From Chrysomallon squamiferum (lineage: Eukaryota; Animalia; Mollusca): a stretch of 64,000 bases of DNA. A program made the position numbers and the translations under genes. Each line of letters starts with the position of its first letter. Positions within the stretch are counted from its first letter, which is position 1. Below, one piece after another: positions 1-64,000 of this stretch. The notes under the pieces were generated by a model, which saw only the letters and a program-made list of their open reading frames with translations, had not been told where the DNA came from and did not search any database. The DNA is taken from NCBI GenBank assembly GCA_012295275.1, contig CM022679.1:3968001-4032000 (forward strand), in the 5' to 3' direction.

Positions 1-144
1 AAACATCACACCTCAGTTGCCTGCGACAGTTGAAAAGTCTTTCAGTGAAAATGTTGACATGGTTTGCACTGCTATAGGAATTCCTGCCCCAGTCATCAAG
101 TGGTATTACAATGGTCGCTTGGTGAGCTCTCTGCAAAGAAGCAG
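1..144 (+). CDS. sdk: sdk exon, Ig domain N-half ([38 protein letters not shown]...)
   Basis: Open frame from position 2, Ig C..W motif, donor AG|GTAAGT at 145. Confidence 0.9.
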
Positions 145-3100
145 GTAAGTTTCTTGACCTTTTAAGCTACCATATCAGTTACACAGTCACTATTTTGTAC
201 TCGAAATAGAGCAGAGTTAACGTTAAAGATTTATCATTATCTAATTAATGTTATAAAGAAATATTCTGACTTGGTCAGTTCTCTTCAGAGACAGACTTAA
301 TATAAACATTTCACTCAGTTGAGTTGTATATCATCTGAAAGACAAACGCTAATATTTTCAATTGATGGAATGTAATTTCTAAGATAAAAATTACGAATAC
401 CTTCATTTATACTGCTATAAATAAGTAACCTAAATAAATTGTGTAATGTGTTTTCATTAACATATTTAAATATTGGATTAGGTTGTGGATAAAATAAATT
501 ACTTTTTATAATTTTTTAAAATGTGGCTATAAACTTGAGATTAAATTTGTTTCGCTACTTGCAGAACTGTTGAGTTTTCCAATGGGACTCTGCACATAGA
601 AAGAGTGGAGATGTCAGACATGGGACTCTATCAGTGCATTGCTCAGAATCCTGCTGGTGAAGCATCTTCTGTATCCTGGCTCAAAGTTAATAGTGAGTGA
701 ACTCTTTATAATAGATAACACTTTTAATATGTTAAATATTCTGTATCCTTGCTCAAAGTCAACTGTAATAGATAACACTTTTAATATTTATCAACTGTTA
801 GTATTTATTATCAGTGAGAAAAACATTTGTTAATTTGGATAACTGTTATATGTTCAAAAGTCTGTATCTTTATTTAAACTTAATATGAGTAAATTCTTTT
901 TAATAGATAACTCTTGTTAGTATAAATAAACAGAAGAAAAGAAAAGAATACTTCTCTGTTTAAAAGACTTACTTAAATATATTAACATAATATTGCTGCT
1001 TCTAATTTTCACTCCACAAATTTTAAAGCTTTATATTTTTTTGGACAGTTTCCTTTTTGTGTGTGTATGGGGGAATGACGATTTAATTAAATAAAAAAAC
1101 CCATTAGTCAAATGTTTGTGTGTACAGAATTGAAAAGTGTTACATCACTATACCATGAGTTACCCATTAACAGCAACAGATCTTTTACAGGCACATTTGT
1201 AAATGCTAGTACTAGTTGATACAGTTGCAGTGTGGTACTGGCTAGAACAGGAAAAACTCAAATCATTAAAACAGATTTTGTTTCAGACTGTATATTTTAT
1301 GGAGGATTTAAATATGCTTTGAAATAAAGATAGGACAAAAATATTTAGATGTTACAATAACTAATGTTATTTTAATTATTTCTGTTTTTTTTTTCTTTCA
1401 TTAGGTTCACCACCAAAGTTTACATCAAAACCGAAGAATTTAACAATTGTAGAAAAAAAGGATGCCAAATTTTTGTGCCATGCTACAGGTGCACCAACTC
1501 CTGTAGTTACCTGGAGTAGAGGTAACCATTCTTTTAGTTTTTATTTACCATCATTATAGAGCAGTATCAGGTTACAGATAGAAAACAAGACTGAAAGGGT
1601 TCAATGTTTATTGTTGTATTAAATGGACTGAACTTCATGGACACCAAATCCACACTTTGTTGAAAAAAAAAACAAAAAAAAAATCCCCAGACAAAATTCA
1701 CTCTCTCATTTAACACATCACAATATTATTTATACATGCAACCAACCATTAGTCAAAAATAACTCCACCAAAATGTCCATTTGTCGATACATAATTAAAT
1801 ACACGTAATTCTGTATATTAAAACTTCATTGACAATGAATGGTTTAAACCACAATTCATACCTGAGGTGTTCTGCTGTATACTTTGGTATAATATTATTT
1901 GTCAATTAATTTATGTACAGTGATTGATGGCAGAGAGGAAACTATTGTCAGTGATGGACGCTACCAGATACTGAATGATGGACTCCTCATAGTGTCGACA
2001 GTAAAACAGGATTCAGCTCTGTACAGATGTAACGCATCAAATGTGAGGGGACATGTAGTAGCAGAAGCCTTGTTACAAGTTATAGGTAATAGTTATATAC
2101 ACACACACACACACACAAACAAATATTTCTTTCTTGAAATCTCTTAATGTACACTGTTAAATATCAGTTTACATGGAAAATGCACTGAATTTTAAAAATC
2201 TTTTTAGAGGAATTTTGTGGGTTTATTTTTGTATTAGAGTAGTGTTCACTAAAAATTTTAAGTTTTAATGACAAATTATTTAATTGTTTTTTAAAATGTT
2301 TTTTTTTTTTACTTTTTTAAACAAATTAAAAAGAATGAATTAGAAATGAATTAAGAATGCTAATCTAATTTAAGTGGTTTAAGGACAATTTATGATAAGA
2401 AAATATCTAAGAATCATGGATATTAATTTCACTTTAATAATATAATAATCTATTAAGTTATCATTCAGTGTTGTATTTTAGTCTTTTAAGTGTAACCATT
2501 TATCATCATACCAGATGTTCTCTTTCACTCTTTGCCCCTATGAATAAATAAATATTTTCCTAACATTTAAAAATACAAAAGATTATAAAATCAAAAAATT
2601 AAAAACTAGGAAAAAAACAACAAAAAAATTAAAGAAAAAATAAAACATTTCTTCACAGTGATGACAAAAATAATTCGACCGCCACAGAACCGCACGGCTA
2701 TTCTGAGCACGCAGGCTGTTCTGGAATGTGGAGTGAGCCACGACGAAAACATCCAACCCGAGTGGCAGTGGTTCTTCTACAAGAAACCAAACTACAACGA
2801 GGAGCAGATAGTCAGCGGGAGTAGGCGGGTCATCACGCCCCAGGGGAGCCTCCGCATCAGCGGGGTGGCAGGGCAGGACATAGGTCGCTACAAGTGTGTC
2901 GTCATATCGGCCGGTGGAAATGACAGTCGCGTGGCTACGCTGATGGTTATTGGTGAGAACTTTGTTATTTATTATGTTTTCTACTATATTTTTAAAATAA
3001 ATGTTTTGTCTGTTTCTGGGTGTTTTTGGGTTTTTTGTTTTTTTATCATTCTGTTTCTTCCTCTTATTTTCTTTTTCTGTTCACCCTTTTTTTTATCTCT

Positions 3101-3153
3101 GTGCAAATTTACAAATTATTGGTAGAACATTTGTTTATTGAAGAATTGTTATC

Positions 3154-3184
<31 letters not shown>

Positions 3185-6100
3185 CTGTGTCTCATTTTGT
3201 TTTTTGTTTTTTTTTATCTTTCTTTCTCTTCCTCTTATTTAATTTTTCTGTCCTTACTTTTTTCATGTCTGAAAATTTACAAATTATTTGTAGAACATTA
3301 TTTATTGAAGAATTGTTATTTATTATATTTTCTGTGTCTCATTCTGTTTGTTTTTTTTGTTTTTATTTATATTTCTATCTCTTCCTCTTATTTTCTTTTT
3401 CTGTCCTTACTTTTTTCTTGTATGTAGCATATTTACAAATTATTGTTAGAACATTTTCCAGTAAAGATTTTCAATATAAAACACATTATTTTTAAATTAA
3501 AAACATTATTATCTTAATTTGAAACATTGATCCAAATATATGTTCTCTTGTTACATAGATTCATCAATTGTTGGAAATAATTAAAGCTTTCAAAAACAGT
3601 AACATCAAAGAATAATTAATAATCAAATTTCCAGGATGAAAATCCGATGTTATTATTTTCTTTGTTTTTTCAGAATTACCACGGCAACCAGTGATAAGAA
3701 ATGTCACATTGTCACCCACTACAGAGAACAGTGTCATCATCACCTGGACACCTGGCTTTGATGGCAACAGTCCCCTGAAGAGATATATCATCAGCTACAG
3801 GGTTCAAGTTCAAGGTTAGTAACCTGAATAAATGAATATGTTAGTGAACAGGAAGAAACACTTTGTGATAAATGGAGATAAACAGCAAGGATGAATGGAA
3901 GGAAGAATGAATGGAAAATGAACTGGAAAAACAAGTGAATTTAGATGAAAATTAGTGAATAAGTAGAAAGTCAATGAATAAATAAAGAGAATGTTTGTTT
4001 ATCAGTATATTATATATTGTGATAGTTAGTTGGCATGTTTGTATATTGTGCTAATAGTAACAAAGAGAACAACATCACAGTTTTTACTCAATAACAGTAA
4101 ATATATTTTATTTAAACCTCCCAACAGAAAGAGTTTGATAATTAGTTGTTTTTTTTGTTTAAAATTAAAGAAAATATCCTAAGAAAATATCCAAATGAAA
4201 AGTAATATACCAGGCTATTATATTATCAATATTTACTTATTTTATGGTTAATTTCATTATTAAACTTCTTAAATTTCTATGTCATGATATGACTGTCTGT
4301 ATCTTATATCAATAATTTTTATTAACTTATTTTATGGTTAATATGGATTATTAAATTCTTGAATTTCTATATGTGTTATGTTATGACCGTCTGTCATTAG
4401 CAATTTTTTAAATAATATTTGCAGGTGCTAACAATGATAACTCAAGATGGCTGGTTTATCCAGACATAATTCCACCCACTACGACTAGGTACACAGTGTC
4501 GAACCTGCAGCCTTCCCGTTACTACAAGTTTAAAATCAGCGCTGTTAATTCAGTAGGCGAAGGAAATGCCAGCATTGCTAAACCAGAACCAGCAATTCAG
4601 ATGCCACCACAACGTAAAACATCGTTCCTACTACTATTACTGTTATTGCTGTTGTTTTTGTTATTATTAAAACTACTACTCTTTTTCCCAGTTTAAGTTT
4701 AATAGCAATGCAACTGTAACTTTATTATTGATTTCACAATTTAAAAAGTCTTATTATTGTTGTTGTTATTATTATTATTATTATTATTTGTATTATTATT
4801 TACTTAAATTTACTTTAAAAATTTTATGTTAAGAATAAAATAGTACATTATTATATTATGTTTTAGAAAAAATCTGAAGATAAAATTGATAAATTTGTTA
4901 TATTTCATATTTCTTTGTTACACAAATGTGAATATTCACCAAAAAAAAAGCCAGAAAAGTGTATTTTTACATGCATCTTATTTAATATAGCAATAAACAT
5001 ATACATATTGATAAATGCAGATACATATGCATTTATTGTATAAAAGACTATGATATCTATATTAATAGATATTTTTTTACAAATATAACTTTACTAATAT
5101 AACTGTAACATGGGTATTTGTTGTTGTATTTAATGTATTTTCCCTTTTTGAATTTTAGCCCCAAGTAAAGAACCAAGAAGTTTTTACTGCAGCCCTGGAG
5201 CTGACAGGTCTATCGTGGTGAAGTGGCAGGCTCCAGAAGAATCGTCATGGAACGGTGACCTGCTCGGCTACATCATAAAATACAGAGTTGCACATTATCC
5301 TGACAGTGCCCTGCAGTACATCAACATCAGCGACAGCCGTGCAACAAACTACCTCCTGGAGAACCTCGTCTACCACAAACAGTACGAGGTGGCCATAGCA
5401 GCATACAACGTCAAGGGTCCTGGCAAATACAGTGGTTATTTCCTGATATGGACTTCTGAAGGTCGACCAACTGCTCCTCCACAGGACGTATCCCTTTTGT
5501 CGACAAACTCAACCACAATAAAAGTGACCTGGATGCCTCCAGATCCAACCCAGATTAATGGGATCAATCAGGGATATACGATTAGGATTCGTAGAAGTTC
5601 CGTTTCTCACATGGAAAGAAGTGAATTTGTTCCGGCAGATCAGTCTAATTTGTATGGTCGACAGATGACTTATGTTTTCCGCCTGCTGAAGTATACAGAG
5701 TATGTAATAACTATTGTATGTCACACAGGAGAGGTGTTGGTCCCGCCAGCCAGCCACAGACTATCAGAACTCAGGAGGATGGTAAGTAATTTTTGTTCTT
5801 GCTGTTAAGTTTGTTTTGATTATTAAATGTTTGTTTAATTAAGTAATTTAGTTCAGTGTTCTGAAGTAGTGGAATTGTAATCGTTCTTTAACAGTGTTGG
5901 TAACTGTTTTATCTGTTGTTTTGTTGCATTCAAATTAATGCAGTCTGCTTACTCCCTTTTTTTCTAGATAAGTTTATTATTATTAGTTATTTCTTATTAT
6001 ACGTTTTATATCAATTATATTAAGTTTATTTATATATTAAAGTTTTATTCCATGGATTAGTTGCTTAATCTATGACATTTGCTTATTTTTATAAAATCAG

Positions 6101-9100
6101 AAAAAGAATCACATTGAAATAAGAATAAAATAAATAATTATTTGAATTTTAAACTTTTTATTTTATTATTGACATATTTATCAGTCTCTTCAGATAGTTC
6201 ATTGAATTAGATATTAATATTTTAATATAACTTCACTTTCTAAACAAACTTATTAAAAAATACAATTTAAAAACATGATATAAAAATATGTAAACCAATC
6301 CTTACAATAATTTTAATTAATCTTCTACTTCATTTTTCAGTTCCTGGTGAGGTTGGTGACTTGAAGTTTGACAACGTGCGCGACAGAACGTTGAGAGTGT
6401 TGTGGACTGCCCCACAAGAAATCAATGGAAAACTTTTAGGTTTGTTTTTGTATTTCCAGTCACTATCACACTAGCCAGCATTTTTACCTGCCCTGATTAA
6501 TGGTTATGCAGACATTTTATATAATTTTTAAAATTGATTCTCACCTCAGAAGTAAATTGAAAAATCAGAAATTAGAAATGCAGATTCATGTACTGAAAAA
6601 AGAATTTTGACTTTAAGTCAAACTGTAATTATGAGAGAAAAAATTGTGAACTTGAAATATGATACATACAGCAGGACAGACATTTTAATTAGCTGTGCAC
6701 AGTTTATGTTTTATTAGCTGAATCACACAAAGTATGTGACTGTTTGTTGTCTAGGTTACACACTGATGTGGGAGAAGAAGAATGAATCGGACACAAGAAG
6801 ACGAGTTCTGCTTCCGTCGAACCTGACTCGCTACACTGTGAGAGACTTGTCCCCAATGACCATGTATACAATCCATGTAAACGCTCGCACTAGGAAAGGA
6901 GACGGTCGGACTAAGAGTGCTGATATCAAATCAGGTGTCCCACCAGGTAAGCAGTTAATCTAACATTAACAGGTATTTTGAAGTGGCAACACACTCAACA
7001 GAATTTTGTAGTTATGGTTTTGTTGTTAAGGACTTTGCAGATAATGAGAGAGGGTTGGTTTTGAAGAAAAATTTATATATAGAATTGAAAAATCTGTTTG
7101 GTTTAAAAAAAATTCATAAAAAATTTTTGCTAGTTCATATAATTCAAATCAAAATTTGAAAAAAATGATGATAATTTTGGAATTTTTAGTAATTTGATCC
7201 TTTTTTTCTAAAAAGATAATAAAAAAATATGTATTTTTAACAAAATGATCTATTTAAAATATATATTTTTGTAAAACAATAATTGTTTTCAACTATTATT
7301 GGAATGCCTGTATCCATCAAAGTCTTAAAGTAAATCTATTTTGCACTTAAATTTCAGAACTTCCAACAGAACCATTCAACTTGGCCTACAGCAACATAGA
7401 AGCGAGATCGGTACTGCTGCAGTTTCTGCCAGGCTACAACGGCAAAACCTCCATCACTCTGTGGATCGTCGAAGCCCTGGAAGGAAGCAGCATGCGCTGG
7501 AGACCCATCTACAACATCTCCGACCCAAACGCCAGAGCGATTACCGTTCTGAACTTGAAGCCGTACACGAAGTATCAACTGCGAGTGATTGCAGAGAACA
7601 TCGTCGGTCGAAGCAACGCCAGTGCACCGACTCGTGAGTTCGAGACAAAGCAGGATGCCCCATCGAAGCCTCCTGGCAACGTCACTGTGAGAGCATTGAA
7701 TTCAACAACTCTGAGGATCAGCTGGAATGTAAGTGATTGTTGTCTCAGTTTTGTGTCACTGAACTGATATTTGTGTGATGTTTTTTTTTTATCTGATATG
7801 TAAAAATTGTGTTTAGTGATCAGAACATGAAAAAGCATGTGATATAAGTATAATATTGACATGAAAAATGTTATATGTAAGTATAATAGTTGGTGCATTA
7901 ATTGACACATTATTTCTGGTTATTATGACATGGGATACTTTATAAAAACAAGTAAAAATTAAGGGTACAGTACTGGACTTATTAACCAATATGTAAAATG
8001 TTTTAATACACAGGTACAAGGGATCTTTTCTTAAGCACATTGTGAATAATTATGTGTGTTTAAGCAATAATTTGTTAATTGACAAATATAAAAATTGTGT
8101 TTGATGTAATAATGTGTTAAACATAAAAATTTGTGTTCTAAAGTAATGTATTAGAAATCATGTATAATTTATGCTTTAAAGTAATAAATATAAATTTTGT
8201 TTGTAAGTAATAAATACAAATTATGTTTTAAAGTAATAAATATAAATTTTGTTTTAAAGTAATAAAATTAAATTTTGTTTTAAAGTAATAAATATAAATT
8301 TTGTTTTAAAGTAATAAATATAAATTTTGTTTTAAAGTAATAAATATAAAGTTTGTTTTAAAGTAATAAATATAAATTTTGTTTTGAAGTAATAAATATA
8401 AGTTATGTTTTAAAGTAATAAGTATAAATCTAGTTATGAAGTGTCAGTGTTTTAAGAAACCTGTTTAAAACTGACTACATATCACACAGCCTCTAGCACT
8501 GGTAGACTGGAACGGAATTCCAAGAGGCTACAACATCATGTATCGCATGACGCTTCCACAAAACGGTCAGCCAGACGACTTCCACAAGATCCAGCTGGAG
8601 AATGGCATGGATGTTGAGAGTTACATCTTGGTGGGGCTGCAGGAGTGGGTGGAATATCAAGTGAAAATGAACTCCTACAATGATGTGGGCAGCAGCAGCT
8701 TCAGTCCAGTGACTGGAGAAAGAACAAGAGAATCAGGTAGTTTTTTTTTTATAAAAATGAAAAAAAAAAAATATTTTGCATCTGTTTTTCAGAAATTTAA
8801 GTAGGATTTCTTTGTTTGAAATTCAGAAACATATTTTTAAAAATATTTTGTATCAGTTCTAATAATACATTCAAGGATTTATTTATTAGGTTTTTTCTTA
8901 TGTAAATTATTGAACATTTTCTCTAGAATGTTAATTTAAAAACAAATTAAAATTTATTTCCCGTTACTGTGGCAGATTTTAGATTTTACTTTATATCTAT
9001 TTGAATTAGACAAATTATTACTGCATAAGAAAACTGTAACACCATTTGAAAAATAAAGCTATTATTTATGCCCAAAATCTTTATTTCCACTCAGTTCCCA

Positions 9101-9425
9101 GTGCAAGCCCAACGAGAGTGCAGGCAGTGGCCATTTCATCAACCAGCATCAATGTAACATGGCAGAATGTGCCTCAGCTTGAGCAGAATGGAATGATTCA
9201 AGGTTACAAGGTACAGCTTTATTTACTCGTTTTTCCTCTGTTTAATTATGATTATTACTTCATTTCACAAAGTTGAAATATTTTAAATAAACATTGGTTG
9301 TAAATGAAATAGTTTATAACTGTGTTAAAATTTTGGAAGTTAAATGAAAACATTTCAAGCTGAATATGCTTCCAGCAATATCTTATGGTCAGATTTCTTT
9401 TTTATGAAAATGATGCTGTTTAAAG

Positions 9426-9461
<36 letters not shown>

Positions 9462-12299
9462 CAGATATTAAATTTAAAAGCAAATAATTTGCAATTAAAA
9501 GAAAAATTAATTTTGAAAATCTAATTAAATGATTATAAAAATTCTTATTATGTAAATTTTATTATTATGTCACTGATTTGTGTATTTTGTCAATTTTATT
9601 AAAAAAAAAAAAAAAAAAAATGAATCCTTACTACTTTCATTGCAAAAAAAAACTTAGTTTTATTTTTAACATAAGTCAGTCTGTTTCTAATATCACCTGT
9701 GTTTTTACAAAATTCAAATTTCTCCAGGTTCAGTACTCGTCACACGAAGAAAACATCCCAGAAAGGAAACAAGAAGTGCTAGGCAACAGCACAATGAGCT
9801 CAGTTGTCAGTGGACTTCGTAAATTTGTCAAGTATGAGATTCAGGTGCTTGCGTACACTCGAATGGGAGACGGGGTGCTCAGTCAGGCTGTGGCTGTTAA
9901 GACTTTTGAAGACTGTAAGTTTTCTTTTGTGTAAATATGTAAGATTGTTTTTTTGACTGAGTTTTTAACTGAGAAGAGATAATTCACGATTTTTGGAAGT
10001 TTTGATGAACGATGTATATATTTTTTTTAAATGAATATGTGACTATTTAATTTAGAAGATTATTTATATGTTTTACATTTTTAAATGAAAATATGAATTT
10101 TAATTTTGTTTTTCATTTTCTCTCTCTATCTGTGATAAAATAAGATATTAAATGTTTATTTTATTCTTTTAAATTTTGTTTTTTTTAAAAATATTCAGTT
10201 TTTATATTAATTCAGTATTACGAGTGACATTTTCAAAGAAATGTTTTTGTCGTATTACCCAAAAAATATTTATACATCAATTCTATCATTTTCTCTCTTT
10301 CTCTCTCTTTACAACACAATCTGATTCATTTTACCTGTCTGTTACAGTTCCCGGTCCTCCAATAATTGTTCATTTCCCAGTGGTCACATACACATCAGCA
10401 GTTGTGGTGTGGAATCCACCAAAGGAGCCTAATGGCATCATCACAGCTTACCGAGTTGTCTACAGCAAGCAAGGCACAAACAGGACCAGTCCTCCAGCAG
10501 AACTTCAGGCCGATCAACTCAGCCACACAGTGCTAGGTCTGGAGAGAGAAACCTATTACAAGTTCTACGTGACAGCCAAAACCAGACTGGGCTGGGGCCA
10601 GGCTGCCAAGGTTTTGGTCTACACAATGAATGACAGAGGTAGAGGTTTTGAAATAAATAAGTAGATCTGATAAGTATGTAAATAGTTAAGGAGATGTAAT
10701 AATTTAAAAAAAAAAAAGTAAAATAAAAATGTCAATTTAATAAATGTATTAAATTAGGTGAATAAGTAAATGCAATAAGAAAATAAGACACAGGTAGAGG
10801 TTTTAAAATAAATCAGTAGATTTGATAAGTATATTATTAATTTTAAAGATGTAATAATTTCAACAAAAAAACCCAAAAAAAACTCAGTTTAATAAATGTA
10901 TTAAATTAGGTAAATAAGGAAATGTAATAACAAAATAAGTGAATAAAATTTAATAAGGAAATAAATAAATATATTTAATAAATAGCTATATTTGTTAGTT
11001 AAATAAGAAGATTTATTAAGTAAATGAATAAATGAATTTAAAAAAAAAAAATCTTTTAAAATGTGCAGTAAATAATAAATGTATTTTCATCAAAATATTT
11101 CAGTGGTAAAAAAAAAAAAAAAAATTAATGTATGTTTTAAAGAAATTTTTTTTTTTTTATAAATATTTATTTTGTGAATATTAATATTTTTATTTGTTAA
11201 ATAGTCCTTTTGCAGCATTAGATAGATAAATGTCTATAACTGTCTGATATATATATACATATATATATTTTTTTTAAACTTGAAAATAAAAGAATTAATG
11301 AGAATAAAATAAATTAAAAAGAAAATAATTAAATATTTATTATACAGAATCTATCTTATTTACTATTTTAAACATTTTTTTATATTTTTAATCAGATCGG
11401 CCTGACAGCCCATCGAAACCAACGATTGGCAGTTCACAGGTGACAGCGAGAAGTGTCACCATCAGCTGGAATCCTGGCAATGACAATTACGGACCTCTGC
11501 GTAACTACACAGTTCAGTTTCAGCGCAGATTCGGACAGTGGCACAGTGTCATCGAGGCCATAGCACCCGACAAAACCTCATACGTTGTGTCTAAGTGAGT
11601 GAGAAGATAATTTAGTATTTAAAATAAAACCACACAAAAACCAATATAAAATAATAATGATAGGAATAACATTAGTAATGGCAATGATAGTGATAGTGAT
11701 ATAATAATAATAATAATAATGAATGGTAATAATTAGACAAAAAGAATAATAATTTTTTATATAAATTATTAGTATGGTTTTAAATAAATAAAAAGCATAA
11801 AAACAAAAAAGAAATGAATGTAACAAGAGGAAAAGAATGTATTTTTTGTCGCTAACAAGTGTTGACATTTTAGAAAATACTCTATTAAGCCAATGCATGC
11901 AACCAAATGACTTTTATATTTTTATTATTATTTTTAAATTTATTTTATCTCCATTGTTAGGAAGAAGACCTATCACTCCTCATATTTGTTTTGTGACACA
12001 TTTACTCTCTGTTTCTTTTTTTAGAAAATTGTTTATTTATTTATTTATTGTAGTTTGAGACCTAACACATGGTACAAGTTTCGAGTGGCAGCAACAAATG
12101 ATATTGGAACCAGTAATTTCAGTTCTCCGTCAGCTGAAGTGCAAACACAGCCAGACAGTAAGTACAGACAGAAGTTCATTCACGAATGTTCAGCTTCAAG
12201 TCTACAGTTTGACTTAAAAGTAGTAAAATCTTAATTATCTATTTTTTTTTTATTATCATTGTTCTTTCTGTTATTATTATGTTTAGGTTATTATTATTA

Positions 12300-12352
<53 letters not shown>

Positions 12353-14660
12353 GTTTAGTATTATTATTATAATAATTATTATTATTTTTATTATTATTAT
12401 CAGCAAAACAGAATTGAACATTATTATTATTTATTTATATAAAGACTTGTGTATATCTGACAATTTAATTTCAGAATAAAGTGCTAACTGATTTAAATTA
12501 CTATCATTTCTTGTTGTATTCAGAGCCTGATGGGTCACCTCAGAATTTGAAGGTCAAGGCATTGACCATGACATCCATTCAGGTTTCCTGGAAGGTAAGT
12601 TGTATTTGTATGAAATTGTTTGAATATGATCGATTAACATTTTCAGTTTTTATTAAGAATCCATATACTAAATGCATGCATAGCTATGCCAGATATCTTC
12701 TGAAGTGGTTTTAAATGGAAGTTTTTTTTAATAGAATTACAATCTTTTAATTTTTTTTAAATTACTGATAATATATACATCACTGTTAAAATAAAATAAA
12801 TAAGAATTTCTTTAACTTTTCATTGTTTGAATCTGGCAAAGCTATGATTTTATGAGGTAATTGTTTTTAATTTGTCTTTAATTTACAGAAATGCTCATGC
12901 ATTGTGCAACTGTTACTGAAAAACTAACTGTCAGTGTGTTGAATTACCATCCTGTTTTATTTGGCTTGTTATTATATTTATGTGAAAATACATTCAAGAA
13001 TTTATTTAATATACATTCAAGGACTTCTTTAATATTGCTACATGTATTGATTTGATGATTCAAATATATTACTTTCTGTTTCAGTTGCCTGTCACCTCAT
13101 AAAGATTCTGATTTTGCATATCAGATCATTTGATACCTATCTAGGCTTTCTCTTAATATTATTGTTTCAAATGCATGTCTATTTTCAAGCTGCCTCCTAA
13201 GGAAACATGGAATTTTCATAATATTGGAATCCGTGTGCGTTACAAAAACAATATAGACCTTGTTTGGAGCTTCCAGTTTGAGGATGATAACACATCGACC
13301 GTTATTGAAAAGCTGACCAATGGTCAGGGTTATATTGTCAGTGTCCAGGCCTATAATGTTTTTGGCAGTGGGCCCTGGAGCAGTAATAGTTTCATAGTTC
13401 TTGAACTGGGTAACTTTACATATAGTCAGTCAGTCCATATCATCTGCTTAGTACGTTCTGTTTTTTTTGTTAATGGTTGGTATGTCACTGATGCAAGGGA
13501 AATTATATTTCAAATGCAGTTTATATAGATTTTAAAAACATTTTTATCCCAGGTTTTTTTTTTTGTGTTCCAATTTTAATGATTTAAAAATAAATAGTTA
13601 TTTTTCCCATTATGGTGGCAGATTTTAGATTTTATACACCTTTTAATATTTAATAAATTTAGTAAGCTTAGTCTAATGTTTTTATATGGCATCTGGTTCT
13701 TTTATCCCTCTCCCCCCTTTAAAAATATCTACCCATAAATGTTTCATTATCTCTGTCTGTCTTGAAGCATTTCATAATTTTAAAAAATCCAGTGGATATT
13801 TTTGTTTTGGAAAAGGGAAGGAAAAAAACAAACAAAAAATTATGAAGAGACCAAAGAATAGAATATTTCCTGTAAAATAAATATAAATTAAAAAAAAAAA
13901 AAAAGACCACAGCAAAAAAAAAAAATTAAACAATTGCATTTGAAACTGCATTCTTAAGCATCAAATAAAACACCCCATCCATTTTAAAATTTCTATTTTT
14001 TTTTTTTTTTCACATTGTCATTGTTATGTTTCATTACTGGTGTTGTGTGCATGCTACACATTGTATTTCGTGGAGTGTATGTGTACTTCAGTATTGTGCC
14101 TTTTTTGTTGTCCCCAGCAACCACCGTCAGAAACTTGGAACGGGCAGATTGTAGGCTACATTGTTCAGTACCGCCAGCTTCACTTGGCCGACTTCCAGGA
14201 AGAAACAGTTCCGTTTCAACACAACACGATAAACCTGGAGAATCTCGTTAAGAAAAAACATTACGAGGTCCAGGTTTTGGCATTCAATGCCATAGGTCAG
14301 GGACCTCCAAGTACCCCAGCCACTATTTATGTAGGCGAAGCTGGTAAGGGCTAGAGAAAGAATTAATTGTGAATTAGTATTAATATATCAAAGATTAGGA
14401 GATAAATTTGACAAAAAAAAAAAAAAAAAAAAAAAAAAATAAAAAAAAATTTGAACTAACAGAAAGGAAAGTCTCGTCATAAGCTAAACCAACAACATAA
14501 AGAGAAATAAATGTTGAACAAAATCAGCAGTGAATTAAGTGGACATTTAATTCAGTTTAGAAATTTTTAACTCTGTAACAAAGAATAGTTAAAAATATTT
14601 CCGCTCTTTTTCTTTATTTTCCTGTATTTATTTATTTATTTATTTATTTATTTATTATAT

Positions 14661-14692
<32 letters not shown>

Positions 14693-15086
14693 ATTAAAGG
14701 TATAAGGAATGTATTTTATTAATATTGCAGTTTTATCAAAAATATATGATTTAATTCAGGTAATTTGGAATTAAATTTTACCTTGTTTTTGATTGTTTGG
14801 GTAATATTGTTAATTAATAAATGTTCCTGTAAATTAATAAATCATTATACAGAAATTTTAATAGGATGTGAAATTAACTAAAATAAATGACATGTATAAT
14901 AAATATTTAATATTGAAGTAATATCTAAGTAAGCAAATAAAATGATTCACAACTACAACTGTAGTAAAAATAATAATCATAACAAAAATAAGAAAGATAT
15001 ATTTAAGAATTATTACATTATACATTTATATAATTCAGTTTACTTTTCTAATAATAATACTAAAAATATTAAAAATAAATAAAAAA

Positions 15087-15145
<59 letters not shown>

Positions 15146-15274
15146 ATGAAATGAAATAAAATAAAACCAAGAGATAAAAAATTCAACTTTTTAAATATGA
15201 TAACCAATTTTTAATTCAAATATTTATTGTAAAATTATATACACCAATAAAAAAAAAAAGAAAAGAAAAGAACA

Positions 15275-15308
<34 letters not shown>

Positions 15309-17381
15309 TTAAAATAATTACACAAATTTTGTTTCATTACAGTTACCACTAATTATTGTTATTGTTTTTATTATTATTCATTATTACAGTTATTATTTTC
15401 CTTTTTCTTTCTACAGTTTTTCCTCCCTTCACCCAAATTACAATTTTTATTTTTTATTTTATTTTTTTAAATATTAAATAATATTATTTTGAAAAATCCT
15501 TTACTTTCTTTTGCTTCATTCATTTTCATCTTGTGCTTTTTTGTTTTTTTTTAAATATTTTTATTTGCGCTTTACATTGTGAGATTTGTATGTTGTTAAC
15601 AGCATTGGTGTTTACTTTGTTTATTTTGTGATAAATCTATTTAGACTGCTATTTGTTAGTTCATGTTTGGTGTTAACTCTGTTTGGATTGTTCAAAGATT
15701 TACGTAAAAATGTGTGAAGTGAATATTGTAATGTGTATTATAAAAAAATATAAATGTAGTGAAATGAAGTAATTTTCAGGCAAGTCAATTTGTAATATGA
15801 AATATATTAATTTAATGTTTAACTTGATTTCACGTAATTTAATTTAATTTAATTTGTTTTTGTTTTTTTCTTTACCCGAATTTTATATGAGTTATGTTCC
15901 TTAAGTTTTTACTGTGAATGTATAATGATCCAAATGAACTCCTTTAGAAATAGAAAAATTAAGAGATCATTGTTTGAAAAGTTATGGACTGATTTAAGCA
16001 AATTACAAATTCTGATAAGGAAAATTTTAAAGAAAAGATTTATTTTGCATAATATGAAATTTTTATTTTATTATTATTTTTTTAAATCAAAATTTATCTT
16101 AACTGGCTAACCACTGTTTATAAAAAAACAACAACAACCCAAAACATTGAAAAACAAAAACAATACAAAGACAAACAACAAAGAACAAATGCATTTTTTT
16201 TGTGTCTAAAATGAGTTATTTACAAATCTCAGAATAATTTAAAATACGTAATTAAATAACACAACAGTCTATAAATCCTTGCCTGTTTCCACTGTTTATT
16301 AAAATATTTTAATTTAAAAAAAAAATGTATATTATTATTTTTAACTTTTTTTATTTTTTTTAAAGTAGATTATTTCATTTCATTTATTTAACAGCCCCAA
16401 CTCAAGCACCATCCAATGTACGAGCGATATCCCAGAGTTCATCATCTATATATATCACTTGGACCCCCCCACCCCCAGCGTCACAGAATGGAGGACTGTC
16501 TGGATACAAGGTAGATCTTTAATAAACTCACTGTGAATTATTAACATGGTTTTTCTGCAGAGATGCTAAACTTCATTAGAAAAATTATTAGAAAATCTAC
16601 ATGAAAATTACTTAATAATTGGTAAAAAAGAAGCCATAATAAAAAGGTATGTTTTATTTATTAATCTATCGTTGAAAATCTGCATACACGCGCACTGTTC
16701 CCCTATGCAGGAATAGGAGGGCATCCACCCTGACCCTTTTTGGGGGCTGCCCTTGTGCCCAAAATTCAGAACAGATGCCCGCCCCCCTCATTTGCCTAAA
16801 TTCTCATAATTATTACAATACTTCTTCAAAAAAGTCTATCATTACTACTGTCTGCAGGCATCAGTTTGTCAGGCAAACAACACTTTTTAGTGCCAGTGAA
16901 CGAACATGAAAGTCACTTTTATAGCAGATTCTATACTGGCCAGCCAAATGTTATACAAACCAAACAGTTAATCTACTGAATGTGGTTAAAATATTTTTAA
17001 AATGTTAATGTTTAAAATTTTAATTCCTTTTTCATATATGAATTCTATTTTTCGATTCTGTCATGTATTGCAGATTCTCTACTGGCCAGCCAACATGTCT
17101 ACTGAGCATGCTCAGACTAAAATCTCCCCTGACTCTCATTTTCTCCTGGGAGAACTGGACACATTCACTATGTATCGGATGACTGTCCAAGCTTACAATT
17201 TGGCTGGAGATGGTCCAAAAAGTGTCATAGTGTCTAATCGTACTCTGGAAGGAGGTAATTGATAAATGTTTTTATTATTGTTATTTTTGTATAGGTGTAG
17301 GTGTGTTCTTCGTTATTTTTCTTTTTGTTTCCTTCTGATTTTATCATGATCATGATCATAATCATGATGATGATGATGATC

Positions 17382-17419
<38 letters not shown>

Positions 17420-20400
17420 TAGAATTTAATTATTTTATTTATAAAATTGCCATTTTGTCTATAATACATCTACTAGAACATCTCTTTTCTGTTGTTTTTT
17501 TTCTCTAAATTAATCTTTTTTGCCTCATGCATAATAGTTTCATTTGTTTCAAAACATAAATTATTGCCGAAATCAAGATGTTGCAAAAGATGTTTGTTAT
17601 TTAAATTGTTGTTAAAATGGCTCGACAAAATTAATTTGACATTACTTTTTAAGTTCATTAAATGTCAGTGCAGTAAAAGATTTTAGAAGTTACTACATTA
17701 TTTTTCAGTTCCAACCATTCCTGGAGAGCTGCACTTTTCAAATATAACATTAGAGATGATCACAGTGAGATGGTCATCGCCACAGAAACCCAATGGAAAG
17801 ATCATCAAATATGAACTTATTTACTTTCTCTCTCAGCCTGATGGATGTAAGAAGTGATTTGTCTTTGTTTTAGCAGTAGAGTTACAAGTTGATGTTTAAT
17901 TAGTAGTTGTACTTCAGTTTATGCATTTGTGTTATTGTGGGTGGCAGAATCAGTCTTGCTTGGGGCTGCTTTCTGTGATACTTGTTGAGTTATCAAAGAT
18001 TCCTTGCTTCAGGTAGTCAAGGGTAAACTACATCTTCTTTTTTTTCGACTTTATATTTTTGAAAAGAGATTGAATCAATAATGAAAAATAAAACACCAAA
18101 ACACCCCAACATAATTAGCAATGAAAATTGACTGTACATTTATTTTTTTAATATTTCTTCTTGCATTGAGTTCTTTCCCTTTGTTTCAGTGGAGACCAAG
18201 TTGGTGAAGCTTTTCCTCAATGGCTCCCAGCACCGCATCACTATTGATGAACTGAACGAATACAGCAACTACACGTTTGAGATACGTGCACGAACATCAG
18301 TGGGCTTTGGTCCAGCAAGGACAAGCAGCGTAGTGACCGGTCCACAGCCTGGCTGTAAGAACTGATCATTTATTTATCTACTTTAACAGGTCTTGTCACT
18401 GCACTTTTTTCCTTCATCTGTGACTTCTCCTTTATGTTAGCATCTTTCCCTGACTGTGCTGTGCCCTCGAATTGATTTTGTTGTCTTTCCATCAATCCTG
18501 TCTCTATTCTGACCTGTTGTAATAAAAGACTTATTTGTTTTGAAAAATTGTAAATGTAAGAGTTCATTCCAGGACTGTTTGTGTCATCCATCAGAGATTC
18601 AGTGTTGTGACAGTCTGGAGTTGAAATTATTTTGGAAAGGAACACGGAATTTCATTTCCTTTTATTTGAATCAAATTTGTTTTGGTTATCTGGTTTTGAA
18701 GTATTGATTAAAAAACAGCATGATGGAGCCACTAGATCTATTCACTTTGATGTAAGATTAATTTTATCATACTTGAAGAATATGTCAACCACCAAACTGT
18801 TTTCCACTCCACACAGTATCAGATGAAACAAACCAGAATGGAATGGAGGCAGACACTTTTCTGTCATACCAGTAAACAAAAAACACTGCATCACTTAACT
18901 GTCATTGTAAAGTTTTTTTTATTTTGTTTTTGTTGCAGTGGCCCCAGGCAAACCAACAAAACCAGTTTTGGAATTGAAAGACAAGTTTGTCACGTTGTCC
19001 TGGATGAACACTGGGGAAGGATCATCTCAGATTTACGGCTACAAGATTCAGGCTAAAGCAGAAGGTAACAATTCTTTGTCTTCAAACTGACTAAAACTTA
19101 CAACATTGTTATTGTAAATTTCCTGAAAAATAAAATAAATATTAATTATTACGATTTAAACAATTTTTTTTCACAAACATTTCATTACTTTCATTTATTT
19201 ATTTTATTTATTTATATTTATATTACTATTTCGTCTGAAAAGTCTTAAAAACCCCACAAAAAACAAGCAACATTTGTCTATTTTTTCTTCTCCAGATGAG
19301 CAAAAGTTTATGACAATTATGCAGAAGAACTCGCGTGAACCGACAGCTTTGATCAGCTTCCAGAACTTGACGCCAGACACTCGCTACCAGTTCCGTGTGA
19401 TAGCCATCAACTCAGACAGCATCAGTCCTCCCAGTGACCCCTCACAGTACCAGCTAACTCCTGGACCAGGTGACCCTTCAAACATCTCTTCTTTATTAAA
19501 CTGTGTTTTAGACATGTAGGTACACAGAGATCTAATTTAATGTATGAGTAAAATGCCTTGATACATGTTAAAGAGTCTGAGCTCAGAAAAATAACTTGTG
19601 TACCAGGTGAAACTTTATTTCTATTGTTAAATAAATTAGCTGTGTATCACTTGATCAAAGAGTTCTGATTATATCTTCACAGCGGTCAGTCCTATTGGCA
19701 CAGTAAAGCCGTTCCACACAGAGTGGTGGTTCCTGGTTATCATTGCGCTTACCGGAGTCATCATCATCCTGGTCATCATCTCCTTGTTGTGTCTTGTCAG
19801 TCGCAGACACAAATCTAACAGTGAGCTGCTTTTATTTATTAAAAGTCATTCTTTGTGTTCAGATGCTGTTTTATATCATGCTAAAATTCAGTTTTTGTAA
19901 TTCTGTTTTCCAAAAATGTAGAATGTCAGTATCTTGGAATAGAAGTTTAAGGGACAATGAGTTTTTGACATTAATGTAGCATATTGTTTCTGAATAATTT
20001 AATAACATTACTCTAATTGTCATTTTATGTCTGTTTTGTATCTGTCTGCTATCTTCTGCCTGCCTCTCTCTCTGTCTCTCTGTGATATTTGTAGTCTCTG
20101 TTTATCCACTTGCTAATGCACATACTTTTTGTGACAAAGAGATGAAAAGGTCCCAGACAACGACCACTGTAGCCTCCGAGTCACCTGAGCCAGATGATGG
20201 AGGATTTCCAACATACGAGCTGCGACAGTCCAGAAGAAATGTCAATATGAGAAATGGCTCGGCTAAAAATATATATGCAAGGTTTGTTTGTGTTTTTTAA
20301 ATTCAAAATAATATCATCTTCTGTTTAATGAAATTAAAAAATAAAAAATAATAATAATAATTTTGGTTTGTGAATTTTAAGACTGATAACAAAAAAACCA

Positions 20401-21293
20401 AAATCAAATGCAAATATAAATTACAGAAAAAATAAAGTGATCACAAAATAAAGGAATGTATAATTTAAAATGATAACGTGTATATGCTTTGCAAGTGAAC
20501 AGTTTTTATATTAGGAGGGTTTATTAGATTAAATCTGCTCAGATACAAACTACTGTGTGAGCATGTATGTGAGTGAATGAGTGAGTGAACTCACAAGTTT
20601 GTTTCTCTTTGAGTGCAGGTCTCCCCCCAGGCCCAGTCCTGCTAGCGTCACCTACTCTGATGATGACCTCGCCATGGCAAAAGGTCCAATTCCAGATGAC
20701 AACAGCAGCAGCATCACAGAGAAACCGTCCGAATTGGGAGACTCGACAGAGGTGACTGATCATCACTGTTTTATTTTTTTATTTTATGAAAATAATATAT
20801 GTATTTATAAAATCATTTTTATGAGCCAGCGAATTAACAAGTCAAAAAACTGAAAACTGTTGATATATCTGACAAAGGATTAATCATTAAACTTCATTAT
20901 TTGCATTAAAAAACAACTGAAAATATCCAAAACAACACTTCTGTTATTTTTGGTATTTTAAAGTGTCATAAAACTTCAAGAATATGTGTGTACAAGTGTA
21001 AACGTACATTTTGAAAATGAATTTGTTTTGTGTTTCAGCCTAGTGATGATGAAAGTGATCTGGAAAGTGAGAAAGGACCATCGTCTCCCCCTCCCCCTCC
21101 ATTCACGCACTATGCTAACAAAGACAATGTGAGACAATCTTGGCGCTTCCCTAGCCCTCACAATGCGTACGCTTACACTGACAGTGAGGTGGAAAGCAGC
21201 CACTATGCAATGAGTCTGAACAATGGAGACATTGTAGTGAACAACACAGCAGGCTCAAGGACTCCTCTCACCGGATTTTCATCATTTGTATGA
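1..21293 (+). CDS. sdk: Sidekick (Ig superfamily cell-adhesion protein), 5'-truncated multi-exon gene: 3 Ig + 13 FN3 + TM + cytoplasmic tail
   Basis: Spliced translation gives 3 Ig domains, exactly 13 FN3 repeats, TM segment [14 protein letters not shown], cytoplasmic [15 protein letters not shown] and C-terminal [14 protein letters not shown]. The 13-FN3 architecture and the GFSSFV PDZ-binding end are Sidekick hallmarks. Confidence 0.96.
565..692 (+). CDS. sdk: sdk exon, Ig C-half ([32 protein letters not shown]...)
   Basis: Acceptor TTGCAG, DxGxYxC motif, donor GTGAGT, phase 2 to 1. Confidence 0.92.
1405..1521 (+). CDS. sdk: sdk exon, Ig N-half ([38 protein letters not shown])
   Basis: AG/GT boundaries, 117 nt, phase 1 to 1. 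Confidence 0.92.
1921..2085 (+). CDS. sdk: sdk exon, Ig C-half (...[14 protein letters not shown]...)
   Basis: AG/GT boundaries, 165 nt, phase 1 to 1. Confidence 0.92.
2659..2952 (+). CDS. sdk: sdk exon, last Ig domain ([10 protein letters not shown]...[25 protein letters not shown])
   Basis: AG/GT boundaries, 294 nt, complete Ig fold. Confidence 0.93.
3040..3460 (+). repeat. Degenerate T-rich tandem repeat, about 3 copies
   Basis: Recurring ATTTACAAATTATT..TAGAACATT and TCTTCCTCTTATTT blocks. Confidence 0.8.
3674..3814 (+). CDS. sdk: sdk exon, FN3-1 N-part (ELPRQP...[14 protein letters not shown]...)
   Basis: AG/GT boundaries, 141 nt, FDGNSP motif. Confidence 0.92.
4425..4613 (+). CDS. 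sdk: sdk exon, FN3-1 C-part (...[21 protein letters not shown]...)
   Basis: AG/GT boundaries, 189 nt. Confidence 0.92.
5159..5781 (+). CDS. sdk: sdk exon, FN3-2 and FN3-3, with an apparent 1-nt deletion near 5731
   Basis: Phase 1 to 1 exon of 623 nt, not a multiple of 3; the FN3 end [16 protein letters not shown] lies in a shifted frame. Confidence 0.88.
6341..6439 (+). CDS. sdk: sdk exon, FN3-4 N-part ([33 protein letters not shown])
   Basis: AG/GT boundaries, 99 nt. Confidence 0.92.
6755..6946 (+). CDS. sdk: sdk exon, FN3-4 C-part (GYTLMWEK...IKSGVPP)
   Basis: AG/GT boundaries, 192 nt. Confidence 0.92.
7358..7728 (+). CDS. sdk: sdk exon, FN3-5 and start of FN3-6
   Basis: AG/GT boundaries, phase 1 to 0, [12 protein letters not shown] motif. 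Confidence 0.93.
8178..8428 (+). repeat. 26-bp minisatellite AAAGTAATAAATATAAATTTTGTTTT, about 9-10 copies
   Basis: Period of 26 seen directly (8282, 8308, 8334). Confidence 0.9.
8490..8736 (+). CDS. sdk: sdk exon, FN3-6 C-part ([14 protein letters not shown]...ERTRES)
   Basis: AG/GT boundaries, phase 0 to 1. Confidence 0.92.
9095..9210 (+). CDS. sdk: sdk exon, FN3-7 N-part (VPSASP...QNGMIQGYK)
   Basis: AG/GT boundaries, phase 1 to 0. Confidence 0.92.
9728..9914 (+). CDS. sdk: sdk exon, FN3-7 C-part (...[20 protein letters not shown]...KTFED)
   Basis: AG/GT boundaries, phase 0 to 1. Confidence 0.93.
10348..10638 (+). CDS. sdk: sdk exon, FN3-8
   Basis: AG/GT boundaries, 291 nt, TAKTRLGWG motif. 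Confidence 0.93.
11396..11594 (+). CDS. sdk: sdk exon, FN3-9 N-part (RPDSPSKP...[14 protein letters not shown]...)
   Basis: AG/GT boundaries, phase 1 to 2. Confidence 0.92.
12054..12157 (+). CDS. sdk: sdk exon, FN3-9 C-part ([20 protein letters not shown]...)
   Basis: AG/GT boundaries, phase 2 to 1. Confidence 0.92.
12524..12594 (+). CDS. sdk: sdk exon, FN3-10 N-part ([23 protein letters not shown])
   Basis: AG/GT boundaries, phase 1 to 0. Confidence 0.92.
13190..13409 (+). CDS. sdk: sdk alternative (mutually exclusive) exon A, divergent FN3-10 C-part (LPPKETWN...[17 protein letters not shown]...EL)
   Basis: Acceptor TTTTCAAG, donor GG|GTAACT, 220 nt, phase 0 to 1, intact FN3 core; paralogous to the 14118 exon. 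Confidence 0.78.
14118..14343 (+). CDS. sdk: sdk alternative (mutually exclusive) exon B, canonical FN3-10 C-part (QPPSETWNG...[15 protein letters not shown]...YVGEA)
   Basis: Acceptor CCCCAG, donor G|GTAAGG, 226 nt, phase 0 to 1, Sidekick-typical VGEA end. Confidence 0.92.
16395..16510 (+). CDS. sdk: sdk exon, FN3-11 N-part (APTQAPSNV...QNGGLSGYK)
   Basis: AG/GT boundaries, phase 1 to 0. Confidence 0.92.
17074..17254 (+). CDS. sdk: sdk exon, FN3-11 C-part (...[13 protein letters not shown]...RTLEG)
   Basis: AG/GT boundaries, phase 0 to 1. Confidence 0.92.
17709..17846 (+). CDS. sdk: sdk exon, FN3-12 N-part ([14 protein letters not shown]...PNGKIIKY...)
   Basis: AG/GT boundaries, 138 nt. 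Confidence 0.92.
18190..18354 (+). CDS. sdk: sdk exon, FN3-12 C-part (...[15 protein letters not shown]...TGPQPG)
   Basis: AG/GT boundaries, 165 nt. Confidence 0.92.
18939..19064 (+). CDS. sdk: sdk exon, FN3-13 N-part (APGKPTKP...[15 protein letters not shown])
   Basis: AG/GT boundaries, 126 nt. Confidence 0.9.
19296..19469 (+). CDS. sdk: sdk exon, FN3-13 C-part (...[16 protein letters not shown]...)
   Basis: AG/GT boundaries, 174 nt. Confidence 0.92.
19683..19820 (+). CDS. sdk: sdk transmembrane exon ([38 protein letters not shown])
   Basis: AG/GT boundaries, 138 nt, hydrophobic helix followed by basic residues. Confidence 0.93.
20095..20281 (+). CDS. sdk: sdk cytoplasmic exon; start uncertain (in-frame acceptors give 20095 or 20140)
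   Basis: [32 protein letters not shown]...; donor AG|GTTTGT, phase 2. Confidence 0.8.
20619..20751 (+). CDS. sdk: sdk cytoplasmic exon ([16 protein letters not shown]...SITEKPSE)
   Basis: AG/GT boundaries, conserved Sidekick tail motif. Confidence 0.92.
21039..21293 (+). CDS. sdk: sdk terminal coding exon ending in the PDZ ligand GFSSFV*
   Basis: Acceptor TTTCAG, stop TGA at 21291-21293. Confidence 0.95.
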   Translation, partial: PSDDESDLESEKGPSSPPPPPFTHYANKDNVRQSWRFPSPHNAYAYTDSEVESSHYAMSLNNGDIVVNNTAGSRTPLTGFSSFV

Positions 21294-24200
21294 CGAAGAA
21301 TTGCTGTTTTTTTTGTATTATGTTAGCCTCACATGAAATGCTTCAGCCCTCATAGTTTAAAAAAAAAAAAATATATATATATATATATTTATTTTTGTAA
21401 TAACGAAGGTGAGGGTGAATTTTACTGTGATTGTTGAAGATTTTATTTTATAGAGAAAGTGATTCTGGATGTGGTATTCACTGCCTGCCTTAGCAATGAT
21501 GAAATAATCAAATACTGGCCAAAGAATCAGTCATTGAGGTGACAGGTGTTTGTTCATGAAATACACTGAGAGACAGCAACATTTTTTTTTTTTTTTTTAC
21601 TGCAGCTAATAAGGGCAAAATGTCTTCAGTGCTGGTATAACAGCATGGAGGGATTATGGAATCTCAGAGCAGATAGAAAAGCCAACAAGGTAATCTATCT
21701 GAGTAGAATGAAACTGTTTGAAGTTAAAGGTAATTCATGGTCAGTGACCTTCTGACAAAAATAACAAAGAGTAAGCAGACTGCTGGCAGTTAGAAGGAAT
21801 TCGTGTCTAGACCTTATCAAATACATTGAAATATCTTGCAATGAGACACCACAGTGAACAGTGTCCATTGACCTCCATTTTATAATGGTGAATGATCATC
21901 ACAACACAGCTTGGGAAAAAGAAAAATTAAAAATATTGCACAAAACAGTGTATTCGTAAATTTGGAGAGATAAAAATAAATTGAAAAATACCAAAGTGTT
22001 CATTGAGTGACTGTAGTACAGTGTCCACTGACCAGTATGAATGCACAGGTGTTATAAGAAATCAGTGGGTGGTGTTAATATTTCCTCTCTTGTGGAGCAT
22101 GCAGTGAAGAAGGAAAACAAGAAAATGGACACAACTCAGTGTTGCTAAAGATATCCAAACATTCAGTGCCAGTTAAAATGTAGGACAACAGGCCAGCATA
22201 CTTTGATAGAACACAACAGTGTTGTTCAAATTTACATTTTGTACACAGGCTCACTGTATAAAAATATCAGTGTGTTTTGTGAACAGTACTGCCAACCAAG
22301 AATTCATTTGATGTCCACTACAGAACTGAAAGATTTCAGACTGTGTGAGTTAAATAGCACTATAAACAAGCAAGAATTTTGTTTTACTACAGCATGGATG
22401 TGATGTTTGGCATTTTTGCCTTGTTAACAAGATGATCCCATTGTTACTATGATGGTCCCATTTGTTTTTTGTACATGTGGCCAAAAATGTGTTAAAAATA
22501 ATATCTATGCATATACATCATAACAACTTCAGGAGAATATATAATATAAATGCATTAAGCCATCAACATAATTGTCAATGTTTGAATGTATGTTTTTAAT
22601 GTGAAGATGTTTGTATGTAGGATGGGTGAAATGTTTTAGTTTTATAGATGGCTTTTTTGTCTTTGATTCAAGACAACTACATTAATGCTATGTTTTTGAC
22701 TTTAGTTTTTTATAATAATGTTTCTTGTGTGTTTTTGTTTTTTAAAAAGCAAGAATTTATGATATATTAAAACATGGTAGTTTACTAAGCTGACACTGTA
22801 AGTTAATAAGCAAGAACCCCACAAAACCCCACATTTAATATTTTCAGTTATTCTTTTTCCATCTCATCCCTTTTTGTATATCAACCTAAAAATTAAAAGG
22901 AATCATTCATAAATATACACAAAGTATTTAATTGCAATAATTATCTAGTCAAATAAATACATTAACATTATGCATATGTATATCTGTGGTAACAGAAGGA
23001 GATAATGAAACATTCTTTATGCATGCTTTGATGTGATTATTTTACTACTCACAACCAATCTTTGCTAATAATAAAATATGATCATTAATTAATAGCTAGA
23101 TGTTTATAACTGTCATTTTATTCGTTTTATGTTTATCACACATAAAATAATTGAATACTTTGTAAAGACTGCTTGCAAGAAACAAAGCAATCAGTTGTAA
23201 TAATAAGTATTTTCATTTACTGCATTTCAAATAGTTATTTTTCATAATATTACATTACTTCATTAGTTGTGTTATATAATGTGTGTAAGTGGATATTGAA
23301 TCAGATTAACACACGCTTCTTTTCAATATATTATCTCTTGCTTCTCAAATTTATTTTATGATTAGTAATTAAAATTAGTATGTAAATGAAGAAGATTTTC
23401 TTATTTCAAATTTTTCAGTGTTTCTGATAGCAAATTCTTCCTCATTAATTTTTTTGCCCCTATTTAACTTTTCTTAATTTTATTGTATTTTGCTAATTCT
23501 CTAATTAGATAATATACAGAAATATATTGAAATATTTTCTTGTAAACCAAAGAACAATAGCCAGATTAAAAAGTAGTGTTAAAAACATTTAAGTAATGGC
23601 TGTGTTTTTGAAGTTTAATCTTTCATTTTAAAACTCCAGACAGCAAATTTCTGAGAGGGCTTAGTAACTTCAAGCTAGGTTTTCTTAGTCATTTCATATT
23701 ATTATTATTATTTTAAAACTTTTTTCATCTGATAGCCAGTAATTTTTTTTCTTGTCACTGTCTCATTAAAATTTCACAGAAGAAATTTTTTTACATGAGG
23801 GTCCAAACTACAGTGAAGCAATGTATATTAGTATTAAGTATTATATTGTTTTTAACATAGCATTTATTTAGTGGACATCTGTCTGCAGTTAATTTAACTG
23901 TAAAAATTATTATATTTACTATCTGTTAAATATATATAAAACATAAAATGTAATGCTCAAGTGCATTTTAGCTGAAGCAAGTCCCAGAAACTTCAGGAAC
24001 AGAATGGGGAAGTGTTGTCTCCCTTTTATCTTCACTGAGAACACCATTGTTAATGGACATTGTTACGTAGTGAAAGCAATTTGCTTAGTACTTATTTGTT
24101 AGACATTCCATATTACCAGATTCATTCCTTATTAGTTGTTTTATTGTATATATCTAAGAGCAACAATAAATTATTGTATTTTTTGTGTGAAAGTGAACAA

Positions 24201-27200
24201 ATAATAGATACTGAAGAATATGAATTGGGCCAAACAGTATTGTCTCCAAATGATAATATTTAAGGAAAACGTAGATAAATAAATAAATTATTTTATTTTA
24301 TTCAGACATTTAAGAAAAAGAAAGAAAAAATATAAAAGAAAATAGTAAACAAATCTATTATTAATAATAATAATAAAGATAGTATTCAAAAAATAGAATT
24401 TAAATACATTTTTTTTTATATGTACTTAATACAACAACAACAACAAAAAAAAAGAAAACAAAAAAACACAACCAAACAAACAAAATAGAGAACACAAAAC
24501 CCCCCAAAACACCTCCACAAAACAAAATGTTTTAAAAAATTAAAGCAAAAAAATCGAATTTTTTACAAGCCTTTACAGTTATTTGTTACAAATATGTTAT
24601 TTACTGGAACTGACAGCCTATAAAAACAGAAAACGTGGGTCTGAGTAAAAATTTTGTGGGCTAGTCTTTTTATGGAATTTGAAACATTTTCAGAGAAAAA
24701 TCAGACCTTGTATGATTGTTTGTGTGTTACATCCATTTAGAGAAACCTAAAAAACTTTTTATAAACATTTGGCAGATTCTTTAAATGAAGTAGCTAGACA
24801 TTTTTTTTTTTCTGAAGTTGTTTTCCTAATTCATTTGGTATATATATCAACATCATTAGTTTTGTCATTTGGATGAAATCTGGAAGATAAATAATTGAAT
24901 TTATTTTTTTATTCAACTCTTCAGGGCTTGCAATTTTTTTTTTTACTTAGGAATAATTGTCACAGACCTTTGTTTGATTTTTTTTTTTTTTTTTTTTTTG
25001 TTCTTTTGTGTTATTTTTAAAATGTTGGTTATTTATTTGAAAATAAAAGTAATTAGTGTCATAGAATGTTTTTATTATTAAGGTTTGGAAAACTGCAACA
25101 TCATCACACAGTTCAAAGAAAAGTTTTCTTTTGTTTATCAGACAAAGCACAAGCCCTGGAGGGCAAATTATTTCTAAAAACAAGACTTATCTTTGTAGTT
25201 ACCAAAACAATATTATTTTAAAACTTTTTATGCCTTTTAGAACTTCAGCTGTTTGTCATGCTGAGTGTTTAAATTTTGACATGATTCAGTCTTCATGTTA
25301 GTTCTTTTAGAAAACAAATTTTTAACTATGATATGTATCAAAGATAAAATTTAACATTTAAATTTTAAATTTTTAGAATGATCATTTTATTTCTTTTACA
25401 ATTTTTATTGTGTTGGATACACAAGGAATCCTATTTAATATTTAAGACAAGATTTTTTAAAACATATCATTTGTGTTAATGTAAATATACTACTGTGATT
25501 ATTTTGTTATGTATTATTTGTTATCTTAGGAAAACATTAAATGAGAACAATTATTAATTATGTTCAGTGAATTTTTCAAATATTACTTACTTGTTTAATA
25601 TCATTGAAAATAAAATATATATTAAAATATACTGAGGAAAATTAAAATGCAATTACAAAAATTATTGTTTTTTTCACTTATTTTTGTTTTGTGGTATTCT
25701 TTTATTCATTATTTTGAAATCACTGAAGTTATAATAAATATTCATTCCATAAAAAATAACGATTACAATCTTTAATCTCTCTTGTTATTTTTATATGAAC
25801 TGATACATTACTTTAAAATTGTTTTATATAATTTACTGTGATGTCAGCTACTTCACTGATAAAATTTATATTATTATTTTATTATTCTTCTTGTTTTTAT
25901 TTTTTATTTTTCATTTGTTCATTCTATAGAAATTATTATTTATATATAAAATTTGAAAAGTATAGTATATTTGGAAATAGTTACATCAGTATTTAATACA
26001 AAACATTCCTATACCTTTCCAAACAATATTAAAATTATTTAATTTTAAATATACTTTTATCTGAATTAATGGTTAATACACATTTTACCTGTGAAAGATC
26101 TTAGAATCATATGTTTGTATTGAAATAACTTGACCATTGAAATTGAATATTTAAAAATAAAATAGCACATCCTTGGCTATATATATATGTATATATACAT
26201 ATATTGATTACTTTTTAAAGTTTTTTATTATTATTTATTTATTTATTAAACAGTTTTTTTTATTAATTCAGAAAACATACAATTTCTCCATTATCTATTT
26301 TTGTTTTGACAAAAAGCAATTCTGTAGAAATTGTAAATTTGTAAGCATATTATAATTCAAACTTAGAAATTTAATTTTTAAACAATTTTTTTTTTTCCTG
26401 AATACAAAGTTCCTTAAATAAGATAACATATTGATGCACATATTCTTGAATTAAAATTAAATAAATATCATTAATTTTATCACCAATACCTTTTCTTTTG
26501 ACATCAAAAAAAAATGTTAAGTGGATTATTTCAAAATATTTTGTCATTCAGTCATTGATGTGGCAAATATCTTTCATTTCCAGTAACCACTAACAACTAC
26601 TTCAGTAGTTCCTATCACATCTTTGTCATTAACTATTACCAAGGATGTATTTTTTACCTTTGTTATTTTATATTTTAATAAATTATTCAGATAAAATATT
26701 TATTAGTTTATATTTATGCTGAAATTATTCTGTGGTTGTGATCAAATTTTTAAGTATGATTTTTAACTATAAGAAATTCCTTTTATTATTATATTGATTA
26801 TCAAATTTTGAAATGTGTGTTTGATGTACAGATGTTTAATGGGAAATGTTTCAAAATGTTCATTCATAACAGGTTGTGATTGGCTGACATGCAAATTCTC
26901 ATTAATCTGATTGGTTCACTGTGAGTGCTAATGGTGCGTATTTACATAATTGTATATTTTATAATGTTCTCCATCAATCTGTACAGTTTTCTTACAAAAA
27001 AAAAATAAAAAATAAAATAAAAACAAATTTAATCTAGTTGATATTTTTATAATTTTATGTCTTTTTTTTTTGTTGGGCCAGTAACTGTAACATGGTATTA
27101 GCCCAACAATTAAATTTCTTGCTTGTTTAAATATACAAAATTAGTAATTTAGTTTTTTAGACATAGCCGTTCCAGATAAAAAATACTGTTGCTGAAACTG

Positions 27201-28310
27201 GTTTAAACAAAAAACTGTTGTATAAACATTAATAACTGCTGGTTCTGAAAACCACTGAATGCTAGCCTGTCTCTGTCTGGTCTCAAAGCAGCAGTTTCTG
27301 CCTCTCATCTGACTGCAATGATACATTTCAGATCTCTCCAAGGATTGTTAACTCTACCATGCAGCCTTTTTTGCATAGACCAACATCACAAAGTCCTACT
27401 TCTGATCTGAGACTTCAGAAAGATCACAACAATGCCGTTAAATAGCTTCCTAATGAGTTTGTGATCTTTGTCCTAACTGAGAAAAAGATTTCATTGACAT
27501 TGTGTTGATGTGCAATTTCCTATTAATTACTGGAGAGGCTGAGAGAGGTTGTAAAAAAACAAAGATATTTTGTCTAAATGTTCACACTGACTTGTAATAT
27601 CATTACATTTATGTATTTTTGTGTTTTATTTATTTTCAGTTACAAAATCTTCAATATTTTTACAGGTTTTGCAAACCAGCCAATCTTGCACAACGTGAAT
27701 TGTAATTTAAAATAAAACAGAAGGAAAATATCATTTTATTATCTTATAAAAACAAACATTCCTGCTGTTAGTTTAAGGATAAAATAAAATAATGACCTGA
27801 AAATATAGAAATAGTAACAAATTAAGAACAAGAGTATTTTGTTTGGGGTGGGTTGCTTTGTGTTACGGAAACACTGACATAGTCACTGGATGGGTCTTTT
27901 GCAAAGTGTTGCTCAGATTACAAATTGGCCAGTTTTATCCATAATAAAATTGGTACAAAATTTCAAAATGAAATTGCTGGGTTCAGAACAAAAAAGGAGC
28001 TGTACTGCACCTAGCATTTTTGTTTATTTTAAATTTGAACCCTGTTTTTATTGACTACTTTACTTAAGGTAGAAAACAAATTCATTGCATTTATACTATA
28101 TATTAGCTGTGGCAATGAATATGGCTAATACATACAGACACCCAAACTGACACACTCACCAACCCCCCCCACACACACACATGATATCTCATAAACATTG
28201 CTAAAGTAGCCCCTCCCCAAAAAAATCATGACTGTATTTTTAACAAAATATTTATGAAAATAATATATATTTCAGTAATGAAAATAATACACACTCCTCA
28301 GTTTGCATGT

Positions 28311-28513
28311 TCACAAACAACAGTATCTGAAGACTGAGACACTGATAACGACAAAAGGCATCATGAGGAGAGACGAATGTCTGCAGGCTGCATTGCACCC
28401 ATCTGTCTGGCAAGCATACGTACACACATTGGCATAGCCATAGGGAGTCATTTTTGGAAAACATTGTTCCTCATTTGTTCCATTTGCACTACACTCTCTC
28501 ATAGTTACAGGAC
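28311..28513 (-). CDS. Ly6/uPAR three-finger protein (quiver/sleepless-like), last coding exon with CxxxxCN end and hydrophobic GPI-type tail
   Basis: Minus acceptor TTTTTGCAG; GPVTMRECSANGTNEEQCFPKMTPYGYANVCTYACQTDGCNAA...LLMMPFVVISVSVFRYCCL*. Confidence 0.85.
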
Positions 28514-29114
28514 CTGCAAAAATAAAGGTTGTTGACAATTATTATTAGTACAGCGATGAAATGAAAGAAGAACGAATGAATACAAAAATCAAAAGAAGGA
28601 TTACTTATGGGATACCACATTCTTAACGGGGCCATTCTCTCCGTATGAAATCAGTTCTGATGTTTTTAGTGCTGGTTCTTGCGTCAGTGTTAGATGAATA
28701 TAAATTAGACAAACTCCCCCAAGAATACAAACCCAAATAAAATAATGTGAGAGTGAAAATAAATAAATAAATAAATAAATAAATAAACAAACAAAAAAAC
28801 CCTGGATTCTTTTTTTTTTTAATATGTCAAAGGTACACAAATATTGGTTTTACGGTTTGCATAGAAGTATATATATAGGTAAACAGATGGATGGATAGAT
28901 AGATATTTAAATATATATAAATTACAAATAAGCAAACAAAGAAAAAAAATTGGTTTGTGTTTAAATAGGGAGAAAAATTTGGTATAAGAGATAAACAATT
29001 TGCTTTATAATTACATCATATAATCTTACATCACTGCCGTTCTTTGCCATTCAGTTGTTTATAATGTACTATTTTGATGCAATTTGACTGAACATTGATT
29101 CTCATTCGGGTGAA

Positions 29115-29145
<31 letters not shown>

Positions 29146-29182
29146 TTTATTTCATTTATCAATCTCCTGTTGAATAACATTT

Positions 29183-29888
29183 CCTTGGCCTGGACTTTAA
29201 TGGATCTACAACTTCCATATCTTGAGTTCGAACCTTCCAGGCATCCCTCGGAACGTCTTCATAAAGCCGCCATTCTGGCTAAGGACTCGAATCTCAAGTC
29301 TCTAGCCTGGTCTTCTTGGTTCTTTTACATAGCATTCCTTGTCGCAGTTAGTGGCAGTTACCCAGGCACACGACAGGACTCGTCTTAGAGCAGCCATTCT
29401 GGCTAAGGACGTGAATCTCAATAGGCTTTTAGCAGACGTCAAAGAAGTGATTACAAAGAAAACTTGAAAACGCTGCATTTCAATTCGTTTCAATTAACGT
29501 TGGATTAAATTATGTATGATACAAAGATATATAATAAATTAATATTATTCTTATTTAATATTCGTTATTAATCAGTTAATTAATTATTTTATTCAAATAT
29601 AAAATATAGTTAATTAAGAAATGTACGTTTAATGTAGGCTCAGATCTACGTGGTTGTTACTAGAGGGACCAGTGCAATCAGTTATTAAGAAAATGTTATC
29701 TTTTTGATATAATATTCATTTATTTATTTAAATATATTCTATGGAGACGTATATATATATATATATATATAATTATTTTAAATGTTATGGAGTTTATTTT
29801 TAATCTGATATCAATAACTCAGTTTGGGTCCAGTCTTTTCGTATCTGTTTCAGTGTAAAGTATATTTCTGACGTATTTACTAAAGATG

Positions 29889-29921
<33 letters not shown>

Positions 29922-30365
29922 GTTGTGTCTTTATCAGTTAATTTCTTTATTTACGTACTGAGTTATTCTTTAAATAATATTGGTAACATTACAGTGCCAT
30001 TCCTACGGTTATTGTAATTGTTTCTTTGAATTACTAGAATTAACTATTTTCTTTCATTCGTTCTTCATTTTATTTACTGATTTAATTAGTAAATAAATGA
30101 ATTACTTGATTATACCATGTAGGATAGTCGAAGCAGACGCATTAATAAGTCCAGGTTAGGTTGCGGATATTCAAGTCCTTAGCCAGAATACTTGTAACAG
30201 TGAACAAGCAGATACCTAGAACGGTGAAATTCAAGACATCGACGACAGTGTTGACCCATAAAGAAGATTGGGCTAGGATCTTGATTATTCAATTCCTTTG
30301 ACAGAATGGCTGTAACAGTAAGTGGGGGCGATAACTATGAAGGAAGACAATGTTGATCCATCTGA
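29183..30365. repeat. Inverted arms each built from about 120-bp tandem subunits (foldback-like)
   Basis: GCCATTCTGGCTAAGGAC at 29269 and 29393 (+); reverse-complement copies at about 30175-30189 and 30293-30310. Confidence 0.7.
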
Positions 30366-30484
30366 TATAGTAAATGGATTGTCTCCCTTACACTATGAAT
30401 GGAGACTGTGAAGGAAAGCATGACAGTGACGTAGATTATTTTAACATAATTAAAATAAAGTTGTTTAGCAAATATATGATGATA

Positions 30485-30527
<43 letters not shown>

Positions 30528-31333
30528 GTTTTTAATAGTAGTAGTAGTAGTAGAAGTAGTAGTAGTATTGTCAGCAGTAGTGTTTGTAAATGTTATAGTT
30601 TGATTATTAAATTAGTTGCAAATAATAAATAAAAATGTACCAGTCAACAATAAACCTTAAAATTAAATGATCAAGATTAATATAAAGGATACAGATTTAT
30701 TACTACAGACTTCGTCAATAAATTATATTATTAACTAAATGAAATATTAAATGTAAATTGATTAAATTAAATAGATTAATATATAGTTTATTACAATATA
30801 TTTCATTAAAAAAAAAATGTAGATTAAATAATTAAATGAACTATATTAGTATGAATAGTATAGGTTTAACAGTACAAGTTTCATCAATAAAATTTCATTA
30901 TTAATTAAAACAAAAATAAATGTAGATTAAATTATTAAATTAAACATAGAATTATAACTGGCAAAAGTTTATTAGTACAAGCAGCAAGAACAAAATTAGA
31001 TTACTGATTAAAAGAGAAAATTAAATGTACGTGAAATGTTCTTCAAATGTCCAGTTCTGATTTTAAATGATCTAAAGGAAATTCAGAACCATCACTGACT
31101 GCAGAATCAATTGCGAACCTGAACAATAATACTTTATTACTATGAAAGGCTGGTCTCCAAGGAGATATAAATCTTTTAGGCAATATGTTTTACAGCAGCA
31201 ATTTTTGCACTTTAAATTTTTCCTACTCAGTTTTATAATACAAATAGCATGTGTTTAAAGCTGCATGCACGTAGCCTTACAGTAGATAACAGCTCAAGTG
31301 AAATAGTACGATAGGTAAACTTTAATTACATAC

Positions 31334-31468
31334 CTCTTTCTAACATGGCTTCGACTTTCAAACAGTATTTTGCATTCATGTCCTTCGGACACTCCAGTGA
31401 GGCAGTTTGACCTTTTTCACACAGAGGATGATGTAGAGACAGACACTGGAGACATTTCAGTCCAAACA
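31334..31468 (-). CDS. Ly6/uPAR protein, middle exon (FGLKCLQCLSLHHPLCEKGQTASLECPKDMNAKYCLKVEAMLER)
   Basis: Minus acceptor TTTTAG, donor AG|GTATGT, 135 nt, phase 1 to 1; LxCxxC start; 10 Cys up to the CN motif together with the last exon. Confidence 0.85.
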
Positions 31469-31513
31469 CTAAAACAGAAACATTGAACCTTGATTTTACA
31501 CATTGAGTGGGTG

Positions 31514-31594
<81 letters not shown>

Positions 31595-32444
31595 TACAAC
31601 ACGATAAATATACATTTAAAATTTTAGTGATATGATTTTGTATGATATATTCATTGTATTTATTTATCACGGTTATTTCAATAGTGCAATACAAAATATG
31701 TTTTCTGAATTGGGAACCAACATGAAATTAATTTGGATGACAATGATACAATATTTTTTTTTTTTTAAAGAAGAGAAAATCAGATAACGGATGTTGGAAC
31801 AGGAAAGTAATGTCCATTCTCACTCGACGTAGTAAGAAATAAAAAAATCTCTAACATCAGGTTGATTTTGTTAACTGATATATAAATAAGCTCATTTTTA
31901 TATATATATATATATATATCTCAAATAATATTCACTTTCTCAAAGGTAGGGATGCATACAGAATGATACTGTCAGCGGGGATGTTGTCTCAAAGAAAAAT
32001 CACCTACACTGACGTTTAAGGTAGTCAGTTAACTAGTAACCAAAATCAGACATAAATTATTTTAAAATGAATTAGATATAATACTTTATTGTAATTAACG
32101 TTATAAATCTGGACACTTAATGATGGAAAAAGATTAAAACAGACTAAAAATGTATAATTTATTTTGGGTAATCCCTTTGAGTGAAAACTGTTTACATTAC
32201 GAGGATTAGAAAGAGATTCATTCCCAGGTCAGACAAACTTGGTCTGTCATATGTGAAGACAGATTGTAGAAATACATGTGCCACGCCAAAAAATAGAAAG
32301 CATTAAATAGTCAGTGCATGTTGAGAATGCGTTGATTAATCACTGGTGCTCTTAATACTTGTGTGGAATACACAAACAGCATGTACTGTTACATAGGAAC
32401 GCTTAAAATGCTGCAGAGCAGTTTCAGTTAATCGTGTTGATCAG

Positions 32445-32494
<50 letters not shown>

Positions 32495-32715
32495 AAAAAC
32501 AAACAAAACAAAACAAAGCAAAACAGAAAACAAATAATAAAATAGTTAAAATGTTTTAGATATCTGATGAACTATACAAATTTTGTTGGCACTGAGACTA
32601 TGTATGACTGTATATGCAGTCGTCATAGTTAATTTATTTTCTACATATACACTACTACCACCACTGCTGCTGCTGTTACAGTTAGAACAGATATTACTAC
32701 TATTAATGTCACAAT

Positions 32716-32748
<33 letters not shown>

Positions 32749-34159
32749 CATGCTATTCAGCCGGAAAATATTTAACGTTCAGTTTTAGTATCAATGGAAA
32801 TGAATTTAACAACTTATCAAAACAGAAAAATTTATTTTCACAGAAAAGACTTTAGAATCAATAAGCTGAAAAGTGTTTTACTGGAATCATAAACATATTT
32901 TACATTCACATTACCATCCAAAGAAAACTGTGAAGCGAATTTGTCTTTTTAAGTTCACGACTCTGTCTCAGATACATTGAAATCCCAGAGAATAATTCAA
33001 GCTATTTAAATTACTAATGGCCTGCATTAATAATTACTCCATGTGAAATTATGTGGGTGGCAGCTGCAAAATATGGGAATGGTCTGAGAATGAAACTGGT
33101 ATTGTTAGCGCTGATGTTTCAGTTGAAAAGATGAAATGAACCTAATTGCCGCTCTTAAGAGACGACAGTCGTAGGCCACTGTAAACCCCACAATTAAACG
33201 TGGAAAACGCAGTAAACTGTTTTAAATCAAAGCTTTGATATATGAAACCTTTCTGCGATTATGCTTTGATTTGTTGTTTTCACGCTGGCACAAAGTAAAG
33301 CTAAGTGTACAGATAGCTGGAGGCGACTTTTATTTTGTTCAAATTAAGTTTTCGCTTTTCGTTTTAGTGACCTTGTCCAGTCCACTCTTTCAGCCTGTAC
33401 GTTTCATCGTTAGTTCACCAAGGGAGGTAATTAGACAGGTTAATGACTGGACAATGACGTGGAAAAAAAAAAAAAATCTTGATTATACAAGATAATGAAC
33501 TTTAGCATATGATGTATCTTTATTCATTTATTACTGGAGAAGAATGAATCAACAGGATTTGGTGGAAAACATTTTTTTTTTTGTCAAGGTTTAGATAACT
33601 GCACATACGCCATGCTAACTGGCAACCAATAGTCTACTGTTCAGCAACGTCACATATGAATAAACATATTTGTGCATTGGATAAGAGACATTTACGTGCA
33701 TATTGAGTCACTGATATACAACTTTTTCTAGCCTGCAGTTTTTAAATTTTGCATAAGCAGTGCCATTTGAAATTTGGGAGAAGTCCCGATTTTACAACCA
33801 GCGATCCCGCTTATGTTTTGTAAATCGGAGATTCTCAACCAAATGTAACATGTAACATAAACCATGAATTACTTTTATCGTGCGAAAAATCAATATTAAT
33901 CCATATGGCTTAATAATATTAATCCATACTGGATGCAAATGATCAGAACTGAAGGCACTTTATGGATCAAATTTGTGATTAAAAATATATATCATTTTAT
34001 ATAAAGTGAATCAAAATTTTTTAGCATAAATAATACAAACACTGGAACAGACCTTTCAATTACAAAATCAATTATTGAGCACCGTTTTCATAAATGAAAT
34101 AATCGACAAGTTTTAATATCCAGTGAATCGGAAACATCTGTCAGCCTGAAACGTTTATT

Positions 34160-34225
34160 TCGTACCCACGTGGCCATTTTCGAAATCCCCAAACACGTGA
34201 TTGCTTTGACGTCATATATAAAGGC
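34160..34225. promoter_or_regulatory. Cluster of two E-boxes, a CRE and a TATA box
   Basis: CACGTG at 34167 and 34194, TGACGTCA at 34207, TATATAAA at 34215. Confidence 0.5.
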
Positions 34226-34246
34226 TAAAAAAAGAAAAAAGTAAAT

Positions 34247-34332
<86 letters not shown>

Positions 34333-34638
34333 ATCGACTTCTTTCTGTCGTTGTTATTATTTTCGGTTCTTAACAGAAAAATTCAAGAAAAATTTAAAAT
34401 CGTCGTGAAACATTTGCACTCTGTTCGTGTCATGTCGCACTGAATTCAGCAGCAGCGTTCAGCGTACTCGACTGTTTACGGTCAGTCCCACCCTACCGCC
34501 CACACCGCAACCGATCGGTCTAAACTACATTAAAGGTTTTCTGAAACAACAAACGACTGTAACCTAACACTTCTGTTATTGTTCAACCTATTCTCTGACG
34601 TATTCTGAATGTAAACACACGTGAACACCGTTAAAACA

Positions 34639-34696
<58 letters not shown>

Positions 34697-36171
34697 CCCC
34701 AATGTATTTTCATATAATATTTGTACTGATAATAGTATTTATTTTGTAGATAATTCAAAACAAACGGTTGCTATGATTAAAAAAAAAAAAAAAAAAAAAC
34801 AACCTGACTGAGTAATATATTTAATTCGCCCTGGAGAATTGTTATCGCCAAGCTCGGTAATTGCTGGAAATTGGATCATCCGCTAGGAATCATGAATTGA
34901 GGTCATCGTGAAATTCGTTCAGAATGTTAACAGCCAGAATCCACCTTCCAAACATTCGATAATGACAAAATGTGTTTTCTGTGAAGAAGGCTTCAGTTGT
35001 CTTTGGAAGACGCACGTTTCTGTGTGTGTGTTCATGCGCTTGTGCGTGTCTGTACGTATCAGATAGGCACGCATGCTTAAATAAATACGCGTGTCGATCG
35101 ATATTGGTACATAGATACAAATATAAAATCACGCATGCATTGGCCTATATACAAACCCGAACCCATTACGTACATGCACGGATACACACACACACACACA
35201 CAAACACACGCACTGACACATACGTACAGGTACATGCACATGCATAAATCTACATACACATGAATAAATCTACATATACACATACATAAACACACATTTA
35301 CACTTACATACGTACACACGCACACACACACGCACACACTGATATATAAATATACTGAACAAATGAAACATGTTCTGTTACTGTTACATTCACTCTTCCA
35401 TTATACATTCTAAATTACTGATATACAATAAAATACTTTTATCAGTAGATAAAACACAGACATACAATAAAATATTTTTATCGGTAGATAAAATACAGAC
35501 ATACAATACAGCAGATAACAACGATTAACTAGCGACGTACAACAGAAATTAAGTAGATATTTTACTGTCAGTTAGCAGCAATTTTAAGTTATAATACCAG
35601 ACCATCTGTATTAAATGTAAAAAACAACAAAAAAAAAAAAAAAAAATAAATAAAACAACGAAATACACACACTCACACACACACAAAATCCCACCAAAAA
35701 CACAAAAACAAAAACACACACTCATACAATCAAAACCAAAACCCTCATCAGAACAACAAAAAATCATAACATTTCTCCGTCCCCTGTAAAAAAAAAAAAA
35801 ATATATAAACAACAAACAAAACAAAACAAAACAAATCAAAGAAACAAAATACCGATAATGAAAACAACGACAAAACAAAATAAAAACAAAAACAATCAAA
35901 AACAAACAAATGCACAAGAGTAAGAACAAAGAAGTTAGCGTAAGATCAAAACGTTTCCTTTAACAACAAAATCTCATCTTTAAGAACAAAGTCTGTTTTT
36001 ACGACAAAAAATAATTCCAGTACAAATTTATAAATTTTTCATGTAGGAACAAAATCTATCACAGAGGATCACAATCTTGGATGTAAGAATATACAGGAAC
36101 AAAACCTGTAATAAAAGATCAAAACCTTGACGCTATGCAAAACGTTTGATTTAAGACAGACATTTCAGTTT

Positions 36172-36263
36172 AAGACAAAACTTTTCATAAAAATAACAAA
36201 GTATTTCAACAAGACAAAACTTTTCATAAAAATAACAAAGTATTTCAACAAGACAAAACTTTT
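36172..36263 (+). repeat. 39-bp tandem repeat, about 2.3 copies
   Basis: AAGACAAAACTTTTCATAAAAATAACAAAGTATTTCAAC repeated. Confidence 0.85.
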
Positions 36264-36871
36264 CCAAAATGTTGTAAAAGTTTTGTCTCTGTTTCCGCTA
36301 TCTTGTGCATGTTTTAATCGCAATGCTCTTTGATAAAACTGTTATAACAACCGATTGATAGCAGCATGCTTAAAGGCTGTAGAGTCTTCATAACAGTAAT
36401 TTCCCTTGATAATTCCTGCTGTGGATATAATTGCTATAATGTACAGAGAGAAAATTATGACAATAATAGAAGCACTATATCAGATAAAGCTCCACTAAAC
36501 TGAAAAATTATTATCATTATTATTACTATTGCTATATTGTTATTATAATTATTATCGTTGTTGTTATTATTAATATTTTTGTTGTTGTTATAAGTAGTAG
36601 TACTACTACTACTACTACTCCTGCTACTGCTGCTGCTACTGTAACTACTACTACTACTACTGCAACAACGACAAAACATATATTGTTTTTGATTTCACAA
36701 ATTTATGAAGTCGATATATAGGTCATGTTCCTTAACCAGTTGTTACTTATAATTTTATTCCATACCTTTTTATCATTAATTTTTCATCAATCAAAAAAAA
36801 AGAGAAGAACAAAAATAAAAGAAGAAAAACAAAGTGTTATAAATTTTTAGGTTTAAAATTTTATATTTTCA

Positions 36872-37790
36872 ATATCAGTCATCAATAATTTCTGGGTATG
36901 CTGTTTTCAGTGTGTGATGTTAGATGTGTTAGAAATTGCATTTTGTTCCTAGCTTCATTAGATTCATAACTTCTCTTCACGAATGATGGTACCGCACAGA
37001 TAGCGATAAATCAATACGATATAACAAAAATGTAAACCATGAACGAAATGTTATTACGAAATATAATTACTGAATGCTTTTAAAGCATGTTTCTATGTTC
37101 TTTCTTCCATGTTTTCCATCCGTTTGTACGTTTATCCGTCCTTTCTTCAACACATCCTTCCTTCCACTTATTCATCCTTCTTTTCATTATTTTATTCTTT
37201 CTTTTTCTTTCGTTCTTTCTATTATCAGTTCGATATATCGTCTGCTATTCTACTTTTTCATCTGTAAATCGATTCCATCCATCTTTCGTTAAATATTTCG
37301 TCCTACTATCCGTCGTTCCTCTACTCCGTTGAATACTTTTTTTCCCAGTTCATTATTTCTCCGATCCTCAACAGTTAACAGTTTGTTAACCATCTTTTTT
37401 CATGAACAAAATCAAATTCACCAAGAAGAGGTTTTTACAAAATAAAAATAGTTTATGAAAATTCAAATTTATGTAGCTCAAAGATTGAAATTTGATAATA
37501 AATTAATTACGAATGTTAGCTTCATTTCAGATATCAGTCATCGGTAATTTCTGGTTTTATAGTTTTCCGCGTGTGATATGAGATGTGATAGAGACTGCCT
37601 TTTTGTTCCCAACTTCATTAGATTCATATCTTTTTTGTTTAGGGAAAACCGGCACTGCACAGTTAATGGTAAATCAATACGATATAACAAAATTTTAACC
37701 AGGAACAAAATTTCATTATGGAATATAATTACTAAGTGCTTTTATAAGAAATATCTGTGCACTTTTCCATCTGTTTGTCCTTTCGTCCGT
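36872..37790 (+). repeat. Diverged direct duplication of about 270 bp (about 36872-37140 and 37531-37790)
   Basis: Shared ATATCAGTCATC..TAATTTCTGG, CTTCATTAGATTCATA and TAAATCAATACGATATAACAAAA. Confidence 0.8.
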
Positions 37791-38121
37791 CTAGCATTGT
37801 CTTAACCCATCCTTCATTTCTCCATCTTTCCTTTTATCCCTGCTTCCTTCTTTCCAGCATTTTTTTTTTTTTTTTTTCATTACTGGTTCTATGCATCATC
37901 TAGCAGATGTTTCGGGGTTTTTTTTTCTATTTTTCTTTTTATCGTCAGAATATTAGGCTAATAGGTTTCTTTACAGCTATAGACAAATCAATATTATATG
38001 AAAAGATTTAAACTCGTGAACAAATATGATACAAGAAATATTTACTAAACGTTTTAGTACAGAAATCTTCATTTTTATTTCAACAGTTTATTCTTTGTTT
38101 ATTTCTTTTATTTCGCCATGA

Positions 38122-38178
38122 AATACATACATACATACATACGTACATACATACATACATATATACATAAATGATCAC

Positions 38179-38209
<31 letters not shown>

Positions 38210-38290
38210 CACACACATACACAGACATACAAACATACATACATACATACATACATACATACATACATGCATATATACATAAATGATCAC

Positions 38291-38321
<31 letters not shown>

Positions 38322-38376
38322 CACACACATACACACATACAAACATACATACATGCATATATACATAAATGATCAC

Positions 38377-38411
<35 letters not shown>

Positions 38412-38455
38412 CACACACATACACAGACATACAAACATACACACATACATACAAA
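38122..38455 (+). repeat. Compound (TACA)n minisatellite, 3 higher-order units
   Basis: ATATATACATAAATGATCACTTACATACATAC recurs 3 times. Confidence 0.9.
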
Positions 38456-40105
38456 TAGTAAACGAAATAAAGAAATTGTAAAAATCGAAGAAGAAAATAC
38501 AGTGTGACAAATAACTAAAACAATTTTTGAAGATCACAAAAGCTTTCAAGCTCCAGTCGGAGCCGTTAAACATCTCAAAGATGAGCAATTCTCTGCCATT
38601 TCACACATCTCACAATTAAAACAATGCAAACAGTTACCCCGCGATCGAACACCATCGCTCTCTAAATTTAATTCGTTTCTGATAAACTTCAAGAGAAAAC
38701 GCACAAGTCGTTAAAAAGTTGCTTTTTATTTCTTTTCATGTCCAAAACCAACCATTATCATCGAAAACAATATGAAACAGGCGCGAGTTAATTGCTTGCT
38801 CTGGCATTTGAATTCCCATTCTCGCAATCCAATTATCTTCATTTCTGTGTCCTGCGGGGACAAAAGGAGATAGACCGCTTTACCAATTTATTGAATTAAA
38901 CAAGCGTTCAGATGTAAATAATAAGCAACAGCAAAGACTAGCGTGGAGTTCACGACAGGCATGCTACAACTGTACGCTTGCTAATGGAGGTGATGGAAAT
39001 TTGTCCGGGCCCACTTATAAAAGGATGGTTGAAATAATGATGACTTCTGTCCTAGGAAAAGCTGTGATCACGAAAACATGTTAGAACTATTTGCTAATGG
39101 AAATGATCAAACAGTTTACACTAATAGTGTATCATTACAAGAGGCTTTCCAGGCTGTTTCACATATAACCAACCAACCGTTACGAGAATGTGTTAGATAG
39201 AATAAAGAACAAAATATAACGCGTCTTTCTATTGGATAAATACGTATTTTCCAGTGGTAGGAAGCGATCCTGAAACCATGAACTGAGCAGACTGTCTGCA
39301 CGTGTAAGACTAATGTTAAACTACTGGAAGAGTAGTGATTGCTTCTGGGATGTCATTTTGGTACCATGACTTGATAATAGTGCTGAAAACTTCTTTATAG
39401 CTTCAAGCATATCTTTAGCTCGAAAGAAGACTTATACAATATATACATCTTGATATTTGAATTACGGACTCCTAGAGATTAAAAACTGGACAAATTAAAA
39501 AATTCATTAATTGAAATATTTTACAAAAAATAATTGTGGATATCTAGCTTGTTATATCATTCGATCCTGATACCTATAAGTCTTAATTCTGGTTTCTTAA
39601 CCACTATTTTTCATGTATGCATAAAACGAATCAAGTGTTAACGTGAACACTTAATGGTATACATATAGATATATTGACCACCGTTGCTATTCAGTGGTTG
39701 TTTACTATTAAACTCTGTCGTGAACCAAAAATGTGTTTCCTTTACCAGGATAAAACTCTGATTGAAGAAAGAAAACTTAGAGTGCAAATTTCAGCTCGCT
39801 TCTTGACAGCTTTAATTATCTGCTTGGTAATGCTTCTAATGAATATGAAAAAAAAAAAAAAAAAAAGAGAGAGCGAGAAAAAAAAACACAAAAAAAAACC
39901 GCCTTTCGTTATCTGTTCTGCTTGGAGGATAGAATTTCACAGTTAAAAATGATGTTTTTTTTTGTTTTGTTTTTTAATTATTGTAATTAATGAATTTTTA
40001 AATTTTAATCTAAGACCCTAGAGCTAACAATACATGAAACAACAACATCAACAACAACAACAACCAACAAAATATTTTCCTACTCTGAACTCTAATCAAA
40101 ATATA

Positions 40106-40148
<43 letters not shown>

Positions 40149-40369
40149 TAATAAAATAAGATAAATGGAAACATTATAACAGATGATTGTTCCCAAAGGC
40201 CAAACGCCAGCCTGCAGTTTGGAAAACAAATTAACTTCTTTTCCAAGTAATGTCACATCAACTATTTCTACACCAGATTGAAGAGAAAGATTACAACCAA
40301 TAATCTTTACAGAGAGCGAGAGATTCTAGTCACAAACCCTGGAGCACGATTAATCATACAATGATTATA

Positions 40370-40850
40370 AGAATGTTCACAATTAAAAGGTTTAAATGAA
40401 AACGTATGAAGATGAATTGCTTTCTAATTACAATAATTACAAGTCACGTTCTTTCTACAAATCTTTGTAAAGAATAAATAATAAACGATCCGAACTACGA
40501 TTATAAAAATCTTCACAATTAAAGGCTTGAAGATCAAACTTCGGTTTTGGTTCAGAAGAAACCTTACGAAGTGTCATTAGTTTTCTGAAATTCTAAATCC
40601 TTCTACAAATTCATGTAAAGAATCAGTATTACACAATAATGAGTACAGAAGTGTTCACTGTTGAAGAGTTTTGCTTAGGATATGGATTATAATCAAAACC
40701 AAATTTACGAAAGAAATATCAGTACTGATTTGTGCTACAAATCTTTGTAAATGTTGCTGCTAATTAGCTGTTAAGGGGATTAATCTACGCTGTATTCGAA
40801 ACGTATGAAAATAGATTGTTGCTACAAATCTAGGTACACGATTAATAAGT
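40370..40850 (+). repeat. Degenerate tandem repeat
   Basis: CTACAAATCTTTGTAAA-like block recurs at about 40456, 40603, 40735 and 40822. Confidence 0.6.
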
Positions 40851-41578
40851 GAGAAAACTACTTCAAAACTAATCATTTGCTCTCTTACAGAGAATTCTCA
40901 CTGATGCAATAATATATATAATTAAATATTTCCTCCTAGAACTGAGATTATAGTTGTGATGAAAGATGAATTGTTTTCTGAAATACTAATTACAAACTAT
41001 AGTAATGACAAATTGTATTCTTATTCTAAAAATACTCCAAACCAGACGTTACTAAGGAACCTGAATCCGGACTAATAATACCAGCACGAGTTATTAACAG
41101 AAATAATCTCTTTACTCCAACAATGAAGATTTTTAATTTTTCTTTTAAATAATATTCTATAAAGTCAGTATCAGAAAGTCTACAATATTTTTTAGAAATA
41201 TTTGCGTCTCAGTTCAGTACATGAGCATATACATGTATGTGTGTCTGTCAGTATGTATATAATTTTATATCTGTCTGTCTTTATGTAATATATTTATGTT
41301 CGCAGAACGTAAGTATATGTAAGAGATGTTTATAAATCACAAACGATCTCGGAATGTTTATTTAAACTAGTGTGGTTTATCGTTATCAACAAACTGTGGG
41401 AGAACAGTGCTGCAGAGAATACAGTTGTTGAACTGATTATTTCTCAACGGAAATCTTCTGTTACTCTCTTGTGGACAATGTTTGTTTGTTTTTTTCGTTT
41501 TCAAATCACGATGATTTCCTCAAGGCTATCTTCTTTGCTAAATTGTATAATCAATTAAAAAAACAAAAAGTGTTCATA

Positions 41579-41625
<47 letters not shown>

Positions 41626-42419
41626 TACAAACACGTCTCTGAAAGCCTAAGAGAGATGCTGTGATTTGTTCTTGTACTTGATACTATTATTATTGTTGTT
41701 GTTATTGTTGTTATTGTTGTTGTTCATTTGTGATAAAACGAAATACCGCAAGTGTGACTTATTTGTTCATGGTAGCAATTCCCAAATGCAGACGGCGTCG
41801 GTCAAAATACTACAGCTACAACTGTTACTACTACTACTACTACTACTACAACTAATAAATAAACAAACAAATAAATAAATAATAACTTACTTGTCTTTTC
41901 AATAAAACGCTGTTTTTACCACAAAATGAATTATTACTTTGTTTAGAGAGTGCAATGTTTTCAGCCAGACGTACAAATGTCGCTTACACTCTACTCATCA
42001 AATCAGGATTTAATCCCTAGGCGTCGCTTTTTATTTATCTGTCTCGTCCAGTTTTTTTTAAACAGTTATTTCCATTGATCATCTGAACATAAGAGTGATG
42101 CATTGGAAAATACTATTTTCCAATACTCATTACTGTGCAAAAAAAAAAAATAAAGACAAAAAGTATCGTATGCTTAATTTAAGAATAGCCAATGCCTGAG
42201 GTTATTAAGAATACTGAGCCATTTGTTCGTCCTTAAGTATATTTCACGTATATAGTGTTTATGTATTATTATATGTGTTTGTGTGTGTGTGTGAGTTCTG
42301 TGTGTGTCTGTGTGTTCTATGTGATTGTGTGTGTGTGTTCTCTGTGTTTGTGTGTGTTCTATGTGTTTGTTGTGTGTGTGTTCTATGTGTTTGTTGTGTG
42401 TTCTGTGTGTATGTGTGTT

Positions 42420-43070
42420 ACCAGCGTCTCATGGAACAGATCATCCTACTCATGGTATCTGATGCCACTCGCGAACCAAATTTGCTTTCAGTTGCTAAAG
42501 ATATCAAATAAGTGTCTGCATGCGGAGAAAAATCCAATTGCAACTCAAACATCAAAGATATTCTGTAAGAGTAAGGTCGGCATGGTTCAGACAGACTATG
42601 GTGAGCACAGCCTGATGTTACCATGTCGTAACGTCTGCAGATGAGAGTTAGGAACGTCGTGGTTTTGTACATCGGAAAGTGCTCGGAAGACGTGAACGTC
42701 TGTTCTACCCAGCACGCTGATTCCTCCTCTGAGATTCCTTCACCTCAGAGACACGAGAGCTGGAGTATCTTCGACTACGAGTCCGTCAAACCCGCGACAG
42801 TGTGTCTGAGATTAAATCTGGATTCAGCTGTAAAGAGATTCCGTCCCCGTGCATGTCGAAGATTCGTTAGACCCCACTGATTTTGCTTTTGTCGATGCTG
42901 ATGTCGTAGATTCATACCTGTCGTGCGGTAGAGACAAGTTAATTTGCCGATTTGGTCGAGGCATGGAGATGGTGCGTTTGAGAGATTTTCAAGATCTCTG
43001 CTCCCGAACAACAACAAACTTCATCAGGTACACAACGTTTGGTTTGACGTTGACTTCCATTCAATATACT
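42420..43070 (+). mobile_element. Degenerate Tc1/mariner-like transposase relic
   Basis: Frameshifted fragments in correct order resembling Tc1 motifs: WNR, CLHAEKNPIATQTS (cf. HLRNRFxTATQTA), VxDRLWEHSL (cf. VRNRLREAGL), RFGRGMEMV (cf. RFGGGSVMVW); stops and frameshifts present. Confidence 0.5.
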
Positions 43071-43174
43071 CTATGTTTCAGACCGCGTTTCCAGACACAC
43101 ACGCACACACGCACACACACACACACGCACACACACACACGCACACATGCACACACACACACACGCACACACGC

Positions 43175-43217
<43 letters not shown>

Positions 43218-43743
43218 AAATGATAAAAATTACTTCTTCCACGGCTGTCATACGTACGTTATTTCTGACTACAAATCCTGCAGCTGTCGCTGTACGTTAT
43301 TGTTAGCTAGAAACCGCTCGTCCGTGCCAACTCTAATAGGTTTCTATTTCAAACATTTAAATATCCGTTATGCAGCAAGATTTCCGCTTTCTGCAGAACA
43401 CCAGGGAGAATTCTCAAATGAACAGTGTGTCCAACACAAACGACTTTTACGTTTCTGATACTGTAATGGCAAAACCGGAAGTTACTAGCGGCAGAGTGGA
43501 AGCGGTGAACCTACTGTCTCCGACACTGCTGTCGTAAAAATTGCGTTTAAACACATTGACAACCGTACACGTAATCGTTTTAACATGTAATGTGTCTTCA
43601 CAATGCAGCCAGGGTCAGTTTCTGGACATAAGAGCCTCTCTTTGTTTTGTCTCTCTGCTTCTCTGTCGTTTTCTTTCTACATAAATTCTTTCGTTGCCTG
43701 GTTGTCTGTTTGTATTGTTATGACCAATTAGCTATTTTATCGC

Positions 43744-43831
<88 letters not shown>

Positions 43832-44284
43832 CCCTCTCTCTCTCTCTCTCTGTATGTATATATATATATATATATATATATGTATCCAGAAAAAGGTGAT
43901 GTCAAAATTTAATAAGCTGTACTTTCTCTATTCTAGTCAGAAACGACGTCTTTCAAACTAATTAGATAAATGCTAAGACGGTTGTGACCTTCGAGTATGG
44001 TAGAATGGCTTGCACTCTGGGGACAGATCAATCGTTTGCACCTGTGATAAACATTGTAAGGATACGCTAAGATCCGGTTTGATGATTTCGATTTATGCAG
44101 GTCAGAAGTTCAAATCCTCGTATTGATTTCGCATAAGTGTCTATATGTGTTTATGCCCGTGTTTGTGCATGTCTATGTGTCTATGTGCCCGTGTTTGTGC
44201 GTGTCTATGTGTCTCTGATTGTACGTGTTTGTTTTGTGTGTGTGTGCATGTGCATTTGTATGTGTCAGATTTCCTGTTCCAGAT

Positions 44285-44420
44285 GCTCTGATGACCAGCG
44301 TATCAAAGGCTGTAGTATGTGCTTCCTTGTTAAATGAAAGATCACTTGCTAATATTGAAAAATTGCTATAGTGTGTTTCCCCTCTGACTGTCTATATGAG
44401 AACTGATCATATGCAGGATG
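44285..44420 (+). mobile_element. Degenerate SINE core fragment (mollusc type)
   Basis: TATCAAAGGCTGTAGTATGTGCT...AAAGATCACTTGCTAAT resembles a gastropod SINE core from recollection; related minus-strand fragments at about 1140-1260, 57590-57720 and 58815-58960; needs Dfam/RepeatMasker. Confidence 0.4.
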
Positions 44421-44481
44421 TAAAATTATTTGAGATTTTAGATGTAATGGATGAATTATTAAAAACATTGTTATTATGTAA

Positions 44482-44523
<42 letters not shown>

Positions 44524-46640
44524 TTATTTTTGCTTATGTTTTTGTTTTTTGTTTTTACATACTTGGGTTGTTAGATGTCGACATCGTTAGTGTTTGTATA
44601 TTAAATAATTAGGAGTAGATACCGAGTCTCAATCTAACCTGATAATATTTGGTTGTTTGTTTTTACTGATGAAAATATAAATCCAAAAGATGCCTAATGA
44701 CATAGTTCAATGTTTTACATATGAAGAATTGAAATAAATGTGTGAATAAAATAGATAATTTATTAGTCACTTTTCAAGCAAGAAAGTAACATCGTCTTGG
44801 ATTCACAGGATCTGTCTAAAATCAAACAACTTTGTCATATCTACAAAACAAAAACAAAAAACCCCCACCAAAATGCCCCCAAACCTCCACAAACCCCCCC
44901 CAAAAAAACCCATTAAAACAAATAATAAAAAAAGAAACATAACCGTATAACGGTGTATTCAGAAACTGCCGATTGTTTTCGACTTTGCGTTGATCTCGGA
45001 AAAACAGATTCATTTAATAAAAGAGTATTTCAGTTTTTAATTATTTTACAAAATAGAATTTATTTTTAACCTATCGAATTACGGAATGAAGTCGATCGAA
45101 TTTCATTTACAAAAAAAAAAAAAAAAAAAAAAGAAAAAGTCACTTATAGGAATTTGATGCGGAGAACTCATGTAAACATGAGTCACAGAAATATCAATAA
45201 AAAAATGAGTTCATAAATATTTGTTCAGCAATAACCTTACGTCATTCTAATATACTGTTTGTTACACTTCGCTTATTCGACTTCTCTGCACAAGGATTAA
45301 TCATAGTTGTGGTGTGTTTCAAATGAACTATCGTACAGACAGAAAAACAGACACATTTAGAGCACCTAGTGGTTGTAACGGTAAATAGTTAACTGTAAGC
45401 TCTGGGAAGTTTTGATCCGACTGTCTTGTGACGCTTGTGCTGTAACCACTGGACAACAGCTGTATAAAAATAAAGATACGAAGCAGCTCCACAAATTAAC
45501 ATTTAAATATGCGACAATTCGTGTAAATGCTTGTCTCTGTCCTTCTGTTCATTGAAAATAACGATTGTTTCTTATTAATAGAGTTAACCAGAATGACTGA
45601 ACTGAAGATTTGTTTTTATTGTGATTTTTTTCTTTTTCACTTTGTTTATTGACTTTTGAATGTGTTTATTTCTTCTTGTGTGTTTTACGCAAATAAAGTG
45701 CAGTTTGGCGCAAATATTAAAGTCTGATGAAATTTAAAGAATTCTATTTCTTAAATTTGGAAACCGACGAAATGTCAGTAAAATGAATGGTGAATTTCAT
45801 TTAGCTGATAACCACAATTCGATGATGATGATGATGATGACAACGGTGTTGATGATGGAGACTGATAATAATAATAATAATAAAGGGTTGAAGATAATAT
45901 TTATAACGATGATGTTGATGATGATGATTATAACAATTTTAGTAATAACAGAAAGAACAATGGTTAAAAATAACTATCCTTATATATATATCTTACTGAG
46001 ATAGAATAAAAACAAAAACAATTTATATTTAGATTCAAGTATAAATGTGTGTTTTTGCAACATGTCATACAAAAATGGGTCAATATTATAAATGTTTATA
46101 CTATTACTGAGATATCTGTCAGAAAAATGGTCAGTGTTTCAGAGAAAACAGAATCTCCTTCCGTTCCCCTGACAATTCCATTTTCACCCAGACTGCATCA
46201 AAGACTAGTGAAGCATAAGCTAATAAAAAAAACTTACTCAGATCAGACAGCTGAGGGCATCATTAACAGCAGAAACACAAATACTCCTTACGTACACACG
46301 GTCACGAAAACCAGAAAGTATCGTAATAAATCTATCAATAATCAAGGAAATATTAATGATGGGTATATTGAATTTTCTGGAACACATCAATGTCACTTTT
46401 ATCTACAGCGTAATATTATGAACTTTGCTGCCTGCCGTTAGAAGACTATGATTATGAGTAAGAAATTCTCTAGCCAAAGACGGTTTAGCCAATAAACTAA
46501 TGAAGTCTTTTTAAAATATCAAGTAATGGACTTATCGTTATTTACCGAGATTTCTACAAATAACAAAGATAATTATTTACTGATGTCTACTGACGTTGGC
46601 TGCAAATCACTGTAATGGTAGTTTCGAATGTCTGCTGAAG

Positions 46641-46790
46641 TCTCTACAAATAATAATAGAAGTGGTAACCAATTTGTACTGGTGTCTCTACAAATAATAA
46701 TAGAAGTGGTAACCAATTTGTACTGGTGTCTCTACAAATAATAATAGAAGTGGTAACCAATCTGTACTGGTGTCTCCACAAATAACAAGA
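46641..46790 (+). repeat. 44-bp tandem repeat, about 3.3 copies
   Basis: TCTCTACAAATAATAATAGAAGTGGTAACCAATTTGTACTGGTG at 46641, 46685 and 46729. Confidence 0.9.
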
Positions 46791-48600
46791 TAATTACCAA
46801 TGTCTAACTAGTATTCTTAATAAAACTAAGACCAGTATCAACCAAACTGCAACAGAAGGCTCACGCAGACATTCAGAAACAGCAACTGAAGAATCTCCCA
46901 ATACACCTACAACTCTTTAACAACAGCCAATGACTACAAAAATCGTACCTGCCAGTGATGACTATAATCCCTAGCAGTATTACTGATTTAAACCAGTGAT
47001 TTATCTGGCAATAACGGTTAAACCTGAAAAACATTCTGTTATTTTTCTCTCAGCTATAAATGGTCCCGTTAACCTCGTTTGTTTTCTTTAGCAATATTTG
47101 CCAGTAACCATTAAAAAAAAAACTCAACCCTGTTTAATTTTTACACCGCTACAGCTAAAAATGATGGAAGCCATACTGTAATATGTAGTAAAATATTGAT
47201 TCCATGACTATATTTATGCTGTAAAAACCCGTTTTGGATTAAATGAAACTGAATGGTAATCTGAGATGGTGCTTCGTACAAGCTGTTCATCACATGAAAA
47301 CGTTAACAGGATACTTTATAAAGCTTCATTGATGGCTAGGGACAGTCCGTGTATTCCTTCTGGGTGAGGGGTCTTCGACTGAAACACTCCTTTGTGGATT
47401 GTAAGTATAATTGATGACTTTTTTTCGTGGAGTGAATGAGAGAGAAAGTTTGATTTAATATGAACACGCTATACATTGTTTACAATGAAAACGTGGGAAC
47501 ATATAAACAGACAGACTGACATATGGATGGATGGATTGAGGGACAATTCGACATATAAACAGAGAGAAATATACATGTGGATGTATAGCGAAAAACATAA
47601 ATCAGTAATTCATTCTCTTTGTTAAGTTTGTCTTTCTGTCTGACTCTGTTTCTCTCACACTTTCACAATTCATTCTAAAAATGCGTTTGTTTCACACAGA
47701 AACATCATTTCAGGACACATCGAAGACCCGCAAGTAATTTCCACTCTGAAATGAAAAGAACTGTCGTGAAAATCAGGTCAGGGATTTGTAAACGTAGGCG
47801 GCAATTACTCTGTAATTTGACATCGTATTGGTAAATAATCAACCGAAGAAAAAGCTGTTTAGCCAGTGTACCCATGTGTCCTTTTTTTTTAAATTAGGAT
47901 AATTTGACAGCCAACAATTTCCTAATGTGATTACAGAATGACAGTTTATTTAGTTATAAAAGTGACACGTTGTTTTTAAAATGATCCTGGTTGTGTTCGT
48001 GAAATAAGTTGTCGTAACACTCTAGACGTAGTCTTAAAACAACATTAACGCCAATTGGCTTGATTTGTCTATATTAATTTCCAGTTACAGACAGAGCTCC
48101 TCGATTGTTAACTAGTCTGATTATGACAATGGTTTGAGCCGTTAGGCTGTCAGATAACAGGATCAAATCTCGGTCGCTTCTTCTTGTCAGAACTACAGAG
48201 ATGTAAAACAACTACTTCATCTCTTCTCTGTAACTAATCTCAGCTTCAGCACATCCTGGTTAGTAAGTCTACCCAGGCACCTCTTGACTGAATCTTCGAT
48301 GGACATTTGCACGTTTTAAATTACTGACTCGCTGACAGATTCTGTTCTGAGTAAGCTACTTTCCAGTAACTGGATACAAATCCACTACCGAAGAAACAAA
48401 TGATTGTTTTGTTCGTGTGGGTCATTTGTTTAGTTAGCTTTGTCCAAAGACCTGTGTACTGTAAGCGAAACTGCATTAATGACATCTGCTAAATGTGTAT
48501 AAAATCCAAAAACAAGCTGTATCAGTATTAATGATTTTGCGTTTGAAATTAGAATCATATAAGTCCCCAGCTGTATGTTTGTGTTTGTGTGTATACGTTT

Positions 48601-48651
<51 letters not shown>

Positions 48652-49365
48652 CATAATAATAATAATAATAATAGTAATAAAAGTAATAAAAAACGTAACA
48701 AATTCGAATGACAACGATATATACATATACCAATGGAGACATTAGTAACTGAACGTTCTGCAGCGTACCTCACTTATATTTAACTTTACCCATGAGCAAT
48801 CATTCATAATTCTGGCATGGAAAACTGATGTTGTGCGAGTTAGATAATTGATTCTATTAAACCGATACACGCTTATTCTGCTTGTTTCAGCCGGTGTCTT
48901 CCCTTGCATGTTATCTTGTTTCCGTGACACAAACACGTCGCTGGTATCGACTGAGACAATGACAGTCGCAATGAAGGAATGAAGCCTGCAATTAACATGT
49001 CCAGCTTTACTGTAAATAACCTCTCACAATCTCTGATCTCACTTGTCACAGACAGTTGACAGCATGGAACAGGTATATTGGCAGATTTATGATGGCGTAG
49101 ACAGGGTAATATGCCCTGATTAGTATTCAAGGGGCGTCATTTTTACGTGTGTGTGTGCGCGCTCTCTCTCGCGCGCGTGTTACATAATTATTATGTTTAC
49201 AGTGATATTTGTTGTTTGATAGTGATAAAAAAAAAAAAAAAAAAAAAATGTATAACAGAGATTAAGTCTTCATTAGGTCTGTGTAATATATAAGGTAATA
49301 TTTTATTTTAAGAAACGTATCATTGACTTTTGAATTCGTTGGTACTTGTTATAACTTAATACACA

Positions 49366-49396
<31 letters not shown>

Positions 49397-49597
49397 CACA
49401 CATACATATTATATACATACACATATACATACTAATATACCATTTTCATATATATGTATGTAAAACCACCACCTCCACCACCATCATCATCAACCCGTAT
49501 TACTACAACTACTCTACTACTACTACTACTCCTACTAGTACTACTACTACTACTACTCCTACTCCTACTCCTACTACTCCTACTCCTACTCCTACTC

Positions 49598-49640
<43 letters not shown>

Positions 49641-49953
49641 AACTACCACTACTACTACTGCTATGCATTCATTGTGTTTCTCTTTCTCTCTCTGGGTAAA
49701 ATTAAGCTCTATATGTATTCATGACTGAGTAAACTCTCTTGATAACCGCGTTGTTCGTGGTAGATAAAATTGCACTTTATTAGCAGGAAAGAGCGAACTG
49801 TTTGTTTAACAGCGTAGTCTCTCTGACACTTCAATCAAATGTCGCTAGATTAGAGAAAGCAATTATTGCGCTTCGGTTCTAACGTGGAAATTGGCTACAG
49901 TAACAAGACTGTCGTTACTTAAAGCGAGGAACCTGCGTTGTTGTTCGAATCTG

Positions 49954-50527
49954 CAGAATCACAAAAGATCATCAACCCAGGAGTTTTAAACAGCAAAAAA
50001 AAGCATACAGCTAAACTTTGAACACTGTTTTAGCTTTAAATATATAATTTAATAATAATATATATATATTAGTTATAAGTTTTAAATTTAATTAACATTA
50101 CATAACTTTAATATACAATGTAATATCTCTGTATGACAAATTTTCGTCAGTGTGTAATCTAAGACATGGGGAAAAAACAGTTTCATTTCCTTAATATTTC
50201 AGACATCAGTGCAGCTCCTAATGGTTCAGCATCTGTCCCGATGAGCTACATGTTCACGGGTAAAAAGACAAATAAACACATGGACAAACTCTCGCAAATA
50301 TTTTTCGGGTGTAGAGAGAATTCAGTGGATAAAGTACATTGAATGGATCGTATGAAGTTTCATTTTAAGTTTTAGATATAATTAATGTGATTATTTGGGT
50401 TTTTTACGAGAAAGTAAAACGTCAAAAAGTCAAGTTTTCATGTATTGGTTAAAGGTGGGCTAATTCTACGACTAACTCAGCTATAAGAATAACAGAAAAC
50501 TCGAACACTTATAGCAGCGACGTAACT

Positions 50528-50608
<81 letters not shown>

Positions 50609-50615
50609 GTTATCA
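49954..50615 (+). repeat. Left arm of a long inverted duplication
   Basis: Reverse complement of about 60900-61487; 50199-50284 matches 61132-61217 at 85/86 nt. Confidence 0.9.
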
Positions 50616-51214
50616 TTCAAGTGTTGCTCAAAAATAGATCTCATACGGTTAAAAATTCCCATTGACGTCATTGTTTTTAACCTCATTTAATTCGTTATCT
50701 TTATATCGTTCGTTTACACAGGAAGCCGTCTGCCTTGGAACTCATCAGTGTCATTTTCCTATTTCCTGATTCAACATGGCGATAATTCAAAAAACAAAAA
50801 TTTAAAAAAAAATGTACATAAAATAAAATAAAATAAAATTAGAGACAAAACTCAGATAATTTTGCTAGAAAAAAAAAACCCAACTAAAATTAAATCAGGA
50901 ATTTCAATAAATATGTCATTTTAAATTGCAATAAACGTCCTGAAACATTCATTTGTACGTGCCTAAGGTCAAATCTAATTACAGCAAGACCGTTATGGGA
51001 ATGGAAACTGGCAGATATTAACAGACATGCAACTTTTATATCTGAACTGAACATTTTTATGAATATCTTGAGATATAAATCTGAAAGATGTGTCATAAAG
51101 AAGGGAGACGGGGAGACTCTGCGAGATAAATCTTGGTCCGAATCATTGCTGCGTGATTTGTTCATCAAAGTCTGAACTGTCTGCTGACTTGTCAGTGCAT
51201 TTGATTTACTCTGA

Positions 51215-51535
51215 TGTTTTCGTATGTGTGTGTTTGTGTGCCTGTGTATGTGTGCCTGTGTTTGTGTGTTTGTGTGTGTGTCTGTGTTTGTGTGTCTATG
51301 TGTGTGTGTGTGCCTGTGTTTGTGTGTCTATGTGTGTGTGTGTGCCTGTGTTTGTGTGTCTATGTGTATTTGTGCCTACGTTTGCGTGTCTGTGTGTGTG
51401 TGCCTGTGTTTGTGTGTCTATGTGTGTGTGTGTGCCTGTGTTTGTGTGTCTATGTGTGTGTGTGCCTGTGTTTGTGTGTCTGTGTGTGTGCCTGTGTTTG
51501 TGTGTCTATGTGTATGTACCTGTTGTTGTGTGTAT
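51215..51535 (+). repeat. (TG)-derived compound minisatellite
   Basis: GTGCCTGTGTTTGTGTGTCTATGT units; a similar TG-rich tract lies at 59460-59680. Confidence 0.9.
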
Positions 51536-52170
51536 ATATATTGTGCACACCTATACAAACACCATATATCGGATTCTACTAACTGTTAACTGCCTGTAAT
51601 GAAAACGATGAAAGTACCGTTTTTCTTTCATCTCTAGCTTACATTCACGTACTAACTCCCCTGCGTAAAAAAAATGTCTGTTTACAGAATCATTCTTATT
51701 TGGCTTTTATTGGTTGTTCGTGGTAGAAATCTAAAAAACCACACTTGTTTATTTAGCTAGTATATTTTAGATCTCCCTCCAGTATTATTAGATCAACTGA
51801 CGAGAACTCGGTGAAAAACTGGCAAAAGGAAACAGTGTTTATTGAACATCCTGATTTACCTTTTATGTTTTTAATGACTTCTTGAAATGGAATAAACATG
51901 AAAAAATTCAATTTAAAACTTAGAGGAACGAAGAACGTTTATAATCGACGATGAATAGATCTACCGAATTTTCAAGAATGCAAATACACGGATGTGACAT
52001 GTTTTCTTATGAATTGATATTTCTTTAATAAGGTTAAGATAAATATATAATTATATATTCAAGCTCATTGATGATTGCATACGACCGCAAATATCACAAG
52101 TTTTGAAAGCTTTCTGTCTCACCTATCTCCAGCCATTTATACACATACAAATATATACAAGACAAAATTA

Positions 52171-52371
<201 letters not shown>

Positions 52372-52634
52372 AATACCACAGAAAAAAAAGAAGCCCTTTA
52401 CTGAAACAGAATGTCATTTGAGTGTTAAATAACGACTAGATACTGACGCTAATTGGGAAACAGCAGCTGGACAAGACAAAGGATTAATCCTACTTCAGAA
52501 TACACTGTTCTTGAGTGAGTTGGAGAGTTTTGAGCTGGTTTCAGGACCAGGACTGCTTGGTGCACACAGGAGGTTATTTCCAAGTATTAGCTGTGCGAAA
52601 ACATACTACTGTGCTTTTTACCTACTAGAACAAT

Positions 52635-52937
52635 TACTACTACTACTACCACCACTACTACTGCTGCTACTACTACTACTACTACTACCACCACTACTAC
52701 TGCTGCTACTACTACTACTACTACTACTACTACTGCTACTACTACTACCACCACTACTACTGCTACTACTACTACTACTACTACCACCACTACTACTACT
52801 GCTGCTACTACTACTACCACCACTACTACTGCTGCTACTACTACTACTACTACCACCACTACTACTGCTGCTACTACTACTGCTACTGCTACTACTACTA
52901 CTACTGCTACTACTACTACTGCTACTGCTGCTACTAG

Positions 52938-52980
<43 letters not shown>

Positions 52981-53020
52981 GCTATTACTACTGCTGCTGC
53001 TGCTACTGCTGCTGCTAATA
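52635..53020 (+). repeat. (CTA/CTG/CCA)n trinucleotide tract
   Basis: Seen directly; a similar tract lies at 49510-49660. Confidence 0.95.
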
Positions 53021-53593
53021 CTATAAGACTGATAATCATAATCCTGGGATTATCCTCACTGACAAAAACAATGATCATTAGTTAAATTATTATTACTTTT
53101 TTTAAATCCTTTATTCACGACTGTCACGATCAGCTTACAGAAACTCATCATTAGAATAATCATCTGCGATTTACTTCGAGCCAACTTGGAGAGAATCAAC
53201 ATATTAACGCAATTTCACTTCTAACTCATCATGTTATTTGCATTAGAATGACAGTCGTTGGCTATTACAGATAATTTATATCAGAGAAAACGAACGCGCG
53301 ATGGTTAAGTTATGGGTTTCAACACTGACCGTTCGTGGAAAGGTCTACCCATGTCACAGCGTATTTCAAGTCCTCAGATTTAAAATGAGTTGATAGGAAT
53401 AATAATGCATTATATGGATTTATATGCCTCATAATTGACGTAGTTAAACGTTTAGTTAAGTTACAGAGTTTAAGAAAATATATAAGATCACAACAATCAT
53501 TCTTCGCATTTAACACAGTAATACTGATTTAATGAATTGCGTATCCACGACAGACGTGTTTGAACCTTCAGCTGAAATAAGCTTGCGGTAAAC

Positions 53594-53789
53594 CAGACAT
53601 ATGCAAACTGCGGCCCGCGTGGCTTTGTGAATAACTTGCCTAATTTTGCGAGTGAAAAAAATAACGTTTGTTTGCAGTGCGGCCTGGTGTTGTTTTTTTA
53701 GCCGCGTATTTTAGGTCTCCCTCCTCCGTCATTAGACTCTGAACCGTGTTCTGTGCGGTCAGCTTCCCGAGAAACGTTGTCCATCACTG
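53594..53789. mobile_element. Small non-autonomous hAT(Charlie)-like MITE, degenerate
   Basis: Begins CAG...CAAACTGCGGCCCGCG, has internal TGCGGCC repeats, ends GTTGTCCATCACTG; TIRs imperfect and no clean 8-bp TSD. Confidence 0.45.
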
Positions 53790-53879
53790 CTAGAAACAGC
53801 TGAGTGATTTCTAGAGGAGACGTTCATCACGAATGCAAATGTTATTATATCGGTTTCTCATCATCATCGCTATTATTAC

Positions 53880-53919
<40 letters not shown>

Positions 53920-55467
53920 GAAATTATTATTATTATTAATTTATTCGTTTATTATGTTGTTGTTTTTACTATTATTGTTTTTAAATCAACTAAAATTAAT
54001 TCTATATCGTCTATTTAGATATTTTAGTTTGAAAGGTTGGATGTGAAATAAGTTATACAAATAATGTTTCACTACCGTAGAAATCCTTACAGTTATGTGT
54101 TTTTTCTCAGGCGCAGACATATCTTTGACTTACGATGCGGCTTACAAGAACTATCGTGCTTCGCAAGGATTAGAGGAATCAGACACAGTCTGTATTCATT
54201 GGTGCAATAGAGAAGTGAATGGCGGGCTGAAAGACTTGGTTTAATTAGCACTTTAATTTACTGGCTGACTGCAGTTGTAGAATAAGTCATCATGACACTT
54301 CCTGAATCCAATATTTGTCAGCTTCTTTTTACACTTTAAGAGATTGAACATTATTTTTGTATGATTTTAGAGGCGGCTAGAATATTGTATGCGTCATTTT
54401 GTTTTTATTTAGCAATAGAATGACTGTGCGAAAGATAATGACACACTGAAGGATATTAATGACTGGGCAGAACTGAAATAAATAACAGACAAACAAGAAA
54501 ACACAGTTATGACGGATACATCCTATTTCAGTAACTTCCATCATTACAGCAGTAATAAAACTTGCAGCTGCAACAACGGCTGCTATCCTATCCATCCCAT
54601 CAGTAGCAACAGCAACATTTGCAACAACATCAGAAACAGCTATCCCAACCAACCATCGCATCAACAACAGCAACATATACTGAAATACATACTTATAAAT
54701 CGACTTTATTAACACAGAGATGTAGTTTATAGTCTAAAGACTTTAAAATAAATTTCCATTATGTGCGCGAGTGCAAGTCAGTTGTACTGAAACAACCTTG
54801 CATGTCTCTTATCAGCTGTCACTGGAAGCAACAGGCCTTTGCGCCTTGTCCATTACTGTCTGCACGGACCTTTCGAAACTGACTGCACGGACATCTGCAA
54901 GCACCCATATACCGAGCTTTCAAACACTTTAATACAGTCAAATATCACCGTGGTACAGTCACTGTAGGCACAAAACGATACAAAGTTTAATGAGCTGTTT
55001 AAGAAGTATTGAGATGTCTGAATCGTCAAGTTTGAGTAAATGCAGTGAACGTCTGTCTCCTATTAACGTATTAATAACATGTTACTTACTATGTGCTTTG
55101 AAAAAGTTGCAAATGGTTTCGAGTATGCAAGTGAATGTCTAAATGTTTGTTTTCAATGAATATAATGACCACTGATACCGTAATGTTTTCATGCAGTTTG
55201 AATAAATCATGCTAGGATTTTTATTCACTGCGTCAGAAATAAAAATTTTCTTTGTTTTATAGCAAAAAACCCTTTGTAGAATTACCAAACCCTGTAATAT
55301 GATCCATGAAATGACGATACCAAACAGTAAAACTTGTTGAGTGAGAACTTTTCACGTATAGAAAAAGAGATAACAAAAATCGGATTATAAATTTTTCACA
55401 AACTTGGACATCGCTGCTTCTAAATTATGATAAGAACAATAAACTGAACACAAATTTAAGTACTTAC

Positions 55468-55525
55468 CTTCAGATACTAGAGTCATGATGACTACAGTCA
55501 ATCCAAAAACCGAAGATGTCATCAT
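55468..55525 (-). CDS. Probable signal-peptide exon of the Ly6 gene (MMTSSVFGLTVVIMTLVSE)
   Basis: ATG, 19 mostly hydrophobic codons, perfect phase-1 donor AAG|GTAAGT; joins in frame to give ...VSEVFG-LKC (131 aa in total); implies an intron of about 24 kb. Confidence 0.7.
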
Positions 55526-56029
55526 ATTTAAAACAAACTCTCATTCCTCCAGAAACGTGAAGTCAAACTTTCCTCTGGCTTAAATTTAATCGAAACACAA
55601 ATTGTCATAAACCATCAAAACCGCGACCCACCAGACATCAAAACAGGAAATTCAAAACGTCAAAAAGTAAATAGAAAATGTCAAAATAGCAAGCACAAAC
55701 GTCAAAGTTTCAAAATTTCAATGTCAAAACTTCATTGTGAAAACAAAGGAACTACGAAGTCAAAGCATCAAAAGGAAATGTCTACGTTTTCTAAAACTCA
55801 AAAAAAAAAAAAAAAAAATTAAAAAAACAAACAAAACAAATCACTCTTTTGTTCCTGATCGTGGAGTAACTCAACTGTTACGAATGCTTTATATAAGCCA
55901 CAAAAAAATTTTAATTTGTGAGATAACAGTAGCGTTGGCATGGCCTTTATGAAGGATCGAATTGTTTCCCGTTATCCTTTAAAAAGTTCACCATACTCTC
56001 GAGGCTCCGATTGTAATATTAATTTCCAG

Positions 56030-56330
56030 GCCGAGTTTCGCCACACGGTGTCAGCATTCATCAGCACGCGCAGACGGTCACACGAGACGGACGCGAGGGG
56101 AAACAACGCGAAGTGCCGAACTGAACTGTCTCGCCTTCTGGTCCAACTCCTGTTTCTCTCCGTCGTATTGGCGTCACCGGTTCACCGCTATCAGATATGA
56201 TTGGTAAACTCAGTTGGTGTTTTATCGATTCGGTTCTTACCTGATCTGTGATAGCACTACGGCTTGTATCTTTTCTACGATAAGAGGTGGGAGATAGCGC
56301 AAAGAACAAAGACTACGTGCGTTGGCGTAT
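56030..56330 (-). promoter_or_regulatory. Probable promoter and 5' UTR region of the Ly6 gene
   Basis: Locally CpG/GC-rich; two minus-strand CCAAT boxes (about 56167-56171 and 56200-56204); Inr-like TCAGTT (about 56119-56124); minus donor CAG|GTAAG at 56241/56240 and a strong minus acceptor at 55791. Confidence 0.45.
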
Positions 56331-56636
56331 ATGTTATATCAGTGTCAATGTTTATTTTTAACAATTAACATAAACGTAAAATAAGATAAAGCCATCTCTG
56401 ATGCCGTTCAGGGAACTCGTTTGATTCTCTAGGCTTCAGGCTAAATGCTTTGTCTCCAGCTGAATTCAAAACGATACAAGCTTGCATTACTTCTGTTGAA
56501 CCAGTCAGTTTATTGGTTGGACACATAGACTTTCAAATCGAATGAATTTTAATCACATTTGGTTACCCTCGTAACTCTAGTAAAACTACTTCTTGTTTTC
56601 TGAGTCACTGCTGACAAAACTGTAAAGAGAATAAAA

Positions 56637-56730
<94 letters not shown>

Positions 56731-57455
56731 TTCTGAATTTGCTTAATGCATCTCTAAATTGGCAATACTATTTTATTCTCTATTTGTTTTAAACTCCAAA
56801 CTAATGAAAAATATTATTAATCATATTTGCTTATCTTCTTCTGTTCGTTTCATGATGATGATGATGATGATGATCATTATTATTATCTAATATTTTCCAA
56901 ATTACACGTAGTGTTTAGGTACGAAAATCACCGAAATAAATATCTATTATTTTTGTTAATTTTTTTACAAGAATTTGTGGCTGTTGGAACAGGCAATCTA
57001 ATCGTCAATGTTTACTAATGAACAACGAGCTCGGGTTGAGTGCAGGCTGTATTGATCATTTGTACGTACGTACGTACGTGTGTGTGTGTGCGAGAAGAAA
57101 CTGAACAGTGGGTCTTGTCTTCATACACTGACTGCAATGAAATTAATGAAGAACAAAAAAAGAGAGATGATCTCAGCTGCTGGTTCCTCCTACGCTGAGT
57201 TTTCTTCTGCTTTTTTTTTTTTAACAGAACACTATTTGCATTTTGAATTACATTTATCAGTACTAACTGTTCATTCGTGTACACTTGGTCTTGAGGGTTG
57301 GGGGTATAAAACTATCACAGAGACAAAACGAATTTAGTAAGAAATTATTAATCGAACGTGTGAAAAGATTTAGGTATAAACAATATAGGATATGACTTTT
57401 GGTAACGATCTGCCTGTACAAGTATTGTCATACAAGTGGTTAAGGTTTTTTGAAG

Positions 57456-57564
<109 letters not shown>

Positions 57565-58814
57565 CGCTTCCGAGACACGAACAACTCTTTTTGTTAATAA
57601 ATGGCAAGGTATTCTGTTATATATATATGCAGCTTTCAGTCATTAAGCAAAGGTTGGAACTGAATAGGATCGATCCTGTTACGTCTCAGCCCTGTGTTCT
57701 AAACACTGAGCCCGGATTATATGACTACTTATGAAAATGTTACTTTCTTTGACATGTTTTTTCTTTCATATTTTAAAAATTCTTCTATTTTTTTTTCGTT
57801 TTATTTTTTTATTTGATTAATTAGTAAACATTAAATATTATTACTATTATTATTATTATTATTATTATTATTATCATCATTATCATTATTATTAATATTA
57901 GAACTAGTAGTAGTAGTGACATTAGAGATAGTAATCAAAGAAGTAGTACTAGTAGTAGCTGTAGCAGTGTTAGTAGTGGTAGTAGTAATAGAAAAAAAGA
58001 CAAGAAAACTCTGTTCCAGAAGAAGCAATCGTTATTTGAATATCTTTTAAACCAATACAACACAAATAACATTTATTTATTATAATATTATATTTTTTTC
58101 ACGTATTTCTTCATATAGTTTCTAAATAATTATGTTTTTGAACACCATATTGTTAGATGTTTTCTTCATGCACTTACACCTAATTTTTTAATAACATCTA
58201 TCCCTCACCTCAGTTTTAGTCTGTGTAATAAAACAATAAAAACGTAGTCACAAACAAAATGTTGAATTTTTTTTTCTTCCCAATAACTGAAATCCCTGGT
58301 CAAATATTCCGGGAAGTAATCGTTTTTAGTAAGACATGATTAATTTATTGTTATTCCTTGCAGGCACGTTTTGTTTAATATTTTTATAATGTTTTCGGAA
58401 CAGTATTACCTTATTTCATACTGAATTAAACAACTCATTTTTTCTTCCTTGTTTGTCTGCAGGAACTGAATCCAAAAATAATCACGAATCTCTGACATGG
58501 GCGAACAAACCGTTTCTGTGTCGATTTGTACAAAATATCGAAAACATGTCCCTACAGAAGCCTGTACAAAATAACAAACGTGTTAGGTTGTTAGTGGGTT
58601 AGCTAGTTAGATACCGAGTTCGTACATTTCTTTAGATATCTTTTTGTGATGGTCGCTAACGTGTTGCGGTCTTGGTAGTTTTGGATTTGAGTTATGTCAC
58701 AGAGGAAGACGTATTTTACCAAACGTCTGACTCAGGACTTGTTTATATGTGCTTATTTGGTGTCTTACGTCTGGTTGGGTGTTATTGCAGATAATACATT
58801 CTGTTACGCGATGA

Positions 58815-58960
58815 GATACATTGGCAGTAAGGCATGTTTTATATCCCATAGCAAGATAAACACTTTCCACAACAATTTGAAAAAAAAACCTGTCCTAGAG
58901 CTCTGATCGGGTTGAGAAATGTATCAAAATGCGCACTGAAGAGATTTGATCCTACTACCC
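58815..58960 (-). mobile_element. Degenerate SINE fragment
   Basis: Loose similarity to the reverse complement of the 44285 element plus a tRNA B-box-like GATTTGATCC. Confidence 0.35.
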
Positions 58961-59375
58961 TTCAATCCAAAAAAACTAATAGATACAAAATGTAAGAATT
59001 AAAGTCCGACTTTCATCACAATACGAAATTTCATTTTGATACAGTTAAATTGTGCCGACTTATGTATAATATATGATTTTTCTATTCCTTAGAAATTGTT
59101 ATTTCTCATTCTCATTCAGCATCAGTGCAGGGATCCAAACACATAAACTGATAAATCTTCTCTGATTTCCCTTGTTAAAAATCCTGTTTTCGCACCTAAA
59201 AGTGCAGACAGTCAAAAACAGAAACAAAAAATTAATGGTTAAGGATATTTGACTCGAATTTTGATCGATTAACTGCAACAAATGCAATAAAAAAAAAAAA
59301 TAAATAAATAAATATGTATATATAAAACAAAATTAATAATAATTAAAAAAATGATAAACAAAATAATAATAAAAA

Positions 59376-59406
<31 letters not shown>

Positions 59407-60899
59407 TAAATAAAAGTAAAAATAAACATTGTCTTTTACAGAGCAACCGACATTTTTATCTTTTGTGTCTGTTTGTGTGTGTATATGTTTGTGTTTGTGT
59501 GTGTTTGTGTGTGTTTGTGTCTGTTCGTGTGTTTTTGTGTGTGTGTGTGTGTTTGTGTCTGTTTGTGTGTGTGTCTGTTTGTGTGTGTTTGTTTCTATTT
59601 GTGTATTCGTGTGTTTTTGTGTCTGTCTGTGTGTGTGTATGTGTTTGTGTCTGTGTCTGTTCATGTGTGTTTGTGTATGTGTTTATTATCATCATTATTC
59701 TCATAATCACCATCATAATCATCATACAGTGCAAAATTATTCTCATTTTTTTGTTGTTGTATCTAATAAAACGCATTTGTAAGGCTACACCACTCGTAAA
59801 ACAGTTATAGCTCTGTTCGCTTTACATTTAATGTAATATTTCACGTATAATAAAAACGTATTTTGAACATTTTAATGAGTTTTGTGAGAAGATTTAAACT
59901 ATGATATAAAGTTTTATATACTGGTTTATGTCATACGTATTTTAATGTTGTTTTCATCGTTGATAAGAACTAAGCTCAAACAAATAAATAAATAAACAAA
60001 CAAACAAACAAACAAACAGACAAACAAACAAACAAACAAACAAACAAATAAATAAATAAATAAATAAAGTATCTCGTTGAAACAAAGAAATCAGTTGAGG
60101 CGAGAGTTTATTTTTATTCTCTTGATGACAAATTGTGTACATAAACAAAAGTTTGATTTGTTCAAAATATTTGAATCTCTTTTGACATGTCCATGCAATT
60201 TATCCTTATGACAGAATAAAACCCATAATCCATATAATAATATAAATATATTAATATATAATATAACGATAATAAATTATTATATTACAATGCCATAAAC
60301 TAGTAAATAATTTTTAAAAGTTGGAATCAAAATTGTCGCTTTTTTAATATGTATTATACTTCTTTTATGAAATTATTATAGGGTGCTTATAGCAAATACC
60401 TTAAAAATAGATTTTAAAATATTTAATGGTTTGTTTTACGACATCACACACACACACGCACACACACAAAGGATGTAAAATTCATCAGTTAACAACAAAC
60501 ATACAATATAAGTAATTACAAAAATTAGTACGTGTTTGTATTATTATAATAATATGACTTTTAATGTAGATCCCGCTATATTGCAAAGATCGTTAGAACT
60601 TTATTTTTCTTATATTAATTAAGAATATAATTATAAGTGGAAACAAGAATCAATTATTCTATAATTTACGAATTACCAGATTTCCGCTCACTGCGACACC
60701 AGACAGTGAGAAACCTCAACAGATTGACGATTCCTGCGTCTGTGATTTAAAACCGAGTTAAAACCAGACGAGTCTGTTTTGTAAAATTATTGCAAGGGTT
60801 TCTTCTGTGGGTAATAAAATTGGGTGTGAGTGAATTAAAGACAGTGACACAGTCAAAAACGTTACTATTTATGTGTCATCGTCATTAACCGAATATGTG

Positions 60900-60907
60900 T
60901 AATAAAC

Positions 60908-61001
<94 letters not shown>

Positions 61002-61340
61002 GTGGATCTTATTGGCTGAGTTAGAAAGAACAAAAAAAACAGCATTCACATTAATTATATTAAGACTTAAAATGAGACTTCAGAAGATCCATTCAAACTT
61101 GAATCCAGAAACAACCGTAAAAGATAGATTTTCCATGTGTTTATTTGTCTTTTTACCCGTGAACATGTAGCTCATCGGGACAGATGCTGAACCATTAGGA
61201 GGTGCACTGATGTCTGATTTTTTTCCCGTGTCTTAGATTACACACTTACGAAAATTTGTCGTACTCACCTTCGTGCTATAACAGAGATATTACATTGTAT
61301 ATTAATTTTTTGTAATGATAATAAATTTTTTAATTTATCA

Positions 61341-61389
<49 letters not shown>

Positions 61390-61487
61390 ACATTATGTAG
61401 GTAAAGCTAAAACAGTGTTCAAAGTTTAGCTGTATTCTTTTCTTTTGCTGTTTAAAACTCGTGGGTTGATGATCTTTTGTGATTCTG
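60900..61487 (-). repeat. Right arm of a long inverted duplication
   Basis: Collinear inverted match to 49954-50615, including homologous (AT)n and (GA/CT)n tracts. Confidence 0.9.
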
Positions 61488-61832
61488 TTACTAGTATTCA
61501 GTCATTATTTCTTTCTCTGATATTTCGTAATTAATTCCCTCAGGATGTGCATAACGATGATGATTCCGTTAATGATGATGATACCGTTAATGATAACAAT
61601 GATAATTACGATTATAATGGTGATTACGAAAATGATGATGACAATGAAAATATATACATACACATGCAAACATACGCACAAAACAAAAACAGGGGGAGAA
61701 AAGGAACCAAGACGATTTGCAAAATGTCGGTTGCTGTTTAGAATACACTGTTTTGTAAACATGCTTCACAACACAACAGCTTAGTCTGATTAGCTCATTA
61801 ATTTTTATCCAGTCACGTGATTCTTGACAAAA

Positions 61833-61866
<34 letters not shown>

Positions 61867-63502
61867 TCAGTACACAGAAGATATTGCCGTTATTTTCCGT
61901 TCTGATATTAATCTGGAAAGACTCTTGTCCTATTCTGGGTCACTAATTTGCTTTCTTCCTGTCAGTTTTCATTCACGACATACGCTAAGTATGAAGTCAT
62001 AGTAACGTAGATGAGTGTTCTTATCTTCAGTACGGAAGATTCACCGTTAATAGAGGGAGATAATTTAGAGGTTAGCAGTACTTTAATGTCAGAAAAAAAA
62101 AAAAAAAATAATAATAATAATAACGGCCACTAACAAATTACAAACAAAATAAAAGTTTCTGTTGAAAAATACTTAACAACGACATCTACTACTTCATCTT
62201 CTAATAATAACAGTAATAAGAATACAAATAAGAAGAAGGAGAGGTAGGAGAAGGAGAAATAACAAAGAAAAAGGAAAACAAAAGTACTATAAGATAGTAA
62301 TTATTATTGATGTAATTACTGGAAAGATTATTGAATAAGATGAATCATAGAAAAAAATCCATGAAAAACAAAAGATCAAGAAAAAGACAAAGAAGAAAGA
62401 AAGAAAGAAGAAAAATAAAAGAAAGGAAAAAAGAGCAGATATATCTATTACTATTGACACTAACTATAATCCTAACCCTAACTCCATTTATTATCGTAAT
62501 CCCAGTTGTACATGAAACATAAATCTAGTTCTGTTCTCCTGCGCCTCAGATCATTTTCTGTTACTGAGAAAATAAGACAAAAAGAAAAAAACATATCTGA
62601 ATTTATATTATCACAACTTCGCCTTACAGTATCTGTAGACATTGATTATGTATTCACTCGATACAAATCACTCAAAAAAAAAATAAAATAAAATAAAATT
62701 AATATAAATAAATTTTTTTTTTTTTTTAAAAAACCCGAAAAACCTATAACATTATACTTCAAACATATAGAACTAAAGTTCATGTGGCAAAGGAGCGTTT
62801 ACACGATTCAACATTTAGGAACGATCCAAGTTACTTTGAGTCTGAGATAATAAAATAGTTGAAATAAAGTTATGAATTTTAAAAAATAAAACAAAAGATT
62901 TATAATACATGAAACTAATACAAAAAAGATGGACGAACTAATAAAGATGCAGTTAGAAAGAGTTTTATTGCTTGAGTTATATATATTAAGTAGATTTAAG
63001 ATGGGCAACTTTCAAGGTAAAAGAATTTCATTACAAATAATTCTTTGATAGTTAGTCATTGTCTTGAACGGGAAATTAACCAGTGGGAGTATTGTTGAAG
63101 ATTGATCCCATACAGGTTTGAACACGTGAATGAATATGTCTTTAAGCATGTTTATTTTAACCTATTCTCAACTTAATTAGTAAAACAAAATTCAGGATTT
63201 ACTCTTGACTTCTGTTTTCTTTGCTTGTGGAAGATTTCTCTTTTATGTTTTAATAATTAGTGTCAAAATAAGATAACAAAAGATGAAAAAAGCTAAAAAA
63301 AAAAAAAATATTTTTATTGAAAAGAAAGTTTTCAGGCCATTTTTGGATTTGTTTTCAAGGCACTTGCCTTCGGGACAGCGTTGTCTGCTTGTTAACAAAT
63401 TTATAAATAAACCGAAAACAGGGTTTTCCTAATTACAAATGAGTTTTTCATCTTTTTATTATTAAAATGATTAAAAACAACAAGACTCGTATCATGCCCA
63501 GC

Positions 63503-63559
<57 letters not shown>

Positions 63560-64000
63560 AAATAAAATTGAAATAAAAAAATAAAATATTAATTAATTTA
63601 GATGTGATGAGTTATTATTATTTAGTGTTATATATTTCTGTTTTGTCTGTGTGTGTGTGTGTATGTGTGTGTGTAATGTGTGTATGTATGTGTTTGTGTG
63701 AATTTGGCTGTATGTGTGATTGGTATGTATATATGTATTTGCATATGTATGTTTCTGTGGGTGTTTATGTATATGTGTATGTCTGTGTCTGTGTGTGTGG
63801 ATATATTTTCTTCCACTTATCATCAAATATTCTCTTCACGACAATTTGGAAATGAATTAAAACGAACAGTTACGCGAGGAGGACTGAACCTAATACGTAC
63901 CGCGCCTCAGACCAGCAGCTACTTAACATGCACAGACAGATGTACTGACAAAACTAATCTTTTTATCACAACGAAAACAATTGTGAATAACGACAGTTTT

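Follow-up and report, generated by a model that had tools for sequence, protein, structure and literature searches.

Two paralogous exons that may switch the tenth FN3 domain of a Sidekick protein, and predicted intronic RNA helices that may choose between them

Introduction

Homophilic specificity of Sidekick proteins is located in Ig1-4; the roles of their FN3 domains are poorly understood, and the part of the family review drawn on here reports no ligand of the FN3 stalk (PMC7479261). A Sidekick gene in the window (the whole 64,000-nucleotide stretch of DNA analysed here) carries two related exons, A and B, at one place in that stalk. Do these exons form a switch between two versions of domain FN3-10 and, if they do, how is one chosen over the other? 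A swap of a single FN3 domain, if kept by selection, would point to a surface of the stalk that matters.

Results

The host gene

The gene occupies positions 1..21293 of the forward strand in a hand-built model that starts inside an Ig domain, assumed to be Ig4, and ends at the stop codon. The window begins inside the gene, and three Ig domains are visible; the last of them matches many IgSF chains, with Sidekick-1 at rank 25 of 43. The model contains 13 FN3 domains, the tenth made of constant exon U with either A or B, so that the 13 repeats which the sequence-only reading expected are retained with either exon. By eye, a single transmembrane segment was recognized as a hydrophobic run in an exon near 19700-19790, followed by three cytoplasmic tail exons, and the C-terminal hexapeptide is GFSSFV. 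The family, as far as described in the portion of PMC7479261 used, likewise has 13 FN3 domains, one transmembrane segment and the GFSSFV end, a Sidekick family feature, and the tail found here closely resembles those given for octopus and oyster in Table 1 of that review. In the model, the exon that encodes FN3-2/3 lacks one base near 5735-5740.

Anatomy of the exon pair

Constant exon U (12524-12594, 71 nt) encodes the first 23 residues of FN3-10 and ends in phase 0. The rest of the domain is encoded by alternative exon A (13190-13409; 220 nt, 73 codons) or alternative exon B (14118-14343; 226 nt, 75 codons), both running from phase 0 to phase 1, and constant exon D (16395-16510, 116 nt) begins in phase 1 with the start of FN3-11. 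All four lie on the forward strand and are bounded by AG and GT at these coordinates, in agreement with the ends and phases first proposed. The U-A-D and U-B-D combinations have open translations. With both exons the frame is shifted and a stop is met inside B, and with neither (U-D) the frame is also shifted, which upholds the earlier argument that exactly one exon must be used. The swap would replace ∼75 of the 98 residues of FN3-10.

A and B are identical at 25 of 71 residues (35%; BLASTP E 7e-10), slightly above the ∼30% first estimated by eye, and both are recognized by the Pfam fn3 model (26.2 bits for A and 47 bits for B, cut-off 25). Among the 13 FN3 domains of the protein the best match of A is B (z 13.3), followed by FN2 (z 9.0). 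When the bases of A were shuffled 20000 times, only 128 of the products were stop-free, and the GC content of A is 41%, vs. 18-27% in the three introns. A tandem duplication of B, followed by divergence under selection that kept the FN3 core, would account for the origin of A. The pair is not an assembly artefact, because a single contig (run X5, record 24) runs across both exons, and A contains no listed indel. Within the window, there was no sign of a third copy of the exon or of further duplicated exons of Sidekick, and Rfam gave 0 matches. The longest inverted repeats of the window are microsatellites.

Structure prediction for A gave a pLDDT of 42 with two sequences. With an alignment of 11 FN3 sequences the pLDDT rose to 75 and the best FN3 match had an E of 1.2e-3 and a TM of 0.80, with no structure match at E 0.001 or better. 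Little weight was given to these models, since the alignment consists of FN3 domains and A is without the first two strands.

Conservation of exons A and B

An intact ortholog of A, P0117, is 76% identical over 58 residues; 14 of the 58 differ, one of them being a start-codon Met. Between B and its homolog P0153, which may come from a different species than P0117, 16 of 75 residues differ (12 of 60 on the matched part). The mean BLOSUM62 score of the changes is 0.62 in both comparisons, and in a neutral simulation only 18 of 3000 runs were stop-free and equally conservative. The end of P0117, LEL-G-K, fits a G/GTAA donor at the position of A's donor; similarity ceases exactly there, and the read-through tail of seven residues is not conserved. 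An NTS sequon, which the sequence-only reading had noted in A, is indeed present at residue 34 but absent from P0117, and it was discarded as a selected feature.

B homologs are 61-79% identical to B. Identity between A and B (35%) is lower than that of B to its five most distant homologs (60-65%), and the divergence of the pair is compatible either with an old duplication or with an episode of rapid change in A. Within the X5 contig, variants occupy 1 of 220 bases of exon A vs. 17 of 516 intron bases (Fisher p 0.019, or p 0.12 once clustered sites are merged). The sole listed variant in A is non-synonymous. With the intact ortholog and the conservative changes, A still looks selected at the sequence level, as had been claimed.

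P0117 was the only A ortholog found (one of one candidate in one search). A homolog search with A gave five candidates, none of which was scored, among proteins of 129-2000 residues, a range outside which full-length Sidekicks (>2000) fall. Among the 150 matches listed in a representative-protein search, in which FN3-rich proteins dominate, one was an A ortholog (P0117 again) and none was Sidekick-like at the C-terminus. Scans of JGI contigs gave 129 and 65 pattern matches, none confirmed, and no A ortholog, and an Atlas search gave generic FN3 clusters only.

Splice-site strength and predicted intronic pairing

A has the only AAG acceptor among the gene's 21 exons, and its acceptor scores 3.4 bits vs. 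10.3 bits for that of B. The stronger splice sites of B would make it the default choice. By eye, no U12-type donor was seen. Steric exclusion of joint inclusion was rejected: it applies to introns under 50 nt (PMC5740500), and the A-B intron, of 708 nt, is too long.

Two crossing 12-bp helices are predicted in the introns, on the forward strand, and are placed to loop out A or B. Element S1 (13164-13175), 26 to 15 nt before A's acceptor, is a perfect 12-bp complement of 13935-13946 (-16.8 kcal/mol), within a putative shared docking element (13932-13946) of the A-B intron. A second copy of the 11-nt S1 word, element S2 (13508-13521), is a predicted competing partner for 13932-13945 (-15.8 kcal/mol). 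The other helix would join an element after A's donor (13428-13439) to a downstream docking element in the B-D intron (15983-15994; -17.9 kcal/mol) and loop out B; the former element is otherwise predicted to fold back on A's donor. An intronic stretch before B's acceptor (14069-14104) appears conserved in a relative, judging from a peptide: an intron read-through in P0153 matches it at 9 of 12 aligned residues, and 0 of 4260 other 63-nt windows scored as high.

How far can these helices be trusted? The switch may be real and its exclusivity due to splice-site strength, protein regulators and nonsense-mediated decay alone, the helices being chance products of AT-rich introns. Whole-intron helix tests favour chance, being non-significant (57 of 200 and 12 of 100 shuffles), and so does global folding, in which the A-looping helix reached probabilities of 0.038 and 0.001 and the B-looping helix formed only with A's donor excluded from the fold. 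On the same side, lengths that shift the frame are found in 60% of human clusters (PMC5740500). On the other side, A ranked first among the gene's exons in both tests of helices close to splice sites (4/300 and 1/300 shuffles, the next best of 51 such tests reaching 9/300), although the helices were already known when these tests were designed. The splice sites of B had no outstanding helix (275/500 and 311/500). Two partners for one site arose in 1 of 3000 shuffles; elsewhere such sites occupy 4 of 121 overlapping windows, at two places. The geometry also matches that of Drosophila serpent exon 4. We regard the chance reading as a serious possibility, held at clearly less than even weight, and consider it about an even call from these models that RNA pairing steers the choice between A and B.

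Exon B is the spliced default exon

The RNA data comprise three runs of unspecified tissue (X4 is not among them), all from a single study and in the form of assembled contigs, which drop rare forms. The stretch compared with them excludes D, and joins to D, including a skip from U to D, are visible only as loose ends. In all three runs U was spliced to the previous exon and joined to B (12594>14118), and a loose end marked the join of B to D, with D's first bases following B in the contigs. B is the spliced default exon. The U-to-A joint (12594>13190) was found in none of the three runs, whose contigs would seldom capture a rare isoform, and the joints listed included no loose end from A to D in any run and, with the same limited power, no A-to-B joint. 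The junction check proposed in the sequence-only reading is therefore answered for the B path, but not for A. A decayed duplicate, in the terms of that reading, would be unused and also absent or disrupted in relatives; no A junction appeared in the three runs, but an intact ortholog exists.

These results bear on whether A, a functional alternative exon in an ancestor, is now silent here but has so far escaped decay. The lack of any A junction, the AAG acceptor with its weak splice sites and the residue-changing variant agree with silence. Against it, A holds no stop or indel, it has fewer variants than the flanking intron (p 0.019 to 0.12), the predicted pairing elements are intact, and three contig runs of one study could easily miss a rare isoform. 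We consider a silent A unlikely.

RNA cover on A reached a depth of only 2-5, in contigs that extend into the introns, and in the deepest run it was near 0 across most of the exon. Low-depth contigs pass A's donor to about 13550 in all three runs, and in X2 and X3 they also cross its acceptor unspliced. Such cover was rejected as a sign of expression, since it crosses splice sites and has A-runs downstream of it, at 13890 and 13914. It could instead suggest that A is an alternative last exon, joined to U and with its donor ignored, intronic polyadenylation giving a secreted ectodomain that ends at FN3-10; six AATAAA or ATTAAA words in the A-B intron and a frame open for 39 codons past A's donor agree with this. 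However, contigs that also cross the acceptor unspliced resemble pre-mRNA or DNA, such hexamers are expected in an intron of 27% GC, and the conservation of P0117 stops at the donor, short of its read-through tail. A last exon is quite improbable. Least probable, and very much so, is a poison exon that lowers Sidekick through nonsense-mediated decay when included with B: U-A-B-D has a premature stop, 708 nt of intron pose no steric bar by the under-50-nt criterion (PMC5740500), and the scarcity expected of such transcripts matches the RNA, but a poison exon requires no FN3 core, conservative substitutions or open frame, and A has all three.

Discussion

Our analysis suggests that (i) an isoform switch between A and B in Sidekick FN3-10 is quite probable; (ii) A is probably an alternative exon under selection but seldom used, a minor isoform whose inclusion itself was not observed in the RNA; and (iii) taken as a whole, a default B, a selected and rarely used A, and a choice made by predicted RNA pairing form the reading that we favour with fair, though slightly less, confidence. 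In the B state, S1 (13164-13175) would pair with 13935-13946, masking the region before A's acceptor and looping out A, and 13428-13439 would fold back on A's donor. In the A state, S2 (13508-13521) would occupy the shared site and free A's acceptor, and 13428-13439 would pair with 15983-15994, freeing A's donor and looping out B. Transcripts with both exons or neither, being frameshifted, would likely be cleared by nonsense-mediated decay.

What the swap would change is a stalk surface close to the membrane (its cis packing, its contact with the membrane or a partner site), not Ig1-4 recognition. If the switch is true, the Sidekick stalk of particular cells would acquire a new binding surface, and the roles of the 13 FN3 domains would gain a handle: A and B are two natural variants for comparing adhesion, clustering and binding, and the exon unit, at 4 kb, would fit into a minigene. 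Exon A will be missed by gene models, since the RNA has so far shown B alone.

The two crossing predicted helices and the competing second partner are new here; the kind of switch is already known. Arthropod Dscam1, in the part of its literature considered, is alike in being an IgSF receptor with tandem mutually exclusive exons and docking-selector pairing. The many-exon arrays of Dscam1 lie in the Ig domains responsible for binding specificity and yield tens of thousands of isoforms; the Sidekick gene, in contrast, has two exons and two isoforms in a stalk FN3 domain, with no further copies in the window. The Dscam1 parallel drawn earlier holds for the type of splicing, but not for specificity, which in the available portion of PMC7479261 is assigned to Ig1-4 of Sidekick, and the swap lies in FN3-10. 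A Dscam-style identity code is unlikely because FN3-10 is far from the Ig1-4 interface (PMC7479261, in the part used).

The passages of the Sidekick review considered name only variants such as an Ig-lacking Sdk1, and contain no duplicated or swapped FN3 exon (PMC7479261). Consistent with the earlier statement that no Sidekick mutually exclusive exon was known, none was found in the literature searched or in two human catalogues: SDK1 and SDK2 are absent from the supplementary tables of PMC5740500 and PMC8373072, in which the controls PKM and ATE1 are present. The human tandem-duplicated mutually exclusive exons of these catalogues are, like A and B, homologous, of similar length and in the same phase, and in human clusters one exon is often dominant and the other limited to a tissue or stage (PMC5740500).

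The closest likenesses are to Drosophila serpent and human ATE1, each as described in the part of its report available to us. Exons 4.1 and 4.2 of serpent are a duplicated pair with a weak first and a strong second exon, and four elements (one upstream, two between and one downstream) form two crossing stems, each of which loops out one exon (PMC4691838). Serpent pairing was shown by conservation and compensatory mutation (PMC4691838), whereas pairing is predicted here. Unlike in serpent, the upstream element is directly ahead of the acceptor of A, and an extra element competes for the shared site. Such an arrangement occurs in ATE1, where two elements compete for one site between exons 7a and 7b and a second long-range helix is present (PMC7797038); pairing there was experimentally validated, and in the Sidekick pair it is predicted. 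Serpent is an unrelated gene, and any likeness to the Sidekick pair would be convergent. That a mollusc-like lineage evolved a Sidekick FN3-10 switch from a diverged copy, with crossing stems and competing elements convergent with those of serpent and ATE1, is a tentative proposal to which we give rather less than even weight. If the helices are true, pairing control of the serpent and ATE1 type would be extended to another animal lineage.

A tandem exon pair in the Sidekick gene

Over its first 21.3 kb, the window carries the 3′ portion of a Sidekick gene; Ig1-3 fall outside it. In our hand-built model, three Ig domains are visible, followed by 13 FN3 domains, a transmembrane segment and a tail with GFSSFV at its end. 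The 13 FN3 domains, the transmembrane segment and GFSSFV are family-defining in the accessible text of a review (PMC7479261), and the tail resembles the octopus and oyster rows shown there, which makes a molluscan or related origin probable. Between the constant exons U (12524–12594) and D (16395–16510) lie exons A (13190–13409) and B (14118–14343), either of which completes FN3 domain 10; all four have AG/GT ends. The tandem pairing of A and B is real, and B is the exon expressed by default.

As the sequence-only reading had proposed, exactly one of the two exons keeps the frame: U-A-D and U-B-D are open, and U-A-B-D and U-D are frame-shifted. The paralogy that it had put at ∼30% by eye was borne out, with 25 of 71 residues in common (35%, E 7e-10). 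Both exons score above the Pfam fn3 cut-off of 25 (A, 26.2 bits; B, 47 bits), and B is the nearest to A among the gene's 13 domains (z 13.3), followed by FN2 (z 9.0). The GC content of A is 41% (GC3 0.43) vs. 18–27% in the adjoining introns, and its shuffled bases were stop-free in 128 of 20000 trials. A and B are spanned by one contig of sequencing run X5, and no third copy was found in the window.

Like A and B, the exon for the second part of FN3-6 (8490–8736) starts in phase 0 and ends in phase 1, which probably reflects old internal repeats in Sidekick. One base is missing near 5735–5740 in the exon for FN3-2 and FN3-3 (5159–5781), changing the frame just before its end; this is most likely an assembly consensus error. 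The ORFs listed for the remainder, from 21.3 to 64 kb, include no further clear coding gene. Similar dispersed-repeat copies with near-identical ORF text lie in opposite orientation at 50163–50352 (+) and 61083–61232 (−), and a GC-rich island (about 52%) at 55920–56310, amid an AT-rich, microsatellite-rich stretch, possibly marks where a neighbouring gene has its promoter or first exon.

The absence of a Sidekick precedent was upheld in the literature searched by title and abstract start, where subscription papers are poorly covered: no mutually exclusive or duplicated Sidekick exon was found, including in the available portions of PMC5045292 and PMC10084454. Variants named in the accessible review text are, e.g., Ig-lacking Sdk1, with no swapped exon (PMC7479261). 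The supplements of two human mutually exclusive exon catalogues contain control genes but neither SDK1 nor SDK2. Exons of this class are known, and no printed account of one in Sidekick turned up; such an exon may already be annotated in the full Drosophila catalogue or in database isoform annotations, beyond the literature searched here.

Exon B is the dominant isoform in RNA

Of five runs listed, four were aligned to 12400–14600, which ends within the B-D intron, upstream of exon D: three RNA runs, all of the same study, and X5, a run of unrecorded type that covers introns like DNA. Of the two proposed junctions leaving U, U>B was detected as the sole joint listed in all three RNA runs (depth 47, 16.5 and 11.6), and U>A was in no contig. 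B runs on into the first bases of D in all three RNA runs. No loose end leaving A's donor was among those listed for these runs. In two runs A had a depth of 2–5, and in the third cover was near 0 across most of it. Because this low cover comes from contigs running across A's splice sites into the introns, we read it as pre-mRNA or DNA. These data show that B is the dominant isoform. No spliced read for A was found in the three RNA runs; since contigs lose rare forms and tissues are unspecified, the RNA establishes the dominance of B only, not the disuse of A. Human clusters commonly have one dominant and one restricted exon, according to the accessible part of PMC5740500.

Two coding variants were seen, with residue changes derived from sequence: at 13253, some of the X5 depth has Val in place of Ile in A, and at 14133, each of the four aligned runs has Ser in place of Thr in B.

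Probable selection on exon A and likely effect on the protein

Among the 150 matches listed from a search of 1.84 billion representatives, one was specific to A: P0117, a protein whose source is an ENA assembly containing a contig of 567 kb. It is 76% identical to the last 58 residues of A. Its C-terminal part reads LEL-G-K and is divergent thereafter, a sequence pattern that fits a donor at A's position followed by intron read-through. Additional searches gave no further A orthologs, leaving P0117 as the sole one, as protein sequence alone. The closest homolog of B, P0153 (also ENA, possibly from another species than P0117), is 79% identical, and substitutions are equally conservative in the two pairs (mean BLOSUM62 0.62 each). 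When neutral change was simulated with a simple model lacking indels, 1215 of 3000 runs were stop-free and 18 of 3000 were both stop-free and equally conservative. Within the species, the X5 contig covering both exons (contig 24) shows one difference in the 220 exon bases and 17 in the 516 intron bases, a contrast with p 0.019 that weakens to p 0.12 once clustered sites are merged to 11. The NTS sequon noted in A is present there and missing from P0117, so it is not kept in the ortholog.

A-B identity is 35% vs. 60–65% for B's five distant homologs; because A is further from B than these homologs are, the exons were duplicated long ago or A evolved rapidly after the duplication. Of the "old, selected" switch first proposed, selection is probable, given the conservative ortholog, and an old origin is one of these two readings. 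We consider it likely that A is a selected minor alternative.

In an alignment of 11 FN3 halves four columns are invariant, and A retains all four; with other FN3 sequences to guide the fold, A can be modelled as such a half, and unguided folding was unsuccessful. In the portions available, binding specificity is assigned to Ig1-4 (PMC7479261), and the FN3 domains, whose roles are poorly understood, are reported to run along the membrane (PMC7479261; PMC5045292). An effect of the swap on stalk packing, membrane contact or a partner site is therefore more likely than one on cell identity.

Splice sites and predicted RNA pairing

A alone among 21 exons has an AAG acceptor. With matrices built from this gene, A scores 3.4 vs. 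10.3 bits for B at the acceptor and 4.4 vs. 6.3 bits at the donor. Steric exclusion of A plus B was rejected because the A-B intron is 708 nt long (criterion from the accessible part of PMC5740500).

A scan of ten region pairs predicted two 12-bp helices that cross each other: 13164–13175/13935–13946, which would loop out A and mask bases ahead of its acceptor, and 13428–13439/15983–15994, which would loop out B. Whole-intron shuffles matched them in 57/200 (A-looping) and 12/100 (B-looping) cases, neither significant. With the 50 nt at A's splice sites, they were reached in 10/1000 and 8/1000 shuffles. Since these windows were picked after the helices were seen, the two tests were repeated on all 26 exons; A ranked first in both (4/300 and 1/300 shuffles), the next best among 51 tests being 9/300. 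An 11-nt word flanks A at 13165 and 13508, each copy complementary to 13935–13945, a trio found in 1/3000 shuffles and in 4/121 overlapping windows elsewhere, in two places. Global folds favour the second copy (13508), giving the A-looping helix a probability of only 0.038 and 0.001, and pair 13428–13439 with A's donor unless the donor is excluded from the fold. We give even weight to the prediction that RNA pairing steers exon choice.

A third, imperfect partner of the shared site 13933–13954 is predicted at 12702–12721 (−16.9 kcal/mol), and this pairing would also loop out A. The B-D intron contains inverted (TTTA)n and (TAAA)n microsatellites (14607–14716 and 15039–15166), and a hairpin formed there would make the loop that the downstream helix closes shorter. 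The intron just ahead of B (14069–14104) looks conserved in the organism that P0153 comes from, with none of 4260 other windows scoring as high; it lies within a predicted local fold (−19.7 kcal/mol) and is a candidate splicing regulator.

The predicted arrangement matches that of exon 4 in Drosophila serpent, where two stems cross and the first exon is weak, as described in the available text of PMC4691838. The predicted competition for one site resembles that in human ATE1, as outlined in the accessible part of PMC7797038.
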